Assembly (NCBI GenBank): GCA_041650295.1
Contig: JBAZLM010000001.1
Location: forward strand, 128,318-192,317
Source: Candidatus Omnitrophota bacterium
GTDB lineage: Bacteria > Omnitrophota > Gorgyraeia > Gygaellales > Profunditerraquicolaceae
DNA length: 64,000 nucleotides
Direction: 5' to 3'
Below are positions 1 through 64,000 of the stretch, piece after piece. The notes beneath the pieces are model-generated. The model ran no database searches, had not been told where the DNA came from, and was given only the letters and a program-made list of their open reading frames with translations. How positions within the stretch are numbered: the first letter of the stretch is position 1; every line of letters starts with the position of its first letter. Made by a program: the position numbers and the translations under genes.

Positions 1-191
1 AGGCAAAAATAAGAAAAATAACAGATACTGAGGCCTTGGTGAATTAAGAAGTAATGTTGAGCCAGAAGAACGGCTTTATTTAATATAGATTAAAAACCCC
101 TAATTTTACGTAAATTTGCAGTTCCTCCGTCAAGACCTCTTTTTAGACAAAAGTATTCAACTAAAATCATCTTTATATTAAGAAATTATTT

Positions 192-458
192 ATGCGAGGT
201 ACAAATATTTTGTTTCTTGAGGATAAGATAAGACTTATTATTGCCGGCGCCTTATATGTAACAAAAGCCAAGGTTAAGAATGGTGCCTTGTTGGATAAAG
301 ATTTAGGAGCAGATAATTTAGATAAAGCCATTATCCAAATGAATTTAGAGAATACATTTGACATCGTTATCCCGGATAATCACATCGCCGATAAAAATAA
401 GGTTTCAGAGATTATAGATTATATAAAAGAAAGGACAGATGCTTCAGTTCCAAGGTAG
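192..458 (+). CDS. hypothetical protein (88 aa)
   Basis: ORF in track; no recognisable motifs; overlaps the next ORF by 20 nt in another frame. Confidence 0.2.
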   Translation: MRGTNILFLEDKIRLIIAGALYVTKAKVKNGALLDKDLGADNLDKAIIQMNLENTFDIVIPDNHIADKNKVSEIIDYIKERTDASVPR

Positions 459-840
459 GAACATAACCAGTGAATTTGATTTATTGAGGGTAAAAGCTCA
501 GGCGATTGATTTTATTAAACCTATCAAATTCCAGAATTCAGATCTCGAGAAATTAGCAGATTTAACATTTGAATTAGCTAAAGAGTTAATCTTTAATCAA
601 GTGGATGCTTATATCTGTTTAAATTTCTATAATTTTGGGCGGAAAAAAGGGTTAGAGATGTATGTATATAATAAAAATATGCCTTTAGAAAAAGCGCAAG
701 AAGCTTTAAATCATAACTGTTCTTTAAGCAAAGAGGGCATTTCTTTAGATAGAAAATCAGGATTTTTAGATAAATTTGAGTTAAAAAAAGAGATAAAATC
801 AGGTATAGAGGTTAATATTCTCAAGTGGTCAAAATTATAG
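439..840 (+). CDS. hypothetical protein (133 aa)
   Basis: ORF in track; no recognisable motifs. Confidence 0.25.
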   Translation: MLQFQGRNITSEFDLLRVKAQAIDFIKPIKFQNSDLEKLADLTFELAKELIFNQVDAYICLNFYNFGRKKGLEMYVYNKNMPLEKAQEALNHNCSLSKEGISLDRKSGFLDKFELKKEIKSGIEVNILKWSKL

Positions 841-1103
841 AAGAATCTACAAACCAAGAGAAAAAAGCAGGACAGGTAACCTTTGAAAGCGATAAAGTAA
901 CCGTTAATTTAAACTATAGTTTATGTACAAATTGCGGCCTCTGTATAAGTAATTGTCCGCATAATGTCTTAATTTGGCAGGACAGGGTATTTAAGGAAAA
1001 TAAACATAAAATTGATACTGTTGGAATTAGCGATTTAACTAAATGTAATGCTTGTGGAAGATGTCAGGAGATCTGCAAGCCCAGAGCAATAGTTATTAAA
1101 TAA
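825..1103 (+). CDS. 2[4Fe-4S] ferredoxin-like protein
   Basis: Two CxxCxxCxxxCP motifs are present (CTNCGLCISNCP and CNACGRCQEICKP). Confidence 0.6.
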   Translation: MVKIIEESTNQEKKAGQVTFESDKVTVNLNYSLCTNCGLCISNCPHNVLIWQDRVFKENKHKIDTVGISDLTKCNACGRCQEICKPRAIVIK

Positions 1104-1289
1104 AAAGCATAAATTTGTGAGTAGAGAGACAAAAGTAAATTCTAAATTCATCTGTGAGCTTTGTTCTAAGAAAGTCGGTATGGTTATAAAAGAATACAGA
1201 ACAGGCAGGTGGTTATGTTATGACTGTTATTTTAGAAAAAAAGTCTCTAAGGGTACAGGGGAAGCTTTATTGAAGGGTGGAGAATAAAA

Positions 1290-1790
1290 ATGTTTGAAGT
1301 TGGCGATAAGCTAATCCATAATTCTTACGGACTTTGTAAGATTGCCGCAATCGAAATGCAAGATACCTATTACGGCAAGCAGGAATGCTATATTATTTAT
1401 ATGGACAAAACCAAGATAATGATCCCCGTTACTCACTCTGAAATGCTGCGGTACCCAATAAAGAAAGAAGAGGTCGCAAAAGTTTTAGAAGTGCTTAGTA
1501 ATTCCAAGGAATTGCCAGATGAACTATCTTTTAAGGAATGGACAAGCATATGTACTGAAAAACTGATAAGTAATGATGTTTTAAAGTCCGCCGAAGTCTT
1601 AAGAAATCTGGCATTTTTAGATACTGTAGATAAATTGAAAGGATCGGAAAAGAATTTGTTTGAACGTATCAATAAGATATTATTTGACGAAATATCTTTT
1701 GTTCAAAATATCAATAAACAGGAAGCACAGAGACTTATTCAAAGTTGTCTGAAAAAAATGAGAGTGAGCGCGAAATGCCAGAAGAAATAA
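1290..1790 (+). CDS. CarD/CdnL family transcriptional regulator (RNAP-interacting domain)
   Basis: The N-terminus MFEVGDKLIH..YGLCKI.. and the segment AEVLRNLAFL..SEKNLFERI resemble CdnL/CarD_TRCF family proteins; it is 166 aa long. Confidence 0.6.
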   Translation: MFEVGDKLIHNSYGLCKIAAIEMQDTYYGKQECYIIYMDKTKIMIPVTHSEMLRYPIKKEEVAKVLEVLSNSKELPDELSFKEWTSICTEKLISNDVLKSAEVLRNLAFLDTVDKLKGSEKNLFERINKILFDEISFVQNINKQEAQRLIQSCLKKMRVSAKCQKK

Positions 1791-2005
1791 TATTAAGGGT
1801 AGCTGATACAATAGAATGTTCAAATGGCCAGAAGGGGATAATTGAAAAAATCAGGATAATTTCAAGCGGTAGGTTTCTGGAAGAATACGTTTATGACGGT
1901 CGAGGCCAAGATTTAGTATTAACTTTGCGTGGTAATAATAGCCTGAGTAATCTTTGGGTTAAAGATATGCACATCCATAAAATGTCGGTGGAAAAGAAAG
2001 GATAA
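1745..2005 (+). CDS. hypothetical protein
   Basis: ORF in track with no motif; the true start may be the internal Met near 1775. Confidence 0.2.
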   Translation: MSEKNESEREMPEEIILRVADTIECSNGQKGIIEKIRIISSGRFLEEYVYDGRGQDLVLTLRGNNSLSNLWVKDMHIHKMSVEKKG

Positions 2006-2009
2006 GATT

Positions 2010-2276
2010 ATGTCTGCCTTTATACGGACTGTTCAAGGGGAAATTTTTGGTATAGACCATAATAAGAAACATTTTTCTTTGTCCGTTAAAGAATTCCGGG
2101 GCGGAATAAGCCAGAATAAAAAGATAGATTTTTTACTGGATCCCAATGTGGGGATTACGGATATTTCTAATCAACAGATCAAGCTTGTGGGTTTGAAAGC
2201 GGATGACAAAGTAGAAATCGGCTATATAAGGGATAAAACTCAAAGAATTGCTCAATCTATAAAAATTATCAGCTGA
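2010..2276 (+). CDS. small β-rich protein, paralog 1 of 4 (conserved C-terminal motif L..LK.GDKV.I)
   Basis: Shares the C-terminal pattern [IL]xLxxhKxGxKVxhxa...GxxxAxxIxhh with the next three ORFs; preceded by an RBS-like AAAGGA. Confidence 0.4.
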   Translation: MSAFIRTVQGEIFGIDHNKKHFSLSVKEFRGGISQNKKIDFLLDPNVGITDISNQQIKLVGLKADDKVEIGYIRDKTQRIAQSIKIIS

Positions 2277-2333
2277 TAAAGTTATTAGTAATCCGGTTTT
2301 TATAAAACAATAAAAGGAAGGGTAAAAAATAAA

Positions 2334-2597
2334 ATGGGTTACAGGATTCTAGATGTAAAAGTAGCGAAAGTTAATCTTGGGGCAAATAAATTAGTTGTCA
2401 AGAGAAAGAAAGCCAGTGGGAGTAAGACAAGATTCTTAGAAAATGTTTTTGTTCTTAATATTAACACTCTTATTACAAGTAAAGAGAATAAAACTATTCA
2501 GCTTTCAGGAATAAGGGTTGGCAGCAAAGTAACAATTGATTTTATAAAGACTCAAGGCAAAAAATTGCTAGCAAAAGGGATAAGTATCTTGAATTAA
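2334..2597 (+). CDS. small β-rich protein, paralog 2 of 4
   Basis: Same C-terminal motif (IQLSGIRVGSKVTIDFIK); RBS AAGGAAGGG. Confidence 0.4.
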   Translation: MGYRILDVKVAKVNLGANKLVVKRKKASGSKTRFLENVFVLNINTLITSKENKTIQLSGIRVGSKVTIDFIKTQGKKLLAKGISILN

Positions 2598-2636
2598 ATA
2601 TATTTTTACTTTACTCAAATACCCGGAAGTTACGAA

Positions 2637-2927
2637 GTGAACAAGAAAATTGAAAGAATTAGTAATATTTCCGTATTAGATATTGAATTAGCTACAAGGA
2701 AACTTACGGTATGGCGTAAAAAAAACGAAACCGACAGAGTGGTGGATGTATTGACCACTTTTTTTGTTGCACAAGATGCTCAAATTAAAGATATATATGG
2801 CTGTACGTTTATTCTTTCTAAGATTAAATCTGGCTGCAGGGTTAGCGTTGATTATGTGAAAGAAAAAGACGGTAGATTTATTGCTTCAAACATTGTAGTT
2901 ATAGTTAAATCACAGGGAAGGAGGTGA
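2637..2927 (+). CDS. small β-rich protein, paralog 3 of 4 (GTG start)
   Basis: Same motif (LSKIKSGCRVSVDYVKEKDGRFIASNIVVI); GTG at 2637. Confidence 0.35.
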   Translation: MNKKIERISNISVLDIELATRKLTVWRKKNETDRVVDVLTTFFVAQDAQIKDIYGCTFILSKIKSGCRVSVDYVKEKDGRFIASNIVVIVKSQGRR

Positions 2928-2934
2928 GGGGGAA

Positions 2935-3306
2935 ATGGTCAAAACAATGAAGTTCGCGTTAGCGTGTTTAGTGGTAGTCGGGCTAGTGGGGGTGGTGATT
3001 CCAGCTTTTGCTGAAGAAAAAGCGGAACCGCAGGTTACCTCGGTTTCAGGCGAGGTGGTTTCAGTCGACCTGGTAAAATCCGAAGTGGTGGTAAAGCAGC
3101 TAAAGGATATGGTTACTAGCACCTACGAGAATACCACGTTTTCTATCGCATCTGAAACAAAAATTAACAAAGGAGATGTTATCTTAAAGCTTTCTGATTT
3201 GAAGGTAGGAGATAAGGTAACGGTGAATTCTGCTACTGATGTATTAGGAAAGCAAAATGTTAAAAGCATTACCGTAGTAGTTCAAGAAGCAATACCAGCT
3301 AAATAA
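2935..3306 (+). CDS. secreted small β-rich protein, paralog 4 of 4 (signal peptide)
   Basis: N-terminal signal peptide MKFALACLVVVGLVGVVIPAFA; motif LKLSDLKVGDKVTVN...SITVVV; strong RBS GGAGG. Confidence 0.45.
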   Translation: MVKTMKFALACLVVVGLVGVVIPAFAEEKAEPQVTSVSGEVVSVDLVKSEVVVKQLKDMVTSTYENTTFSIASETKINKGDVILKLSDLKVGDKVTVNSATDVLGKQNVKSITVVVQEAIPAK

Positions 3307-3382
3307 GTGATCAAAATAGATAGCGGCGGTTAGTTATCGCCAAATTAACCGCCGCTATTATCTAAAAGAGAAAGGCAGACTT

Positions 3383-3865
3383 TTGATGCAGGATAGATGG
3401 TGGGTGGTTATACCTATAATTTTTTTACTTGCCGGCTGTTCCACAGTTACAAGTAATAGAATAAATAATCTTGAAACAAAAGTAAACACCTTAGAGACAA
3501 AAGTTGATTCTATTGAGCAAAGGCAATCTACCATAGAGGGGCAGAATGGTGAGTCTCGGGAATCAGTAGGTTATTTAAAAGGTAAGGTAGATTCACGTGG
3601 ACCTTCTACTGTAGTTGTTACTGGCGTTCAGGGTAATGAAGGGTATCTTTATAAATCTGGGAGGGCGTCTTTAACCCAAAAGGATATTCAGCTTGCCTTA
3701 AAGAATGCGGGATTTTATAACGGGCCTATTGACGGTAGAATTGGTAGGAATACCAAGAAAGCTATTAAGGAATTTCAAAAGGCAAAGGAATTAGAAGTTG
3801 ATGGAAAAGTTGGCCCTAAGACAAAGAGTTTACTTATTCAATATTTAACAGTCAAGACAGAGTAA
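3383..3865 (+). CDS. lipoprotein with C-terminal peptidoglycan-binding (PG_binding_1-like) domain
   Basis: Lipobox LLAGCST; coiled-coil NLETKVNTLETKVDSIEQ; C-terminal GFYNGPIDGRIGRNTKKAIKEFQKAKELEVDGKVGPKT is typical of PG-binding domain 1. Confidence 0.55.
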   Translation: MMQDRWWVVIPIIFLLAGCSTVTSNRINNLETKVNTLETKVDSIEQRQSTIEGQNGESRESVGYLKGKVDSRGPSTVVVTGVQGNEGYLYKSGRASLTQKDIQLALKNAGFYNGPIDGRIGRNTKKAIKEFQKAKELEVDGKVGPKTKSLLIQYLTVKTE

Positions 3866-3898
3866 GAATCGTGTACTGTAAAGATAAAATGAAAGGGG

Positions 3899-4093
3899 GT
3901 GAAAGTGATGGCATCTGATAATCTTTTTAAGGTTAAAACTAATTGGAGTTTTCCAAAGGTTGATGAGGCAAAATTGCAGCAGATGATTAGTGGAACGGCT
4001 TACCACATATGGGAGCGCAAAGGAAAACCTGCTGGTAAAGATTGGGAGAATTGGTTTCAGGCAGAAAAACAAATTCGTGTAAAATATAAATAA
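3899..4093 (+). CDS. DUF2934-like small protein
   Basis: Motif AYHIWERKGKPAGKDWENWFQAEKQI matches the DUF2934 signature (AxxxWExxGxPxGxDxxxWxxAE). Confidence 0.4.
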   Translation: MKVMASDNLFKVKTNWSFPKVDEAKLQQMISGTAYHIWERKGKPAGKDWENWFQAEKQIRVKYK

Positions 4094-4549
4094 AGTAAGC
4101 GGATAAAAATAGTATGAAAAAAGTTTAAGTTACGACTGTGGTCCACAAGAAGATTTAAAAATATTAATAAGGTTTAGAAAAAGGAGTTGTTAGTGTCGTT
4201 TATAATACGGCAACAATTTGGAGTATTGGCTCTTGCTGTCCTGTTCTCCATATTATTTACTTCTATGAATAATATGGATCAAAAAGTGCATAAAGTAGGT
4301 AGCAAAATATAAAAGCGTTCATATCAAACTGGCTGAACCATTCTGATGGTAAAAAGGTTTTATTTTTATGAAGTAATTGCCAGCGTAAAGTAATTACCTT
4401 GTTTTTTTAAAAAATAGTGGTATTATTAATAAGTAAATAGTTCCGAGTTTTAAGGTGGGTCTGGATTAAGAAAACAACGAGAAACCTTTGTCCGCGGTTG
4501 GTATCTACTGACAAAGGATTTTTATTTTTATAGAGGTTATTTTGCCTAA

Positions 4550-6406
4550 ATGCTAGATTTTTTACCGAAACAGCTTTTTCTATTTGATCCGCTTTCGTTA
4601 TTCTTCCTTTTCGTTATCTTTATTGTTTCCCTTCCGTCAGCCATCTACTCTCTCGGTTATTTAAAAAAAGAGTACTCATCTTTTAAAATAATCCTTTCCT
4701 GGTTTTTGTTGGTCATTTTTGTTTTGTCTATGGTCGCGGTGGTGACTGTAGGCAATGTATTGCTATTTCTTGTGGCCTGGGAAACCATGTCCTTGGTTTC
4801 TTATTTTCTTGTGGTTTTCGATACCACGCATGAAAAATCAATACGGGCAGGCGCAATCTATATCATTATGACGCACATCGGAACGGCATTTTTGGTCGCG
4901 GCTTTTATGATCATGTATAAATATGCGCATTCATTTGATTTTATTGCCATAAAGAATGTTTGTCTTGTAATGCCGGTACTGACAAAAAATATTGTTTTCT
5001 TGCTACTCTTAGCGGGTTTTGGAACAAAAGCTGGTATTGTTCCTTTGCATATTTGGTTACCTTACGCGCATCCGCAGGCTCCTAGCCATATCTCTAGCAT
5101 TATGTCGGGCGTAATGATTAAGACCGCGATATATGGAATAATTAGGTTTGTAATATTTCTATTGGGTGTAAATTCTACTTGGTGGGGAGTTTTGATTTTG
5201 ATTTTGGCATTGATAACTTGTCTGGTAGGCGTGATTTATGCGCTCATGGAACGCGATATAAAGAGGCTGCTTGCTTACTCGAGCGTAGAAAACATCGGAA
5301 TAATATTATTGGGGGTGGGTTTGGCGATGTTATTGATGGCTATGAAGATGCCATATTTAGCCGTATTCTCTCTTATTGCAGGGCTATACCATTTAGTAAA
5401 TCATGCAATTTTTAAGGGGCTTTTATTTTTATGTGCAGGTTCTGTATATAAAGCTACAGGAACGCGTGATATTGAAAAATTAGGAGGTTTAATTAAGAAG
5501 ATGCCCCAGAGTGCGGTTTATTTTTTAATCGGCTCTATGGCAATTTCGGCATTGCCGCCATTGAATGGTTTTGTAAGTGAATGGTTGACATTGCAAGCAT
5601 TTTTTCATGGCGCTCTTAATTCAACAGGGGGGACTAAGCTTTTTCTAGGAATTTGCGCTGCAATGCTGGCTTTAACTGGTGGCTTGGCAGCTGCGTGTTT
5701 TGTTAAAGCTTTTGGGATGGTTTTTCTTGGGCTGCCCAGAAGCCATTATGTTCAAAGCGCCAAAGAAGCGCCTTTTTCTATGAACTCCGGCATGTTTTTT
5801 TTATCGTTTCTGGCAGTTGTTTTTGGAATAGCTGTAGGTTTCATAATAAAATTATTAGCAAAAGTTGCAGCGGGTGTAATGAATATTGATATAAGCAGTA
5901 TGAGTTTTTCATTGACGAATCTTATTCTAACTCCGCGGATAGGTTTGACTGCCGTAGGAGTAGGTAAAAGTATATACCTATCTACGCCCATGCTTGCCCT
6001 GGTATTAGCAGCAATGGGATTGGTAGGTTTTGTTTTATACAAATTATTTGGAAAAGGTAAATTGATAATTTATAAGATTTGGGATTGTGGTTATTATAAA
6101 TTAGATTCGCGTAATGAATATACGGGTACGGCATTTTCAAAGCCATTTAGAATCGCTTTTAGTTTTTTCCTGTTGCCTTATCGCAAGACACAAAAGATAA
6201 GGGAGTCATTCTACCATATTAAATCATTTGCCTATGAAACACATACAACGCCTGTGTTTAAGAAATATATTTATGAGCCCTTGGTTGCCTTAGTGTTAAA
6301 ATCTGCTAAGTTTATGAGGAGAATTCAGCCGGGCAGTATTCATTTGTATCTGGCGTATATTTTTTGCACGCTTCTGTTGTTAATTATATTTATGGATAAA
6401 TTTTAA
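4550..6406 (+). CDS. Hyf/Hyc-type membrane subunit (HyfB/HycC/NuoL-like antiporter-like subunit)
   Basis: GTKAGIVPLHIWLPYAHPQAPSHISSIMSGVMIKTAIYG is the NuoL/M/N (Mrp antiporter) signature; 618 aa polytopic membrane protein. Confidence 0.7.
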   Translation: MLDFLPKQLFLFDPLSLFFLFVIFIVSLPSAIYSLGYLKKEYSSFKIILSWFLLVIFVLSMVAVVTVGNVLLFLVAWETMSLVSYFLVVFDTTHEKSIRAGAIYIIMTHIGTAFLVAAFMIMYKYAHSFDFIAIKNVCLVMPVLTKNIVFLLLLAGFGTKAGIVPLHIWLPYAHPQAPSHISSIMSGVMIKTAIYGIIRFVIFLLGVNSTWWGVLILILALITCLVGVIYALMERDIKRLLAYSSVENIGIILLGVGLAMLLMAMKMPYLAVFSLIAGLYHLVNHAIFKGLLFLCAGSVYKATGTRDIEKLGGLIKKMPQSAVYFLIGSMAISALPPLNGFVSEWLTLQAFFHGALNSTGGTKLFLGICAAMLALTGGLAAACFVKAFGMVFLGLPRSHYVQSAKEAPFSMNSGMFFLSFLAVVFGIAVGFIIKLLAKVAAGVMNIDISSMSFSLTNLILTPRIGLTAVGVGKSIYLSTPMLALVLAAMGLVGFVLYKLFGKGKLIIYKIWDCGYYKLDSRNEYTGTAFSKPFRIAFSFFLLPYRKTQKIRESFYHIKSFAYETHTTPVFKKYIYEPLVALVLKSAKFMRRIQPGSIHLYLAYIFCTLLLLIIFMDKF

Positions 6407-6410
6407 AATA

Positions 6411-7331
6411 ATGAAAATTATATTAATTTTATTGCAATTGATTTTTTTTATTGTGCTTGCACCGTTTCTAAGTGGGTTGGTTGCTAAGCTAAAAAATAGC
6501 TTTAGGATGCGCAGAGGCCAAAGTGTTTTTCAACCGTATTACAATCTCATGAAACTTTTTTCTAAGGGTGAGGTTGTTTCTCAAACCGCTTCTTGGATAT
6601 TTAAAGTCACGCCTTTTATTGTAATTTCTTCGACCTTAACTGTAGCATTGCTAGTTCCTGTGTTTATTTTATCTAGTCCATTGTACTGTATGAGTGATTT
6701 TTTAGCGATTATTTTTATTTTTGCTTTAGGCCGTTTTTTTCTTGCTTTGGCAGCCCTAGATACCGGAAGCTCTTTTGGCGGGATGGGTGCATCAAGAGAG
6801 ATGTTTATCTCAAGCTTAGTGGAGCCGGCTCTTTGTTTGGTAGTATTTTCTATTTCTATGCAATTCGGGTCAACAAATATTTTTGTTTTTAGCGGCATGC
6901 ATGCGGTATCTGTTTCTTCTATCGTTGCTGCAATTGCTTTATTTCTAGTTGTTATTGCCGAGACATCGCGTATTCCGGTGGATAATCAAGAAACACATCT
7001 TGAATTAACTATGGTACACGAAGCGATGGCGTTGGAATATTCAGGTAGGTCTCTTGCTTTAATAGAGATGGCTGCGCATATAAAACAAATGATCTGGTTT
7101 TTTTTGATTGCCCAGATAATTTTCCCCATTGCTGTTTTAAGCTCGATTAATTTAACAGGGTTATTTTTTTGGGGATTATGGTATTTGGCCAGGATATTTA
7201 TTATTGTTATAACAGTGGCTCTGGTAGAAGTCTTGGTTGCCAAGATGCGATTATTTAGGGTTGCTGATTTCTTAGGATTTGTTTTTGTGTTAGGGGCCAT
7301 TGCTACTGTATGTGCAATTTTAGGAGTTTAA
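6411..7331 (+). CDS. Hyf/Hyc-type membrane subunit (HyfC/HycD/NuoH-like)
   Basis: 306 aa membrane protein; FQPYYNLMKLFSKGE is NuoH-like; gene order follows the HyfB-like gene. Confidence 0.65.
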   Translation: MKIILILLQLIFFIVLAPFLSGLVAKLKNSFRMRRGQSVFQPYYNLMKLFSKGEVVSQTASWIFKVTPFIVISSTLTVALLVPVFILSSPLYCMSDFLAIIFIFALGRFFLALAALDTGSSFGGMGASREMFISSLVEPALCLVVFSISMQFGSTNIFVFSGMHAVSVSSIVAAIALFLVVIAETSRIPVDNQETHLELTMVHEAMALEYSGRSLALIEMAAHIKQMIWFFLIAQIIFPIAVLSSINLTGLFFWGLWYLARIFIIVITVALVEVLVAKMRLFRVADFLGFVFVLGAIATVCAILGV

Positions 7332-7332
7332 G

Positions 7333-7968
7333 ATGCAGGTTATAATCTTATTTACAGTTTTAGTTTCGACTTATCTTATGGTGATTGCCAAAAGAACGCC
7401 AGCTTTAATTAGAAGTTTTCGTTATCAATCGTTTTGCCTTTTTTTGGCTACGCTTATTCTCGCGTTGCGTGAACATCAGCTGGATCTGTATGTAGTCTCA
7501 GGGTTGTTATTTATTTTAAAAGTAGTTTTTATCCCGCAGTTATTATATCGCACCATAAAAAAAATAAAAGCTTCTGAGGAATTAGGATTATTTATTAATC
7601 CCCAGTTATCTTTATTATGGGCTTTAGGGTTTACTTATTTATCTTGGGTTTTTAGCGCGCATTTAATTGGTCAAGGTAATGAAATTAGGGTTATTATGCT
7701 GGCAGTGGCTTTTTTTGTGGTATTAGCCGGTATATTTTTGATGATCTTTAGAATGACTGCCCTTGCTCAAATTATCGGGTTATTGGTAATGGAGAATGGC
7801 ATATTTTTGCTGGCCTCAATGGTCTCTGGCGGAATGCCGTTTTTTGTTGAGATTGCCATATTTTTTGACGTATTTGTAAGTGTTTTGATTATGGGTTTTT
7901 TTGTTTATAGAATTAACAAGTTTTTTACGCATATTGATGTGAATAAACTTTCGCGCCTAAAAGGATAA
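7333..7968 (+). CDS. HyfE-like membrane subunit
   Basis: 211 aa; the C-terminus YRINKFFTHIDVNKLSRLKG closely resembles the HyfE C-terminus (..RTHGTLDVNNLTALKG). Confidence 0.6.
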   Translation: MQVIILFTVLVSTYLMVIAKRTPALIRSFRYQSFCLFLATLILALREHQLDLYVVSGLLFILKVVFIPQLLYRTIKKIKASEELGLFINPQLSLLWALGFTYLSWVFSAHLIGQGNEIRVIMLAVAFFVVLAGIFLMIFRMTALAQIIGLLVMENGIFLLASMVSGGMPFFVEIAIFFDVFVSVLIMGFFVYRINKFFTHIDVNKLSRLKG

Positions 7969-7972
7969 TTTA

Positions 7973-9430
7973 ATGCAGATATTTTTTATTTTAGGAATTC
8001 CAATATTGTTGGCAGTAACGTGTTTGTTGATTAGAAGACAGAGGTTTCTGGGTATATTAAATTGTGTTGGTTATTTGGTGGTTTTATTTTTAAGCGTAAT
8101 TCTTTTGAAGCAGATAGCTTTATCAGGATCTACTAGATCATTTCTGGGGTTTATATGCCTGGATGCCTTGAGCGTATTTTTTATTTTTGTTATTGCCGTG
8201 GTTGTTTTTGCTTCGGCTCTATATTCGGTAGGGTATATAAAAAAAGACATAGAGAAAGGGATTATATCCCAGAAGAAAGCTAGCACTTATTATCTTCTTT
8301 TTAATCTATTCTGTTGTTCAATGTTTTTTGTCCCGGCAATGAATAACCTGGGCATGCTCTGGGTGGCTATCGAAATGACTACGCTTATTTCTGCGTTTTT
8401 AGTAGGATTTTACAATAAAAAAGAGTCTGTAGAGGCTGCTTGGAAATATATAATTATTTGTTCAGTGGGAATAATTTTTGCGCTTTTAGGCACAATCCTT
8501 TTTTCTTATGCTTTTTCAATTTCTGGGCTTTCGAAAAGCTTAAATTGGTCGGATATGGTTGGGGTTGCGCAGATATTAGATAAAAATATACTCAAAATAG
8601 CTTTTATTTTTATTTTAGTTGGTTATGGAACAAAGGCTGGGCTTGCGCCTATGCATACTTGGTTACCGGATGCTCACAGCCAAGCGGTGGCTCCAATTAG
8701 CGCGCTTTTATCCGGGGTTTTATTAAAAACTGCAATTTATGCAATTTTGAGATTTGGTATCATCATAATTAAGAGTGTTGGTTTCGCGTATTTTGCGCAC
8801 TTAATGATTCTTTTAGGAGTTATTTCTTTGGTAATATCCAGTGGTTTTATTTTAGTCCAGAAAGATTTAAAACGCCTCTTGGCTTATAGCAGTATTGAGC
8901 ATATCGGGATAATTGCTATCGGTTTTGGTTTGGGCACTCCTTTGGCTTGTGCCGGTGCCCTACTGCATGTTTTTAACCATGCCGTGACCAAGTCTTTAAT
9001 GTTCTTTGGGGCAGGAAACATCGTTAGTTTTTATAGAAAACATAATATGAATGCGATTAGGGGAGTAAGTAAAGCGCTCCCTTTTACTGGTATGATGATG
9101 TTTCTGGGTGTATTTGCGCTTACAGGTTTTCCGCCGTTTTCTATATTTATTAGTGAGATGATGATTATTATTGCTGCCTTTACCAAGAGTTCGTATTTAA
9201 TTGCTGCAATATTGCTACTATTTTTAGCAATTATTTTTGGAGCATTTATCAATCACTTTGGGAAAATGCTCTTTGGTAGTATTCCTAAGGGGATGACTAA
9301 AACTGGTGAACCACTAACCGGAAAGTTTGCGTTTTTGTTTTTAGGCTTATTGATATGTATAACAGGAGTTGCGTTCGTATTTATAAAAGGGGAATGGATA
9401 TGGGTTGTTCAGAAGTTATTTCTAATATAA
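7973..9430 (+). CDS. HyfF/NuoN-like antiporter-like membrane subunit
   Basis: GTKAGLAPMHTWLPDAHSQAVAPISALLSGVLLKTAIY motif; 485 aa. Confidence 0.7.
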   Translation: MQIFFILGIPILLAVTCLLIRRQRFLGILNCVGYLVVLFLSVILLKQIALSGSTRSFLGFICLDALSVFFIFVIAVVVFASALYSVGYIKKDIEKGIISQKKASTYYLLFNLFCCSMFFVPAMNNLGMLWVAIEMTTLISAFLVGFYNKKESVEAAWKYIIICSVGIIFALLGTILFSYAFSISGLSKSLNWSDMVGVAQILDKNILKIAFIFILVGYGTKAGLAPMHTWLPDAHSQAVAPISALLSGVLLKTAIYAILRFGIIIIKSVGFAYFAHLMILLGVISLVISSGFILVQKDLKRLLAYSSIEHIGIIAIGFGLGTPLACAGALLHVFNHAVTKSLMFFGAGNIVSFYRKHNMNAIRGVSKALPFTGMMMFLGVFALTGFPPFSIFISEMMIIIAAFTKSSYLIAAILLLFLAIIFGAFINHFGKMLFGSIPKGMTKTGEPLTGKFAFLFLGLLICITGVAFVFIKGEWIWVVQKLFLI

Positions 9431-10977
9431 AAAAGAGCCTGCCGGATTTTAGTGCGTTGTCGGTATTTCAGAATTATGCGGATGAGATTTGCATAAAAGT
9501 CAGTCCACAGGTTTTTAAGAATGTGTGTTTAGCTCTGCATAAAATGCTTCCTTCTCCGATCATGATGCTGTTTGCAGTTGATGAACGTAAGTTTTCGGGT
9601 GTATTTGTAGTTAACGCTGTGCTGGTGGATTTAAAACAAAGACAGTGGATTATTGTGAATATGGATATCCCACAGGAAAATCCATGTTTTGATTCATTGG
9701 CTAGAAATATGTATTCAGCTACTCTTTTTGAACGCGAGATTAAAGAGATGTTTGGTATCGAGCCTAAAGGTAACCCAAATTTAAGGCGGTTGAATTTGCA
9801 CGATGAGGTTTGGCCAGAAGGAAATTTTCCTTTACGCAAGGATTTTAAAGAAATGAATTCTGGGAGTTTAGGTGAATACAAGTTCAATCGAGTAGAAGGT
9901 GGGGGCATATTTGAAGTTCCGGTTGGTCCCGTGCATGCCGGAATTATTGGACCAGGTCATTTTCGTTTTAGTGTTGCGGGAGAGCCGATTGTAAATTTAG
10001 AGATTAGACTTGGATTTACGCATCGTGGAGTTGAGAAACTTTTTGAAGGTAAATCATGTGTTGATGCGATACGGTTTGCAGAGTGTATTTCTGGTGATGC
10101 GGTTTTTGCCTATAGCGTTGCCTTCGTTTCAGCTGCGGAAAAAATTTCCGGAATATTAATTCCTCAGAAAGCGGCTTATTTAAGAGGGATTTTTCTTGAG
10201 CTTGAGCGTATGTATAATCACGTTAATGATATTGGCGGTATGGCTTTAGATGTGGGATTTAGTTTTCCGGCTGCCTATGCTTCACTTATAAAGGAAGCGA
10301 TCTTGCAGCTAAACGAAAAGCTTACTGCTAGCAGGTATCTTAAAAAGGTTAATGTAATAGGTGGGGTTTCTATAGATATTGACCAGACAAAAAAAATAAT
10401 GCTTTTGGATTCTCTTAAAAAGATACAAAAGGATTTCAATGAGTTGGTTAAAATGTTAAATTTCAGTGTTTCTTTTATGGATAGAGTTGACACTACTGGT
10501 ACTTTAATAAGAAAGACTGCCCAGGATTTAGGTGTGGTTGGTCTCATCGCGCGTGCATCAGGTATTCCTGCGGACCTAAGAAAATATTTTCCTGGAGTAT
10601 ATAATCAAGTTAAATTTAAAATGATTACACGAGCGGGCGGGGATGCGCTATCAAGATTGGAGTTGAGATTTTATGAATTTGTTGAATCCTGTCGAATGAT
10701 TGAAGAATTTACCGCTAAGCTTGCCGAGGGTTTAGATATTAAAGTTAATTCGGTATTAAAGCAGGCAAGCGCGTTGGGTTATGTAGAAGGAGCCAGGGGG
10801 CCTGTTTTGTGTTGGCTTAAAGTAGATTCTAATGGCGTAATCCAAAGATGCAAGATTGTAGATCCTTCAAGTCATAATTGGCAGGGGCTTTCGTATGCAG
10901 TATTAGGTAATATTATCCCAGATTTTCCGCTTTGTAATAAAAGCTTTAATTTGTCGTATCCAGGAAATGATCTATAA
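9394..10977 (+). CDS. NuoC-NuoD-fused large-subunit homologue of group-4 [NiFe] hydrogenase (HycE/HyfG-like) lacking Ni-binding cysteines
   Basis: N-terminal NuoC-like region (FEREIKEMFGIEPKGNPNLRRL) and NuoD/HycE-like region (GPVHAGIIGPGHFRF...RLGFTHRGVEKLFE). The protein contains no CxxC pair anywhere: the L1 position reads AECISGDAVFAYS and the C-terminal position reads DFPLCNKSFNLSY. The start was chosen at the ATG after the RBS AAAGGGG (the track ORF begins at 9355, overlapping the upstream gene). Confidence 0.65.
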   Translation: MDMGCSEVISNIKKSLPDFSALSVFQNYADEICIKVSPQVFKNVCLALHKMLPSPIMMLFAVDERKFSGVFVVNAVLVDLKQRQWIIVNMDIPQENPCFDSLARNMYSATLFEREIKEMFGIEPKGNPNLRRLNLHDEVWPEGNFPLRKDFKEMNSGSLGEYKFNRVEGGGIFEVPVGPVHAGIIGPGHFRFSVAGEPIVNLEIRLGFTHRGVEKLFEGKSCVDAIRFAECISGDAVFAYSVAFVSAAEKISGILIPQKAAYLRGIFLELERMYNHVNDIGGMALDVGFSFPAAYASLIKEAILQLNEKLTASRYLKKVNVIGGVSIDIDQTKKIMLLDSLKKIQKDFNELVKMLNFSVSFMDRVDTTGTLIRKTAQDLGVVGLIARASGIPADLRKYFPGVYNQVKFKMITRAGGDALSRLELRFYEFVESCRMIEEFTAKLAEGLDIKVNSVLKQASALGYVEGARGPVLCWLKVDSNGVIQRCKIVDPSSHNWQGLSYAVLGNIIPDFPLCNKSFNLSYPGNDL

Positions 10978-10980
10978 ATT

Positions 10981-11499
10981 ATGATATATATACTGAAAAA
11001 TAGGATTTTAAAAGGGATAGTGACTAAACATATTGGTCCAAGTTTATCTAAAGAGATAGAATTGGTCGGTTTGGGATTGAAATCATTAATTCAAAAAAGA
11101 TTTGGTAGGTCTTTGCATATACGCCAAGTGGATACGGGTTCTTGCGGAGCTTGTGAATCAGAGATCATTTCAGCGAACAACCCGATTTATGATTTGCAAA
11201 GGTTTGGAATAAGTTTTGTTGCTTCACCACGCCATGCTGATGCGCTCTTGGTTACTGGCCCTGTATCTAAAAATATGCTTATTGCCTTAAAGAAGACTTA
11301 TGAGGCGATGCCTGAGCCAAAATTTGTGATTACCTGTGGAGATTGTGCTTTAGATGGAGGATTGTTTAAGGATTCTTATTATGTTTGTGGAGCAGTAAAG
11401 AATATATTGCCGGTAGCATTGCATATTCCAGGATGCCCACCTAGTCCGCTAGATATTATCCAGGTGTTATTAACGTTTCTACGGAAGAAGGAGCAATAG
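10981..11499 (+). CDS. NuoB/HycG-like small subunit (predicted [4Fe-4S] cluster)
   Basis: SCGACESE ... SPRHADALLVTGP ... MPEPKFVITCGDCALDGG ... IPGCPPSP retains the four Cys and the SPRxxD/GCPP motifs of NuoB and hydrogenase small subunits. Confidence 0.7.
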   Translation: MIYILKNRILKGIVTKHIGPSLSKEIELVGLGLKSLIQKRFGRSLHIRQVDTGSCGACESEIISANNPIYDLQRFGISFVASPRHADALLVTGPVSKNMLIALKKTYEAMPEPKFVITCGDCALDGGLFKDSYYVCGAVKNILPVALHIPGCPPSPLDIIQVLLTFLRKKEQ

Positions 11500-11503
11500 T
11501 ATA

Positions 11504-11860
11504 ATGAGCAAGTTTATTATTACAACGTTAATGCTGGTATGCAGCAATGTATTTATGACCTTTGCTTGGTATGGCCACTTAAAAAATTATAACGATAAGC
11601 CTTGGATCATCGCGGCTATAATCAGTTGGGGCATTGCTTTATTTGAATATCTTCTACAAGTACCCGCTAATAGGATTGGCCATCAGGCGATGAGTCTTGG
11701 GCAGCTAAAAATCCTGCAAGAGGTAATCACTTTATCAGTATTTGTGCCGTTTTGTATATTTTATATGAAGGAGGGCTTAAAAAAAGATTATCTTTGGGCA
11801 GCGTTGTGCATTTTGGCTGCGGCCTTTTTTATGTTCCGGGGTTTATTAGCTAAGGTATAA
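11504..11860 (+). CDS. small 4-TM membrane protein (DMT/DUF486-like)
   Basis: 118 aa hydrophobic protein (FMTFAWYGHLK..WIIAAIISWGIALFEYLLQVPANRIGH), immediately downstream of the complex. Confidence 0.3.
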   Translation: MSKFIITTLMLVCSNVFMTFAWYGHLKNYNDKPWIIAAIISWGIALFEYLLQVPANRIGHQAMSLGQLKILQEVITLSVFVPFCIFYMKEGLKKDYLWAALCILAAAFFMFRGLLAKV

Positions 11861-11863
11861 AAA

Positions 11864-12367
11864 ATGTCTACTAGGTTAGCGCCTTTTTTAAAATTGTTAT
11901 TGTTTTTAGTTTGCGTTTTTTCTTTATTTATAATGAGGAAATTACTTAAAGATAATCTTAAGGAAGGTACCCAAGGGTCTTTTGGCAAAAGGGATGCTTT
12001 AGATTTGCCTAAGGGGGTTGAATGCTATTATCTGTCAGATTCTGTTTCTTGCGACGCACTATATAAATACGAAAGCCTGCTTGTTTCATCAACTCCGTTA
12101 CCAAGAATAATTGTTATTGAATTGAGTGAATTTAAAAGAATTGATGCGGCTGCCGCAGTGAAAGTAATTATTTTTTTTAGGTTTTGTGCACAAAAAAATA
12201 TTAAAGTAATTATAGTGTGTCGGCAGGACAAACTACCATTTTTATTAAGTAAAGAGGGTATTCATGATATTGTTGGGCCAAGACATATCGTTAAGGATCT
12301 TTGTAACGCAGTAGCTTTGTCGAAAGAATTACTAAAAGAAGAACCAATTGCTCAAGATAAATCATAG
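11864..12367 (+). CDS. membrane-anchored hypothetical protein (possible STAS-like fold)
   Basis: N-terminal TM helix; no clear motif; a hairpin terminator follows (12388-12415). Confidence 0.25.
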   Translation: MSTRLAPFLKLLLFLVCVFSLFIMRKLLKDNLKEGTQGSFGKRDALDLPKGVECYYLSDSVSCDALYKYESLLVSSTPLPRIIVIELSEFKRIDAAAAVKVIIFFRFCAQKNIKVIIVCRQDKLPFLLSKEGIHDIVGPRHIVKDLCNAVALSKELLKEEPIAQDKS

Positions 12368-12690
12368 ATTGTCGTTAATGATTACTTAATGTCCGCCCCT
12401 GTGAGGCGGACATTCTATATTCCGTTATCTCTCAATCAGTTGCATTGTTTCCAGCCAAAGAACACCGGACAAAACGGACATATTTTCACCTAACTTTATC
12501 TCTTGTAGTGTCTAATTTCTTGATATTTGCCCCATTTCCTATATAATTAGCCTGTTAGTATTTAGAGATACTGTTATTACCTATAGCAACGTGCGCAACC
12601 AAATAAACCCGTCATTTATGGCGGGTTTTCTATTTGCGTATATTTTTGTGATTTGTGGTAGAATATGCCTGTAAAAGGAGGCAATACCCT

Positions 12691-15402
12691 ATGAAACTAT
12701 CTTATGAATTCAAAAAGTTTTGTTTAGTTTTTTTAACTGCCACGTTGATTTTATCTTTATCCGGATGTTCGACATGTTCAAAAACCTCCGTCGGAAATCA
12801 AATTCAATTTCAGAAACATCCGATCGATTCCGATGTTTTTACAACTCTTCAAAGAACAGTAGTTCCTGCCGCAAAGCCTGCGCAAACGATTCGTCTAGAT
12901 GAGGTTTCAAAATATAATCAATACGGATATGGAAACTGGACGTTTGGCGACCCGCTTAAATCTGAAACACGCAACGATATTATGTCGCCGGCTTATAATG
13001 GAGACGCGGTTATTAAAAAAGCAAAGCTTTTGAATTTCTTTACGATCGCTGATATTCATATCACTGATAAAGAATCCCCTAATCAACTGATTTATCTCCA
13101 GCGTTTGCATCCCACATTGCCAGTTGGTGCTTCGCTATATTCAGGAATTATGTTGTTTACTACTCAGGTTTTGGATGCTGCTGTGCAGACGATCAACGCC
13201 TTACATAAACAAAACTCGTTTGATTTTGGTATCTCTTTAGGGGATACCTGTAACAGCACGCAGTATAACGAATTAAGGTGGTATATCGATGTTCTTGACG
13301 GCAAGGTTATTCATCCCAGCTCTGGCGCTCATCTAGGAGCTGATCGCATAGATTATCAGAAACCTTACCAAGCGGCGGGGCTAGATAAATCAATTCCCTG
13401 GTATCAGACCCTGGGCAATCACGATCATTTTTGGATGGGTTCCATTCCCGTAGACTATAGTCCTAGAAAAGATCTGCGCCAGTCTTATATTAGCGATGAA
13501 GTATTTGCTACAGCAGATATTCTGACCAATCCGGCAATGATTAATAATCGTGATTATTATATGGGGATCCTTGATGGGGCGACTCCTTACGGAGATATAA
13601 AATATGCTGGGCCGGTTAAAGATTTTAAAACTGTTCCCAAGATTGTCCCCGATTTGAATCGTCGTTCACTTTTGAGAAACGAGTGGATGAAAGAATTTTT
13701 TAATACATCAACTACTCCGGTTGGACACGGTTTTAATTTGGTTGATGCGCAGAAGGGATTTGCCTGTTATAGTTTTGTGCCGAATGCGGCTATACCAATT
13801 AAGGTTATTGTGCTCGACGACACTCAAGGTGAAAATGATGGTTCCTATGATATTCATGGACATGGTTTTCTTGACCAGGAGCGTTGGGATTGGCTAAAGA
13901 AAGAGCTCGCCGATGGAGATGCTGCTGGCCAATTAATGATTATCGCCGCACACGTGCCAATAGGCGTCGAATTGACTGCGCCGAATTCTGAGATGGGTTG
14001 GTGGACGGATCCTAAAAATGCTGTAACTTTTCCGGATTTGATTACTGAATTGCAAAATCATCCAAATTTAATTATGTGGATTGCGGGGCATCGTCATTTA
14101 AATACCATTAAAGCATTTATTTCACCCGATCCAATCAATGCTCCTGAAAAAGGTTTCTGGCAGGTTGAAACTTCATCTTTGAGAGATTTCCCGCAGCAGC
14201 TGCGAACTTTTCAAATTTATCTTAATAGCGATGAGACAATTTCAATCGTTACGACTAATGTTGATCCAGCGGTTAAAGATGGCTCGCTTGCGGCGAGATC
14301 GCGTAAATATGCGATTGCGGCAGAGCAGATAATTAATGCCAATATATACGATTATAATCCGACAAATGATCCCACTGTCAAGCCGCGGCCCAATGGATCA
14401 TATAATGCAGAGTTAAGAAAACAGTTAACTCCGGCAATGCGGGAAAAATTAGCAAAATTAAATTTGGCTAATATCAATGACCCGCTGCTGTCATGGAATG
14501 ATACTGCCTCAAAAAAAGCGATTATTGCTTTTGTTGAAGATGTGATTAAACCTGGCTCTCCGGATTTCGTACCAGTTGCGCAGCGCATTGCTACTTTTGA
14601 TAACGATGGCACGCTTTGGGCGGAGCAACCAATATATTTTCAATACTACTTTGCTTTTGATCGTATAAAAGCGCTTGCTCCACAACATCCGGAGTGGATA
14701 AATCAGGAGCCTTTTGCTTCTGTGCTTAAAGGCGACCTGGACTCTGCATTATCCGGCGGTGATCAGGCATTAATGACTATGTTTTTGGCTACACAGTCGG
14801 GTTTGACCACTGATGAATTTGAAAAATCCGTTAAGGATTGGATCTCTACCGCAAGACACCCTAAGACCAAACGGTTATATACGGAGATGGTCTATCAGCC
14901 GATGCTAGAGTTGCTTGCTTATTTACGGGCAAATGGTTTTAAAACTTATATTGTTTCTGGTGGAAGCGTTGAGTTCATGCGTCCGTGGTCAGAAAAGATC
15001 TATGGTATCCCTCCCGAACAAGTTATTGGCACCAGCAATAAAAAGAATTTTGAATTGCGTAATGGTAGCCCAGTGTTAGTAGAGACTGCGCAGTTTAACT
15101 TCGTCGATGATCGAGAAGGTAAACCCATAGGCATTGAGTCTTATATTGGTCGTCGACCGATTGCCTCATTTGGCAATTCCGATGGGGACCAGCAGATGAT
15201 GCAATGGACTGCTGCTGGTAACGGAGTTCGTTTTTGTCTTTTTGTACACCATACCGATGACAAGCGAGAGTGGGCTTATGATCGAGCGTCTTCGATCGGC
15301 CATTTCGATAAAGCTCTCGACGAAGCTTTGGCCAAAGGTTGGACCATTGTAGATATGCAGAATGACTGGAAAATTATTTACGCAGGTGATCAACAAATAT
15401 GA
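12691..15402 (+). CDS. secreted lipoprotein: calcineurin-like metallophosphoesterase domain fused to HAD-superfamily hydrolase domain
   Basis: RBS AGGAGG before the ATG at 12691. Lipobox LSLSGCST. Metallophosphatase motifs LGDTCNS, LGNHDHF and GHRH. C-terminal HAD motifs FDNDGTLW (DxDGT) and FGNSDGD. Confidence 0.55.
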   Translation: MKLSYEFKKFCLVFLTATLILSLSGCSTCSKTSVGNQIQFQKHPIDSDVFTTLQRTVVPAAKPAQTIRLDEVSKYNQYGYGNWTFGDPLKSETRNDIMSPAYNGDAVIKKAKLLNFFTIADIHITDKESPNQLIYLQRLHPTLPVGASLYSGIMLFTTQVLDAAVQTINALHKQNSFDFGISLGDTCNSTQYNELRWYIDVLDGKVIHPSSGAHLGADRIDYQKPYQAAGLDKSIPWYQTLGNHDHFWMGSIPVDYSPRKDLRQSYISDEVFATADILTNPAMINNRDYYMGILDGATPYGDIKYAGPVKDFKTVPKIVPDLNRRSLLRNEWMKEFFNTSTTPVGHGFNLVDAQKGFACYSFVPNAAIPIKVIVLDDTQGENDGSYDIHGHGFLDQERWDWLKKELADGDAAGQLMIIAAHVPIGVELTAPNSEMGWWTDPKNAVTFPDLITELQNHPNLIMWIAGHRHLNTIKAFISPDPINAPEKGFWQVETSSLRDFPQQLRTFQIYLNSDETISIVTTNVDPAVKDGSLAARSRKYAIAAEQIINANIYDYNPTNDPTVKPRPNGSYNAELRKQLTPAMREKLAKLNLANINDPLLSWNDTASKKAIIAFVEDVIKPGSPDFVPVAQRIATFDNDGTLWAEQPIYFQYYFAFDRIKALAPQHPEWINQEPFASVLKGDLDSALSGGDQALMTMFLATQSGLTTDEFEKSVKDWISTARHPKTKRLYTEMVYQPMLELLAYLRANGFKTYIVSGGSVEFMRPWSEKIYGIPPEQVIGTSNKKNFELRNGSPVLVETAQFNFVDDREGKPIGIESYIGRRPIASFGNSDGDQQMMQWTAAGNGVRFCLFVHHTDDKREWAYDRASSIGHFDKALDEALAKGWTIVDMQNDWKIIYAGDQQI

Positions 15403-16457
15403 AAATGATGCATAAAAGCATAATGTTTTTTTTGTGTTTATTTTTATCGATTCTAAATCTCGTATTTGTCGGCTCAGCATACGCTGGCCAGCAAGGACAT
15501 TATAATCCTGCGCCTATGGCGGTGAGAGATTATATTCTGCCTTCTAAGGGTTTTTATTTAATCGGCTATGATACTTATTACCACGCAGATAAAATGAAAG
15601 ACTCAAGTGGCAACACCCTTGACGCAGTGAATGTTTCAGGTTCATGGAACGGGACGGTTAGGTCAGTACCGATCACAATTACGGGAAATCTTAATGCGAA
15701 TTTAGATTTTAGTGTACATAGCGCGATGCAGACTTTGGCGTTTGCCTGGTCTACTGATAAGAAGATTTTAGGAGCCGATTATGGGTTTATGATTATTCCA
15801 TCGTGGGGTTATACCAGTGTTAATGTTGCAATGCAAGGTACAGCGTCGGGCACGATCAAGGTGGGTTCGCATTCTCGGAATTTTTCTACTGGAGAAGAAG
15901 TTAAAATTAAGGGTGCGCAATGGGGTCTTGGCGATTTAATTGTTCAGCCTTTGTGGCTGGACTGGCGAGGTAAAAATTATGATATGGCCTTTAGTTATGC
16001 GGCAACCCTTCCCACTGGTGCTTATGATAAAGATAATGTTGCTAACGTGGGCATGGGATTTTTTTCGCAACGTTTGCAATTAGCTAATTATTTTTATCCT
16101 TTTGAGAATAAAACTACCGCTTTTATGTTTACGCCTACTTATGAATGGAATAGTAAAAAAATTGATACGGATATCCAGCCGGGTCAGACCATGGCTATTG
16201 AATATGGCTTAAGTCAGTATGTGCATCCGCGGGTAGAAATCGGGCTTAGTGGGTATAATCAGTGGCAGATTACTGATGATTCGGGAAGTGCGGCTACGGA
16301 TAAGACTAAAGACACTATTAGCGGTGTTGGAGCGCAAATTGTTTATTGGGCGATTAAAGATAAATGTTCTCTCACCTTAAAAGTTAATAAGGAGTACGCC
16401 GGAAAAGATCGACTAGAAGGCCTTTTTGAATCGTTGAACTTTGTGTGGATTTTTTGA
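15399..16457 (+). CDS. outer-membrane β-barrel protein (MetA-pathway/transporter-like)
   Basis: Signal peptide ending AYA; β-strand-rich with alternating aromatics; C-terminal ...NFVWIF aromatic terminus is typical of OMPs. Confidence 0.45.
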   Translation: MKMMHKSIMFFLCLFLSILNLVFVGSAYAGQQGHYNPAPMAVRDYILPSKGFYLIGYDTYYHADKMKDSSGNTLDAVNVSGSWNGTVRSVPITITGNLNANLDFSVHSAMQTLAFAWSTDKKILGADYGFMIIPSWGYTSVNVAMQGTASGTIKVGSHSRNFSTGEEVKIKGAQWGLGDLIVQPLWLDWRGKNYDMAFSYAATLPTGAYDKDNVANVGMGFFSQRLQLANYFYPFENKTTAFMFTPTYEWNSKKIDTDIQPGQTMAIEYGLSQYVHPRVEIGLSGYNQWQITDDSGSAATDKTKDTISGVGAQIVYWAIKDKCSLTLKVNKEYAGKDRLEGLFESLNFVWIF

Positions 16458-16505
16458 TCCGTTTTAGATAATTATTTTGGTTACGTAAAAGTGATATTAA
16501 GTCTG

Positions 16506-17663
16506 TTAAAAATTTAACTCTTGCGTACCGATAATTATCTCTCCGTAATTCTCTGAAAAACTCGAAGCAACTATCTCTAATTTAAATTGTGTGGATGTGC
16601 CAGGAGTAAAGACGCCATTTTTGGATGAGCTTGCTCCGGTAGATAAGGATCCAATATTTTCATTGTTACTAGCTATTGCCCATTGGCCACCAGCTTGGCG
16701 GTGGTAAGTTTTAACGCGCACGTTACTTAAATTAATATTTCCGGAGTTAGTAGCGGTTACTGACCAGGAAGCAATGGTTCCCTGTTTTGATATTTGTACA
16801 TTTGAAAGATTTACACTAGCGACAATCGGTTCAAGTGTAATTGGTGTCGACTCTTTAATTATTTGATTGTTGCTCTTAAGAATAATTCTAAATTTTGTAC
16901 TTTCAGGATTACGCCAAAAGGTTAAAGAAACATTTTTTGATTCACCGGGCGCCATGTGATCAATACTGGTAAAACCGCAACCATCCCAATTACCGCCCGT
17001 AGATTCTTGGCCTCCCACTAATATTTTTTCATTAAATGTCACGGTATTGTTGTTAGTAACTGTTGCCGTCCATTGGAAACGACCTTCATAAGGGACAACT
17101 GTTACTGCAGTAATATTGAGGTTATTAGCTAAATCGGCGACATTTGCCGTAAAATTTACTGTTTTGCTACCGACAACCGTTAAAGGAGAATTTGCTAGCA
17201 CATCTAATTTAATTTGGCTAGCATCAGCCATTGCTCCGGAGCCTTGATGATTAGAGCTCCCGGCAGCTAAAATGTTTACATTTATTTGATTACCAGCTGG
17301 GCTCCAGGAGCCGTTTACTTTTTTTGAAAGCATTAAAACTACATTATTGATTGGGGCTTGAGTCCGGTTGTTTAATGCCGTCTGCCAGCTATAAACATCT
17401 CCTGAAACATGGGTAAATTGTAGTGAATTAACGAAGACCATATCGCGCGGTACATTTGTCAAGCGAGCGCTTGCTGCTGTTTTTTGTGTTGCTGAGGATT
17501 GAATTGCTGTAGAGGTTCTAGCTGGAGTAGCCGCTGATGCAGGAGTGGATACTGCTACCGGAGCTGGTTTAATGGTCGCCGTTGTTTCTTTTTTAGTTAT
17601 TTCTGCAGCAGCAGGATGAATAATTAAAAAACACAATAGCAAACTCATTATGAAGCTACTCAT
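16506..17663 (-). CDS. secreted Thr/Ala/Ser/Asn-rich cell-surface protein
   Basis: Signal peptide MSSFIMSLLLCFLIIHPAAAE; low-complexity T/A linker; N/S/T-rich β-type repeats. Confidence 0.4.
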   Translation of the reverse strand: MSSFIMSLLLCFLIIHPAAAEITKKETTATIKPAPVAVSTPASAATPARTSTAIQSSATQKTAASARLTNVPRDMVFVNSLQFTHVSGDVYSWQTALNNRTQAPINNVVLMLSKKVNGSWSPAGNQINVNILAAGSSNHQGSGAMADASQIKLDVLANSPLTVVGSKTVNFTANVADLANNLNITAVTVVPYEGRFQWTATVTNNNTVTFNEKILVGGQESTGGNWDGCGFTSIDHMAPGESKNVSLTFWRNPESTKFRIILKSNNQIIKESTPITLEPIVASVNLSNVQISKQGTIASWSVTATNSGNINLSNVRVKTYHRQAGGQWAIASNNENIGSLSTGASSSKNGVFTPGTSTQFKLEIVASSFSENYGEIIIGTQELNF

Positions 17664-17843
17664 GGCGACCTCCTTAATGATAATTATTTTTGCCGGATAA
17701 GCTAATTATAGGCTCAATAATTTAAGATATCAAGAGATATAGTTATGCGTAGAATCAATACGAAAAATATTTCTAAAGAATAACTTGACAAGAATTTTAA
17801 ATATGTTATAGTTTTAGTGACGATTAAGTCAAGAGGCACTGAT

Positions 17844-17987
17844 GCCCCAAAAAGTTTTGGGGCTTTTTTATTTTTCCAAGGACAATGTTGCCCTTTTTTA
17901 GAGCAGGGAATGCTCTCGAAAAGGGCTTTTTTATTTTCCAAAGACAGAGACGTCTTCAACCTATGCGGGTAGAAGCCGTCTTTTTTT
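17844..17987 (+). promoter_or_regulatory. three tandem intrinsic-terminator-like hairpins with T-runs in the amt leader
   Basis: GCCCCAAAAAGTTTTGGGGC+T9; GCCCTTTT..AAAAGGGC+T6ATTTT; GACGTCTTC..GAAGCCGTC+T7. A direct repeat TTTTTTATTTT(T)CCAA(G/A)GACA occurs twice. Confidence 0.4.
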
Positions 17988-18041
17988 GTGACGGTATTTT
18001 TGAAAAGATATTCTTTAGAAAGTTTTTATGCGGAGGTAATT

Positions 18042-19372
18042 ATGGATATAACGATGAAAATAATGATAGATACAATTTGGGTCTTGATTACGGCAAAAAT
18101 GGTGTTTTTTATGAACTTAGGGTTTGCCATGGTGGAATCAGGATTTGCGCGTTCTAAGAATTGCGTAAATATTCTTTCCAAGAATTTTGTTGTTTTTGCG
18201 GTTTCTTCGGTGGGGTTTTTACTTTTAGGCTGGGGTCTTATGTTTGGCGATGGTAATGCTTGGGTGGGATTAAAGGGACTTTTTTTGCTAGTGGCCTGGA
18301 TAATTCTCCGGCCATCGGAGAAGCTTACAAAGGAGTTTATTCGGCTCTTTCTTGGACCGGGGTACCAATGTGGGCGAAATTTTTCTTTCAGCTAGTTTTC
18401 TGCGGCACTGCGGCAACCATTGTCAGCGGTGCAGTTGCTGAACGCATTAAATACGGTACCTTTATTGTTTTTTCATTTTTAATGGCGATGTTTATTTATC
18501 CGATTGTTGGCCACTGGATTTGGGGTGGTGGGTGGTTACAAATTAAAGGATTTTTTGATTTTGCCGGTTCTTCAGTGGTACATTCCGTAGGCGGATGGGC
18601 GGCTTTGGCCGGTATCTTAGTTTTAGGTCCGCGCTTTGGTAAGTATACTAAAGAAGGAAGGATGAACCCGATCCCTGGCCATAATTTATCGATGGCTACT
18701 TTAGGAACTTTCGTACTTTGGTTTGGGTGGTTTGGTTTTAATCCTGGTTCGACGATGTCGGCAGACCCTGTCGCCATTAGCCATGTTGCCATTACCACGA
18801 ATATGGCTGCAGCGATGGCTACGATTAGTGCAACAGTTCTGTCTTGGATATTATTAGGTAAGCCAGATTTAGGAATGACTTTAAATGGTTGTTTGGCTGG
18901 ATTAGTGGCAATTACGGCATCTTGCGCTTTTGTAAGCGTACCTAGTTCTTTGATTATTGGTACGGTTGCCGGAGTGCTAGTAGTTTTTTCGGTAATTTTC
19001 TTTGATAAGGTGCGGCTTGATGATCCGGTGGGGGCACTTTCTGTACATTTAGTAAACGGAGTTTTCGGTACTTTATGTGTGGGACTATTTGCTCAAGATA
19101 AAATTGCCGGAATCTCGATTCATAATGGTCTTTTTTACGGCGGCGGTTGGAAACTTTTTACTACCCAGCTTGCCGGAGTATTAGGAGTAGCCGTTTTTAC
19201 TTTTGTAATCTCTTTGATCTTTTGGGTTATTTTAAAGTATACGATGGGAGTGCGTGTGAGTTTAAAAGAAGAGATTGAGGGGCTAGATATCGGCGAGCAC
19301 GGTAATTCTGCCTATCCTGAATTTTCAGGTAGAAAACCAGCGTACTCTTTTATTAAGACCGGTAAAGAATAA
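18042..19372 (+). CDS. amt: ammonium transporter Amt, reading frame interrupted by an apparent -1 frameshift near 18276-18287 (GGG/T7 homopolymers)
   Basis: RBS GGAGG and ATG at 18042. The N-terminal part (track ORF 17988..18395) contains [31 protein letters not shown]. The C-terminal part (18260..19372, another frame) contains [32 protein letters not shown], typical of Amt/AmtB. The two frames overlap around a T7 run. Confidence 0.6.
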
Positions 19373-19393
19373 AATTTATTTACGGAGGTTAAG

Positions 19394-19732
19394 ATGAAAA
19401 AAATAGAAGCGATTGTAAGATCAGAAAGCGTTGATGAAGTACGACAAGCTTTGACTGGCGCAGGAGTTAATGGCCTGATGATCTCTGAAATTGAAGGCCA
19501 TGGCAAGCAGAACGGAGTAGTGCAGTTATGGCGCGGTGAGAAATATAAAATTGAGCTTTTGCCGAAAGCTAGAATTGAGATTATTGTTAAGGACAAAGAT
19601 GTGGAGCGTATAACGAATGCGATTATTCAAAGCGCCCGCACCGGAGAGATCGGAGACGGTAAGATATTTATTTATCCGGTGGATGAGGTTATCCGGATAC
19701 GCACTGGTGAAAAAGGCGAAGCAGCGGTATAG
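19394..19732 (+). CDS. glnB: nitrogen regulatory protein P-II
   Basis: MKKIEAIVRSE...GVNGLMISEIEGHGKQ...GEKYKIELLPKARIEIIV..GDGKIFIYPVDEVIRIRTGE is the canonical P-II sequence; 112 aa. Confidence 0.85.
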   Translation: MKKIEAIVRSESVDEVRQALTGAGVNGLMISEIEGHGKQNGVVQLWRGEKYKIELLPKARIEIIVKDKDVERITNAIIQSARTGEIGDGKIFIYPVDEVIRIRTGEKGEAAV

Positions 19733-19759
19733 ACTAAATTTTAAAATAAAGGAGTTAAA

Positions 19760-21958
19760 ATGAGTATAAGACAAAATACACTATTTAAAATTAAAAGCTT
19801 AACGTTAGATAAGGTTAATGCCCCGGAAAAAGTCTCTGGGTATTTTGGAGAGAATACTTTTAGTTTAGAATCGATGCAAAAGCATGTTTCTAAAAATACT
19901 TTCCAAGCTTTTCAAGTTTGGATTGCCGAAGGCAAAACTATCTCTTTAGCGCAAGCTAACGAAATTGCTGGTGCCATGAAAGATTGGGCGCTGGCCAAAG
20001 GTGCTACCTATTATACGCATTGGTTTCAGCCGATGACCGGCTTAACTGCGGAAAAGCATGATAGCTTTATTTCTTTCTCTGGTCCGGGAAAAGTAATTGA
20101 AAAATTCTCTGGCAATAAATTAATTCAAGGGGAGCCGGATGCTTCGAGTTTTCCTTCCGGCGGCATTCGCGCAACTTTTGAAGCCCGGGGTTATACCGCC
20201 TGGGATCCTTCTAGTCCAGCTTTTATTATTGAATCTACCCTAGGTAAAACTTTGTGTATTCCCACGATATTTATCTCCTATCACGGTGAAGCCTTAGATA
20301 AAAAATTACCATTACTACGTTCTGATGAAGCTTTAAATAAAGCAGCAGTCGGATTATTAAAATTGTTTGAACATAATAAAGGAGTTAAAAAAGTTATCTC
20401 CACCTGCGGCGCCGAACAAGAGTACTTCTTAATTGATAAACATTACTATAATCTGCGTCAGGATTTAATTATGACTGGTCGGACCTTGGTTGGTGCGCCC
20501 AGTTCGAAGGGCCAACAGCTAGAAGACCAATACTTTGGCACGATTAAAGAGCGAGTGGTTAATTTTATGTTTGAAGTTGCTGCCGAAGCGTATAAATTAG
20601 GCATTCCGGTAATGACTCGGCACAATGAAGTTGCTCCTCATCAGTATGAATTTGCGCCGATATTTGAAGAATCAAATATCGCCGCGGATCATAATCAGCT
20701 CCTTATGGAGTTGATGAAAAAGATAGCTTTAAAACATGGAATGGTTTGCTTATTACATGAAAAACCATTTGCGGGCATTAATGGTAGCGGCAAACATTTA
20801 AATTGGTCGCTGGCGGATAATCAAGGGAATAATTTACTTAATCCTGGACAGACCCCGGAAGATAATTTGCAATTCTTAGCGGTACTCTCGGCGGTTTTAA
20901 GGGCGGTTTATCTGCACGGCGATCTTTTACGTGCATCCGTAGCTTTAGCCGGTAATGAGCATCGTTTAGGCGCTAATGAGGCGCCTCCTGCGATTATCAG
21001 TGTGTTTTTAGGTGAACAGTTAAACAATATTTTAAATATGATTGAAAAAGGAGTTAAATCCAAAGTCTCTAAAGCTGATATCATGGATTTAGGGATTGGC
21101 CGTTTGCCCAAATTCAATAAAGATTCTACTGACCGTAACCGTACTTCACCATTTGCTTTTACAGGTGCGAAATTTGAGTTCCGGGCAGTGGGATCATCCC
21201 AAAACATCTCAACGCCGATTGCGGTTGTAAACACCATCATTGCCGAAAGTTTAGACTATGTAGCCGCAGAGATTAAAAAAGCGATGGGAACCAAGAAAGA
21301 TTTTAACGCCGCAGTATTACAGGTTATCTCTAAAATTGTTAAAGAGACTAAAGATATTCGCTTTGAGGGGAACAACTACTCAGAAGAGTGGGTTAAAGAA
21401 GCCAAGCGTCGCGGATTACCCAATGTTAGCTCAACTTGCGCAGCGCTGGAAGCTTTAACTAAAAAAGAAAATATCGCTTTATTTGAAAAGTATAAAGTAT
21501 TCTCTAAAGAAGAATTAATTGCCCGTTATCACATCTGGATCCATATGTATAATCTCACTTTGGAGATTGAAGCCAATACACTGAATGAAATGGTGAACGC
21601 TTCCGTAGTTCCGGCGGGGTATAAGTATGAGAAATTATTAGCTTCAACCTTAGAAGAATTAATGCAGCTTAAAAAAAGTGCTAGTCTAAAAGTGGATGCT
21701 GCGGCATTAAATGATAAAAAAGAGCATCTTTGTGAGATAGTATTAAAAATTTACTATGTGCGCAAAAATGCTTTGGCGATGATTAAATTGCTGGATAAAG
21801 CTAAACAGCTAAATAATGAAAAACGAGCTGAGCTTTATTTTTCAGGACTGAAGCCTTTAATGGAGCACATTAGAAAACATGTAGATGCATTAGAGTCTGT
21901 GGTCCCGGATGATACTTGGGATTTACCTAAATACCGGGAGATGTTGTTTATTAATTAA
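19760..21958 (+). CDS. glnN: glutamine synthetase type III
   Basis: 732 aa; the N-terminus (FGENTFSL..MQKHVSKNTFQAF...ATYYTHWFQPMTG) and the GS catalytic region (NGSGKHLNWSL) are typical of GSIII. Confidence 0.8.
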   Translation: MSIRQNTLFKIKSLTLDKVNAPEKVSGYFGENTFSLESMQKHVSKNTFQAFQVWIAEGKTISLAQANEIAGAMKDWALAKGATYYTHWFQPMTGLTAEKHDSFISFSGPGKVIEKFSGNKLIQGEPDASSFPSGGIRATFEARGYTAWDPSSPAFIIESTLGKTLCIPTIFISYHGEALDKKLPLLRSDEALNKAAVGLLKLFEHNKGVKKVISTCGAEQEYFLIDKHYYNLRQDLIMTGRTLVGAPSSKGQQLEDQYFGTIKERVVNFMFEVAAEAYKLGIPVMTRHNEVAPHQYEFAPIFEESNIAADHNQLLMELMKKIALKHGMVCLLHEKPFAGINGSGKHLNWSLADNQGNNLLNPGQTPEDNLQFLAVLSAVLRAVYLHGDLLRASVALAGNEHRLGANEAPPAIISVFLGEQLNNILNMIEKGVKSKVSKADIMDLGIGRLPKFNKDSTDRNRTSPFAFTGAKFEFRAVGSSQNISTPIAVVNTIIAESLDYVAAEIKKAMGTKKDFNAAVLQVISKIVKETKDIRFEGNNYSEEWVKEAKRRGLPNVSSTCAALEALTKKENIALFEKYKVFSKEELIARYHIWIHMYNLTLEIEANTLNEMVNASVVPAGYKYEKLLASTLEELMQLKKSASLKVDAAALNDKKEHLCEIVLKIYYVRKNALAMIKLLDKAKQLNNEKRAELYFSGLKPLMEHIRKHVDALESVVPDDTWDLPKYREMLFIN

Positions 21959-22025
21959 AGATATAGGAGTTAGCCCGAAACGGGATTAATTTTTTGATAA
22001 AAAGTGCTAATTATTTAGACAAAAA

Positions 22026-22274
22026 ATGCAAAATGAAAAGGCAAAAGAGATAGAAAAAGCGATGTTTGAACTTGATCGACTTTTTCTTAAAGAGCAAGAA
22101 GGAAAGATTTATCATATTATGTTGGATGCGCTAGATAAGTCTTTAATTAGAAATACATTAGTGGTGACTTTTGGTAACCAAATTAAAGCGGCCCGATTAT
22201 TGGGAATAAATAGAAATACCTTGCGCGCTAAAATAAAAAAACTAGGTATTTCTTTAGATGAGGTAAAGTTATGA
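22026..22274 (+). CDS. Fis-family HTH DNA-binding protein
   Basis: C-terminal FGNQIKAARLLGINRNTLRAKIKKLGI matches the Fis/NtrC-type HTH; 82 aa. Confidence 0.45.
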   Translation: MQNEKAKEIEKAMFELDRLFLKEQEGKIYHIMLDALDKSLIRNTLVVTFGNQIKAARLLGINRNTLRAKIKKLGISLDEVKL

Positions 22275-25200
22275 AAGCTCAAGGGTTATATGACCCAAAA
22301 TTTGAACACGATGCTTGCGGTGTAGGGTTTGTCTGTAATATTAAAGGCCAACCTTCAAATGCGATTGTCAAGCAGGGGGTGGAGGTATTACATCGTCTGG
22401 CGCATCGTGGTGCGGTGGGGGCGGATCCTAAAACCGGAGACGGGGCGGGGATTTTAATCCAAACTCCGCATGAATTTTTAAAAAAAGTTACACGTAAGCT
22501 TCAAATTAATCTACCGGCGCCGGGGTTTTATGGTTGCGGATTGATATTTTTACCGCAAGATAATGCTGCGCGTCAGTTTTGTAAAGAAACATTTGAAAAA
22601 GTTATCCAAGAACAAGGGCAGACATTTTTAGGTTGGCGGAGTGTGCCGATTGATGATTTGGTCATTGGCCAAGGTGCTAAAAGTAGCCAATCTGTTTTTG
22701 AACAAATTTTTATCGGGCGGAATAAGCAGATTAGCGATCTCTTGGCTTTTGAGCGACGACTTTATTGTATTAGAAAAGAGGTGGAGCGGATAATCTTTAG
22801 CGCAGAGCTAAAACAAAAAGAATATTTTTATATTACGAATATCTCTGCGCGTACTTTAGCTTATAAAGGATTGCTTATGCCGGAGCAGATCGACCACTTT
22901 TTTCTTGATCTTAAGGATGAAAGTTTGAAAAGCGCTCTGTGTTTAGTGCATTCGCGTTATTCTACCAATACTTTCCCCACTTGGAACCTGGCCCAACCGT
23001 TTAGATTTTTGGCACATAACGGAGAGATTAATACTTTACGGGGCAATATTAATGGGGTGCGCTCACGTGAACGTTTATTATCCAGTGAATTATTTGGTAT
23101 GGATATTGAAAAACTTAAGCCGGTGATTGTAGAAGGGGGAAGTGATTCGGCGGCGATGGATAATTTTTTTGAATTATTAGTTTTATCTGGTCGACCGCTT
23201 GAGCATGCGATGATGATGATGGTCCCGGCGGCTTGGGAGCATGATCATCAGATGAGTAAAGAGTTAAGAGATTTTTATAAATACCATGCTTGTTTTATGG
23301 AGCCCTGGGATGGCCCGGCGGCAATTGCTTTTACCGACGGAGAGAATGTTGGAGCGATCCTGGACCGTAATGGTTTGCGTCCGGCCCGCTATATTCTAAC
23401 CCATGATGATTTTGTGGTGATGGCTTCAGAAGTGGGAGTTTTAGATATTCCTGCGCAAAAGATTAAGTTTTCCGGAAGACTGGAACCGGGAAAAATGTTT
23501 TTTATTAATACTAAATCTGGTCGGATCATCGAAGATTCGCAACTTAAACGTGAAGTGAGTCAGCGTTTCGCATATGGTCAATGGAACGATGAGAGCATGG
23601 TTGATTTAGATAAATTAATCAGCTCTGAGGTTAGTCATAAAAAATCAAAAAATTTATTATCTGAGCTTAAAGCTTTTGGTTACTCGCGGGAAGATTTAAA
23701 GATGGTGATTAAACCTATGGCTGCTGAAGGCAAGGAACCGGTAGGCTCGATGGGTAGTGATATTCCTTATGCCTTTTTATCAAAAAAACCACAAATTTTA
23801 TATAGTTATTTTCGTCAGCTTTTTGCTCAAGTTACCAATCCGCCGATTGATTCAATCAGAGAAAAATTGGTGATGAGTTTAGAAAGTTTTATCGGTCCGG
23901 AAAAAAATATTCTTGAGCAGACTCCTAAGCACAGTCATAAACTCAGAGTTAGAAATCCCATTCTCACCAATCAAGATTTGGAAAAAATTCGCGATATTAG
24001 TATTAATAGCTTTAAAACTAAAACTATTTATACTTTTTTTGCTGCTTCTACTGGGCAGGAAGGTTTTGTGCAGGCTTTAGAGAGGATTTGTTTTGAAGCT
24101 GAATATGCGATTGAACAGGGTTATGCTTTTATAATTCTAAGTGATCGTGGGGCGGATAAAGATAATATTGCTTTACCCTCTCTTTTGGCTACTAGCGCGA
24201 TTCATCAATATTTGGTCAAGAAAACTGTACGTTCTCAAGTAGCCTTGGTGGTAGAAAGTGCTGAGCCCAGAGAAGTGCATCATTTTGCTTTGCTTTTTGG
24301 CTACGGAGCAGATTGCATTAATCCTTATTTAGCATATGAGGCGGTAGAGTATTTGCTTGAAGAAAAAGAGATTGATTTAGAGAAAAAAGTTGCTTTAAAA
24401 AATTACAATAAATCAATTACCGATGGAATCCTAAAGATTCTTTCTAAGATGGGGATCTCAACTTTACGCAGCTATCGCGGGGCGCAAATTTTTGAAGCCT
24501 TGGGTTTAGATAATGATTTGATTGAAAAATATTTTACTGGCACAGTGTCGCGTATTGGCGGGGTGGGATTAGCTGGTATTGTGGATGAGACTATGCAAAG
24601 ACATCTGCAGGCGTATGCCCCTGGCGCAGTTGATACAGATTATTTAACCAGCGGGGGAATTTATCAATGGAAGAAAGACGGTGAATTCCATCTCTGGAAT
24701 CCGGAAAGTATCGCCGCGCTGCAGGATGCTACAGCACATGCAGATTATGAAAAATATAAAGAGTTTGCCCGTTTAATTAATGATCAATCAAAAAACCCGG
24801 TAACTTTAAGAAGTTTACTTAAATTCTCTGATTCATCGGGTCAAGAAAAGATAAAACCAATTCCCATTGCAGAAGTTGAACCGGCAGAGAATATTTTAAA
24901 ACGTTTTGTGACCGGAGCGATGAGTTTTGGTTCAATTAGTGGAGCCGCTCATGAGACAATTGCGATTGCCATGAATCGCATCGGCGGAAAATCTAATACT
25001 GGTGAAGGCGGAGAGGATCCGAATCGATTTATAACTTTACCCAACGGAGATTCTCGGCGTAGTGCGATAAAACAAGTAGCTTCTGGCAGATTTGGGGTGA
25101 CGATTAATTATTTAGTGAATGCTGATGAACTGCAGATAAAAATTTCACAAGGGGCCAAGCCCGGAGAAGGAGGACAGCTGCCGGGACATAAGGTCAGTGA

Positions 25201-26803
25201 AATTATTGCCCGTACCCGTTACACTACTCAAGGGGTAACTTTAATTTCACCTCCGCCGCATCATGATATTTATTCAATTGAAGATCTGGCACAATTAATC
25301 TTTGATTTAAAAAATGCTAATCCAAATGCACGGATTAGCGTAAAGTTAGTTTCTGAAGTAGGAGTGGGCACCGTGGCTGCTGGTGTGGCTAAAGGTCATG
25401 CCGATATGATTCTTATCTCCGGTGGTGATGGAGGAACCGGGGCTTCCCCGCGCAGTTCCATTCGTTATGCCGGACTTCCTTGGGAGTTAGGTTTAGCCGA
25501 GACACATCAAACCTTGTTACTTAATAATTTACGTTCGCGGGTGCGTCTGCAAACCGACGGTGGCATGCGTACGGGTCGCGATGTGGCTATCGCCGCATTA
25601 TTAGGGGCCGAAGAATATGGTTTTTGTTCGGCGATTCTGGTAGTAATCGGTTGTGTCATGTTAAGACATTGTCATTTAAACAATTGTTCAGTCGGGGTGG
25701 CCACACAAGATAATATTTTACAGAAAAGATTCCGTGGTCAAGCCGATCATATTGTTAATTATTTTAATTTTATTGTTGCTGAGTTGCGGGAGATTATGGC
25801 GCAGTTAGGTTTAAGAACGATTGATGAGATGATTGGCCGGACCGATCTTTTAGAGTTAAATCGGCAGATTATCCCGGAGAAAGCCAAAGGCTTAGATTAT
25901 TCTAAGATTCTTTTTAGGCCTAATCTGGCCGACCACATTGGTCGTTATTGTAAAGTAAAGCAAGATAGTGGGCTGGATAATGTTTTGGATCGAAAACTTA
26001 TCCAACTTTGGAAGGATAGTTTAGAAAAAAATCTACCTGCGAAACTTGCGCTAGAAATTAACAATACAAATCGTACTACCGGAGCGATGCTCAGTGGTGA
26101 AGTGACTCGTGCTTGTGGAGATGGAGTACTTTTAGAGGATGCTTTAACGGTTAAATTTAAAGGAATTGCCGGTCAGAGTTTTGGGGCATTTTTAGCCAAA
26201 GGAATTACTTTTGAATTAGAGGGTCTGGCTAATGATTATATCGGTAAAGGTATCTCTGGCGGAAAAATTATAATTTATCCTAATCGAGAGATCAATTATA
26301 ACGCGGATGAAAATATTATTGTGGGCAATACTTCATTTTATGGAGCCATCTCTGGTGAAGCTTATATCAGTGGAGTTGCCGGCGAAAGATTTTGCGTGAG
26401 AAACTCTGGTTTATATGCAGTGGTAGAAGGGGTGGGAGATCACGGTTGTGAATATATGACCGGGGGTAGAGTAATTATTTTAGGTAAAACCGGACGTAAT
26501 TTTGCCGCCGGGATGAGCGGCGGGATTGCCTATGTTTATGATGAAGATGCTACATTTAAGGAGCGTTGTAATTTAGATATGGTGGAGCTAGAAAGAGTTA
26601 AAGAAGATGAGCGGGATACTCTGTATCATTTATTAAGTAACCATTTTAAATATACTAAAAGTGTGAAGGCTAAAAAGATCTTGGCTAATTTGGCTAGCGA
26701 GCTAAAAAAGTTTGTGCGGGTAATGCCGACAGAGTATAAGCGGATTTTAGAAGGGGTCAAGATCGAGGAAAAACCGGATATTGCGGAGGCATTGAATGGA
26801 TAA
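22271..26803 (+). CDS. gltB: glutamate synthase large subunit
   Basis: N-terminal amidotransferase domain (...FEHDACGVGFV), FMN/Fe-S central domain and GXGXG C-terminal domain; 1510 aa. Confidence 0.9.
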   Translation: MKAQGLYDPKFEHDACGVGFVCNIKGQPSNAIVKQGVEVLHRLAHRGAVGADPKTGDGAGILIQTPHEFLKKVTRKLQINLPAPGFYGCGLIFLPQDNAARQFCKETFEKVIQEQGQTFLGWRSVPIDDLVIGQGAKSSQSVFEQIFIGRNKQISDLLAFERRLYCIRKEVERIIFSAELKQKEYFYITNISARTLAYKGLLMPEQIDHFFLDLKDESLKSALCLVHSRYSTNTFPTWNLAQPFRFLAHNGEINTLRGNINGVRSRERLLSSELFGMDIEKLKPVIVEGGSDSAAMDNFFELLVLSGRPLEHAMMMMVPAAWEHDHQMSKELRDFYKYHACFMEPWDGPAAIAFTDGENVGAILDRNGLRPARYILTHDDFVVMASEVGVLDIPAQKIKFSGRLEPGKMFFINTKSGRIIEDSQLKREVSQRFAYGQWNDESMVDLDKLISSEVSHKKSKNLLSELKAFGYSREDLKMVIKPMAAEGKEPVGSMGSDIPYAFLSKKPQILYSYFRQLFAQVTNPPIDSIREKLVMSLESFIGPEKNILEQTPKHSHKLRVRNPILTNQDLEKIRDISINSFKTKTIYTFFAASTGQEGFVQALERICFEAEYAIEQGYAFIILSDRGADKDNIALPSLLATSAIHQYLVKKTVRSQVALVVESAEPREVHHFALLFGYGADCINPYLAYEAVEYLLEEKEIDLEKKVALKNYNKSITDGILKILSKMGISTLRSYRGAQIFEALGLDNDLIEKYFTGTVSRIGGVGLAGIVDETMQRHLQAYAPGAVDTDYLTSGGIYQWKKDGEFHLWNPESIAALQDATAHADYEKYKEFARLINDQSKNPVTLRSLLKFSDSSGQEKIKPIPIAEVEPAENILKRFVTGAMSFGSISGAAHETIAIAMNRIGGKSNTGEGGEDPNRFITLPNGDSRRSAIKQVASGRFGVTINYLVNADELQIKISQGAKPGEGGQLPGHKVSEIIARTRYTTQGVTLISPPPHHDIYSIEDLAQLIFDLKNANPNARISVKLVSEVGVGTVAAGVAKGHADMILISGGDGGTGASPRSSIRYAGLPWELGLAETHQTLLLNNLRSRVRLQTDGGMRTGRDVAIAALLGAEEYGFCSAILVVIGCVMLRHCHLNNCSVGVATQDNILQKRFRGQADHIVNYFNFIVAELREIMAQLGLRTIDEMIGRTDLLELNRQIIPEKAKGLDYSKILFRPNLADHIGRYCKVKQDSGLDNVLDRKLIQLWKDSLEKNLPAKLALEINNTNRTTGAMLSGEVTRACGDGVLLEDALTVKFKGIAGQSFGAFLAKGITFELEGLANDYIGKGISGGKIIIYPNREINYNADENIIVGNTSFYGAISGEAYISGVAGERFCVRNSGLYAVVEGVGDHGCEYMTGGRVIILGKTGRNFAAGMSGGIAYVYDEDATFKERCNLDMVELERVKEDERDTLYHLLSNHFKYTKSVKAKKILANLASELKKFVRVMPTEYKRILEGVKIEEKPDIAEALNG

Positions 26804-28241
26804 AGAAAGAGGTTTTTTAAAATCCGCACGTAAAACCAGTGTGGGCCGACAAGTTAAGGAGCGCTTAGGTGATTATAACGAGGTTTATAAAATGCGTTCT
26901 TTAGAGGATTCCATTGAACAGAGTAGTCGTTGCATGGATTGTTCAACTCCTTTTTGTCATTGGGGATGTCCGCTAGGTAATTATATTCCGGAATTCAACG
27001 ACAATGTTTTTAAAGGTAATTGGAAGCAGGCGTTTAAATTATTGGAGGCAACGAATAATTTACCGGAGATTACCGGTCGGGTTTGTCCGGGGCTATGTGA
27101 ATATTCTTGCGTATTAGGTTTAAATGATGATCCGGTAACGATTCGGGAAAATGAATTAGCAATTATTGAAGGGGCATTTAAAAATGGATTAGTTCTACCG
27201 CGACAGATAGAAAATAGAACGCAGAAAAAAATCGCCGTGGTGGGTTCCGGTCCGGCGGGTTTAGCTTGTGCTGCCCAGCTTAATTTAGTTGGACACAATG
27301 TCGTAGTTTTTGAGCGGGATCATAAACCGGGTGGGATCTTGCGCTATGGTATCCCGGATTTTAAATTAGAAAAACATATTTTAGATCGCCGGATAAATAT
27401 ATGGAAAGAGGAAGGGGTGGTTTTTAAAACTGGAGTTAATATCGGCGTTGATTATCAAACTGAAAAGCTTTTGCAAGAGTTTGACGCGATTTGTTTGGCC
27501 ACAGGATCGCGCCTACCGCGGGATCTTTCCATTCCCGGAAGAGATTTAAAGGGAATAGTTTTTGCGATGGATTATCTTTCTCAATCGAATAAAGTTGTGG
27601 CAGGGGAAGATATTGGCACAAAAGATTTAATTAATGCAAAAGGAAAACGGGTCGTGGTGATCGGCGGTGGCGATAGCGGAGCCGATTGCGTGGGTACGGC
27701 GCATCGACAAGGTGCGGCCTCAGTGGTACAGATTGAGGTTTTAGCACAACCGGCAACCTGTCGCACTGTTAATCAGCCTTGGCCAAAATATCCTACGCTT
27801 TTAAAAGTGAGCTCAAGCCATGAAGAAGGGGGAGAGCGACATTGGGCGGTGTTGACTAAGCGTTTTAACGGAGTAAAAGGTTGGGTTAATAAAATATCTT
27901 GCGTTAAAGTTGAATTTGTTAAACCCGCCGGGCAGAGTTGTTCGCTGATGCAAGAGATTGCGGGGAGCGATTTTGAAATTAATGCGGATTTAGTTATTTT
28001 GGCGGTGGGTTTTTTACATCCAGAGCCAACTGGTCTGTTGAGTGACTTAAAAGTTAAATTGGACCAACGGGGTAATGTTTGGACCCAAGAAAATTATCTA
28101 ACTAGCGTAGAGAAAGTATTTTGCGCCGGGGATATGCGCCGCGGTCAATCCTTAGTAGTTTGGGCCATTTCAGAAGGACGCCGATGCGCTTATTTTATGG
28201 ATAAATATTTAATGACAGAAACTAGATTACCGATTCTTTAA
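26796..28241 (+). CDS. gltD: glutamate synthase small subunit (NADPH-dependent)
   Basis: Fe-S Cys clusters (CMDCSTPFCH..GCPLGN; CPGLCEYSC); FAD/NAD Rossmann motifs VAVVGSGPAGLACA and VVIGGGDSGADC. Confidence 0.85.
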   Translation: MDKERGFLKSARKTSVGRQVKERLGDYNEVYKMRSLEDSIEQSSRCMDCSTPFCHWGCPLGNYIPEFNDNVFKGNWKQAFKLLEATNNLPEITGRVCPGLCEYSCVLGLNDDPVTIRENELAIIEGAFKNGLVLPRQIENRTQKKIAVVGSGPAGLACAAQLNLVGHNVVVFERDHKPGGILRYGIPDFKLEKHILDRRINIWKEEGVVFKTGVNIGVDYQTEKLLQEFDAICLATGSRLPRDLSIPGRDLKGIVFAMDYLSQSNKVVAGEDIGTKDLINAKGKRVVVIGGGDSGADCVGTAHRQGAASVVQIEVLAQPATCRTVNQPWPKYPTLLKVSSSHEEGGERHWAVLTKRFNGVKGWVNKISCVKVEFVKPAGQSCSLMQEIAGSDFEINADLVILAVGFLHPEPTGLLSDLKVKLDQRGNVWTQENYLTSVEKVFCAGDMRRGQSLVVWAISEGRRCAYFMDKYLMTETRLPIL

Positions 28242-28253
28242 TGAGGTGTAAAA

Positions 28254-32457
<4,204 letters not shown>

Positions 32458-32543
32458 CCCCGTTAATAATAGTGTAGTTACGGGTTTTACGGCTGCCTGT
32501 GGCAGCCTGTTATTAACGGGGTAAATAAAAGAAAGAGGGTAAT

Positions 32544-33914
32544 ATGTGCGGAATATTTGGAGTTTATCCACATAAAGATGCAGCTCAACTTACCTGTTTA
32601 GGCCTTTATGCGTTGCAGCATCGTGGAGAAGAGTCTGCGGGGATTATCTCTCGGCAGGGCAAGAAAGTGCACTTGCATAAAGCTTTAGGATTAGTCAGTG
32701 ATGTTTTTGGGGACAAAACTTTGCGTACCTTGCGCGGTGATTTTGCGATTGGGCATTTGCGTTATTCGACTACTGGAGGTAGTAATTTAAAAAATACTCA
32801 ACCTTTTTATGTAAGATCAAAAGTAGGAGATATTGCTATTGCGCATAATGGCAATCTTACTAATACCTCTAAATTACAAGCAGAGCTACAAAATAACGGT
32901 GCGCTTTTTCAGACGACGATGGATTCAGAGTTGATTGTGCATCTTTTGGCGCACAGTAAGCAAAAAGATTTACAGGGGATCGTGATTGAGGCGCTCTCTA
33001 AATTAGAAGGGGCATACTCTTTAGCGTTAATGTTTAATGATACTTTAATTGGCGCTCGTGATGTTTTTGGTTGGCGGCCACTTTGTTTAGGTAAACTAGA
33101 CGATGCTTATATTTTGGCTAGCGAAACTTGTGCTTTGGATCTTATCGGGGCTAAATATATTCGGGATATTGCGCCAGGGGAAATAGTTTTTATTACTAAA
33201 GATAAGATCGACTCGGTAATGCCGTTTAAAAAGAGTGATAAAGCTTTTTGTATCTTTGAATATATTTATTTTGCTCGTCCAGATAGTAATGTTTTTGAAC
33301 ATAATGTTTATTTAGCGCGTAAACGCCTGGGGGCGCAGTTAGCCGCAGAATTTAGTGCGCAGGCAGATTTAGTGATGCCCATTCCTGACTCCGGAGTTTT
33401 TGCGGCTTTGGGTTTTGCAGAAGCTAGTAAAATTCCTTTTGAATTTGGAATGATTCGAAATCACTATATCGGCAGGACATTTATTCAACCGACGCAAGAT
33501 TTGCGTGATTTTCGGGTGAGGATAAAATTGAATCCTTTGAAAGAAGTATTAAATGGTAAAAAAATTATTATCGTTGAAGATTCGATTGTGCGGGGGACTA
33601 CTAGCCGCTCGCGTGTAAAAAATATTCGTCAGGCCGGAGCCAAAGAGATTCATATGCGCATTAGTTGTCCGCCGATTCGCTTTCCTTGTTTTTACGGGAT
33701 AGATTTTCCAACTAAAAAAGAATTGATTGCGGCTAAACATGATATCGCTTGGGTGCGTGATTTTATCGGCGCTGATAGCCTAGAGTATTTATCTCTTGAA
33801 GGGATGTTAAGCTCGATGCCGTTACCTAAAGAAAATTTTTGCACGGCTTGTTTTACCGGAAAGTATCCTTCTAAGCAAAGTGGTTGTTGTGCCAAGAATA
33901 TCTTAGAAAGATAA
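32544..33914 (+). CDS. purF: amidophosphoribosyltransferase
   Basis: MCGIFGV N-terminal nucleophile; PRTase motif IIVEDSIVRGTT; C-terminal Cys cluster CTACFTG. Confidence 0.9.
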   Translation: MCGIFGVYPHKDAAQLTCLGLYALQHRGEESAGIISRQGKKVHLHKALGLVSDVFGDKTLRTLRGDFAIGHLRYSTTGGSNLKNTQPFYVRSKVGDIAIAHNGNLTNTSKLQAELQNNGALFQTTMDSELIVHLLAHSKQKDLQGIVIEALSKLEGAYSLALMFNDTLIGARDVFGWRPLCLGKLDDAYILASETCALDLIGAKYIRDIAPGEIVFITKDKIDSVMPFKKSDKAFCIFEYIYFARPDSNVFEHNVYLARKRLGAQLAAEFSAQADLVMPIPDSGVFAALGFAEASKIPFEFGMIRNHYIGRTFIQPTQDLRDFRVRIKLNPLKEVLNGKKIIIVEDSIVRGTTSRSRVKNIRQAGAKEIHMRISCPPIRFPCFYGIDFPTKKELIAAKHDIAWVRDFIGADSLEYLSLEGMLSSMPLPKENFCTACFTGKYPSKQSGCCAKNILER

Positions 33915-33998
33915 AACCTACCGCATTTTATGATAGTTCATCCCAATTAAGGCAAACTGCTTGCACTTTCTTTAATTTGCTATATAATTACCCACAAT

Positions 33999-34919
33999 AT
34001 GAAAATAAAAAAGACATTTATTATAATTTTTATGATTACACTTGCAACGAGTGCGATTTTTTCATATAAAATTTATGAAAAAAATCTATTCTTTAGTGCG
34101 CAGTTGCGTTTGTTTAATCGAAAAAAAGAGGGTTGGAACCGGTTAAAGAAGACTTTAGAAAATAAAGTGGCGCATTTTAAAGGTACGGTGGGGCTAGTAG
34201 TGGAAGATTTAAATACCGGTTGGGTCATTGCTTTAAATGAAAATGTTTTAATTCCGTCGGCGAGCTTAGTAAAGGTGCCGATTATGTTGGCTTATTTTTA
34301 TGCCGCGCAGGAAAATAAAATTAATTTGGATGATGATATTAAATTTAAATCTTTTCAAAGAATTCCAACAACTAAGCTTCAGGGAAGAGCACCGGTGGGT
34401 AGGCATTTTATGGTGGAAGAGTTATTTGATCCAATGATTACTGTCAGCAATAATGATGCGGCCAATGCGTTGATTAATTTATTAGGTTTTGATACTTTAA
34501 ATGATTATTTCAAAAAGATGGGTTTGAAAAATACCAATATTTCTCGCAATATGTTAGATTTTAAAAGCCGTCGGGAAGGCCTGGAAAATTATACGACGGC
34601 TAAAGATACGGCTTATCTATTGGAGAAGCTTTATCGACGACAGTTTTTAAGTCAAGAGGTTTCCGAAAAGTGTTTGGCTTTGTTGAATCAACAGAAAATT
34701 AACGATCGCATTCCCAGAAAACTTCCTGATGATATTTCGGTGGCCCATAAAACTGGCTTAGAAAGACATATTTGTCACGACGCTGGAATTGTTTACACTC
34801 CTAAGGGAGATTTTTTAATTTGTGTTTTAGTAAAACATCGCAATCGTTTTGCCAAACCTGCTAAAAAATTAATCTCTGAAATTGCGCTAGCTACCTATAA
34901 TTACTATAATAGCCTTTAA
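33999..34919 (+). CDS. class A β-lactamase-family serine hydrolase (secreted)
   Basis: N-terminal hydrophobic signal; SxxK (SLVK), SxN (VSNND) and KTG (HKTG) motifs in the class-A order and spacing. Confidence 0.5.
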   Translation: MKIKKTFIIIFMITLATSAIFSYKIYEKNLFFSAQLRLFNRKKEGWNRLKKTLENKVAHFKGTVGLVVEDLNTGWVIALNENVLIPSASLVKVPIMLAYFYAAQENKINLDDDIKFKSFQRIPTTKLQGRAPVGRHFMVEELFDPMITVSNNDAANALINLLGFDTLNDYFKKMGLKNTNISRNMLDFKSRREGLENYTTAKDTAYLLEKLYRRQFLSQEVSEKCLALLNQQKINDRIPRKLPDDISVAHKTGLERHICHDAGIVYTPKGDFLICVLVKHRNRFAKPAKKLISEIALATYNYYNSL

Positions 34920-34937
34920 AATTTAAAAGAAAAGATT

Positions 34938-34965
34938 TTGACAATTTAAGGTTATGCCTTAGAAT
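34938..34965 (+). promoter_or_regulatory. σ70-like promoter for tRNA-Leu (TTGACA-16 nt-TAGAAT)
   Basis: TTGACA at 34938-43 and TAGAAT at 34960-65, about 17 nt upstream of the tRNA 5' end. Confidence 0.5.
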
Positions 34966-34981
34966 GTCAGTTGCAAATTAG

Positions 34982-35062
34982 GCGCGGGTGGTGGAATGGC
35001 AGACACGCAAGCATGAGGGGCTTGTGCCGAAAGGCTTGGGGGTTCAACTCCCCCCTCGCGCA
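34982..35062 (+). tRNA. tRNA-Leu (anticodon GAG), long variable arm
   Basis: Acceptor GCGCGGG/CTCGCGC+A; D-arm GTGGAATGGCAGAC; anticodon stem CAAGC/GCTTG with loop ATGAGGG; long variable arm; T-arm GGGGG-TTCAACT-CCCCC. Confidence 0.7.
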
Positions 35063-35072
35063 TTAAAAATTA

Positions 35073-35100
35073 TTGACTAAAGGTATTGGTATAGTAGAAT
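35073..35100 (+). promoter_or_regulatory. σ70-like promoter (TTGACT-16 nt-TAGAAT) upstream of the tRNA-Glu repeat region
   Basis: TTGACT at 35073-78 and TAGAAT at 35095-100; it is the same promoter architecture as the one before tRNA-Leu. Confidence 0.45.
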
Positions 35101-35117
35101 AACCTAAACTAATTTTT

Positions 35118-35316
35118 GGCCCCATCGTCCCGCTAGAGTTTAAAGTTTCTGCGGGAAGCCTGGCCGTGGGGTGGTATCATTGGTTTATTTAAATATTTTT
35201 GGCCCCATCGTCTTCCCGCCGGAGTCTTCTAAGGTGGGCGGGATCCCGCTAGAGTTTAAAGTTTTGGCGGGAAGCCTGGCCGTGGGGTGGTCTCATTAGT
35301 TTATTTAAATATTTTT
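35118..35316 (+). repeat. two direct partial copies of the tRNA-Glu 5' end (TTTTTGGCCCCATCGTC) interleaved with GC hairpin modules (CCCGC-UAGAGUUUAAAGUUU-GCGGG; AAGCCTGGCCGTGGGGTGG)
   Basis: Units 35118-35200 and 35201-35316 each begin with the first 12 nt of tRNA-Glu and share the block CCCGCTAGAGTTTAAAGTTT(C/T)(T/G)GCGGGAAGCCTGGCCGTGGGGTGGT(A/C)TCATT(G/A)GTTTATTTAAATATTTTT. Confidence 0.6.
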
Positions 35317-35391
35317 GGCCCCATCGTCTAGCCTGGCCTAGGACGTCAGCTTCTCAGGCTGTAAACACCGGTTCAAATCCGGTTGGGGCTA
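35317..35391 (+). tRNA. tRNA-Glu (anticodon CUC)
   Basis: Acceptor GGCCCCA/TGGGGCT+A (G1·U72); D-arm GTCT-AGCCTGGCCTA-GGAC (Glu-like); anticodon loop TTCTCAG; T-arm ACCGG-TTCAAAT-CCGGT; 75 nt. Confidence 0.65.
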
Positions 35392-35600
35392 ATATTTGTT
35401 AGCTTTATCCGGTTCTCCCGTCAGAGCATAAAATAAAGTGACGGGACTACGCCGCCAGACAGAAATGATAGTGGCTTGAAATCCGGTTGGGGCTAATATT
35501 TGTTAGCTTTATCCGGTTCTCCCGTCAATGCATAAAATAAAAAAGACGGGACTGCGCCGCTAGGTAGAAATGATAGCGGCTTGAAATCCGGTTGGGGCTA
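35392..35600 (+). repeat. two ~105-bp direct repeats each ending in a copy of the tRNA-Glu 3' end (GAAATCCGGTTGGGGCTA)
   Basis: 35392-35495 and 35496-35600 are ~90% identical; each contains a CCCGTCA..TGACGGG hairpin and terminates with the last 17 nt of the tRNA. Confidence 0.6.
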
Positions 35601-35817
35601 ATATTTTTTGTTACTTTGTAAGATTTAGCCAGAAAATTTAAAGTATTTAAAATTTCCCTTGCATTTTGCAAAGCTTTATAATATCATTAAAAACTAAGGG
35701 GGAGTAATGCGCAAAATTTTTTTATCTTCTAAGATATTCCAGTGCAGTGGTTAAGCTAATTGCCTGGATTTTTTTGTGCCCGGAATTTTAGGTATTATTT
35801 TTAATTATAATATTTTT

Positions 35818-36747
35818 ATGAAGGAGGCAGGCGTGAAAAATAAAATTGTTCTATTCATTTTAGTCAGTGCGTTTTTTAGTGGCATCTTAGGTTGTGATAA
35901 AATTAAGCAGATGACTGCTCCTAAATCAGAAGCAAAAGTTGTAGCGCAGGGGCCAGCTATTCAGCCCAGGGGACCGATTGTAGCCAAAATAAATAATATC
36001 GCTATTGGTTTAGACGATCTTAACGATGAAATAGAGTTTTATAATGCTAATGTTCCTGAAGAGAGCCCAGAGTTAAAAATTACTACTAGAGAACAAAAAA
36101 TAAACTATTTAAAAAATGAAGTTATCCGTCGTACTTTAATTTATCAGCAGGCTTTAGATAAAGGTTTAGATAGAAATGATGAGGTGCGCCAGGCAGTTGA
36201 GAAGAATAAACGAGAGATGATGGTGATGCAAAATGTGCAAGATATTGTTAAAAATATTACTGCTTCCTCTAAAGAAGTAGAGGATTATTACAATACCTAT
36301 AAGGATCAGCTAAAAGAACCCGAAGAGCGTAAGGTTTCTGAAATTGTGGTTGGCTCGGAACAAGAAGCCAAAGATCTTTTAGTGCAACTTTTGCAGGGCG
36401 CAAACTTTACTACTTTAGCTAAGGCTAATTCTAAAGCACCTAGTGCTGCAGATGGTGGGGTTATAGATTTTGTAGCCAAAGGTGTAAAATCGGAACAATT
36501 TGATGAAGTAGTTTTTGCTTCGACCTTAGACATAGGTGAGTTAAGTAGTATATTTAAGACTCCCGAAGGTTATAGTATCATTAGATTAGATGCTAAGCGT
36601 GGTGGTAAATTAAAACCGCTTTCTGAGATGTGGGATGATATTAATCGAGGGTTAGTTTATATGAAACAACAGCAGGCAATTGAAGAACTCGTCGGCAAAC
36701 TTTCTCGAGATGCTAAAATCGAGGTTTCTGAAGGGGAGATTAAATAA
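35818..36747 (+). CDS. PpiC-type (parvulin) peptidyl-prolyl isomerase lipoprotein (SurA/PrsA-like)
   Basis: Lipobox ILGCD; C-terminal parvulin domain (KVSEIVVGSEQEAKDLL..GGVIDFVAKG..TPEGYSIIRLD). An alternative GTG start at 35833, five nt after AGGAGG, is likely. Confidence 0.55.
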   Translation: MKEAGVKNKIVLFILVSAFFSGILGCDKIKQMTAPKSEAKVVAQGPAIQPRGPIVAKINNIAIGLDDLNDEIEFYNANVPEESPELKITTREQKINYLKNEVIRRTLIYQQALDKGLDRNDEVRQAVEKNKREMMVMQNVQDIVKNITASSKEVEDYYNTYKDQLKEPEERKVSEIVVGSEQEAKDLLVQLLQGANFTTLAKANSKAPSAADGGVIDFVAKGVKSEQFDEVVFASTLDIGELSSIFKTPEGYSIIRLDAKRGGKLKPLSEMWDDINRGLVYMKQQQAIEELVGKLSRDAKIEVSEGEIK

Positions 36748-37643
36748 TGGCCATTGAAAAACAGAAGCTCATTTTGATTAGTGGAGTGGTCTTAGGAATT
36801 GTGGCGATTGTGATGACTAAGATGTATTTGGATCAACAGCAAGAAGAGATTCGGGCTAAGGCAAAAAAAGCAGTTGCTAATATGCAAGCTAATCAAGTAG
36901 CGGTTCTGGTGGCCAAAAAAGATATTCCGGTTGGCGTGGTGATTGATTCGAATATGTTAGAAACTGCAATTGTTCCAAATCAATATGTGCAGCCTCAAGC
37001 GGTAACTTCTTTGGATAGAATTGCTGGAATGATTACAATTGCACCGATTGCTAAAGATGAACAAGTCAGCCTTTCTAAATTAGTCACTAGCAAAAAAGCG
37101 GGCGGGGGAGATCTCTCGGGAGTAACTCCGGCTGGTAAAAGGGCAATTTCGATTGTTGTCGACAATATCTCTTCTTTATCTGGGATGATTAGACCTAATG
37201 ATTATGTTGATGTATTGGCGACGATTCAGGTTCCAGCGCACGGTGCTGATGGGCAAGTTGTAAACCAGATGGCAGTAGTTCCTTTATTTCAAAATATTTT
37301 AGTTTTAGCGGTAGGATCTGATACTGGTGGGCCTGCTTCAGATAGTAGTCGTTATGCAGATAAAGGACCTTCCGGTAATACTTTAATTACTTTGGCTTTA
37401 GGTCCTCAAGAATCTAATTTAATAGCTTTTGTTCAAGAGCAAGGCAAGATTCGTTTAATTATGCGGTCTCCGGCGGATGCTAAGGTTGAACAAATGCCAC
37501 CGGCTAGTTGGGATACATTATTTCAATATATTGCACCACAGCAACAGTTTAATCCCGATGATCAAGCTGAGCCGGTTGATACTACGGAGTATGTTGAAGT
37601 TTTACGTGGATTAAATAAAGAAAAAATCCCTATATCTAAATAG
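36747..37643 (+). CDS. cpaB: Flp pilus assembly protein CpaB/RcpC
   Basis: N-terminal TM helix, then a SAF-type domain (VAVLVAKKDIPVGVVIDSNMLE..VPNQY); position directly upstream of the secretin. Confidence 0.65.
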   Translation: MAIEKQKLILISGVVLGIVAIVMTKMYLDQQQEEIRAKAKKAVANMQANQVAVLVAKKDIPVGVVIDSNMLETAIVPNQYVQPQAVTSLDRIAGMITIAPIAKDEQVSLSKLVTSKKAGGGDLSGVTPAGKRAISIVVDNISSLSGMIRPNDYVDVLATIQVPAHGADGQVVNQMAVVPLFQNILVLAVGSDTGGPASDSSRYADKGPSGNTLITLALGPQESNLIAFVQEQGKIRLIMRSPADAKVEQMPPASWDTLFQYIAPQQQFNPDDQAEPVDTTEYVEVLRGLNKEKIPISK

Positions 37644-37658
37644 CATAGAAGGAGAAAA

Positions 37659-39257
37659 ATGAGAAAGTTATTTTTAAATCTAGTAATCGTAGCTACCTTT
37701 ATTACGGTTTTACCTTTTAAAGGATTTTCCGCCGGTGGAGCTGAAGAGGAGATAAAGCTTTATATTGGACATCCTCAAATTATCTCTGTGAGCTCTCCTA
37801 AGCGAGTGGCAGTGGGTAATCCAGAGATTGCCGATGTTGGTAATATTAGTAAAACCGAATTAACCGTTAATCCTAAAATAGCCGGATCGACTAATTTAAT
37901 TGTTTGGGATAATTTTGGTGAGCAGTCTTATCGGTTGAAGGTGTTTGCTGAAGATATTCATGAGATTAAGCGACGCATTGATAGCATACTTTCTACGTTA
38001 GATTTAACAGGGGTTTATACTAAAGCTGAAGAAGATGAAGCCCGAGTAGCACTTTTAGGAACTGTAAAATTTGCTAAAGATAAAGAAAAAATCACTACTG
38101 CTTTAGCGGGATTAAAAAGTAAGACCGTAGATTTAACTACGGTTAAGGAAGAAGAATCGGTGATTGAAATTGATGTCCAAGTAATTGAATTAAACTCTGG
38201 GTCTAGAGAAAAAGTAGGGTTTACTTGGCCTGAAAGTATTAATTTAACTGAGTTGGCTTCACAGGCAACTGCTGCTCCGGGAACCACATCTTTTGCAAAA
38301 TTATTTACTCTTGGTAATTTGACGCGAAATGTTTTTAATTTGAATTTAGATATGTTAGTTAAGGAAGGTAAAGCGCGCATACTTTCTCGTCCGCGACTTT
38401 CTTGTCAAAGCGGTAAGGAGGCTAAGCTAGTTGTCGGAGGAGAGGTCCCGATATTAAGTGGTTCCGTTACTCCTGGCACAAGCGGTCCAACTCCTGGGGC
38501 GACAACTGGTGGTTCTGTAGAATATAAAGAATATGGAATTATTTTAAATGTTAAACCGCAGCTTACCGATACCGGACGTATTCATCTTAATCTAGACGTT
38601 TCTGTAACTGATCTAGGAGAAGAGGTTAAAACAGATTACGCTTTAGCTTATAAAATGATTAAACGTTCAGCAACTACAGAATTATTCTTAGATAATCAAC
38701 AAACCATGGCCATTGGTGGATTGATTAAAAAGAAGTCAGCTGATCAATTAAGAAAAGTTCCTTGGCTCTCTGATATTCCAGTTTTAGGAGTATTTTTTAG
38801 GCAAAAAATTTCCGATCAAGGTTCAACCAGTGACCAGTCATTTACTGAGGATACAGAACTTTTTATTACTCTTACTCCCACGGTAATAAGTAGAGTGAAG
38901 CCACAGGAAAAATCTCTAAAAATACTGTCTTCCAATATTCCTTCAGTTGGTGATGACAAAATAACTGATCCAGTTTTAAAATATTCGAAAATAATTCAAA
39001 AAAGAATTTTGGAAAAATTAGTTTATCCGGCAGAGGCCAAAGATGCTGGTTTTCAGGGAGCGGTAAGATTAAGTCTTAAGCTTTCTGCACAGGGAGATTT
39101 GTTAGATGTAAAATTAAAGGATTCTTCTAGTTTTAGAGTGCTTGATGAAGGAACATTAAAGACTGCCAAGGAGATCTCTCCGTATCCACCATTTCCTCCT
39201 GAAATAAAGGATAAAGAGGTTTGGGTGGAGATTCCAATAATTTATCAATTAGAATAA
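37659..39257 (+). CDS. cpaC: Tad secretin CpaC/RcpA with C-terminal TonB_C-like extension
   Basis: Signal peptide; secretin core (..GGLIKKKSADQLRKVPWLSDIPVLGVFFRQK..TELFITLTPTVI). Extra C-terminus YPAEAKDAGFQGAVRLSLKLSAQGDLLDVKLKDSSSFRVLDEGTLKTAKEISPYPPFP resembles the TonB C-terminal domain. Confidence 0.7.
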   Translation: MRKLFLNLVIVATFITVLPFKGFSAGGAEEEIKLYIGHPQIISVSSPKRVAVGNPEIADVGNISKTELTVNPKIAGSTNLIVWDNFGEQSYRLKVFAEDIHEIKRRIDSILSTLDLTGVYTKAEEDEARVALLGTVKFAKDKEKITTALAGLKSKTVDLTTVKEEESVIEIDVQVIELNSGSREKVGFTWPESINLTELASQATAAPGTTSFAKLFTLGNLTRNVFNLNLDMLVKEGKARILSRPRLSCQSGKEAKLVVGGEVPILSGSVTPGTSGPTPGATTGGSVEYKEYGIILNVKPQLTDTGRIHLNLDVSVTDLGEEVKTDYALAYKMIKRSATTELFLDNQQTMAIGGLIKKKSADQLRKVPWLSDIPVLGVFFRQKISDQGSTSDQSFTEDTELFITLTPTVISRVKPQEKSLKILSSNIPSVGDDKITDPVLKYSKIIQKRILEKLVYPAEAKDAGFQGAVRLSLKLSAQGDLLDVKLKDSSSFRVLDEGTLKTAKEISPYPPFPPEIKDKEVWVEIPIIYQLE

Positions 39258-39258
39258 A

Positions 39259-41421
39259 ATGTCCAAAACAATTGTAATATTTAGCACTAAAGGCGGTGTT
39301 GGCAAGACTTTAGTGGCAACTAATTTAGCAGTATCTTTGGCGCAAGTTGGCAAGCGCGTCTGTTTGATTGATTTAGATACGCAGGTTGTCGGCGACATGG
39401 CGCACATGTTGGGTTTAGTTCCGCAGCGGTGTTTAGCGGATCTGATGAATATTCTAACTAAACAGCCACAGTTAACCAAGAAAAAAGATTTTATCATTAG
39501 AAGCGATTCTGCGAATATTGATTTTATTCCTGGAGTATTGAAACCACAACAATCTGGCTACCTTATTGCTGAAAAAATTCCCGAAGTTTTTTCTTTTTTA
39601 GAAAAAGATTATGATTATATTGTAGTGGATGCGGGAAAAAGTTTTAGCGATGTTTTTCTTTCCACATTAAGTCAAGCTAATTTGATTTTACTAGTCGCCA
39701 CCCCGGATGTGCTTTCCATTGAGCAAACTAAATGGGCTTTAGAGACATTGCAGATGTTACATTTTCCGTTAAGCATGGTAAGGTTAATACTCAACAGGTC
39801 AGAGTCTTTATCTAGTATTAGTTGGCAGGAGATTCGGGTTAATTTGCCAGTTAATATCATTGAAAAAGTTCCTTCCGACGGTAAATTAGTAAATTTGGCG
39901 GTTAATCGTAGGGTGCCTGTAGTGATTGATGCGGCACGTTCTAAAATTGCATTGGCTTTTTCTGAACTCGCCGATATTTTAATTGCAGATAAAGGAATAT
40001 TTACGGAACGAAAAAATATTGACCAGATTAAAATGAAGGAAGTAGCTCGCGAAAAATCTGGTCAATTTTGGATGGAACAGGATCTTAATACTGGGGTGCT
40101 TGAGCCAGATACTTATGAAGGCCGGGATGAGATTTTAGTGCTTAAGCGTCGGATTCACAGCCGCCTTTTAGAAAACATGAAGATTAAAAGTATAGATCTT
40201 AATGTTTTTAGTGATCAAAAAAAAGCTAAAGATTTAAAAAATAGTGCAGAAGCGATGGTGAATAATCTTTTAGTTGAGGAGGCAGGTAGCTTTATCCCTT
40301 CTCAAGAAGTGCGCAAAGGCCTGGTTAAAGAGATATTAGACGAAGCCTTAGGATTAGGGGCTTTAGAGGATTTATTAGCTGATCCGGAAATTACGGATAT
40401 TATGGTTAATAATAAGGATGAGGTTTTTGTTGAACGTTTTGGAAAAATTGAACTGACGAATAAAAAATTTATTTCTAATGATCAGGTACGTACAATTATT
40501 GAACGTATTATTGCTCCGATTGGTAGACGTATTGATGAATCAGTGCCAATGGTTGATGCGCGTTTAACCGATGGTTCTCGAGTAAATGCAATTATTTCGC
40601 CACTATCTTTGACCGGTCCAACCCTAACGATTAGAAAATTTCGTAAAGAAAGATATCGGGTTAATGATTTATTGGCTTTTGGTGCGCTGAATACGGCGAT
40701 GGCAGATTTTATTAAAGCCTCGGTATTGTGTCGTAAAAATATGATTGTCTCTGGAGGAACTGGCTCTGGAAAAACTACAGTTTTAAATGCTTTGTCTGAA
40801 TTTATTCCCGAAGGAGAAAGAATTATTACCTTAGAGGATGCGGCGGAACTTAAATTAAATCAACGACATTGGATTAGATTAGAGTCTCGACCGATGAATA
40901 TTGAAGGTAAGGGTGGGTTAACCATTCGAGATCTTTTTCGTAATACTCTACGTATGCGTCCAGATCGAATTATCGTCGGAGAATGCCGTGGTTCTGAATC
41001 ACTAGATATGTTGCAAGCGATGAATACTGGCCACGATGGCTCTATGACCACTATTCATGCTAACTCGGCTTCAGATGTTTTAAGCCGACTGGATTCTATG
41101 ATTTTGATGTCGGGAATTGAGTTACCGGTGAGAGCAATCCGAGAGATGGTTTCTTCAGCGGTTGATATTATTGTGCACACTGCTCGGCTTAGCGATGGTT
41201 CACGTAAAGTTTTGTCAATTGCTGAAGTGGCCGGAATGAAGGACGAAGCACATATAAATTTAAGCGACATCTTTGTTTTTACGCAAACTGGCGTAGATGC
41301 TCAAGGAAAGGTGCAGGGGTATTTTACTGCTACTGGTTATAAACCTACATTCTTAAATGAAATTAGGATGCGGGGCGTTGAAATTTCTGATGATGTTTTT
41401 AAGCCTACCAAATCTAAATAA
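39259..41421 (+). CDS. fused TadZ/CpaE-like ParA ATPase + TadA/CpaF secretion ATPase
   Basis: N-terminal deviant Walker A (STKGGVGKT, MinD/ParA). C-terminal half carries the T2SSE/VirB11 motifs: Walker [10 protein letters not shown], Asp box [10 protein letters not shown] and His box [16 protein letters not shown]. Confidence 0.75.
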
Positions 41422-41427
41422 AACTTA

Positions 41428-41772
41428 ATGCCACTAATTAATTTCACTAAAAATATTGTATTGGCCCAAGATGTTTTTATCGCTAAAACTATATTGGCCA
41501 GGGCCAGAGGATTATTGGGAAGAAAAATTTTCTCTCCACAACAAGCTTTAATTCTTGATTCGTGTAATTCAGTACACACTTTTTTTATGCATTTTCCGAT
41601 TGATATAATTTTTGTAGATAAGAATTATAAAGTTATTAAGCTAATCTCTAATTTTAAGCCTAATCGTATAAGCAAAATATGCTGGCATGCCAGCAAGGTT
41701 ATTGAGTTGCCTTCAGGCGTATTAAATGCCACCAAAACCCAACTCCACGATCAGTTGCAAGTCCTAGGTTAA
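41428..41772 (+). CDS. DUF192 family protein
   Basis: Motifs ARGLLGRK..LILDSCNSVHTFFMHFPIDIIFVDKNYKVI are typical of DUF192/COG1430. Confidence 0.45.
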   Translation: MPLINFTKNIVLAQDVFIAKTILARARGLLGRKIFSPQQALILDSCNSVHTFFMHFPIDIIFVDKNYKVIKLISNFKPNRISKICWHASKVIELPSGVLNATKTQLHDQLQVLG

Positions 41773-41855
41773 GCTCTGCATATATGTCCAATCCAGCTTG
41801 ACAAAATCAAAAAAAAGATATATTCTATAGTGCAAATGTCCAATCTGGAGGATGT

Positions 41856-43820
41856 ATGGGAGTAATTCATAAGCTCACACCTGAAGTTTTAAGCTTTATT
41901 ATCGAGAATAAACAAAAAAATCCTGCCTTAAGTTGTCGCCAATTAACTTTAACGGTTTTAGAGCAATTTCAAATTAAAGTCTCCAAGTCTAGTATCAATT
42001 CTATTTTTAAAGAAAATAATTTAAGTATGCCCATTGGAAGAAGGCGTAAACAAAAAAAACTTAAATTTAATATGCCTGATTTACCGGTTATTGAGGGGGT
42101 TAAATCTGTAGCTGTGATTACTCCCACAAAGGAAAGTAGACCTTCGGTAATTAATGTTGTAATTAAAGAGGAATCTGTTAAAGAGGAACCTGTGCAAGAG
42201 AAACCTAAGCTTCAAGAAGAACGAATTAATGAAGCGGAGGTCTGGGCCAAACAATTACAGGAAGAAGAGCGCATTAGAATTGAGAAAAAGCGAGTTTTAG
42301 ATGATGAAGCTAAAACAGCGACGAATAATCAACGTCTAATTGATGAAGAAAATAGACTTTTAAAAGAAAAAGTTGCGCAAGAACAAGCCTTAATTGCTGA
42401 AAAAGAGAAATGGGCTCGATTAGCTCAGGAAGAGCAGCAGGCTAAGCATCGAGAGCTACCTAAAGAAATAGAGCCAGTTAAGGTTCAAGAAACGGTATTT
42501 AAATCTCTTCCGCAAGAGAGAGCTTGCTCTGGAGCAGTTTTATTGCGGGGGCTAGATTATTTAGTAGGAGGTAGTAAAGAAATAAATGAATTAATTAGCA
42601 AGGGGATCGGCGGTAATCTAGCAGAAAATTTAAATCTTACACAAGCACTAATTTTTAGATCTTTATTTGATAAAGAAAATTTTTCCTCACTTGGAGATTT
42701 AATTGGCGTACAATATTCTTTAGAAAAAGTAGATAGCTATGCTGCTCAGGTTAATCAGCTCCCTGAAATTGGTTTAGAGCTTGCTAAAATAATTGCTCGT
42801 ATTTTTACGCAAGTTAAGGGGGTAAGAGTTAACTTTGCGGATGCCAGCGTAGCTAATCTAGATGCCCAACTACATTCTAGCTGGTCAACCTTTTGGTTTC
42901 CTTATAATTTTTCTAGCCCAATCAATGATTTAAAAAATAATTTAAATAAATATTTTTTTCAAGAGCAAAGATTGGTATTATTTTCTGCCCCCGGTTATGA
43001 TGTACTCTCTAAAGATTTTTTCAGTTTGATCTCTAATATGCTCAGCAATATTAAGCCGACCAGTTTAACTTTATTTGGTAGTGAATTAAATGAATTAGAG
43101 ACGTTAACTTTAAATAACGACGAGAAATACTCTTTAGCTTTTGGTCTTTGGCCTTGGCAGTTTACTAGTAATCGTAAGGTTAAACGCATCGGAGAGTTTT
43201 CTTTAAGAAAGGTTAAAGGTATCTCTCAAGATTTGTATTTAGGTGAAATTGAAATTGAGCTTTTACGTTTATCGGCTAATCAAAGTATAACCTTAAAAGG
43301 TTGTGCCATTAAAACTAATCCAATAGAAAAAATTCGTTTGGTAGTTTTAAGTACGGATGAGCAACCAGAAAGTTTAGAAGATTTGGCCGCCGCCTATTTA
43401 AGTCGTTGGCCAAATTTTGATGAGGCTTTTCAGGATTTTAGTCGTAAAATTGAACTTTTTACTTATGCCGGTAATGAAAAAAAGTTTTTAACTAAGGACA
43501 AGTTTGAACTTAATGCAGAGTTGCTAAAATCTAAAGCGCCAGAGATCTTTGCAAGCTATATACAGATGCTAGATCTTTACTTGCGTTGGCATTTCTTTCC
43601 TGCGGATTATATGGATAAAGATATTTCTTTTACTAGCAAGAATTTTTATAATCTTCCCGTAATGCTTGCAGCAGTTGAAGATAGGGTTATAGCTAGACTG
43701 CAAATTGGGCCAACTAATCCTCTGTTAAAGGATCTGGAATATTGTTTACGGCGGCTTAATGAGCGACAAATTGATTTAGTAGATGGAGCGCGGCTTTGCT
43801 TTGAAAGCGCTTCCAAATAG
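41856..43820 (+). CDS. hypothetical protein with N-terminal homeodomain-like HTH and long E/K/Q-rich coiled coil
   Basis: N-terminal LTPEVLSFIIENKQKNPALSCRQLTLTVLEQFQIKVSKSSINSIF is a transposase-type HTH; residues ~110-200 are highly charged coiled coil; the C-terminal ~400 aa have no known motif. RBS GGAGG. Confidence 0.35.
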   Translation: MGVIHKLTPEVLSFIIENKQKNPALSCRQLTLTVLEQFQIKVSKSSINSIFKENNLSMPIGRRRKQKKLKFNMPDLPVIEGVKSVAVITPTKESRPSVINVVIKEESVKEEPVQEKPKLQEERINEAEVWAKQLQEEERIRIEKKRVLDDEAKTATNNQRLIDEENRLLKEKVAQEQALIAEKEKWARLAQEEQQAKHRELPKEIEPVKVQETVFKSLPQERACSGAVLLRGLDYLVGGSKEINELISKGIGGNLAENLNLTQALIFRSLFDKENFSSLGDLIGVQYSLEKVDSYAAQVNQLPEIGLELAKIIARIFTQVKGVRVNFADASVANLDAQLHSSWSTFWFPYNFSSPINDLKNNLNKYFFQEQRLVLFSAPGYDVLSKDFFSLISNMLSNIKPTSLTLFGSELNELETLTLNNDEKYSLAFGLWPWQFTSNRKVKRIGEFSLRKVKGISQDLYLGEIEIELLRLSANQSITLKGCAIKTNPIEKIRLVVLSTDEQPESLEDLAAAYLSRWPNFDEAFQDFSRKIELFTYAGNEKKFLTKDKFELNAELLKSKAPEIFASYIQMLDLYLRWHFFPADYMDKDISFTSKNFYNLPVMLAAVEDRVIARLQIGPTNPLLKDLEYCLRRLNERQIDLVDGARLCFESASK

Positions 43821-43902
43821 AGCGTAAATGATATTGATTATTTGATTTTAAGGTGGTATATTTTAGATAGTTAAAGTTAGGTAATTATTCGGGAGCTGAT
43901 AG

Positions 43903-44049
43903 GTGAAAGATTCGCAATTAACTGGGCAAAGCATTTTAGAGTATGTCATTATTTTTGCAGTTGTTGCGCTTCTATCTGTTGCGTTATTACCAGAGATTAA
44001 AAATATATTTGATAGTTATGTCAATAGCGCCACCGGAGCAATGAAATGA
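43903..44049 (+). CDS. flp: Flp-family pilin (GTG start, 48 aa)
   Basis: VKDSQLTGQSILEYVIIFAVVALLSVALL carries the class-III prepilin motif G/QSILEY plus a hydrophobic helix; not in the track (<60 aa). Confidence 0.55.
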   Translation: MKDSQLTGQSILEYVIIFAVVALLSVALLPEIKNIFDSYVNSATGAMK

Positions 44050-44207
44050 TCTTGTGTAGACATAGAGGACAAAGCGTAGTTGAATACACCTTATTGATTA
44101 TTATTGTAGCGGCGGCTTTAGCGGCGATGTCTACTTATATTATGCGCTCAATGAATGCTCGTTTAAAGTCAGCGCAAGATGAGATGAATTATTATCGTCA
44201 AGATTAA
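44046..44207 (+). CDS. flp: Flp-family pilin (53 aa)
   Basis: MILCRHRGQSVVEYTLLIIIVAAALAAM carries the G/QSVVEY motif; overlaps the previous gene by 4 nt (ATGA), consistent with translational coupling. Confidence 0.55.
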   Translation: MILCRHRGQSVVEYTLLIIIVAAALAAMSTYIMRSMNARLKSAQDEMNYYRQD

Positions 44208-44231
44208 TGAAATTATTTTTGAAGGAGAGAG

Positions 44232-44396
44232 ATGAAAAGATTAGATAAAGCCCAAAGCACTTTAGAGTATGTAATTATTTTAGCTGCAGTAGTAGGAGCA
44301 ATCTTGGTTGTGGCTTCGGCTTTGAAGTCAAAGATGTCAACTGAGGTTTATCCGACGATGATGAATAAAATGTCGGATGCAGTGAAAAAAATTTAA
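44232..44396 (+). CDS. flp: Flp-family pilin (54 aa)
   Basis: MKRLDKAQSTLEYVIILAAVVGAILVVA; RBS GAAGGAGAGAG. Confidence 0.6.
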   Translation: MKRLDKAQSTLEYVIILAAVVGAILVVASALKSKMSTEVYPTMMNKMSDAVKKI

Positions 44397-44427
44397 TAGG
44401 AAGGTAAATATAATAAGGAGAAGAAAG

Positions 44428-44613
44428 ATGAAAATATCAAAAAAAGCACAAAGCACTTTAGAGTATGTAATTATTCTAGCAGCGATTGTAGGAGGAATTC
44501 TTCTGGCTGCGTCATTAATAAAAGGGAAGTTAGAGAATGAAACGACTGGTCCGGTGGGTAAAATAATGGGCAAGGCGGTAGAAAAAGTGGGAGAAGTAGA
44601 TTTTACTAAATAA
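44428..44613 (+). CDS. flp: Flp-family pilin (61 aa)
   Basis: MKISKKAQSTLEYVIILAAIVGGILLAA. Confidence 0.65.
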   Translation: MKISKKAQSTLEYVIILAAIVGGILLAASLIKGKLENETTGPVGKIMGKAVEKVGEVDFTK

Positions 44614-44627
44614 TGGAGAGGGTAAAG

Positions 44628-44807
44628 ATGAAAATAACTAGAAAAGCTCAAAGTACTTTAGAGTATGTAATTATTCTGGCAGCAGTGGTGGGAGCAATTA
44701 TAGTCATAGCAGTTTTTGTGAAAAAAAACATAGGCGATGACGCTGGAATGTATGGGACTTTAGGTGAAAGCATGGAAAAATCCGTCAAGGATGATTTTAA
44801 ATTTTAA
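44628..44807 (+). CDS. flp: Flp-family pilin (59 aa)
   Basis: MKITRKAQSTLEYVIILAAVVGAIIVIA; RBS GGAGAGGG (the track ORF begins 15 nt earlier). Confidence 0.65.
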   Translation: MKITRKAQSTLEYVIILAAVVGAIIVIAVFVKKNIGDDAGMYGTLGESMEKSVKDDFKF

Positions 44808-44820
44808 CAAAGGGGAGATT

Positions 44821-45171
44821 ATGTTAAAACGACTAATCAAGGGTCAAAGTACTGCAGAGTATGCAATTGTCATTGGGCTGGTGATTGCTGCAGCTGTAGC
44901 GATGCAAGTTTTTGTTAAGCGACAATTGCAAGGAAAGATGAAAAATGTTACTGATGCTGAAGTAGCAGCAAATAAAGATGGAGATACATTTGGAGTCAAT
45001 GAGTATCTGCAATATGAACCACAGGAAACTTATAGCCAAGGTGCTATGGTGTCGGAAAGTGAATCTGAGGTAAAAGTTACAACTACTAAGGGTGGAGCGG
45101 TGACTAGGAGTATGCTGAAGGATGAGGTTTCATCAAGAACAGGTACTCAAATAATAGAAGAAGTAAAATAA
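44821..45171 (+). CDS. flp: Flp-family pilin with extended C-terminus (116 aa)
   Basis: MLKRLIKGQSTAEYAIVIGLVIAAAVAM carries G/QSTAEY; RBS AAGGGGAG; the track ORF starts at 44764. Confidence 0.6.
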   Translation: MLKRLIKGQSTAEYAIVIGLVIAAAVAMQVFVKRQLQGKMKNVTDAEVAANKDGDTFGVNEYLQYEPQETYSQGAMVSESESEVKVTTTKGGAVTRSMLKDEVSSRTGTQIIEEVK

Positions 45172-45186
45172 GAATAGGAGGAAGAG

Positions 45187-45489
45187 ATGTTTTATAAAAG
45201 AATAAAAGCTCAAAGCACATTAGAATATGTAATTTTGATTGGTTTTGTAGTGGCTGCCCTGATTGCTATGGGTGTTTATATGAAAAGAGGCGTGCAGGGG
45301 AAGATTCGTGATTCTAGTGATCAGATTGGTGAACAATATGAAGCGGGTAAAACTACGAGTAAATATACGATCACAACTGATTTGGACCAAACGGAAACAG
45401 TGAGTGGTTCCGGAAAAACAACAACTAAAATTAATAAAAATACTCAAACTAAAAAACAAGATGCTGCGGAAGTGGTGCCGGATCTTTAA
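45187..45489 (+). CDS. flp: Flp-family pilin (100 aa)
   Basis: MFYKRIKAQSTLEYVILIGFVVAALIAM; the first ~150 nt are identical to the gene at 46284. Confidence 0.6.
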   Translation: MFYKRIKAQSTLEYVILIGFVVAALIAMGVYMKRGVQGKIRDSSDQIGEQYEAGKTTSKYTITTDLDQTETVSGSGKTTTKINKNTQTKKQDAAEVVPDL

Positions 45490-45519
45490 TTGGAAGTGTT
45501 TTTTGAGGAGGGATTAAAT

Positions 45520-45852
45520 ATGTTAAAGCAAAAAAATCTTGGCCAAAGTACCGCAGAGTATGCAATTGTAATTGGGTTGGTGATTGCGGCGGCTGTTGCA
45601 ATGCAGATTTATGTGAAGCGTGGATTACAGGGTAAGATGAAAGGCGCGGTAGATTATTCACCAGATACGAAAATATTTACAACTAAACAATTTGAACCTG
45701 CGTATAGCGATAGTGTTATGAATACTACGAAAACAGGTTCGACTACTGTTGAGACAAAAGAAGGTGGTGGCGTGGAAAGAAGGCTTACTGCAGCTGGTGA
45801 AGTGACCAAGTCTACTGGGACCCAAACTACTTTAGGGGTAGGAGAATATTAA
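45520..45852 (+). CDS. flp: Flp-family pilin (110 aa)
   Basis: MLKQKNLGQSTAEYAIVIGLVIAAAVAM; N-terminus near-identical to the gene at 45909; the track ORF starts at 45490. Confidence 0.6.
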   Translation: MLKQKNLGQSTAEYAIVIGLVIAAAVAMQIYVKRGLQGKMKGAVDYSPDTKIFTTKQFEPAYSDSVMNTTKTGSTTVETKEGGGVERRLTAAGEVTKSTGTQTTLGVGEY

Positions 45853-45908
45853 TAAAAGAAATGATACTATTGTGTAAATTTTAATACTTTGCGTAGGAGG
45901 CGATTAAT

Positions 45909-46271
45909 ATGTTAAAGCAAAAAAATCTTGGCCAAAGTACCGCAGAATACGCGATTGTCATTGGATTAGTAATTGCTGCGGTTGTGGCGATGCAGATTTA
46001 TGTTAAACGTGGTCTACAGGCTAAAATGAGGGATGCGGTAATGGTAAAAGGCGACGGTGCGGATACTTTAATGACGAATGAAGCATATGAGCCAGATTAT
46101 AGTAGCAGTAGTATGGATATTGTAAGAACTGCTGCAGAGTCAACGGAGATGGCAGATCAAGGGAAAGTAATAAGAACATTAGCTGGTAAGGGTGGCGCAG
46201 AATATGATGTAACTACTAGAAAGGGTGATCAGTCAACATCTACTTTAGCTAGTGACGGCGTGAAAAGATAA
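45909..46271 (+). CDS. flp: Flp-family pilin (120 aa)
   Basis: MLKQKNLGQSTAEYAIVIGLVIAAVVAM. Confidence 0.6.
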   Translation: MLKQKNLGQSTAEYAIVIGLVIAAVVAMQIYVKRGLQAKMRDAVMVKGDGADTLMTNEAYEPDYSSSSMDIVRTAAESTEMADQGKVIRTLAGKGGAEYDVTTRKGDQSTSTLASDGVKR

Positions 46272-46283
46272 TAGGAGGAAGAG

Positions 46284-46607
46284 ATGTTTTATAAAAGAAT
46301 AAAAGCTCAAAGCACATTAGAATATGTAATTTTGATTGGTTTTGTAGTGGCTGCCCTGATTGCTATGGGTGTTTATATGAAAAGAGGCGTGCAGGGGAAG
46401 ATTCGTGATTCTAGTGATCAGATTGGCGGACAATATGATGCCAAGGATACATCATCCGAGTATATTACAAAGACTTATATAAAACAGAATGAATATCAAT
46501 ATAAGGGCGGTGGAAGCAAGACTGAAATTGCTGATAACAACCCAGAGAATTATAAAATAGAGAAAAAGGGCAGTGAAACTGTGGAAAAAGATCTTTCGAT
46601 AAAGTAA
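46284..46607 (+). CDS. flp: Flp-family pilin (107 aa)
   Basis: MFYKRIKAQSTLEYVILIGFVVAALIAM; duplicate N-terminal cassette of the 45187 gene. Confidence 0.6.
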   Translation: MFYKRIKAQSTLEYVILIGFVVAALIAMGVYMKRGVQGKIRDSSDQIGGQYDAKDTSSEYITKTYIKQNEYQYKGGGSKTEIADNNPENYKIEKKGSETVEKDLSIK

Positions 46608-46630
46608 GTTAAATAAGAAAGGACGTTAAA

Positions 46631-47932
46631 ATGAAAAATCTGCGCGGACAAAATACCCTAGAGTATATTTTTATAATTGGGATTGTAGCTGCGGGATTAG
46701 CTGCGATGTTAGTTTATTTTGGTCGTGCATTTCAAGGAAATATTCGTGATAAGGCTGAGCAGTTAGGTGCGGGGCAATATGATCCGGGAAAGATGACGGT
46801 CGATAACAAAACAACAAAAACAGTAAGCTCTACTGTTATATCTAAGGATATCACTAAAATTCAATATGCAGATCTGAGTTTTGCAAAAACATTACAGGAT
46901 CAGATTACTGCACAGTTGGCACTTATGAAGTTGAATGAAATAGATTTGATGGCGCTACGTAATGATTATGAGAAAGCCATTCAAGCAGAAGCAGCGAAGC
47001 AAGCTAATTATGGAGTAATTGATAAAATTAAAGATAGGCTGGCACCAAGTTTTAGCGGGGAAGCAAATAAGGAAAAAATTGAGGGTCTTTTAGCCCAAGC
47101 ACAAAATTTGAAAGCGCAAATAGATAATGCGGCAGCTAATGAGAATAAGCTAACAGTGCAGCTAAATATTGCTAATGAAGATTTGGCTAAAGATCCAGAT
47201 AATGCGCAGCTTAAAGATTCAGTGGCATCAATCCAAAAACAAATCGATCAACTTAAAGAAAGTGGTCCTATGGTTCAGCTTGCGTATGATCGGGCAGTTT
47301 TAGAGTATATGGATAAGAAGTTGGCATCTAGTGCTACGGATGCAACCTGTCAGGCAAGATTTAATCAACTTGTTAAATCTTATACTGCGCCTCCATGTGA
47401 GTCAGTAGATCCATTAGAATGTTCAACCCCATATTATTCTGACCCTTATTATGGCAAAGAAACAAAAGCTTGTAGCCCTCCTGGATCATGTGGACCTCCA
47501 TACGAAAGTCCAGAGCAAGCTAAAAATGATATACAGGCGCAACTAGATGCTAAACTAGAGGAAGGAAAAAAAGAGGGTGAGGCTGAAGATAATCCTTTAA
47601 TTGCGATTGATTATACTGATGGACAAAAAGAAGCACTTCAAAATAAAACGGCTACCGTGTTTGATGCGATTGATGCGATTAGGCCGCCTTTTAGCGTTAA
47701 AAATATTGGGGATATGGAGCTCACTGCTATTGAATATCAAACTAAGCTTTTAAATAAGGAAACCGAATATTTTACAAATGTTACAAATTATTTAAGTTTA
47801 TCTCAACAGTTAAAACAATTATATGCAACCAATTTGAAGCCAAATGAAACTTTGTATGTAGGCCATGAAAACCAAGCGGACGTTCATACAAGCGTTATAA
47901 AAACAAAGAAAGAAAATTTGAATAAATTTTAA
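46631..47932 (+). CDS. Flp-like prepilin N-terminus fused to 400-aa coiled-coil/Cys-rich extension (possible tip adhesin/minor pilin)
   Basis: MKNLRGQNTLEYIFIIGIVAAGLAAM, then a long α-helical region (KLNEIDLMALRNDYEKAIQAEAAKQ...) and a Cys/Pro-rich segment (PPCESVDPLECSTPYYSDPYYGKETKACSPPGSCGPPYE). Confidence 0.5.
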   Translation: MKNLRGQNTLEYIFIIGIVAAGLAAMLVYFGRAFQGNIRDKAEQLGAGQYDPGKMTVDNKTTKTVSSTVISKDITKIQYADLSFAKTLQDQITAQLALMKLNEIDLMALRNDYEKAIQAEAAKQANYGVIDKIKDRLAPSFSGEANKEKIEGLLAQAQNLKAQIDNAAANENKLTVQLNIANEDLAKDPDNAQLKDSVASIQKQIDQLKESGPMVQLAYDRAVLEYMDKKLASSATDATCQARFNQLVKSYTAPPCESVDPLECSTPYYSDPYYGKETKACSPPGSCGPPYESPEQAKNDIQAQLDAKLEEGKKEGEAEDNPLIAIDYTDGQKEALQNKTATVFDAIDAIRPPFSVKNIGDMELTAIEYQTKLLNKETEYFTNVTNYLSLSQQLKQLYATNLKPNETLYVGHENQADVHTSVIKTKKENLNKF

Positions 47933-47942
47933 TGAAATATTA

Positions 47943-48284
47943 ATGATTAATTTAAGAAAAATAAAAGCTTTTAGTAAGGGTCAAAACTTAGCGGAGGTGG
48001 CTTTAGTTGTTGCTTTAGTAGGATTGGTTTTTGCGGGGATGCAAATTTATTTAAAACGTGGCGTACAGGGTAAGTTAAAAGATTTAACGGATACAATGGT
48101 TAGCAATGGTAGCCCGGCACAGGCGGCCAACCCCGATTCTACTAAGGCACACGAGAGCTCAAGGAACAACATTGTTTCTGTCTCTTCAACAACTTTTGAA
48201 GAGTCTAAGGATGGGGTGAGAAGTCTATCTGGTATAGAGGAAACAAAAACAGAAACAAGTTCATATTCTTTAACTGAAGAGTAA
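47943..48284 (+). CDS. Flp-like pilin (113 aa, G/QNLAEV variant)
   Basis: SKGQNLAEVALVVALVGLVFAGMQIY. Confidence 0.5.
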   Translation: MINLRKIKAFSKGQNLAEVALVVALVGLVFAGMQIYLKRGVQGKLKDLTDTMVSNGSPAQAANPDSTKAHESSRNNIVSVSSTTFEESKDGVRSLSGIEETKTETSSYSLTEE

Positions 48285-48305
48285 ATTTGGTCAAAGGAGT
48301 ATGTT

Positions 48306-48995
48306 GTGATGTTTAAAGAGAAAGCACAAGCAATTACAGAATTAGCAATCTTGGGGGTCTTGGTGATTGTAGCTTTTTCATTTTTAATTAGTTATAGTGA
48401 AAAGCTAAATCGCCAACAGGCAAATATGCAACAAACCTTTCGAGCGGCTCTTGATGAGGCAAAAAAAATTAATAATTCTATTAATTATACAAAAAAAGTT
48501 TTTTCGCGTATGCCTAGTATTGAAAATCCTAAAGAGTTAGGTCAATTGGAGACTTTTAATGACAATGCTACTCTTTTGTGGAGTGATGGTATGGATACTG
48601 AGAATGTTTATTATTTTGATCCTGTAAGTAAAGAATGGGTTTTATCAGGCAGGTATGTACTCCCTGGGACATCGAAGTATCAATTTAATGATGCTGTTAA
48701 AACAATACCTTCTACCCCTAATGAATATGATGAATATGGAAACTTGATCCCTCCTTCTATGGATAATAAAGGAGTAATTTCTACTACGGATAGCTCTGTT
48801 CATGATACTAAAGCCACTACTATTTTAAGTCAAAAAAGTGTTTTAGGGGATGCAAATATGACTACGGAAAAAAAGTTTGAGGCTACAGACACGGTGACTA
48901 CAACTGTAAATATTGACGGACAAACTTATACTTTTTCTCATTCTTTAGGAGAGCATGGTAAATATTCTTCTGTGGGAGCAGGGGTCAAGCGTTAA
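48306..48995 (+). CDS. TadE/TadF-like pseudopilin (229 aa)
   Basis: MMFKEKAQAITELAILGVLVIVAFSFLIS is a TadE-like N-terminus, followed by a large periplasmic domain. Confidence 0.45.
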   Translation: MMFKEKAQAITELAILGVLVIVAFSFLISYSEKLNRQQANMQQTFRAALDEAKKINNSINYTKKVFSRMPSIENPKELGQLETFNDNATLLWSDGMDTENVYYFDPVSKEWVLSGRYVLPGTSKYQFNDAVKTIPSTPNEYDEYGNLIPPSMDNKGVISTTDSSVHDTKATTILSQKSVLGDANMTTEKKFEATDTVTTTVNIDGQTYTFSHSLGEHGKYSSVGAGVKR

Positions 48996-49007
48996 GGAGG
49001 GTTAATT

Positions 49008-49310
49008 ATGAAAAATAAAGCTCAGGCCACCTTAGAATTTACGGTAGTTTTTATAATCATGGTTGCTTTACTTATAGGTATGGTTAAATTATGGAAAATG
49101 TCTAGTGATAGGATTATTAGTCGCCAGGTAGAATATAATGCTAGCCGCCTAAAAGCAGGGGAGAAAGACGCTACTTTAGTAGCGCCTCTGAAGGTAATAA
49201 AAAAAGGTAGTGGTAGTGGTAGTTATGCTGGTAAAGCTGGTGGCTATGGAGGTGGTAGTAGTGGTTATAGTGGTGGTGGTTATGGTCCAGTAGGTGGAGG
49301 TGGATGGTAA
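49008..49310 (+). CDS. TadE-like pseudopilin with Gly/Ser-rich tail (100 aa)
   Basis: MKNKAQATLEFTVVFIIMVALLIGM; C-terminal GSGSGSYAGKAGGYGGGSSGYSGGGYGPVGGGGW. Confidence 0.45.
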   Translation: MKNKAQATLEFTVVFIIMVALLIGMVKLWKMSSDRIISRQVEYNASRLKAGEKDATLVAPLKVIKKGSGSGSYAGKAGGYGGGSSGYSGGGYGPVGGGGW

Positions 49311-49320
49311 GTGTGGAGGA

Positions 49321-51081
49321 ATGATGTTTTTTTCTTGGTATATTAAAAATAGACATTTTAAGCAAGGGAACAGTTTTTCTGGTCAGATTGTTCCTTTTTT
49401 ATTGGTAATTATAGTTGTTTTGCTAATTGCTGCAGTATCTGTGATTCAAATAGGAAGAGTCTCTATTGATAAAACTGCTACCGCTAATGCCGCAGATGCG
49501 GGTTCTTTGGCTGCTGCTTCCAGTTGGGCTTCAGCACTTAATAGCTTAACTTTTGATAATGTTAATTTATTTTCTGGGTTTGATCTTAGGAAGTATTTAG
49601 TTAACGCTACTCTTATTCCCCAAGCAAATTATTATTTAGCCTTAACTGCACTTTATGTCAAAGCTTCAGAAAAAGAAGCGATGGTTGGTGCCGCTTTTAT
49701 GGCGGGCGGCATGCTACCGATTCCTTGTGTAGAATTAGCGGCAATTCTTGCTGCAGAATGGTATATGACTCAAGCGATGATGTATACAAATAAGGCATTG
49801 AGTAATTTACAATCTTATTTACAACTTTTATATTTTATAAAATTAGTGACAGAAGAATGTTATAATAACCAACAACAAGTGTATTTAGATATCAAAAATA
49901 GGATGGATGAAGCTTATCGTAATGCTAAAAAGGATGGGTTTCGTTTTGCTTTTATGAATAGCGGAGTAACTAGTAAACTTTCTAAAAAACAGGGAGATGA
50001 TTTCAATTTGTTTTTAGATAAAACAATTGCAGCAGGAGTTGATGCTGGTCAAGATACTATTCAGGTTGATTGGAAGGATAAAATGGGGAGAATTCATACT
50101 GTTTCAGCTACATTAGATTTACCAAATATAGAGTCTTATATGCTTTGGCGTTCCCAGCTTACTTATAATGAGATGCAATCATTATATGATGGAATTATAA
50201 ATAAAGTAAATAAATCGATATCAAAATTAAATAAAGCAATTTTAGAGTTAGGAATAACCGTTGTTGCATTGGGTGTGGCTGCTATAATTACTGCTGTGAT
50301 TTGTGTTTTGTTTTGCATTCCTCCATTTGGTACGATTGCAGCGGAAGTCATGAGCGCTGCTAATACGTGGACTAAAGTAGCTATTGCCCTAGGAATAACG
50401 GCATATATATCTACCGTGGTAGCAATGTTTAATACTTTTGAGGAGGATGAGGCTTCTTTGGAAAATATGGTAAATAATACTTTAATTGATCGGTCTTGGG
50501 ACAGTGGTCAATTAGTTGGCACTGCTTTTATCGATAAGTCTACATATTTGGATGTTCCTGCAACTTTAACTAAGGAGCAATTTTTAGCAGAAGTTTCCGG
50601 CGGACCTTGGAGTGGTTTATCTGAGTATCTAGCAATAACTTATCCTTATGGGGCAATGACATTGCAAGATGTAATGATTATTGCTATTGAAAGGGTTGAT
50701 TTAAAACCTGGTAAGCTATGGCAAGCAAAATTATGTACAACTCAGACTCATCCGGTGATAGATATTAGTTCTGGTGCGACGAAGAATGTTGTTACTACTA
50801 GCTGTTCTAGTTCTAAATTTGATGGTGGGAGTATGAAGATGAATTTTGCGATGTTTCCAGACCCTCCACATGCTTTGGACTGGCTAACTAATCTTGCCGG
50901 AAGCAGGACTACTTTAGAAAATGTTGCGGATGTTATAGAAGAGCGTAATCTTACATGGGAGTGGTATGCTGATACTGGCTGGGACCCTGTAGTTGTTCCA
51001 CCAACACCTGAAGATATTGAAAAAGCGTTAAGAGATTCTGTTGATGCCAATTATTCTCCACAGATTATTGCTACAGAGTAA
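49321..51081 (+). CDS. TadG-like pilus assembly protein (Tad_N domain)
   Basis: RBS GGAGG; FSGQIVPFLLVIIVVLLIAAVSVIQIGRVSIDKTATANAADAGSLAAASSWA matches the TadG N-terminal domain; large C-terminal domain; the track ORF begins at 49294. Confidence 0.55.
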   Translation: MMFFSWYIKNRHFKQGNSFSGQIVPFLLVIIVVLLIAAVSVIQIGRVSIDKTATANAADAGSLAAASSWASALNSLTFDNVNLFSGFDLRKYLVNATLIPQANYYLALTALYVKASEKEAMVGAAFMAGGMLPIPCVELAAILAAEWYMTQAMMYTNKALSNLQSYLQLLYFIKLVTEECYNNQQQVYLDIKNRMDEAYRNAKKDGFRFAFMNSGVTSKLSKKQGDDFNLFLDKTIAAGVDAGQDTIQVDWKDKMGRIHTVSATLDLPNIESYMLWRSQLTYNEMQSLYDGIINKVNKSISKLNKAILELGITVVALGVAAIITAVICVLFCIPPFGTIAAEVMSAANTWTKVAIALGITAYISTVVAMFNTFEEDEASLENMVNNTLIDRSWDSGQLVGTAFIDKSTYLDVPATLTKEQFLAEVSGGPWSGLSEYLAITYPYGAMTLQDVMIIAIERVDLKPGKLWQAKLCTTQTHPVIDISSGATKNVVTTSCSSSKFDGGSMKMNFAMFPDPPHALDWLTNLAGSRTTLENVADVIEERNLTWEWYADTGWDPVVVPPTPEDIEKALRDSVDANYSPQIIATE

Positions 51082-51095
51082 CTAAGGAGGGGGTA

Positions 51096-51911
51096 ATGAG
51101 AGTTTTCAAATCAAGCATTATAATTATGGGGTTAATTTTGGTGTTTTGTTTAAAATGTTCTTGTCTTTTGGCAGCTACAAAAAGCATTCCTTTGCCAGCA
51201 GATTCAGTAAAGATTTCACAAGAAGATTCATCTTTGGGACCATTTAAATCTACTACCGAAGTTTACCAGTCTTTTCTTTCACAAAAAAAATTGGAAGAGT
51301 TTTTCAAAAAAGAAATGAAGCTGGCTGGCTGGGAAAAAGATAAGAAAGGAATTTTTGTTAAAGATGATTATAAGATTTCGATTATTTTTGGTCCGGTGAA
51401 AACTTCTAAAGGAGCAACTTTATTTTTAATCAATAATCATAAAGACATAGACCAACAGCAGTTGCTTGCAGAACGTAAGATAAAACCAGATAAGTTAAGT
51501 TTTATGCCTATCTATCCGCAGAGTGTACAGAATTTTCTTTGGGATACTCCTACAGGGGTTATGGGTAGTTATGAAACAACTAGTAGTATTTATGATGCAG
51601 TTTTTTTCTATAAAAGTTCTATGTTAAATTATGGGTGGACACTTTATAGTGAAATACCAATTAAGGAAACAACGGTTAAGGAACCAATAGATGAAAGAAA
51701 TAAAATGCCGACGATTACTAGGGTTGCTACATTAAGATTTAATAAAAAAACAGGGGAATCTTGTTTTTTAATGTTTAATAGTATTTCTGGTAACCTTGAT
51801 CAAGTGGCTTTATTAAAAGGAGAGCAGCTGGTAGATCCTAAAAATGAAGCTATATCACATAAAACAAATATCAGTGTAGCTTATAATGAAGGTAAGAAAA
51901 ATAATAAATAA
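51096..51911 (+). CDS. secreted hypothetical protein (271 aa)
   Basis: Signal peptide MRVFKSSIIIMGLILVFCLKCSCLLAA; no known motif. Confidence 0.3.
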   Translation: MRVFKSSIIIMGLILVFCLKCSCLLAATKSIPLPADSVKISQEDSSLGPFKSTTEVYQSFLSQKKLEEFFKKEMKLAGWEKDKKGIFVKDDYKISIIFGPVKTSKGATLFLINNHKDIDQQQLLAERKIKPDKLSFMPIYPQSVQNFLWDTPTGVMGSYETTSSIYDAVFFYKSSMLNYGWTLYSEIPIKETTVKEPIDERNKMPTITRVATLRFNKKTGESCFLMFNSISGNLDQVALLKGEQLVDPKNEAISHKTNISVAYNEGKKNNK

Positions 51912-52056
51912 AGCACAATCAACCCTAGAGTATATTGCCGTAATCCTAGCGATTATTGGCGTATTCGTTGCTATGCAAAAATATTATCAACGTAGCTTAC
52001 AGGGTACATTTCGCCAAGCCGGTGATGCAATTGGTGGTGGCGAACAATCAGACTAG
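51886..52056 (+). CDS. flp: Flp-family pilin (56 aa), overlapping the 3' end of the previous gene
   Basis: MKVRKIINKAQSTLEYIAVILAIIGVFVAMQKYY..; not in the track (<60 aa). Confidence 0.5.
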   Translation: MKVRKIINKAQSTLEYIAVILAIIGVFVAMQKYYQRSLQGTFRQAGDAIGGGEQSD

Positions 52057-52081
52057 TTTTAATAAATATTAAATAAAAAAT

Positions 52082-52927
52082 ATGCTTATTTTGCTCAGTA
52101 TCTTAATTTTAGCTTCAGTTATTTTAGTCTCAATTAGTCTTTTGCCTTTTTTTGTGCAAAAGGTTCAAGTTTGGCAAAAGAAGCAGGAAGTCGTAGTTGC
52201 TGAAAAGATGGATGAAATGTTTTATAATAAAAATCCTCGTAATATTGCCATGCTTTATATTATTCTTCCGTTTGTTTTTGGTATAGCCGGATATTTCTTA
52301 CTACAGTCTATTATTTTTGCTATTTTTGGGATATTTATTGGTTTAGTGATCCCAAATTTAATTTTAAAGATGCGTTATAAAAAGAGGCTTAAAATGTTTA
52401 ATAATCAGCTTTTGGATGCGATTAATATGCTTTCTAGCTGCTTAAAGGGTGGTTTAAGTCTTTTACAAGGTTTTGAGGTTTTAGTTGAAGAGATGCCTGC
52501 TCCGATAAGTGAAGAGTTTAGTTTGGTGGTTAAAGAAAACAAGATGGGGATTCCTTTGGAGGAAAGTTTAGTACGTTTGAATAAAAAGATGAACATGGAA
52601 GAGTTGGGTTTAGTAATTAATGCGCTTTTGGTTGCTCGGGAGACTGGAGGTGAGTTGACCAAGGTCTTTAGTCGTTTGATTATTACAATCAGAGATAATC
52701 GTAAACTTAAGGAAAGCATCCAAACTCTTACCTTGCAGGGTAGGCTCCAAGGAGCAATTATGTCTTTTTTGCCAATTGTTTTTGTGGCTTGGGTTCTTTC
52801 GGTAAATAAGAATCATTTTGATATTATGATGTCAAGTGATATTGGTAGAATGCTTTTAATCGGAGCAGTAGTATTGCAAATTGTGGGAATGATTTTAATT
52901 AAAAAGTTTAGTACAATTAAAATATAA
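52082..52927 (+). CDS. tadB: Flp pilus assembly protein TadB (T2SSF domain)
   Basis: TM-cytoplasmic T2SF domain-TM architecture; VARETGGELTKVFSRLIITIRDNRKLKESIQTLTLQGRLQGAIMSFLPIVF. Confidence 0.7.
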   Translation: MLILLSILILASVILVSISLLPFFVQKVQVWQKKQEVVVAEKMDEMFYNKNPRNIAMLYIILPFVFGIAGYFLLQSIIFAIFGIFIGLVIPNLILKMRYKKRLKMFNNQLLDAINMLSSCLKGGLSLLQGFEVLVEEMPAPISEEFSLVVKENKMGIPLEESLVRLNKKMNMEELGLVINALLVARETGGELTKVFSRLIITIRDNRKLKESIQTLTLQGRLQGAIMSFLPIVFVAWVLSVNKNHFDIMMSSDIGRMLLIGAVVLQIVGMILIKKFSTIKI

Positions 52928-52929
52928 AA

Positions 52930-53787
52930 ATGGAAATATTGTTATTTGTATTTGTTATTGCTGCAGTTGCCTTGATTACTTGGGGCGCGTTGCTTCATCA
53001 GCAAAACGCGCCTCTGCGCATGCCTAGTCAAATTGTAACCACTAAGTTTAAAAAATCCGGTCCAGATTTTGATAAAATTTTACCGACTCGGTCCTTATTA
53101 GATAGAACCGGGATGTTTGTTAGCATTAAAAATTCTTTAGATAATGCTCATATTAGTCTTTCTCCAGTAGCATTTTTTAATATTAAGATACTACTTTGTA
53201 TCTTGTTGACTGTGGTTCCAGGACTAGTGATGGGAAAAGCGGAGCCACCGTTAATTATTATTGGTTTGGGAATAGGATATTTTGGACCAGATTTTTATTT
53301 AAAACGTAAAATTAGTGAGCGCAAGTATTTGATTGCTCGTGGGCTTCCGGAAACAGTTGATCTTTTAAGTTTGTGTATTGAGGCTGGTTTAGATTTTATA
53401 AGCGCGGCTAGATGGGTAATTGATAAAACTCCGCGTACTCCAATGACTGAAGAGCTGGCCTTTGTGTTGGAAGAGGTTAAATGGGGTAAATCGCGAGTTC
53501 AAGCGCTTAAAGATATGGCACGTAGGATTAATGTCTCTGAAATGAGTTCATTTGTGCAAACGATTATTCAAGCTGAGCGTATGGGCACTCCAGTAGCAGA
53601 AGCATTTGCTATTCTTTCTGAAGATGCGCGTGCGCAAAGATTTCATCGTGGTGAAAGAATTGCTTTACAGGCGCCTATTAAGATCCTTCTTCCGCTAATT
53701 TTCTTTATTATGCCAGTAATTGGTATTGTTATTGGTGGTCCAATCTTGTTGCAATTTATGTCAGGTGGTTTTACCGGTCTTAAATAA
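52930..53787 (+). CDS. tadC: Flp pilus assembly protein TadC (T2SSF domain)
   Basis: LSLCIEAGLDFISAARWVID..AERMGTPVAEAFAILSEDARAQRFHRGERIALQAPIKILLPL. Confidence 0.7.
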   Translation: MEILLFVFVIAAVALITWGALLHQQNAPLRMPSQIVTTKFKKSGPDFDKILPTRSLLDRTGMFVSIKNSLDNAHISLSPVAFFNIKILLCILLTVVPGLVMGKAEPPLIIIGLGIGYFGPDFYLKRKISERKYLIARGLPETVDLLSLCIEAGLDFISAARWVIDKTPRTPMTEELAFVLEEVKWGKSRVQALKDMARRINVSEMSSFVQTIIQAERMGTPVAEAFAILSEDARAQRFHRGERIALQAPIKILLPLIFFIMPVIGIVIGGPILLQFMSGGFTGLK

Positions 53788-53805
53788 TTTTTAAATATTT
53801 GCTTA

Positions 53806-53846
53806 AAAGGGATGTTTCATCTAAATGAAACATCCCTTTTTTTGTT
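53806..53846 (+). terminator. rho-independent terminator after tadC
   Basis: AAAGGGATGTTTCAT-ctaa-ATGAAACATCCCTTT followed by T7. Confidence 0.7.
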
Positions 53847-54112
53847 TTTGATCAAATTTGCCTGAATTTTTTGATTAGAATATTTAAGCCTAAATCCACA
53901 ATTTAATTATCTGTATTTTCATGAATTAGACTATAGCTATTAGTTTAGACAGATTATTTTTATATCTGCCTTGCTAGAGATTTTTGTATTAAACAGGCTT
54001 TTTTCAGTAGCTTAATAAGTTAAATTTACCATTTTATACAACATAGTAGTTAGTCATCAAATTGAGCAGATAATTGTTCATTGGCAGCAAAATGAGATAT
54101 TGGTGTTATTGT

Positions 54113-54163
54113 TGAACTGAAGTTATTATTGAACTGAAGTTATTATTGAACTGAAGTTATTAT
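54113..54163. repeat. 3 × 17-bp tandem repeat (TGAACTGAAGTTATTAT)
   Basis: Three perfect tandem copies seen in sequence. Confidence 0.8.
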
Positions 54164-54685
54164 TGTCTTGGCATATTACATTTATAGCTGTGCTTATTAG
54201 AATGACCTTATTTACGTTTGCTGGACCTTCTGCCATAAGTATTATTACAGGTTAATATGATTCATCTGTGCCGTTCAAAAGATAAGAATTTTACTTATAA
54301 AGGAAGTAATAGTGAGCATTCTTCTAAGTTAAAATAGTAAATTTATTTTTTGTTTAACTAAGAAATGTTGCAATAATAAAAGTAATTGTCCAGTCTAAAG
54401 TGTAGATATTTAATTGTCCAGTCTATTTCTAAAATTTGTCCAATCAGGTTTCAATGGTTTTAAGCTTGATAATCAAGAAAATATGATATAAATAGTTTAA
54501 TGGATTAAAAAATTTACTTTGAATTTTAGTTATGTTGGAGCTTATTTTGATGTTCTTTAGGATTTGTAATTAAGCTGCTGAAGTATTTTAAGGCACTAAG
54601 CAATTAAATTTTTGGGTAAGATTGGGGTCAAAGTTTGATAGTTTTTGCTAGAAAGAAAGCGTTACCAAAATAACCGTTTTTCTAC

Positions 54686-54714
54686 TTGACAGCGTCTATC
54701 TGAGGTGTTATATT
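54686..54714 (+). promoter_or_regulatory. σ70-like promoter TTGACA-17 nt-TATATT
   Basis: TTGACA at 54686-91 and TATATT at 54709-14; about 20 nt upstream of the putative riboswitch. Confidence 0.45.
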
Positions 54715-54734
54715 TGAGTGTAAGTTGAAAAGGT

Positions 54735-54860
54735 CTTAAAAGTAAACTTAGAGTAATCTAAGGACACAAAGCCACGGATCCTTAATCCAAAAAGCAGTCT
54801 CAAGGATAGCCGGGTTGCCAGGCCGACGAGAGTTGGAGTAATGACAACTCGGTTTTATTG
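54735..54860 (+). promoter_or_regulatory. candidate c-di-GMP-I (GEMM) riboswitch with intrinsic-terminator expression platform
   Basis: GNRA-capped hairpin CUUAGA-GUAA-UCUAAG (54747-62), immediately followed by GGACACAAAGCC (cf. GEMM GGACGCAAAGCC). P3-like hairpin GGAUCCUU...AAGGAUAGCC, then AGCCGGGUUGCC (cf. GEMM AGCGGGGUUACCG). Terminator GAGUUG-gaguaauga-CAACUC+GGUUUUAUUG (54830-58). Confidence 0.45.
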
Positions 54861-54992
54861 TAGAGTTTCACAAATGATTTAGAAAAGTATTTAATAAGAA
54901 ACCTGATGCCCATGAAAAGAGAAATAAAAAATCTAAAAGATTTTGGGGTAAGGGGAAAAATTTATTTTTTATTTATTAGTAATAGGTAAAAG

Positions 54993-57900
54993 ATGAACAA
55001 CAAAAAGCACCAGACAGAAGATCGGATTAAGCAACCGAAGCGAGAATTCAAGTCAAGTTTTAAGACCTGGATTCGCGTGGTTGCTTTTGTTATTTCTGCT
55101 ATCTTTTTACCAGAGCAAGTTGCTCAAGCCGTAGAATACGATTGGCGGGTAATCTGGAATAAGCCTGCAGCCGGAAGCATTGCCTCTACTTCTTTGAAGA
55201 ACTTAGCTAGCATTGATACCGCTTTAGCCATTCGCAATATTTTGAAGGATATCGCCAATAAGCCAATCACAGCGATTAAGGTTTCGTCCAATCTGACCAT
55301 TAATTTGGACAAACCCTTAAAAATGTCCAATCAAAAAATAGAAGAAATTACTGAATGGTTGAAGGGTAAGCCTTGCGGAACTAAAGCCCTTTATGATTAT
55401 CTAAATTATGCAGGAATTCAAGCTCCTGAAGGCGACATTGCTATTATGGCTTTGACTGTGGACATTCTTAATGATGTAGTCAAGCCGGAAGGTAATCCTA
55501 CGGTTATCAAAAATTCTCTTTATGCCCTTTCTCAAGCGGCCAAATTCTTTGGAAGCGACCTTTATCCAGTAAAAATTCAAAGCAATCGAGAATTAGGCAG
55601 CTTAACTCCTTTTATTGCACATTTAAATTATGACCACTTTATTTTGGTTACTCGGGTTACTGAAGATAAGGTTTACTATAGCAATGAGCATAAAGAAGAG
55701 TTTTTCCCAAAAGATACATTTGCAACCAAATTTACTGGTTATGCCTTAACTAATATTTTACCGGCAGATTTAAAGACTTTAGAACCTGCTGAAAGCAAAA
55801 AAGTTCTTGGTGCTTGGTCCTCATCAACTTCTTCTAGTGGTAGATCTAGCTCTGGCTATAGATCTAGCTCAGGTTATAGTTCTCGATCTAGTTATACTAA
55901 TAACTGGCGTTCGGGAACTTCTTATTACTCTCGACAATCTTTTGTTAGTCATTATAGGCCACAAATAGCAGCTGCAATGTCTAAGGTTCTTGGGGGCAGT
56001 AAGCAGGCTATGAGAGTTGCTTTAGTAGCTGCTATTCCTGTTGTGGCTATTTCTGCTATTCCTGGCGGTAAATTTTTAGGTACTTTTACTAAAAGACTTG
56101 CTTTTAATCTTATTGTGGGGGAAGCTACTTTGCAACTCAGTAGTTACATAAACACTGATAAATTTGTTGGATTTAAAACTAAGGGCGATTTAGGTATGCA
56201 TGCTTTGATATTAGCGTCATCCGCTTTATCAGCTGGGGCGACTAATATTTCTACAAAATTTTCAAGTGTTAAACTTTCTGGTCCTTTTAATCCTCCTGCC
56301 ATCTCTAATCGTATGGGCGTAATGAGCAGATCTGCCCGGATGTTAAATTTTGGCAATTCTGTTGTTAGGACTCTGCCTAATTTTGCTAGCAAGGTGTCTT
56401 ATTACGGATTAACCGGAGCCAATACATTTTTAGTTACTGGCACTGCGTTAGAAGGACTAGGTGGTCAGGGACCGAACCTACAATCGATGAGCAAGAATTA
56501 TCTTACAGGTTTAGCGGTTGGCTCAGCTAGCGGTGCGGCTTCTTATCTACTTTCTCCTAATTCAGTTGGAATAGCAAAATTGTCCAAAGCATCCTCTACT
56601 GTAACAGGGATTGTCCCCAATAAAATTACAACTGTTTCCGGTAAATTAGGCGAATTTGTTACGCGTGGGAAACTTGCCTCTGAAATAGGGAAAGAATTAA
56701 TTGGCGTGGGAGTTGTCTCTAGTGCTTCCGGATTAATAAGCGCTGGAGGTACCCTAACTTATAACGCAATCAAAGGAAATAAGTTAAGAGAAAATTTATT
56801 GCGCAATACTTTAGGCGCAGCTGCAGCACCTCTTTTAATTTATGGTTCAGCAAAAATCATACCTGTAGTGAAATCAATTACCACTCCTGCTTCTAGTAAA
56901 ATTGCAGAGAGCTTTAACAATAGTAAGTTTCTTCCTAAGCTGGGTAAAGTTGTTTCTTTTGGTCAAGCTAATTCTCCGGTAATATTAAGGCTGGCGGGTT
57001 CTTCTGCTATTACTGGAAGTATGGGGTTTGTAGGCACTTTAGGTTATAATTTGGTTAATAGAAAAGATAGAAAATGGAATGAAGATTTACTTTATAATAC
57101 TTTAGGGGCAGCAGCGATTCCTTTATTGATTTATGGCTCAAGCAAAGCAATGTCTTTAAACAAAAGACTCTTTTCTCCTGTGAATTTAAAAATTACTATC
57201 CCCAATATAATTACTTTAACAGCTATTGACACTAAAGCGGCTTACGCTTTAGATAGAAAATATTATGAAGGCAGTCTGGCAAAAGAAAGTTATGGTTCTG
57301 GGCCTTTTGTTGGAGTGTTTAAAAATGTGCTATTGGCTCCAGGTAGACAGATTTTAAGTATTAAATCTGATTTTGCTCCAGTAGCACAACATCTAACTAA
57401 TGTAGAAGCTAATGTCTTCAATGATTGGGCGGCGGATAAAGGGCTGGTAGGTGCAAGTTTAGCCTATACGGCAGGATTTTCAAGAAGTTGGCTTAATGTA
57501 ACTTCTTTAGCTACACCGATTAGATCTATTGCTCGTTTAGATCAAACCGTTAAAGACTTTTATACTTTGAGTGCGAATTTAAGCAATGCTGCTAATAATG
57601 ATAAGGCTACAAAAGCAGATAATATTAGATTAGTTGATGCCGCTTATTTAGTCGGTAACGTTATGGGATCTTATACTGCATTTAAAGGAATTGGCAGCGG
57701 TTTAACTAAGCCCGCCAATCTTACTAAACCAGCAGAGCATTTAAAATTTAGTACAAATGTTTTAAATAACGTTGGAGGCATATTTAATACCAGTGCTACT
57801 ACAGTTATTGCTAACGCATCGATAGGTGCGATGTTGCCCTTAATGGGACAAAAAAATGCCGTAGGCGTTTTAAGCTATACTGAATTGTTTAATAGTTTGA

Positions 57901-60900
57901 AAAGTTTAGCTTATAATACTGATACTATTGCTAGAAGCTCCTTTGCTGTTTCTACGATTTTTAAGGGTTTAGGAGCTTTGAATAATCCTAAATTAACTAA
58001 AGCGGTAGTAATAGGAAGTGGGAGCAGTTTTGCGCTTGGAGGAGCAGCAGTAGCAGTTGCAACTAATGCAAAAAATAAAACTACTGATCAAAAGAAAATA
58101 GCTAATTGGAATAAAGTTTCTAAAATTGGTACAGGAGTTATGGCGGTTAGTGCAGTAATTTTAGCGTCACAGTTTGTTAGGGGTGTAGACGCTGTATCAG
58201 CAAAAGCAAAACCGACAACATTAGTTGGTGTAGGCGCAGGAGGTGTTGCGGGGGGCGCCGGTATGTATTGGGGGGCAAAGAAAATAGGAGAAAAAACAAC
58301 TTGGGGGCAAAAACATCAGGGTATAGTTAATGCTACGATGAATGCTGGGCTGTTCATAGCCGGAATGGGTGGATTATTATTAACTCGAGGTCTTTCTAAA
58401 CCACTAGTTAATAAGATTCAGGTTTGGGATAAGGGGATTTCACAAACTCAGCGTGTCCAAAAAATTTACAGACTCCCAGTATCTACTGAAATTAAAACCG
58501 CGTTTGCAAGCAAAGGTTTAGGGGCTTTAAAATTAATTAATTCTGGAGTTACTACAGCTGGTAGTGCCTGGTCAATAGGCACGGCATGGTATGGATTTAA
58601 TCGGGGACTATTTACTCCTGCTGTTGAATATTTAAGTTTTGTCTTAGGGGATCGATCTGAAAAAGATTCTAGAGCATGGAAAGGTTATGCATCGTTCTCG
58701 ACCCCAAGATACTGGGCGGAGCGTAAATATGTAGGTGCTAGTGGATTGTTAATCGGTTCAGTGTATAAAACTATAAAATTAGCCTCTAAGCATTATGGGA
58801 CATTAGATAAAAGTAGCGGTGCTTGGAATGGATTAAAAGAAGCGTTCAAAGAGCAAAAAATAAAGACTTGGGATAAATATGTTAATTTTGGTAATAAGTG
58901 GGCAGGAAAAATAACTCCTAAAATAGCTAAGTTTGGTGGTTATGCTTCTGGGGTTACTGGAATTGGTCTCCAGACTCTTGCGCATACTTTTGGCACTTTA
59001 TTTATGGTAATGGCTCCGCTTGCTCCTGTGTTAGAGGGGGCAAGCTTTTTGTCAGATAGATTCCTACAATCTCAATATAATAGTCGATTAGAGAATTGGT
59101 TTCATAATTTTACTACAGGTGCTTTTTCCAATGATGATACCCTTTTAAGATGGAAAGAATTAGGTTTTATTAGAGGAAAAGATGCAAAAGACGTGTCTTT
59201 GGTAGCTAAAACAAGATTCGATAAAATCGGTTCTTCTTTACAAATGTTTGCTACTGGGGTGAGTGCTGGACTTTTTGGAGTAGAACCCGTACAAATACTT
59301 GATGTAGATGGAAGCCTAAGGACAGTACAAATGCCGAAGGCCATTAGTTTTAAGGATAAGGATAGAACTTATATTAATCCTGATGGCGATAAAATAGTTT
59401 TAAAACAAGGTGCTGTTTCAATGTTGACCTCTTGGCTTAGTCCTGTTACTAAAGATGGTAAGCTTAAAATTAAGACAGAGGAAGGTGGTTTTGTTAAGCG
59501 TACATTAAAGACATTTGATAACCAAGCTTTAATGTTTGGCGCGACTTTAGCTATTTTAGCTCCTCTGGCCGGTCCAGTTCTTACTAACATTAAATCATTT
59601 AATTTAGGACAAGGTCTGAGGGCTTTTCAATACGGAGCTAGTCAAACCTTTGGTTTAAAAGGACTGTCAGATTGGGCTAAACGCGGGCGCACAAAAGTTG
59701 GATCAAAATTAAAGAATCTTTTTACTAATAAGGTGCACATGGCATTTCAAGGAAGCATAGAAGAAATTAATGAACAAAATGTGCAACTTTTTACTTCTGT
59801 TCCGGTAAGTTTAGTTGGTCCTATAGTTACACTCTTTGGTGTAAGTCCAACAATGGCACTTGCTATTCAAGGATTTGTTGAAGAAATTACTCAAGAGTTG
59901 GTTGGTGATATTGACGGAGCAGGCGGTGCTGTTAGAAGTACCGCGACAAGTTTTTGGGCTTCCTGGGGAAATAATAATCCGGTAGTTAGCAGGATAACTT
60001 ATGTTGATGCAAAAAAAGATGCAAAACCTTTAATAGACGTAGCTAAATTAAATGCTCAGAATCCAGAATCTTTAGAAGCTTTGGCTGGTTTAAAAGAAGG
60101 CGATAGGGTTACCTTAACTCATGAAGACGGATTTGTGCGAGATTTTGTGGTCGATGCAAATTGGGGTAATTTTATGAATACTCGCGCGCAAGCCGTAAAT
60201 TATCAAAGAGGCTTAAATAGTGGGGCAGTCACTGTTCCAACTTTGGTAGCGGCGATGCGTAGTTCGGATTCTATTAAGAAGAATGCTGCGAGTATTGCTT
60301 TAGCAAGTAATTTGTCGGCTGACCAAGCGATACAGATTATGCGTCCGGCAGATTATGAACATGTGTTGACTTTTAAGGCACCCGGTAGTAGTGCTCCAAT
60401 AAGCGTTCCAGCTAGCGACCTTATGGACCAGGTGGTCGAAAGAATGGCTTTTGAGCAAGATTTTGCTAGCAAGGTAGAAAGTAATTTTAAGAGCTTGGAT
60501 GTAACTACCCCGAAAGCTGTGACATTAAAGACAAATAATTTAGAGATAATTGCTTTTTCTGGCGATCAAACTAGCAGTAAGGTTACTAGTGATTATATAC
60601 AAGAAGTTGGTTATGTTCCGATGGGTAATTTTAAATATGGTAATAAAAATGTAAGGGTGAACGTAGTAGAAGGTATGCATCAAGCGGTGAGCAAAACGAT
60701 GGGTAATGCTCAGGCTGGATTAGGTGCGGGCGGTATATCAGCAGATGGTGTTTATGATATTTTTGTTGATGCTGCAGAGTATGCCGCAGAGCTAAAGAAA
60801 AATCCTGGTGCAAAAAATAATCCGTTAAGTTTAAATACAGTAAGTCATGAATTTAAGGAGTTGGTTAGTTTTGAACGAATAGTAAGAGGATATCAAAAAA

Positions 60901-63900
60901 GTTTAGGCATACAATCAAGTGGAATTGCTATTGAGCGCTTACAACAAGCCTCTGGCATAAATGAAAAAGCTGGTGCGGAGGTTGATTTAATTGCTGCTTC
61001 AGATGGAAATCAGATTAAAGCTCCAAACGCGGCTCCCGTTGCTAAACAACCGTTGTTTATTCGCGTGATGCAGAATGCGCACAGCAATGCTCCAGAGATT
61101 GCTCCAGCGGTTTCTGGCTCGGTAACTCCAAGCAATATTTTACCTATTACTAGAGCGGTTAATAAAGGCGTGGTAGTGGATTTAATTGCTGCTTCAGATG
61201 GAAATCAAGTTAAAGTTCCAGCTGCGGTTACTCCGGTTGCCAAACAAAAAGAGATCAATGATGCCGCTTTAGAGATGCGTTTAGCTGCGGCTAGAGCTTT
61301 GCAGACTAATGATCAAGCAGATTTTGATGAGGCATCAGGATTAAAATATAAAGTTAGTAAAATGCAGGAAGATGAAATTTATCGACAAGGTTTAGCTAAG
61401 ATGGGTGTTGAGCTTAAAGATAGAATAAACTTTTTCTATAATCGTCGTCAGATGGCTACCGCAAAAGCTAAATATGTTGAAGATAATAAGAAAGCATATG
61501 GGGCTGATTTTATTAAAAAGAAAGACGCTTTAAATGAAAGAGTTGCAACAATTAAGGCAATGACGCCAACTCAATATAAAGATTATCGAGCAGATATTAA
61601 AACTCGATTAGAAGGGCTTAGTCAGAAAAAAGACTCAACGGTAGAAATGCCTACTATGGATGAGATAGAAGATCTTAAATATACAGCTCAAGCTGCCAGA
61701 GTTAAATCATTAGAAAAGCAAATTAAGGAAACAGAATCAGAATTTAAAAAATTTAAGACTGGTAAGATTAAGTCTAATGAAATTCGCGAAGATATTATTA
61801 ATAAAGTATCAGAAAAGAAAAGATTAACCAGAGACTTTATAAGTGATTTGCTTAATGCGGGCAAAGTTAATTTAGGGACTGGAGAAATTATTGGTTATCC
61901 ATTTACACTTAATGATGCGCTAAATTATGAGATTTCAAAAAGTGTTTCAAAAAGTGGTAAGAATATTATTTATAATTTAGTTGATGGACCCGAAAATATA
62001 AAAATTTCAGTGCCTAAGGTAATTGCAGAAATTGATGCAACAAAAGATGCAACTATAGCCAAGCGATCTGAATTAGGTCCGGTGACCGAAACTGGCCCGC
62101 CTTCAGCTTTAGAAAATGCTAAAACAGTTTTAGTTAAAGCGCAAGCCGAAGCGGTAAGATTGGCTGCCATTTCTGATGGCAAGCAAGAAGACCTAGTATA
62201 TAGGAAAGGTTTATTAAAAGCAGCTAAGCAAACCAATGATCCTGCGAAAATTAATCGAGCTCAGAATGCTTATGATGCTACAAAAATTAAAGCTGATGTT
62301 GCGATTGACGATTGGCAAGGAAATCAATTAATATTATTTAGCGCGCAAGAAAAAGTTGATGCATTAGAAGCTCAAGCTACCGTAATTGCCGCCCCTCTTT
62401 CTACAGAAGTAAATAATATCCCACAAACAGAAGTAACCCAGGCTGCACAGCTAAATTCTAATAAAGAATTACTTAAAGAATTAGGAATCAAAGAAGGAAC
62501 CCGCACTTATAATCGTTTATTAAATTCTGACAACGAATTACTCTATGAGAAAATAAAATTCTTAACGGATAAAACTCAAGTTAACCTAGGTACTCGTAAT
62601 GGCAATGTACCAATAAGTTTATTACGTTATAGCTTAAAAACTTTGCAAGATCGCGCTACGAAGTTAAATGAATTTGGTTTGGCTCTTAATACTACTACGG
62701 TAAGATTAAAAACTAATGAAGAGATTCAAGCGTATAAAGATAGAGCTTTGCCAAAAACTGAAATATCGGAAGTTTCTGCTAAGCCGGTAACGGTTGCAAC
62801 TGCTCCAACTTTCACTAAATTATCGTTCCCAGGGACAACCCCGCAGGCATCACAAGCAGCTCCTACAGAAGAAGCTCAATCAGTTTCAGTGAAGTCAGAA
62901 GGCCAAAAAGCTTTAGATAGAGCAAACAAGATTTTAGGCATAGAAGATTCGGAACAAGATAAATCAGAGGGCCAGAAAGCTTTAGATAGAGCAGATAGAG
63001 CTTTAGGTGTTAGCTCAAGGGGGCAGGAAGCTCAGCCGGCGGAAACAAAAGCTCCAGCCACACCCGCAACTGTAACAGCTCCTGCGGCTCAAGCTCCAAC
63101 ATTAATTCCAGAAAAAGCAGCTCTTCTTCAACAGGTAGCTCCAACTTCCACTAAATTATCATTTCCAGAAACACCATCAACATCAGCTAAACCGGTGGAA
63201 GCAAAAGCTCCGGCACAGGCGCAAGCAGCTCCTGTCGAAGCTAAAGATGCCTCTTTTGTTTATCCTTCTGTAAAAGAAATCTTTCCTGATTCAGAATCAG
63301 CAACTACGCAAGAAGATCCTCAAGCTGCTATTGCTGCTAAAAAACAACAGGCTGCTGCTGAGGCCTCTAAAGCTGCAGAAGAAGAATTTTATAGAGTTAT
63401 AAATAAAGGCATTGAGCAAGAACAAAAGATTGCTGCCGAGCAAGAAGCAGCTAAATCTGCAACAGCTCCTGTGGCTCCTGCGGCTCAACCATCTGTTGAG
63501 AAGAATGTCGTAGAAGAAGCCCAACCCGCTAAGCAATTGTCACAAAAAGCTCTTAGCAGAATCGAAAAGATTAATAAAGACCTTGAGAAACTAAAGAAGA
63601 CAAGAAATGAGTTTGCCGCCAAAGCAACAGCAGCTAAAGAATATAATTCCGTGAAAGAATTTTTAAAAGCTCCCCTTTTAGCACAGAATGCATATAACAA
63701 TTATCAAGAGGCTCAAATCAAGAAAGGCAAGAGTGGTGAAATACGAGATCAGGCGTATTTAGATAAAAGAATTGCAATACTCCATAAAGATGCGAATTTC
63801 TTACAAAGATTATTTGCCACTAAAATAAATTATGATAAAAAAGCTGAAAAAATTGCCAGACAAATACGAGCCTTAGAGGGTGAGCAAAGAGCATTAGAAA

Positions 63901-64000
63901 ATAGCGGTAGTATAGTTAAATCTCCTAACTGGACAAATCAAGCCTGGGCGCAATTAAAGGCAACTTTTTACGTTGCGTTAGTTTCGGAGAACCCTAAAGT
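54993..64000 (+). CDS. giant membrane-anchored protein, >3000 aa, 3' end beyond window: N-terminal TM anchor, papain/peptidase-C39-like domain, Ser-rich linker, repetitive G/A/S/T-rich core, coiled-coil repeat-containing tail
   Basis: Continuous + strand reading frame from ATG 54993 to the window edge, verified by hand at several points; it is absent from the ORF track because it has no in-window stop. TM segment TWIRVVAFVISAIFL. C39-like motifs KGKPCGTKALYDYLNYAG and IAHLNYDHFILVTRVTEDKVYY. Linker SSSTSSSGRSSSGYRSSSGYSSRSSY. Internal repeats LL(R/Y)NTLGAAA(A/I)PLLIYGS(A/S)K, VDLIAASDGNQ(I/V)K.P...PVAKQ and SEGQKALDRA. Confidence 0.65.
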   Translation, partial: MNNKKHQTEDRIKQPKREFKSSFKTWIRVVAFVISAIFLPEQVAQAVEYDWRVIWNKPAAGSIASTSLKNLASIDTALAIRNILKDIANKPITAIKVSSNLTINLDKPLKMSNQKIEEITEWLKGKPCGTKALYDYLNYAGIQAPEGDIAIMALTVDILNDVVKPEGNPTVIKNSLYALSQAAKFFGSDLYPVKIQSNRELGSLTPFIAHLNYDHFILVTRVTEDKVYYSNEHKEEFFPKDTFATKFTGYALTNILPADLKTLEPAESKKVLGAWSSSTSSSGRSSSGYRSSSGYSSRSSYTNNWRSGTSYYSRQSFVSHYRPQIAAAMSKVLGGSKQAMRVALVAAIPVVAISAIPGGKFLGTFTKRLAFNLIVGEATLQLSSYINTDKFVGFKTKGDLGMHALILASSALSAGATNISTKFSSVKLSGPFNPPAISNRMGVMSRSARMLNFGNSVVRTLPNFASKVSYYGLTGANTFLVTGTALEGLGGQGPNLQSMSKNYLTGLAVGSASGAASYLLSPNSVGIAKLSKASSTVTGIVPNKITTVSGKLGEFVTRGKLASEIGKELIGVGVVSSASGLISAGGTLTYNAIKGNKLRENLLRNTLGAAAAPLLIYGSAKIIPVVKSITTPASSKIAESFNNSKFLPKLGKVVSFGQANSPVILRLAGSSAITGSMGFVGTLGYNLVNRKDRKWNEDLLYNTLGAAAIPLLIYGSSKAMSLNKRLFSPVNLKITIPNIITLTAIDTKAAYALDRKYYEGSLAKESYGSGPFVGVFKNVLLAPGRQILSIKSDFAPVAQHLTNVEANVFNDWAADKGLVGASLAYTAGFSRSWLNVTSLATPIRSIARLDQTVKDFYTLSANLSNAANNDKATKADNIRLVDAAYLVGNVMGSYTAFKGIGSGLTKPANLTKPAEHLKFSTNVLNNVGGIFNTSATTVIANASIGAMLPLMGQKNAVGVLSYTELFNSLKSLAYNTDTIARSSFAVSTIFKGLGALNNPKLTKAVVIGSGSSFALGGAAVAVATNAKNKTTDQKKIANWNKVSKIGTGVMAVSAVILASQFVRGVDAVSAKAKPTTLVGVGAGGVAGGAGMYWGAKKIGEKTTWGQKHQGIVNATMNAGLFIAGMGGLLLTRGLSKPLVNKIQVWDKGISQTQRVQKIYRLPVSTEIKTAFASKGLGALKLINSGVTTAGSAWSIGTAWYGFNRGLFTPAVEYLSFVLGDRSEKDSRAWKGYASFSTPRYWAERKYVGASGLLIGSVYKTIKLASKHYGTLDKSSGAWNGLKEAFKEQKIKTWDKYVNFGNKWAGKITPKIAKFGGYASGVTGIGLQTLAHTFGTLFMVMAPLAPVLEGASFLSDRFLQSQYNSRLENWFHNFTTGAFSNDDTLLRWKELGFIRGKDAKDVSLVAKTRFDKIGSSLQMFATGVSAGLFGVEPVQILDVDGSLRTVQMPKAISFKDKDRTYINPDGDKIVLKQGAVSMLTSWLSPVTKDGKLKIKTEEGGFVKRTLKTFDNQALMFGATLAILAPLAGPVLTNIKSFNLGQGLRAFQYGASQTFGLKGLSDWAKRGRTKVGSKLKNLFTNKVHMAFQGSIEEINEQNVQLFTSVPVSLVGPIVTLFGVSPTMALAIQGFVEEITQELVGDIDGAGGAVRSTATSFWASWGNNNPVVSRITYVDAKKDAKPLIDVAKLNAQNPESLEALAGLKEGDRVTLTHEDGFVRDFVVDANWGNFMNTRAQAVNYQRGLNSGAVTVPTLVAAMRSSDSIKKNAASIALASNLSADQAIQIMRPADYEHVLTFKAPGSSAPISVPASDLMDQVVERMAFEQDFASKVESNFKSLDVTTPKAVTLKTNNLEIIAFSGDQTSSKVTSDYIQEVGYVPMGNFKYGNKNVRVNVVEGMHQAVSKTMGNAQAGLGAGGISADGVYDIFVDAAEYAAELKKNPGAKNNPLSLNTVSHEFKELVSFERIVRGYQKSLGIQSSGIAIERLQQASGINEKAGAEVDLIAASDGNQIKAPNAAPVAKQPLFIRVMQNAHSNAPEIAPAVSGSVTPSNILPITRAVNKGVVVDLIAASDGNQVKVPAAVTPVAKQKEINDAALEMRLAAARALQTNDQADFDEASGLKYKVSKMQEDEIYRQGLAKMGVELKDRINFFYNRRQMATAKAKYVEDNKKAYGADFIKKKDALNERVATIKAMTPTQYKDYRADIKTRLEGLSQKKDSTVEMPTMDEIEDLKYTAQAARVKSLEKQIKETESEFKKFKTGKIKSNEIREDIINKVSEKKRLTRDFISDLLNAGKVNLGTGEIIGYPFTLNDALNYEISKSVSKSGKNIIYNLVDGPENIKISVPKVIAEIDATKDATIAKRSELGPVTETGPPSALENAKTVLVKAQAEAVRLAAISDGKQEDLVYRKGLLKAAKQTNDPAKINRAQNAYDATKIKADVAIDDWQGNQLILFSAQEKVDALEAQATVIAAPLSTEVNNIPQTEVTQAAQLNSNKELLKELGIKEGTRTYNRLLNSDNELLYEKIKFLTDKTQVNLGTRNGNVPISLLRYSLKTLQDRATKLNEFGLALNTTTVRLKTNEEIQAYKDRALPKTEISEVSAKPVTVATAPTFTKLSFPGTTPQASQAAPTEEAQSVSVKSEGQKALDRANKILGIEDSEQDKSEGQKALDRADRALGVSSRGQEAQPAETKAPATPATVTAPAAQAPTLIPEKAALLQQVAPTSTKLSFPETPSTSAKPVEAKAPAQAQAAPVEAKDASFVYPSVKEIFPDSESATTQEDPQAAIAAKKQQAAAEASKAAEEEFYRVINKGIEQEQKIAAEQEAAKSATAPVAPAAQPSVEKNVVEEAQPAKQLSQKALSRIEKINKDLEKLKKTRNEFAAKATAAKEYNSVKEFLKAPLLAQNAYNNYQEAQIKKGKSGEIRDQAYLDKRIAILHKDANFLQRLFATKINYDKKAEKIARQIRALEGEQRALENSGSIVKSPNWTNQAWAQLKATFYVALVSENPK

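Follow-up and report, generated by a model that had tools for sequence, protein, structure and literature searches.

The 5' leader of a giant gene of Candidatus Omnitrophota carries an element that, judged by its sequence and by its relatives, is a genuine riboswitch of the GEMM-I (c-di-GMP-I) class, and that probably acts as a transcription-terminating ON switch, i.e. binding of a cyclic dinucleotide would allow RNA polymerase to pass an intrinsic terminator built in part from the aptamer itself. The element lies in a stretch of 64,000 nt (GCA_041650295.1 JBAZLM010000001.1:128318-192317; hereafter the window), from whose first letter all positions are counted. Fold, ligand class and mechanism are already known, and what is new is the location in front of an Omnitrophota giant gene; the searchable papers on these genes make no mention of a riboswitch, and a literature search on Omnitrophota and c-di-GMP returned nothing relevant.

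The giant genes of Omnitrophota rank with the longest known genes, and published cases comprise tens of thousands of codons. To the question of how their expression is triggered in these unculturable organisms, the riboswitch offers a concrete and testable answer. It is situated within the first 140 nt of the predicted transcript, it is conserved down to 36% protein identity, and it would let a second messenger decide, before the coding region is reached, whether the long transcript is made, which measures at least 9 kb here and at least 45 kb in a relative.

Identity and fold of the aptamer

A scan of the entire window against Rfam at gathering thresholds gave three matches, namely two tRNAs and one c-di-GMP-I riboswitch. 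The latter (RF01051, 54731-54822, + strand) spans model positions 1-87 of 87 with E = 4e-9 for a search of all 64 kb, and its 59.5 bits are well above the gathering score of 35, so that the covariance-model check set by a preliminary description of this DNA came out positive; c-di-GMP-II (RF01786) had no match in the same scan. The match ends 170 nt before the ATG at 54993, with a conserved promoter 35 nt upstream and a terminator directly downstream. The elements concerned are:

54686-54714, + strand: sigma-70-type promoter, -35 TTGACA (54686-54691), 17-nt spacer, -10 TATATT (54709-54714)
54731-54824, + strand: GEMM-I aptamer including P1, which pairs GGUCU (54732-54736) with AGGCC (54820-54824)
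54747-54762, + strand: first hairpin, CUUAGA-GUAA-UCUAAG, a 6-bp stem with a GNRA tetraloop (GUAA), adjoined by GGACACAAAGCC
54770-54816, + strand: second hairpin, 13 bp with an A bulge and an AG bulge, ending in AGCCGGGUUGCC

The sigma70-like promoter of the preliminary description is thus in place and agrees with the consensus at 11 of 12 positions; its -10 element is extended (TG-n-TATATT), its core is invariant in eight orthologues, the same promoter is found in the related locus L001, and transcription would, as inferred from the promoter sequence, start near 54721. Likewise, the first hairpin with its GNRA loop abutting GGACACAAAGCC and the second hairpin followed by AGCCGGGUUGCC were both located where they had been described.

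In isolation, the aptamer has the family consensus as its minimum-free-energy fold, P1 included, and this fold is borne out by an alignment of 35 distinct related sequences (alignment A2). Here, 97.7% of the cells in the aptamer helices are paired and eight pairs have changed on both sides, values matched by none of 500 shuffles, and the pairing falls to 26-50% when the partners are shifted by one to three columns. The first hairpin is paired in 99.5% of cells, with changes on both sides in five of its six pairs and with invariant G, A and A in the GUAA loop; the second is paired in 96.5% of cells, and its 3' strand also supplies the 5' arm of the terminator. P1 covaries as well, being GGUCU/AGGCC in the window, GGUGC/GUACC in L001 and GGUAC/GUAUC in L005.

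The element resembles Vc2 from Vibrio cholerae, the archetype of RF01051, in having P1 and two hairpins, a GNRA loop on the first of them, the same conserved blocks, and the ligand-contacting residues A47 and C92. It differs from Vc2 in having A instead of G at position 20, GUAA as loop, a longer P3 apex and, as platform, an intrinsic terminator that overlaps the aptamer; moreover, the canonical 11-nt receptor sequence (CUAAG/UAUG) was not seen in the second hairpin. We also considered the c-di-GMP-I-GGC variant (RF03167), which is the best match for the orthologues (59.8-64.2 bits; gathering score 59). However, the window reaches only 56.6 bits with this model, i.e. it stays below the threshold, and the variant consensus GACGCGAAG has G at position 47, where the window and every relative have A (CACAAAGCC or CGCAAAGCC). 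As both the G47 and a sufficient score are missing, membership of the window in RF03167 was rejected.

Conservation with the giant gene

The gene behind the riboswitch is known from the window only in its 5' part:

54993-64000, + strand: 5' part of the giant gene, the frame being open up to the end of the window (>3002 codons by translation)

The N-terminus of the encoded protein comprises a transmembrane segment and a Peptidase_C39 domain (Pfam PF03412, E = 2e-5). Homologues in the databases are all fragments at contig ends, and the full size is available solely from L130, where a relative with 64% identity is called as two proteins of 480 aa and 14,858 aa. Same-strand genes upstream encode a Rotamase_2 isomerase, RcpC and a secretin, further a ParA-like/T2SSE ATPase, a TadE/G-like protein and two T2SSF (TadB/C) proteins. 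This arrangement corresponds to the published layout of Omnitrophota giant genes, which have an N-terminal C39 domain and a conserved secretion/pilus locus upstream (bioRxiv 10.1101/2023.11.21.568195).

Related genome loci were retrieved with the N-terminal 350 aa of the giant protein as query. Seven of these eight loci contain the aptamer, about 255 nt before the ATG, and the eighth has no upstream DNA. A search of metagenomes with a DNA pattern in which position 20 was left free gave 119 contigs, so that the pattern matches total 126 (the window, six genome loci and the 119 contigs). About 38 of them, including about 30 metagenome contigs, belong to the giant-gene lineage, and in all lineage matches with enough downstream DNA the coding sequence of the giant-gene N-terminus (65-82% identity) begins 245-261 nt behind the pattern. 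The aptamer is also present in six of six distant orthologues that were fetched via the protein (36-64% aa identity), even in one whose upstream neighbourhood is not Tad. The window and all related loci are from Candidatus Omnitrophota, the relatives being MAGs. Since the aptamer is kept in all orthologues with upstream sequence, whether or not Tad genes precede it, the riboswitch is tied to the gene itself. Thus the same element with compensatory changes, by which the preliminary description could be judged, stands before every orthologous giant gene with upstream sequence, and its central proposal of a GEMM-I class riboswitch with a terminator-type platform in front of the giant gene is supported by covariance model and orthologues alike.

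One part of that proposal does not hold, i.e. that the Tad neighbourhood would be under control of the riboswitch. The Tad genes lie upstream and are closed by a strong terminator of their own:

53805-53840: Tad-operon intrinsic terminator, 16-bp stem followed by TTTGTTTTTG, right behind the second T2SSF gene

The giant-gene promoter follows about 900 nt beyond this terminator. As the operon is located upstream and separately terminated, the riboswitch governs the giant gene and not the Tad genes.

The terminator platform

The region behind the aptamer offers alternative hairpins:

54808-54854, + strand: composite intrinsic terminator, in which AGCCGGGUUG (54808-54817) pairs with CAACUCGGUU (54845-54854) and the inner hairpin is enclosed
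54823-54836, + strand: inner hairpin CCGAC-GAGA-GUUGG with GNRA loop, the apex of the terminator, overlapping the P1 3' strand by 2 nt
54830-54850, + strand: small hairpin of 6 bp, GAGUUG (54830-54835) with CAACUC (54845-54850), in the sub-lineage of the window only
54853-54859, + strand: U-tract UUUUAUU, conserved in both leader alignments, with GGUUUUAUU after CAACUC

CAACUC, the 3' arm, can pair with either of two 5' segments, GAGUUG (54830-54835) or the 3' strand of the aptamer. Pairing with the latter results in the composite terminator, which has a folding energy of -21.3 kcal/mol (z = -3.66; none of 200 shuffles folds equally well), abuts UUUUAUU and constitutes the minimum-free-energy fold of the full leader. 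Its long helix is paired in 91% of cells, with U-A replaced by C-G in L007 and L091 and G.U by G-C in six sequences; the same U-to-C changes produce A.C mismatches in the small hairpin. The helix is not complete throughout, as the pair C84-G126 is missing in 21 of the 35 sequences and C85-G125 also in seven. The inner hairpin (-6.2 kcal/mol, z = -3.0) is paired in 94% of cells, two of its pairs have changed on both sides, and its loop remains of GNRA type even where it varies (GAAA in L085, GGGA in L091).

The small hairpin (-7.2 kcal/mol, z = -1.8) behaves differently. Its covariation is no better than that of shuffles, and it is broken in L037 (two mismatches), L085, L091 and L075; in L085, the exchange G104A turns the loop GAGA into GAAA, keeping the GNRA motif and breaking the closing pair of the small hairpin. 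In the orthologues L128, L131, L132, L133, L044 and L091 a GAGUUG-type segment able to form a small hairpin is absent, and the sole hairpin at the U-tract uses the aptamer 3' strand (-17 to -33 kcal/mol). The 3' arm of L131 differs in sequence (AAUUCGGCU), yet stays complementary to the aptamer 3' strand. Given the lack of covariation and its absence in distant orthologues, the small hairpin was rejected as the conserved terminator and retained as a rival within the sub-lineage. The canonical terminator of the preliminary description is therefore only partly upheld: GAGUUG/CAACUC followed by GGUUUUAUU is present, but the conserved stem is the one that CAACUCGG(UU) forms with the aptamer 3' strand. 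The position given there, about 130 nt before the ATG of the giant gene, agrees with the 134 nt between U-tract and ATG 54993.

With a stable predicted hairpin followed by a U-tract, the segment 54808-54854 is, in the folding model, an intrinsic (Rho-independent) terminator. A simple terminator scanner misses it, because the 'loop' of this terminator is a structured region of 27 nt.

Switch logic

As the terminator is built from the aptamer 3' strand, aptamer and terminator are mutually exclusive, which makes an ON switch the most likely logic. Based on our findings we propose that transcription would begin near 54721 from the conserved sigma-70 promoter and that the aptamer (54731-54824) would then fold, P1 and the two hairpins surrounding a pocket made up of position 20, A47 and C92. 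If no ligand is present, CAACUCGGUU (54845-54854) would invade from the junction end and pair with the aptamer 3' strand AGCCGGGUUG (54808-54817), and the invaded strand together with the inner GNRA hairpin would give a terminator of about -21 kcal/mol before UUUUAUU, resulting in a transcript of about 135 nt. If ligand is bound, the aptamer 3' strand would be locked, no terminator would form, and RNA polymerase would proceed into the giant gene.

This ON reading, which we regard as probable, is favoured by the unambiguous outgroups, the covariation, the far greater stability of the long hairpin, and by the fact that c-di-GMP usually controls adhesion factors positively. Mutual exclusion of aptamer and terminator is the mark of the ON switch of Geobacter pilM, whereas both coexist in Cd1, an OFF switch (PMC9262584). 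Furthermore, pilZ genes are found downstream of Omnitrophota giant genes and GGDEF domains inside many of them, rendering an ON switch biologically coherent (bioRxiv 10.1101/2023.11.21.568195). The riboswitch links second-messenger sensing at the RNA level to these PilZ genes and GGDEF domains, which had been noted at the protein level, and a positive feedback loop may be possible should c-di-GMP be made by the giant protein. In the 64-kb window itself, a motif-level scan (regex) found no GGDEF, EAL, HD-GYP or PilZ motif in any ORF.

The folding energies allow a second reading in the sub-lineage of the window. When the aptamer is forced to form, the best fold consists of aptamer, P1 and the small hairpin and, relative to the terminator fold, lies only 1.8 kcal/mol higher in the window and 0-6 kcal/mol higher in the sub-lineage (0-1.5 kcal/mol in L002, L004, L012 and L086). 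Termination in the ligand-bound state via the small hairpin could thus occur in this sub-lineage, as far as these models go. The corresponding scheme is that of Cd1, i.e. an OFF switch by which c-di-GMP shuts the giant gene off: ligand-stabilised P1 would take the C residues 54823-54824 from the inner hairpin CCGAC/GUUGG, which would serve as antiterminator, and GAGUUG, thereby freed, would pair with CAACUC to form the small terminator. It is in accord with this scheme that the P1 3' strand and the inner hairpin share 2 nt, that GAC/GUU extends the small hairpin in the aptamer-forced fold, that this hairpin passes a minimal terminator consensus scan, i.e. is terminator-like, in L001 and is strengthened in L090 (7 bp, 4-nt loop), and that the strands fit the published P-A-T-H scheme for OFF switches (PMC9262584). 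Nevertheless, we consider an OFF switch unlikely, if conceivable, as it relies on a hairpin that does not covary, that is disrupted in the four sequences mentioned above and that is absent from all distant orthologues, which carry the aptamer-overlapping terminator alone. It also leaves unexplained the 8-10 nt of complementarity between the aptamer 3' strand and CAACUCGGUU and the compensatory changes therein, and the stronger long terminator would still form in the ligand-free state.

Control of translation by sequestration of the ribosome-binding site, instead of transcription termination, is very improbable. RNAalifold does predict a helix between a U-rich tract and the AGGU...AUG region, but this helix falls in low-complexity sequence, its pairs are nearly all A-U or G.U and invariant, with essentially no covariation, the ribosome-binding site is about 160 nt away from the aptamer, and a conserved hairpin with U-tract is located directly behind the latter.

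Returning to the ON switch, a close counterpart is the Geobacter GEMM-Ib riboswitch of pilM, which has the same transcriptional ON architecture with mutually exclusive aptamer and terminator and is likewise found at surface/pilus-related genes (PMC9262584), although the terminator reaches into the P3 3' strand here and mainly involves P1 there. Cd1, from the flgB operon of Clostridioides difficile, also has a GEMM-I aptamer followed by an intrinsic terminator (PMC9262584); however, it is an OFF switch in which the two coexist, whereas the conserved terminator here takes nucleotides from the aptamer, and only the small hairpin of the window sub-lineage would admit a reading like that of Cd1. 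A different RNA provides a further parallel in mode. The c-di-GMP-II riboswitches upstream of type IV pilin/adhesin genes of C. difficile (RF01786) have an unrelated fold, and there, too, c-di-GMP turns the gene on by antitermination.

Ligand pocket and position 20

Three residues of Vc2 belong to the ligand pocket:

54741, + strand: equivalent of Vc2 position 20, which contacts G-alpha of the ligand; A here, G in the family consensus and in most orthologues
54768, + strand: equivalent of A47, which intercalates between the ligand bases; A, invariant in alignment A2
54818, + strand: equivalent of C92, which forms a Watson-Crick pair with G-beta of the ligand; invariant within GCC in 35 of 35 sequences

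Of the two guanines of c-di-GMP, one is read by G20 of Vc2 and the other is paired to C92, with A47 stacked in between (PMC6140456). By this signature, G20/A47/C92, the lineage as a whole is predicted to sense c-di-GMP. The window deviates at one of the three positions: where relatives have AAAG-G-UAAAC it reads AAAA-G-UAAAC, so that position 20 is A. Hence the Vc2 block GGCAAAC to which the preliminary description had pointed is present, but in the form A-GUAAAC, with the ligand-contacting G20 replaced by A. As a consequence, c-di-GMP is not assured as exclusive ligand of the window copy, and of the proposed c-di-GMP riboswitch the family and the signature of the lineage stand, whereas the exclusive ligand does not.

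Position 20 is G in 119 and A in 7 of the 126 pattern matches, the variation being confined to purines. Within the giant-gene lineage A20 occurs in the window, L012, L026, L090 and L122, i.e. in 5 of about 33 distinct sequences, and G20 in the other 28 of 33 and in every distant orthologue. A neighbour-joining tree of the leaders shows the A20 copies scattered, and the nearest neighbours of each are G20 riboswitches that control the same gene. Since A20 recurs in four other independent contigs it is not a one-off error, and an assembly error is unlikely. Outside the close giant-gene sub-lineage, A20 was observed in two further aptamers, L029, which belongs to another lineage, and L075, a deep-branching relative whose contig stops before any downstream gene. 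The other approximately 80 matches, which are unrelated GEMM-I sequences, all have G20.

An A at position 20 is the feature of cGAMP riboswitches (GEMM-Ib); the G20A mutant of Vc2 binds cGAMP, which the wild type rejects, and this mutant as well as several natural A20 RNAs bind both ligands, c-di-GMP being accommodated through protonated A20 (PMC6140456). By analogy, the window copy may be bispecific, accepting c-di-GMP as well as 3',3'-cGAMP. One could go further and take the window and the other A20 copies for sensors of GEMM-Ib type whose physiological ligand is 3',3'-cGAMP and not c-di-GMP, as in Geobacter pilM/Gs1761, which has A at the equivalent of G20 (PMC6140456). The exchange is indeed the defining change of cGAMP riboswitches, the one by which Vc2 gains cGAMP binding (PMC6140456), and it recurs in four other independent contigs of the lineage. 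We nonetheless hold this quite improbable, as G20A and several natural A20 RNAs keep c-di-GMP binding (PMC6140456) and A20, though necessary for selectivity, may not be sufficient. In contrast to Geobacter GEMM-Ib, A20 is a minority allele here, present in 5 of about 33 distinct sequences of the lineage, the other orthologues of this gene having G20, and the closest relatives of every A20 copy carry G20 and control that gene. Moreover, there is no known cGAMP synthase here, a motif-level scan of the 64-kb window revealed neither a GGDEF nor a CD-NTase motif, the PilZ/GGDEF context at the protein level points toward c-di-GMP (bioRxiv 10.1101/2023.11.21.568195), and we found nothing to indicate cGAMP signalling in Omnitrophota.

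The preferred reading is thus a c-di-GMP sensor with a possibly bispecific copy in the window, and the scatter of A20 within it invites the speculation that the sensor is re-tuned adaptively by toggling between G and A. Orthologous riboswitches of one and the same giant gene would then be divided, by at least five separate changes, into G20 forms that respond to c-di-GMP only and A20 forms that respond also or instead to 3',3'-cGAMP, or to c-di-GMP with a shifted threshold. We regard this as rather doubtful. If it were adaptive, different second-messenger cues would govern giant proteins in closely related strains, or those of paralogous genes within a single cell, and the lineage would present a natural switch of riboswitch specificity at the strain level as well as a first hint of cGAMP signalling in Omnitrophota. 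Two giant-gene riboswitches, L026 with A20 and L083 with G20, were found in the same metagenome sample (Ga0172381) and could be from different strains or from paralogous giant genes within one genome. In any case, the lineage constitutes a natural series, with G20 and A20 aptamers and with terminators that have or lack the competing small hairpin, and is thus useful for studying how specificity and logic of a riboswitch drift.

Other elements of the leader and the intergenic region

Along the leader, the orthologues share the promoter core, aptamer and platform and, in addition, a second conserved hairpin and a G-box, the latter two being:

54866-54901, + strand: second conserved leader hairpin downstream of the terminator, CUUGCUAAAAGAUUUUAAAAAGAUUUUAGUAAG in orthologues, weaker in the window
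54943-54957, + strand: G-box UUGGGGUAAGGGGAA, about 35 nt before the ATG, invariant in the eight orthologues

RNAalifold finds three pairs with changes on both sides in the leader hairpin. The G-box UUGGGGUAAGGGGAA also occurs in L128 and L129 (48-54% protein identity); no conserved pairing partner was found for it, and a role as Shine-Dalgarno sequence was rejected as its distance to the ATG is too great. When the 1.2-kb intergenic region was scanned for a further RNA family, matches at chance level alone were obtained (E > 0.4).

The surroundings of the unit show several further features. Two tRNA genes (34982-35062 and 35317-35391, + strand; Rfam scan) lie a short way upstream of the Rotamase/RcpC/secretin pilus locus. 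L130 (2574-3278) and L129 (637-1362) each have an IS200/IS605-type Y1 transposase gene in the gap that separates Tad genes and riboswitch, i.e. this gap is a landing site of mobile elements in both loci, where the riboswitch-gene unit is intact. In the window, the non-coding gap between Tad operon and giant-gene promoter contains three copies of a perfect 17-bp tandem repeat, GAACTGAAGTTATTATT (54114-54164), which is not conserved in the aligned orthologues.

Two elements are situated upstream of the giant-gene promoter. A block, AAGAAAGCGTTACCAAAA, at 54653-54670, directly upstream of the -35 hexamer, is nearly invariant across orthologues and could be an UP element or an activator site. Further upstream, about 250-300 nt from the promoter, TTGTCCA occurs in three direct copies (54386-54442) within AATTGTCCAGTCTA, AATTGTCCAGTCTA and ATTTGTCCAATCA, spaced by 28 and 22 nt. 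The motif has one copy elsewhere on the + strand of the 64 kb, and the three copies, which are conserved in L001, L005 and L006, look like putative transcription-factor sites acting on the giant-gene promoter.

Follow-up and report, generated by a model that had tools for sequence, protein, structure and literature searches.

How a bacterium might control the synthesis of a protein of at least 3,002 residues, and what a peptidase domain near the N-terminus of such a protein would act upon, are the questions raised by one end of a 64,000-nucleotide stretch of DNA (the window) from a Candidatus Omnitrophota bacterium (contig JBAZLM010000001.1). The feature studied here is the beginning, at least 3,002 codons long, of a gene for a giant envelope protein, and the members of its family share a conserved N-terminal head of about 275 aa. 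Giant proteins of Omnitrophota that have a C39 peptidase at the N-terminus and are encoded beside a Tad pilus locus have already been described (West-Roberts 2023), and the window gene is a member of this known kind. The original prediction, made from the letters of this DNA, overlooked that published architecture. It also overlooked a riboswitch, which lies outside its coordinates, and a double-glycine-type motif, which lies inside them, and these two are the informative new features. In the literature searched we found no report of a GEMM-I riboswitch upstream of the giant gene, of a double-glycine-type site at the end of the conserved head, or of conserved heads joined to unrelated bodies. 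Our joint reading, to which we give a probability of roughly 0.6, is of a riboswitch-controlled giant envelope protein with a C39 head that cuts itself from a hypervariable body. A riboswitch, together with a built-in protease beside an apparent cutting site, makes these mysterious giant proteins testable.

The open frame and its family

Translation of the plus strand from the ATG at 54993 gives 3,002 codons without a stop up to 64000, where the window ends inside the gene. This is the uninterrupted frame originally predicted, and it is missing from the open reading frame track because the listing program skips frames that run off the source. ATG 54993 is the earliest start possible, since an in-frame TAA lies just 5' of it at 54987-54989. 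This TAA follows a Shine-Dalgarno-like AGG (54984-54986) in an AU-rich leader (54862..54992, +) that is conserved by blastn over 24-28 loci. At about 37% GC, with stops making up about 6.8% of random codons, the chance of so long a stop-free run is about 1e-92 by our own arithmetic. An independent and near-identical ENA contig (L001) carries the same giant gene, with 3,134 aa called before it, too, is cut by the contig end. The two are 98.6% identical over the stretch compared (53788-55000), the chief difference there being one copy of a 17-nt repeat, and their head proteins are identical.

The closest 28 proteins are nearly all from Omnitrophota MAGs and are annotated 'cysteine peptidase family C39 domain-containing', which supports the earlier assignment to giant surface or envelope proteins of an ultra-small or episymbiotic type. 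In all, 94 related loci were found among GTDB species representatives. Heads are 50-80% identical between relatives, and bodies are essentially unrelated.

The regions beyond the head largely follow the original description. A low-complexity Ser/Tyr/Arg linker occupies aa 275-318 (55815..55946, +) and includes an 18-nt repeat at 55841-55883. Between about aa 300 and aa 1650 the G/A/S/T content is 35-45%, and hydropathy shows about seven further segments at aa 338-1629 (56004..59879, +) that are weakly hydrophobic and may span the membrane; self-comparison also identifies a duplication of about 70 aa (aa 569-637 and 667-734). A module at aa 1640-2030 (59910..61082, +), with the conserved signature V-x-H-E-x-x-E-L ... 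A-H-x-N-A-P, is common to a handful of other giant proteins. The tail (aa 2100-3002; 61290..63998, +), which runs off the window, is rich in Lys, Glu, Ala and Pro and contains short repeated elements. The tandem repeats of about 60 aa attributed to it are weakly borne out: one 26-aa element recurs at a distance of 65 aa (aa 1994-2019 and 2059-2085), but self-comparison found no tandem array in the tail.

Signal peptide and C39 domain

The basic N-terminus was confirmed, as was a single hydrophobic segment (aa 26-47), but the latter resembles a cleavable signal peptide of the Sec type (AQA|VE), not the stable transmembrane anchor implied by a lone membrane helix. The extended Sec-type signal peptide (aa 1-47; 54993..55133, +) is nearly invariant in the family and has a basic n-region, the h-region WIRVVAFVISAIFL and a c-region PEQVAQA|VE with an AXA site, where cleavage is expected by the AXA rule. 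It would put the remainder of the protein outside the cytoplasmic membrane.

A C39 papain-like cysteine peptidase domain follows at about aa 110-255 (55320..55757, +). The fold, first proposed from a Cys...His spacing, is supported by Pfam, by a profile match to the PDB and by structure prediction. Peptidase_C39 (PF03412) matches with E 2e-5 and 24.8 bits, above the curated cut-off of 22. Because this match spans profile positions 46-127 only, Cys128 (55374-55376) could not be assigned by direct alignment; it was picked out as the candidate catalytic cysteine by being invariant and lying at the N-terminus of a helix. The AlphaFold2 model of the head has pLDDT values of 79-95 (10-residue block means) across aa 121-270, and its top Foldseek matches are double-glycine C39 proteases. 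The top matches comprise LahT150 with leader peptide (6mpz; E 3e-5, TMt 0.68), the peptidase domain of PCAT1, 3b79 and the C39-like domain of HlyB (structures matched: 6mpz, 7n87, 3b79 and 3zua). Profile-to-PDB alignment places LahT His101 on His215 (55635-55637) and LahT Asp117 on position 231. The candidate catalytic residues are Cys128, His215 and Asn231. Cys128 and His215, the Cys and His of the original prediction, are kept in all 77 proteins compared; Cys128 is the sole cysteine in the 3,002 aa of the window protein, and cysteine is otherwise nearly absent from its relatives. The third position is variable: most relatives have D, some have K or Q, and the window protein has N. Classical C39 peptidases have an oxyanion Gln, whereas none is evident upstream of Cys128. 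Classical C39 domains also act in the cytoplasm, whereas that of the giant protein, by its signal peptide, is predicted to be extracytoplasmic.

A double-glycine-type motif at the end of the head

The conserved head ends in the motif L263-E-P-A-E267-S-K-K-V271-L-G273-A274 (55779..55814, +), which takes the family form L263-x3-E-[AS]-x2-[VI]-x-G273-A274. Across the 77 proteins the columns hold L/I/V263 in 100%, E267 in 90%, and A/S268, V/I271, G273 and A/S/G274 in 99% each. Family conservation collapses at residue 275, straight after the motif, which occurs once per protein with no excess in the bodies, and nowhere else in the 3,002 aa of the window protein. The cleavage-site consensus of C39 peptidases is LSxxELxxIxGG, or Leu-12 x3 Glu-8 Leu-7 with GG, GA or GS (PMC1538908, PMC6363468). 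The end of the head agrees with it at -12, -11, -8, -4, -2 and -1 and departs from it at -7, where the family has Ala or Ser in place of Leu. The head model has a short confident helix at aa 265-268, and the leader bound in the LahT complex is helical at residues -4 to -11.

Because a double-glycine-type site is present and conservation ends exactly there, the sequences suggest that the head cuts itself off the body. The proposed cut, made in cis or by one molecule on its neighbour, would fall after Ala274 and separate the hypervariable body from a conserved head for export and processing. The freed body would stay in the envelope or be displayed on it, possibly with the assistance of the adjacent Tad-type machinery, and would serve contact with host or prey cells. 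We infer self-cleavage, this localisation and a role in adhesion or predation for the giant protein.

Riboswitch and expression platform

The giant-gene unit is ordered as strong sigma-70 promoter, GEMM-I riboswitch, intrinsic terminator, leader and ATG. The promoter, TTGACA-17 nt-TG-TATATT (54686..54714, +), has 11 of 12 matches and an extended -10, and ends about 15 nt 5' of the aptamer. DNA conservation between loci starts at the promoter by blastn, and 64 of 67 loci have a match of at least 10/12 in the corresponding position, compared with 2.7% of shuffles.

The GEMM-I (c-di-GMP-I class) aptamer lies at 54729..54828 (+). It matches Rfam RF01051 at 54731-54822 with 59.5 bits (cut-off 35), RF03167 with 56.6 bits and our own model R1 with 107.9 bits, and the Rfam match recurs at the same place in all seven loci scanned with Rfam. 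Among 79 assessable Omnitrophota loci, an aptamer was found upstream of the homologous gene in 74, no more than 204 nt from the start in 70, and was not found in five. In an alignment of 83 distinct sequences 98.3% of cells are pair-forming and 13 of 18 pairs have compensatory changes, values attained by none of 500 shuffles.

Of the 74 orthologous aptamers, 68 retain G at the position equivalent to G20. The ligand in most relatives is probably c-di-GMP. The window aptamer has A at this position (54741), as do those of L001 and three other loci (L024, L025 and L046) and as in cGAMP-sensing or bispecific variants. The G20-to-A change is the defining mark of cGAMP-sensing GEMM-Ib riboswitches, and the Vc2 G20A mutant binds both cGAMP (Kd 120 nM) and c-di-GMP (53 nM). 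Because of this base, the ligand in the window organism may be c-di-GMP and/or 3'3'-cGAMP. Genes for cyclic-dinucleotide synthases or hydrolases were found nowhere in the window.

An intrinsic terminator forms the expression platform (54809..54861, +). The 3' strand of aptamer helix P2 doubles as the terminator's 5' arm, CCGGGTTG (54810-54817), and the terminator's 3' arm, CAACTCGG (54845-54852), is followed by TTTTATTGT. The full terminator and the folded aptamer both need the P2 3' strand and are mutually exclusive in ViennaRNA folds. Of 69 loci, 62 have a complement of this strand, with at most one mismatch, and a U-run behind it, where 6.1 would be expected; the complement covaries with the aptamer strand. 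Over these 62 loci the median energy of the terminator hairpin is -19.6 kcal/mol if the strand is available and -5.4 if it is sequestered. ON switches of the kind seen in the pbuE adenine riboswitch usually have their terminator built in this way, on the aptamer's own strand. As the terminator cannot coexist with the folded aptamer, an ON switch is predicted, presumably operating in vivo: with cyclic dinucleotide bound, the aptamer would keep the P2 3' strand, no terminator would form and transcription would read through into the giant gene. The folded aptamer leaves a small hairpin (6 bp, -7.5 kcal/mol in the window) and the U-run, and may therefore merely lower termination rather than abolish it.

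Alternative explanations

The most serious alternative, which we consider rather unlikely, is that the giant protein is not a substrate of its own C39 head. The head might be a substrate-binding or chaperone-like domain, as are the C39-like domains found in ABC transporters of type I secretion, or a protease with other targets, for instance free-standing double-glycine peptides, proteins of the pilus or envelope, or proteins on the surface of prey; the conserved ...E-A-K-x-V-L-G-A tail would then be a mere structural C-terminal element. Cleavage of the giant protein is indeed deduced from sequence, AlphaFold2 confidently models the tail as part of the fold, the HlyB domain is among the structural matches, non-proteolytic roles of C39-like domains have been described, and other substrates were left open by West-Roberts et al. 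The variable third triad residue and the oxyanion Gln that is not evident point the same way. Non-catalytic C39-like domains, however, are without the Cys, whereas Cys128 and His215 are kept in every protein aligned; the tail agrees with the cleavage consensus at six positions, and conservation ends exactly at the predicted scissile bond.

That the riboswitch is real but works otherwise, as an OFF switch or as a 3'3'-cGAMP-specific one in the window organism, is unlikely. The A at the G20-equivalent position in the window and four other loci, the binding of cGAMP by Vc2 G20A and the hairpin still possible with the aptamer folded are in its favour, but most orthologues have G, G20A alone gives bispecific rather than cGAMP-selective binding, and the strong terminator requires the aptamer strand, the residual hairpin being weak. 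It is highly improbable that the long frame is not one functional gene but an assembly chimera, or a pseudogene open by chance. Both assemblies break inside the giant gene, several related loci have masked gaps or frameshifts, and relatives of the body are nearly absent; against this stand the minute chance of such a frame, the agreement of two independent assemblies, frames of relatives open for more than 3,600 aa, and body parts that match other giant proteins with E down to 3e-103. The promoter, riboswitch, ribosome-binding site and head are, moreover, all kept phylum-wide.

Genomic context

The neighbouring Tad locus named in the original prediction is real, a Tad (Flp, type IVc) pilus operon at 35776..53787 (+). 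Pfam matches and the pilin sequences identify a PPIase, RcpC/CpaB, a secretin that carries TonB_C at its C-terminus, a fusion of TadZ and TadA, DUF192, six Flp-type pilins (G|xSTxEY), TadE/TadG-like proteins, TadB and TadC. Homologous giant genes are preceded by this gene order too, and TadC is present at 40 of 54 loci. A strong intrinsic terminator (16-bp stem and T-run; 53805..53840, +) closes the operon, so that the giant gene is a transcription unit of its own. Between the two lies an AT-rich spacer (53841..54640) for which blastn found no conservation with any relative. Within the spacer TRF identifies 3.6 tandem copies of a 17-nt unit (54105-54165), and their number differs between the two assemblies, which are offset by 17 nt.

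The giant gene and its family

The open reading frame that starts with the ATG at 54993 on the forward strand is itself a gene of an already published kind; the main new finding is the riboswitch leader that precedes it. The original prediction of a giant uninterrupted frame held, as translation of 54993-64000 (+) gives 3,002 sense codons and zero stops, an open run with a chance probability of about 1e-92 (arithmetic at 37% GC, with ~6.8% stops among random codons). Because an in-frame TAA lies just before the ATG at 54987-54989, 54993 is the earliest possible start, and homologues begin at the equivalent position. The absence of the gene from the ORF track, which had been put down to the missing stop codon, is accounted for by an ORF lister that leaves out frames running off the source.

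The same gene is present in an independent ENA assembly (ERZ27247363, 18-kb contig k141_1424993; locus L001), with 98.6% identity to the window over the compared stretch 53788-55000, which runs from the intergenic region to the start codon. The chief difference over this stretch is one copy of a 17-nt repeat, and the protein head, that is, the conserved first ~275 residues, is identical. In L001 the gene is cut by the contig end, with 3,134 aa called. No continuation past 64000 was found in the JGI metagenomes, either by an exact scan with the last 41 nt or by a protein scan with the last 300 aa. Four loci taken as complete short relatives (L037, L046, L019 and L076) were rejected as artefacts: their frames are broken by masked N stretches in the first three and by a poly-A frameshift in the fourth (L076:~1590-1625). 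Since the frames of these loci are broken only in these two ways, short 'complete' versions of such genes in databases are likely artefacts.

Assignment of the protein to its family is close to certain. A search of 5.8 billion proteins returned 28 matches, almost all of them from Omnitrophota metagenome-assembled genomes, 1.7-5.2 kaa long and mostly partial. They are annotated as 'cysteine peptidase family C39 domain-containing', most with a precomputed PF03412 assignment, and similarity to them is limited to residues 1-274, at 50-78% identity. When GTDB species representatives were scanned with the head alignment, 94 related places were found (best head identity 81%), and 80 loci were retained out of these.

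Giants of this kind have been described before. West-Roberts et al. (bioRxiv 10.1101/2023.11.21.568195) reported that C39 (or S8 in others) is the only identifiable domain in the N-terminal regions of full-length Omnitrophota giants, and that these peptidase domains sit near predicted signal peptides. A 2026 preprint (10.64898/2026.06.07.730766) counts a PF03412 group as one of the two largest architecture clusters of long proteins in Omnitrophota and describes Tad cassettes in flanking regions; Seymour et al. (PMC10066038) treat giant ORFs together with Tad complexes as symbiosis signatures and recall a 3-fold rise of giant-ORF peptides in attached Velamenicoccus cells. The window protein shares with the 'Archaeovorin'-type and related giants its phylum, a very long ORF, few annotated domains, a C39 domain close to an N-terminal signal peptide, hydrophobic body segments, a poorly conserved body (everything after Ala274) and neighbouring type II secretion or Tad pilus genes. 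Three marks of the 'Archaeovorin' type are all present: the protein is from Omnitrophota, its N-terminal C39 domain sits by a signal peptide, and pilus genes adjoin it. The published giants, however, reach 30,000-147,000 aa, compared with 3,002 aa visible here and 3,935 aa in one verified complete relative, and Pfam detects in the visible 3,002 aa no SecA_DEAD domain, which the published 'Archaeovorin'-type giants have. Both the observation and the interpretation offered in the original prediction were sound overall, and the object belongs to a published class. Neither riboswitches nor c-di-GMP are mentioned in West-Roberts 2023, Seymour 2023 (PMC10066038) or the 2026 preprint (10.64898/2026.06.07.730766), and searches of a literature library for Omnitrophota or Omnitrophica with riboswitch or c-di-GMP gave nothing relevant.

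A conserved promoter and riboswitch precede the gene

A full-length c-di-GMP-I aptamer occupies 54731-54822, about 170 nt 5' of the ATG (RF01051, 59.5 bits against a gathering threshold of 35, covering model positions 1-87 of 87). In all seven homologous loci first scanned with Rfam there is a match to a clan-mate at the equivalent place. The RF03167 model, 'c-di-GMP-I-GGC', slightly outscores RF01051 in these seven relatives (61-69 bits) and reaches 56.6 bits in the window against a gathering threshold of 59. A regular-expression search for the riboswitch core missed most aptamers, including that of the window, and a covariance model built from eight aptamers was used instead to search the window and 81 loci. 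By this model the aptamer lies upstream of the C39-headed gene on the coding strand in 74 of 79 assessable loci, and in 70 of those it is no more than 204 nt from the start (mode 155-170 nt). Where it is 1.2-3.5 kb away, as in some loci, a gene for a signal-peptide protein intervenes, and aptamer and giant gene then form one operon. Covariation gives the structure strong support, with 98.3% of cells paired, compensatory changes in 13 of 18 pairs and 0 of 500 shuffles as high; slid controls were 32-47% paired. Fitting the alignment to the model biases these figures towards the structure.

The aptamer is preceded, at a distance of about 15 nt, by a promoter close to consensus, TTGACA-17-TG-TATATT. 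Of 67 loci, 64 have this promoter with 10 or more of 12 positions matching, a level reached by 2.7% of shuffled sequences. Further upstream, a strong terminator at 53805-53840 closes the Tad operon. Conservation of the DNA among relatives begins abruptly at ~54640, and the preceding ~850 nt are not conserved. On this evidence we put the probability that the giant gene is under riboswitch control at roughly 0.85. The element resembles known c-di-GMP-I riboswitches (RF01051, for example Vibrio cholerae Vc2) in its covarying aptamer architecture, in its terminator-type expression platform and in its position in the 5' leader of a surface-protein gene; the Bc2 riboswitch of Bacillus thuringiensis controls a collagen adhesion protein (PMC4933901).

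The flanks of the element have features of their own. The spacer that separates the Tad operon from the promoter is not conserved and contains a 17-nt tandem repeat, GTTATTATTGAACTGAA, in 3.6 copies at 54105-54165; L001 has one copy fewer, so the repeat number is polymorphic in the population. In a relative, the corresponding variable spacer, which runs from TadC to the riboswitch, holds a small gene for a 23S_rRNA_IVP (four-helix-bundle) protein (L082:8932-9336, JAPLLZ010000020.1), and this spacer seems to tolerate insertions. Downstream, the DNA of the AU-rich leader, ~130 nt from terminator to start codon (54862-54992), is conserved in 24-28 relatives. A mere spacer would not require as much, and a second regulatory element, perhaps translational, is possible there.

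Switch logic and ligand

In aptamer helix P2 the 3' strand is CCGGGUUG (54810-54817). Its complement, CAACUCGG, lies at 54845-54852, with UUUUAUUGU after it. Complement and U-run are perfect in 38 of 69 loci and have at most one mismatch in 62 of 69, where a shuffled arm gives 0.4 and 6.1, respectively. The complement also covaries with the aptamer strand, as in the pairs CCGGGCUG/CAGCCCGG, CCGAGCUG/CAGCUCGG and CCGGGUUA/UAACUCGG. With the strand free the hairpin has a median energy of -19.6 kcal/mol, compared with -5.4 when the strand is held by the aptamer; none of the 62 loci examined shows a gap of less than 5 kcal/mol.

This layout is that of an ON switch, in which ligand binding would keep the terminator from forming. 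As the terminator and the folded aptamer are mutually exclusive in silico, ON logic is probable. The opposite arrangement, an OFF switch in which the ligand would shut the gene down, is less likely, being disfavoured by these hairpin energetics. The weak hairpin that remains when the aptamer holds the strand suggests that read-through in the ON switch may be partial.

The ligand is a separate matter. In Vc2, G20 reads the first guanine of c-di-GMP (PMC6140456). Its counterpart here is the unpaired base that directly precedes helix P1a, where the Rfam consensus has a conserved G; this base is G in 68 of 74 orthologues, A in the window (54741), L001, L024, L025 and L046, and C in L077. The five loci with A are scattered across the family, and repeated shifts in ligand specificity, or its relaxation (towards cGAMP or a bispecific state), are suggested. 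GEMM-Ib riboswitches, which sense cGAMP, are marked by such an A, and the G20A mutant of Vc2 is bispecific, with a Kd of 120 nM for cGAMP and 53 nM for c-di-GMP (PMC6140456). The window RNA is a member of the GEMM-I structural class, with a ligand that is uncertain given the A at 54741; from this single nucleotide, its switch may accept 3'3'-cGAMP besides or instead of c-di-GMP. The likeness to GEMM-Ib 3'3'-cGAMP riboswitches (Geobacter Gs1761; Vc2 G20A) concerns one determinant, the A at the base that reads the first base of the ligand. Unlike the GEMM-Ib pattern, 68 of 74 orthologous aptamers carry G, and G20A by itself gives bispecific binding. Among the window ORFs scanned there were no cyclic-dinucleotide turnover or receptor genes and no cGAMP synthase. 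The A-for-G exchange in the ligand pocket offers a natural experiment in second-messenger specificity.

Predicted export and self-cleavage of the head

The heads are extremely conserved across an alignment of 77 proteins. They open with a basic n-region, an h-region of the form WIRVVAFxxxAxF and a c-region LPEQVAQA|VEYDW, which together resemble a Sec signal peptide that carries an AXA site. By the positive-inside rule, the N-terminus would be cytoplasmic and the remainder of the protein outside. Some 60 residues between the signal peptide and the C39 domain are poorly modelled by AlphaFold2.

That a papain/C39-like domain follows, as had been proposed from residue spacing, was borne out by both HMM and structure searches. 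Pfam PF03412 matches with E 2e-5 and 24.8 bits against a cut-off of 22; the match spans profile positions 46-127 of 133, and Cys128 lies outside the sequence alignments. Foldseek gives as its top match LahT150 with its leader peptide (6mpz, E 3e-5, TMt 0.68), followed by the PCAT1 peptidase domain (7n87, TMt 0.64), 3b79 (0.72) and the C39-like domain of HlyB (3zua, 0.67), and the block-mean pLDDT of the head model is 79-95 over residues 121-270. His215 aligns with His101 of LahT in a profile-to-PDB alignment, with LahT HWNFNH on HLNYDH, and lies within an H-[FY]-[VI]-x-[LV] strand; it is invariant in all 77 heads. Cys128 is equally invariant (77/77) and stands just before a modelled helix at 130-139, in the part of the profile that the sequence alignments stop short of. 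No other cysteine occurs in the 3,002 residues, and cysteine is similarly scarce in relatives. LahT Asp117 falls on position 231, 16 residues downstream of His215; the window has N there, most relatives have D, and K or Q is found in some. Six residues before Cys128 the head alignment has an invariant Trp122 and no conserved Gln that could serve in the oxyanion hole. Pfam and NCBIfam give no domain match beyond C39, and neither ABC_membrane nor ABC_tran occurs anywhere in the 3,002 aa, so the protein is not a bifunctional ABC transporter of the AMS/PCAT type.

The head ends in a conserved tail motif: L/I/V263 (100% of the 77 heads), E267 (90%), A/S268 (99%), V/I271 (99%), G273 (99%) and A/S/G274 (99%), with S/T/D264 and D/P/E265 besides. 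From residue 275 onward no column is conserved. Known double-glycine leaders follow the consensus LSxxELxxIxGG (PMC1538908), and the rule for ComA and LahT asks for Leu-12, Glu-8, Leu-7, a hydrophobic residue at -4 and GG, GA or GS at the cut (PMC6363468). Residues 263-274 fit both save for position -7, which is Ala or Ser. A short helix is formed by leader residues -4 to -11 in the LahT complex (PMC6363468), and AlphaFold2 models a confident helix at residues 265-268 of the head. Self-cleavage at Ala274 by the predicted C39 protease has, from these sequence features, slightly better than even odds in our judgement.

For the published giants it has been speculated that C39 cuts the protein into several pieces; here there is one double-glycine-type site, at the junction of head and body. 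The strict motif occurs once per protein, in the window protein too, and the bodies of 80 relatives, ~160,000 residues in all, contain 3 true occurrences where 3.9 would be expected. The reading with several internal C39 cut sites was rejected on this count, and a single cut at the head/body junction is favoured over many internal ones.

The head shares with the C39 domains of AMS/PCAT proteins (LahT150 6MPZ, PCAT1, ComA) a papain-like fold, a Cys predicted to lie at a helix N-terminus and the motif H-x4-H-[FY]-[VI]-x-[LV]. Its tail shares with their substrates the series Leu-12...Glu-8...Val/Ile-4...Gly-2-Gly/Ala/Ser-1 and a short helix preceding the scissile bond. Those domains, however, are fused to an ABC transporter and the window domain is not; it follows a signal peptide instead and is predicted to act outside the cytoplasm. 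Protease and recognition motif, moreover, belong to one polypeptide, the motif being the more C-terminal of the two, so that the 'leader' would include the protease and the 'cargo' would be a protein of more than 2,700 aa. Unlike classical C39 peptidases, the head has no evident oxyanion Gln, and the third residue of its triad is variable.

The variable body

After Ala274 come a Ser/Tyr/Arg linker, a G/A/S/T-rich region with about seven weakly hydrophobic segments by hydropathy (residues 338-1629), a soluble region and a K/E/A/P-rich tail. Among 24 pairs with 70-80% identical heads, the median alignable fraction of the body is 0, and the window and L004, whose heads are 80% identical, share nothing detectable in their bodies. 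By sequence comparison, bodies are essentially unrelated even where heads are close. For residues 1190-2340, the search of 5.8 billion proteins gave one relative, and a search of 1.84 billion representative proteins gave 19 at E <= 1e-3, most of them very long proteins themselves. A module at residues 1640-2030 bears a conserved V-x-H-E-x-x-E-L ... A-H-x-N-A-P signature; its fold is modelled with moderate confidence, and the model has no convincing match to any solved structure. The cargo of other C39-headed relatives varies, with DnaJ (PF00226) in the bodies of P0005 and P0025 and PG_binding_1 (PF01471) in P0020. Adhesion to, or attack on, host or prey cells has been put forward as a hypothesis for the giants (10.1101/2023.11.21.568195; PMC10066038).

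A proposed mechanism

Giant genes can fill a notable share of small genomes in Omnitrophota and in other ultra-small symbionts and predators. To our knowledge, nobody knows how these giants are regulated, exported and processed, and we know of no isolate for genetics. We propose a coherent mechanism of four elements: a phylum-wide unit of promoter and ON riboswitch, a Sec-exported head, a C39 domain with a double-glycine-type site in cis, and a hypervariable body. A conserved cassette of promoter, cyclic-dinucleotide ON-riboswitch, signal peptide, C39 protease and the protease's own double-glycine site would launch hypervariable giant envelope proteins across Omnitrophota. The bacteriocin scheme of conserved leader, C39 cut and variable cargo would here be scaled to thousands of residues, with the protease placed inside the leader. 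Conservation breaks off sharply at ~54640 on the upstream side and at Ala274 on the downstream side, and these two limits could be the edges of a recombination module, which would let cells swap or rapidly diversify the body that contacts host or prey while regulation, export and processing stay constant. This joint reading, recombination module included, is tentative, and we would give it clearly less than even odds. The decoupling of head and body suggests how giant proteins diversify.

c-di-GMP is the classic 'attach to a surface' signal. A conserved riboswitch would supply c-di-GMP, or a related dinucleotide, as regulatory input, and second-messenger signalling would couple expression of the giant protein to attachment. 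Such an attachment-linked input agrees with the published rise of giant-protein peptides in attached Velamenicoccus cells (PMC10066038). Riboswitch and head can both be tested in vitro without cultivation from short synthetic constructs: ~110 nt for binding (54722-54830), ~220 nt for termination (54680-54900) and ~330 aa for the head with its predicted single cut site.

The proposed working is similar to that of the LapA/LapG/LapD system, by analogy only and with no homology. LapA of Pseudomonas fluorescens is a giant surface protein held by an N-terminal module, next to which a cysteine protease cuts at a small-residue dipeptide under the control of c-di-GMP. LapG, however, is a separately encoded transglutaminase-like protease of a different family from C39, LapA uses type I secretion and has RTX repeats, and c-di-GMP acts in the Lap system via the receptor LapD on proteolysis, not via a riboswitch on transcription.

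The Tad locus and other neighbours

The Tad neighbour named in the original prediction is a complete operon upstream of the giant gene, with RcpC/CpaB, a secretin, a TadZ-TadA fusion, TadE/G-like proteins, TadB and TadC. Of the 54 loci with 4 kb or more of sequence ahead of the giant gene, 40 have a same-strand TadC there, and the whole operon order is retained in closer relatives. Six paralogous Flp-type pilin genes stand in a row at 44764-46607 and 47943-48284, with processing sites G|QSTAEY or G|QSTLEY (G|xSTxEY). No prepilin peptidase (TadV/CpaA, Peptidase_A24) was found among the window ORFs scanned, and this enzyme may be encoded elsewhere in the genome. At its C-terminus the secretin (37659-39257; T2SS-T3SS_pil_N and Secretin) has a TonB_C domain, and such a fusion is unusual in secretins of the RcpA/CpaC type. 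The 720-aa protein encoded at 39259-41421 joins a ParA/MinD-like (TadZ-type) domain to a T2SSE ATPase (TadA); TadZ and TadA are usually encoded by two genes.

Second GEMM-I riboswitches were seen at five homologous loci (L022:76-205, L059:1477-1593, L081:7012-7115, L033:5785-5940 and L058:869-964). They precede other large signal-peptide proteins (2,089, 2,504 and 722 aa) or, in L058, an Flp-pilin/TadB/TadC operon. From these extra elements, the riboswitch regulon of Omnitrophota appears to comprise the cell surface and attachment apparatus. In the verified complete relative (P0002, 3,935 aa; JAPLLZ010000020.1), the gene ends in an overlapping stop/start, after which come an ORF of 1,830 aa and one longer than 3,126 aa, and the head may open an array of giant ORFs.

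The remainder of the window is ordinary chromosome, with a group-4 hydrogenase/complex-I-like module, Amt, PII, GSIII and GltBD, CTP synthase and PurF, and two tRNAs. The ammonium transporter is split between overlapping ORFs at 17988-18395 and 18260-19372, which match the profile at positions 2-71 and 75-399; the probable cause is a frameshift or an error in sequencing.
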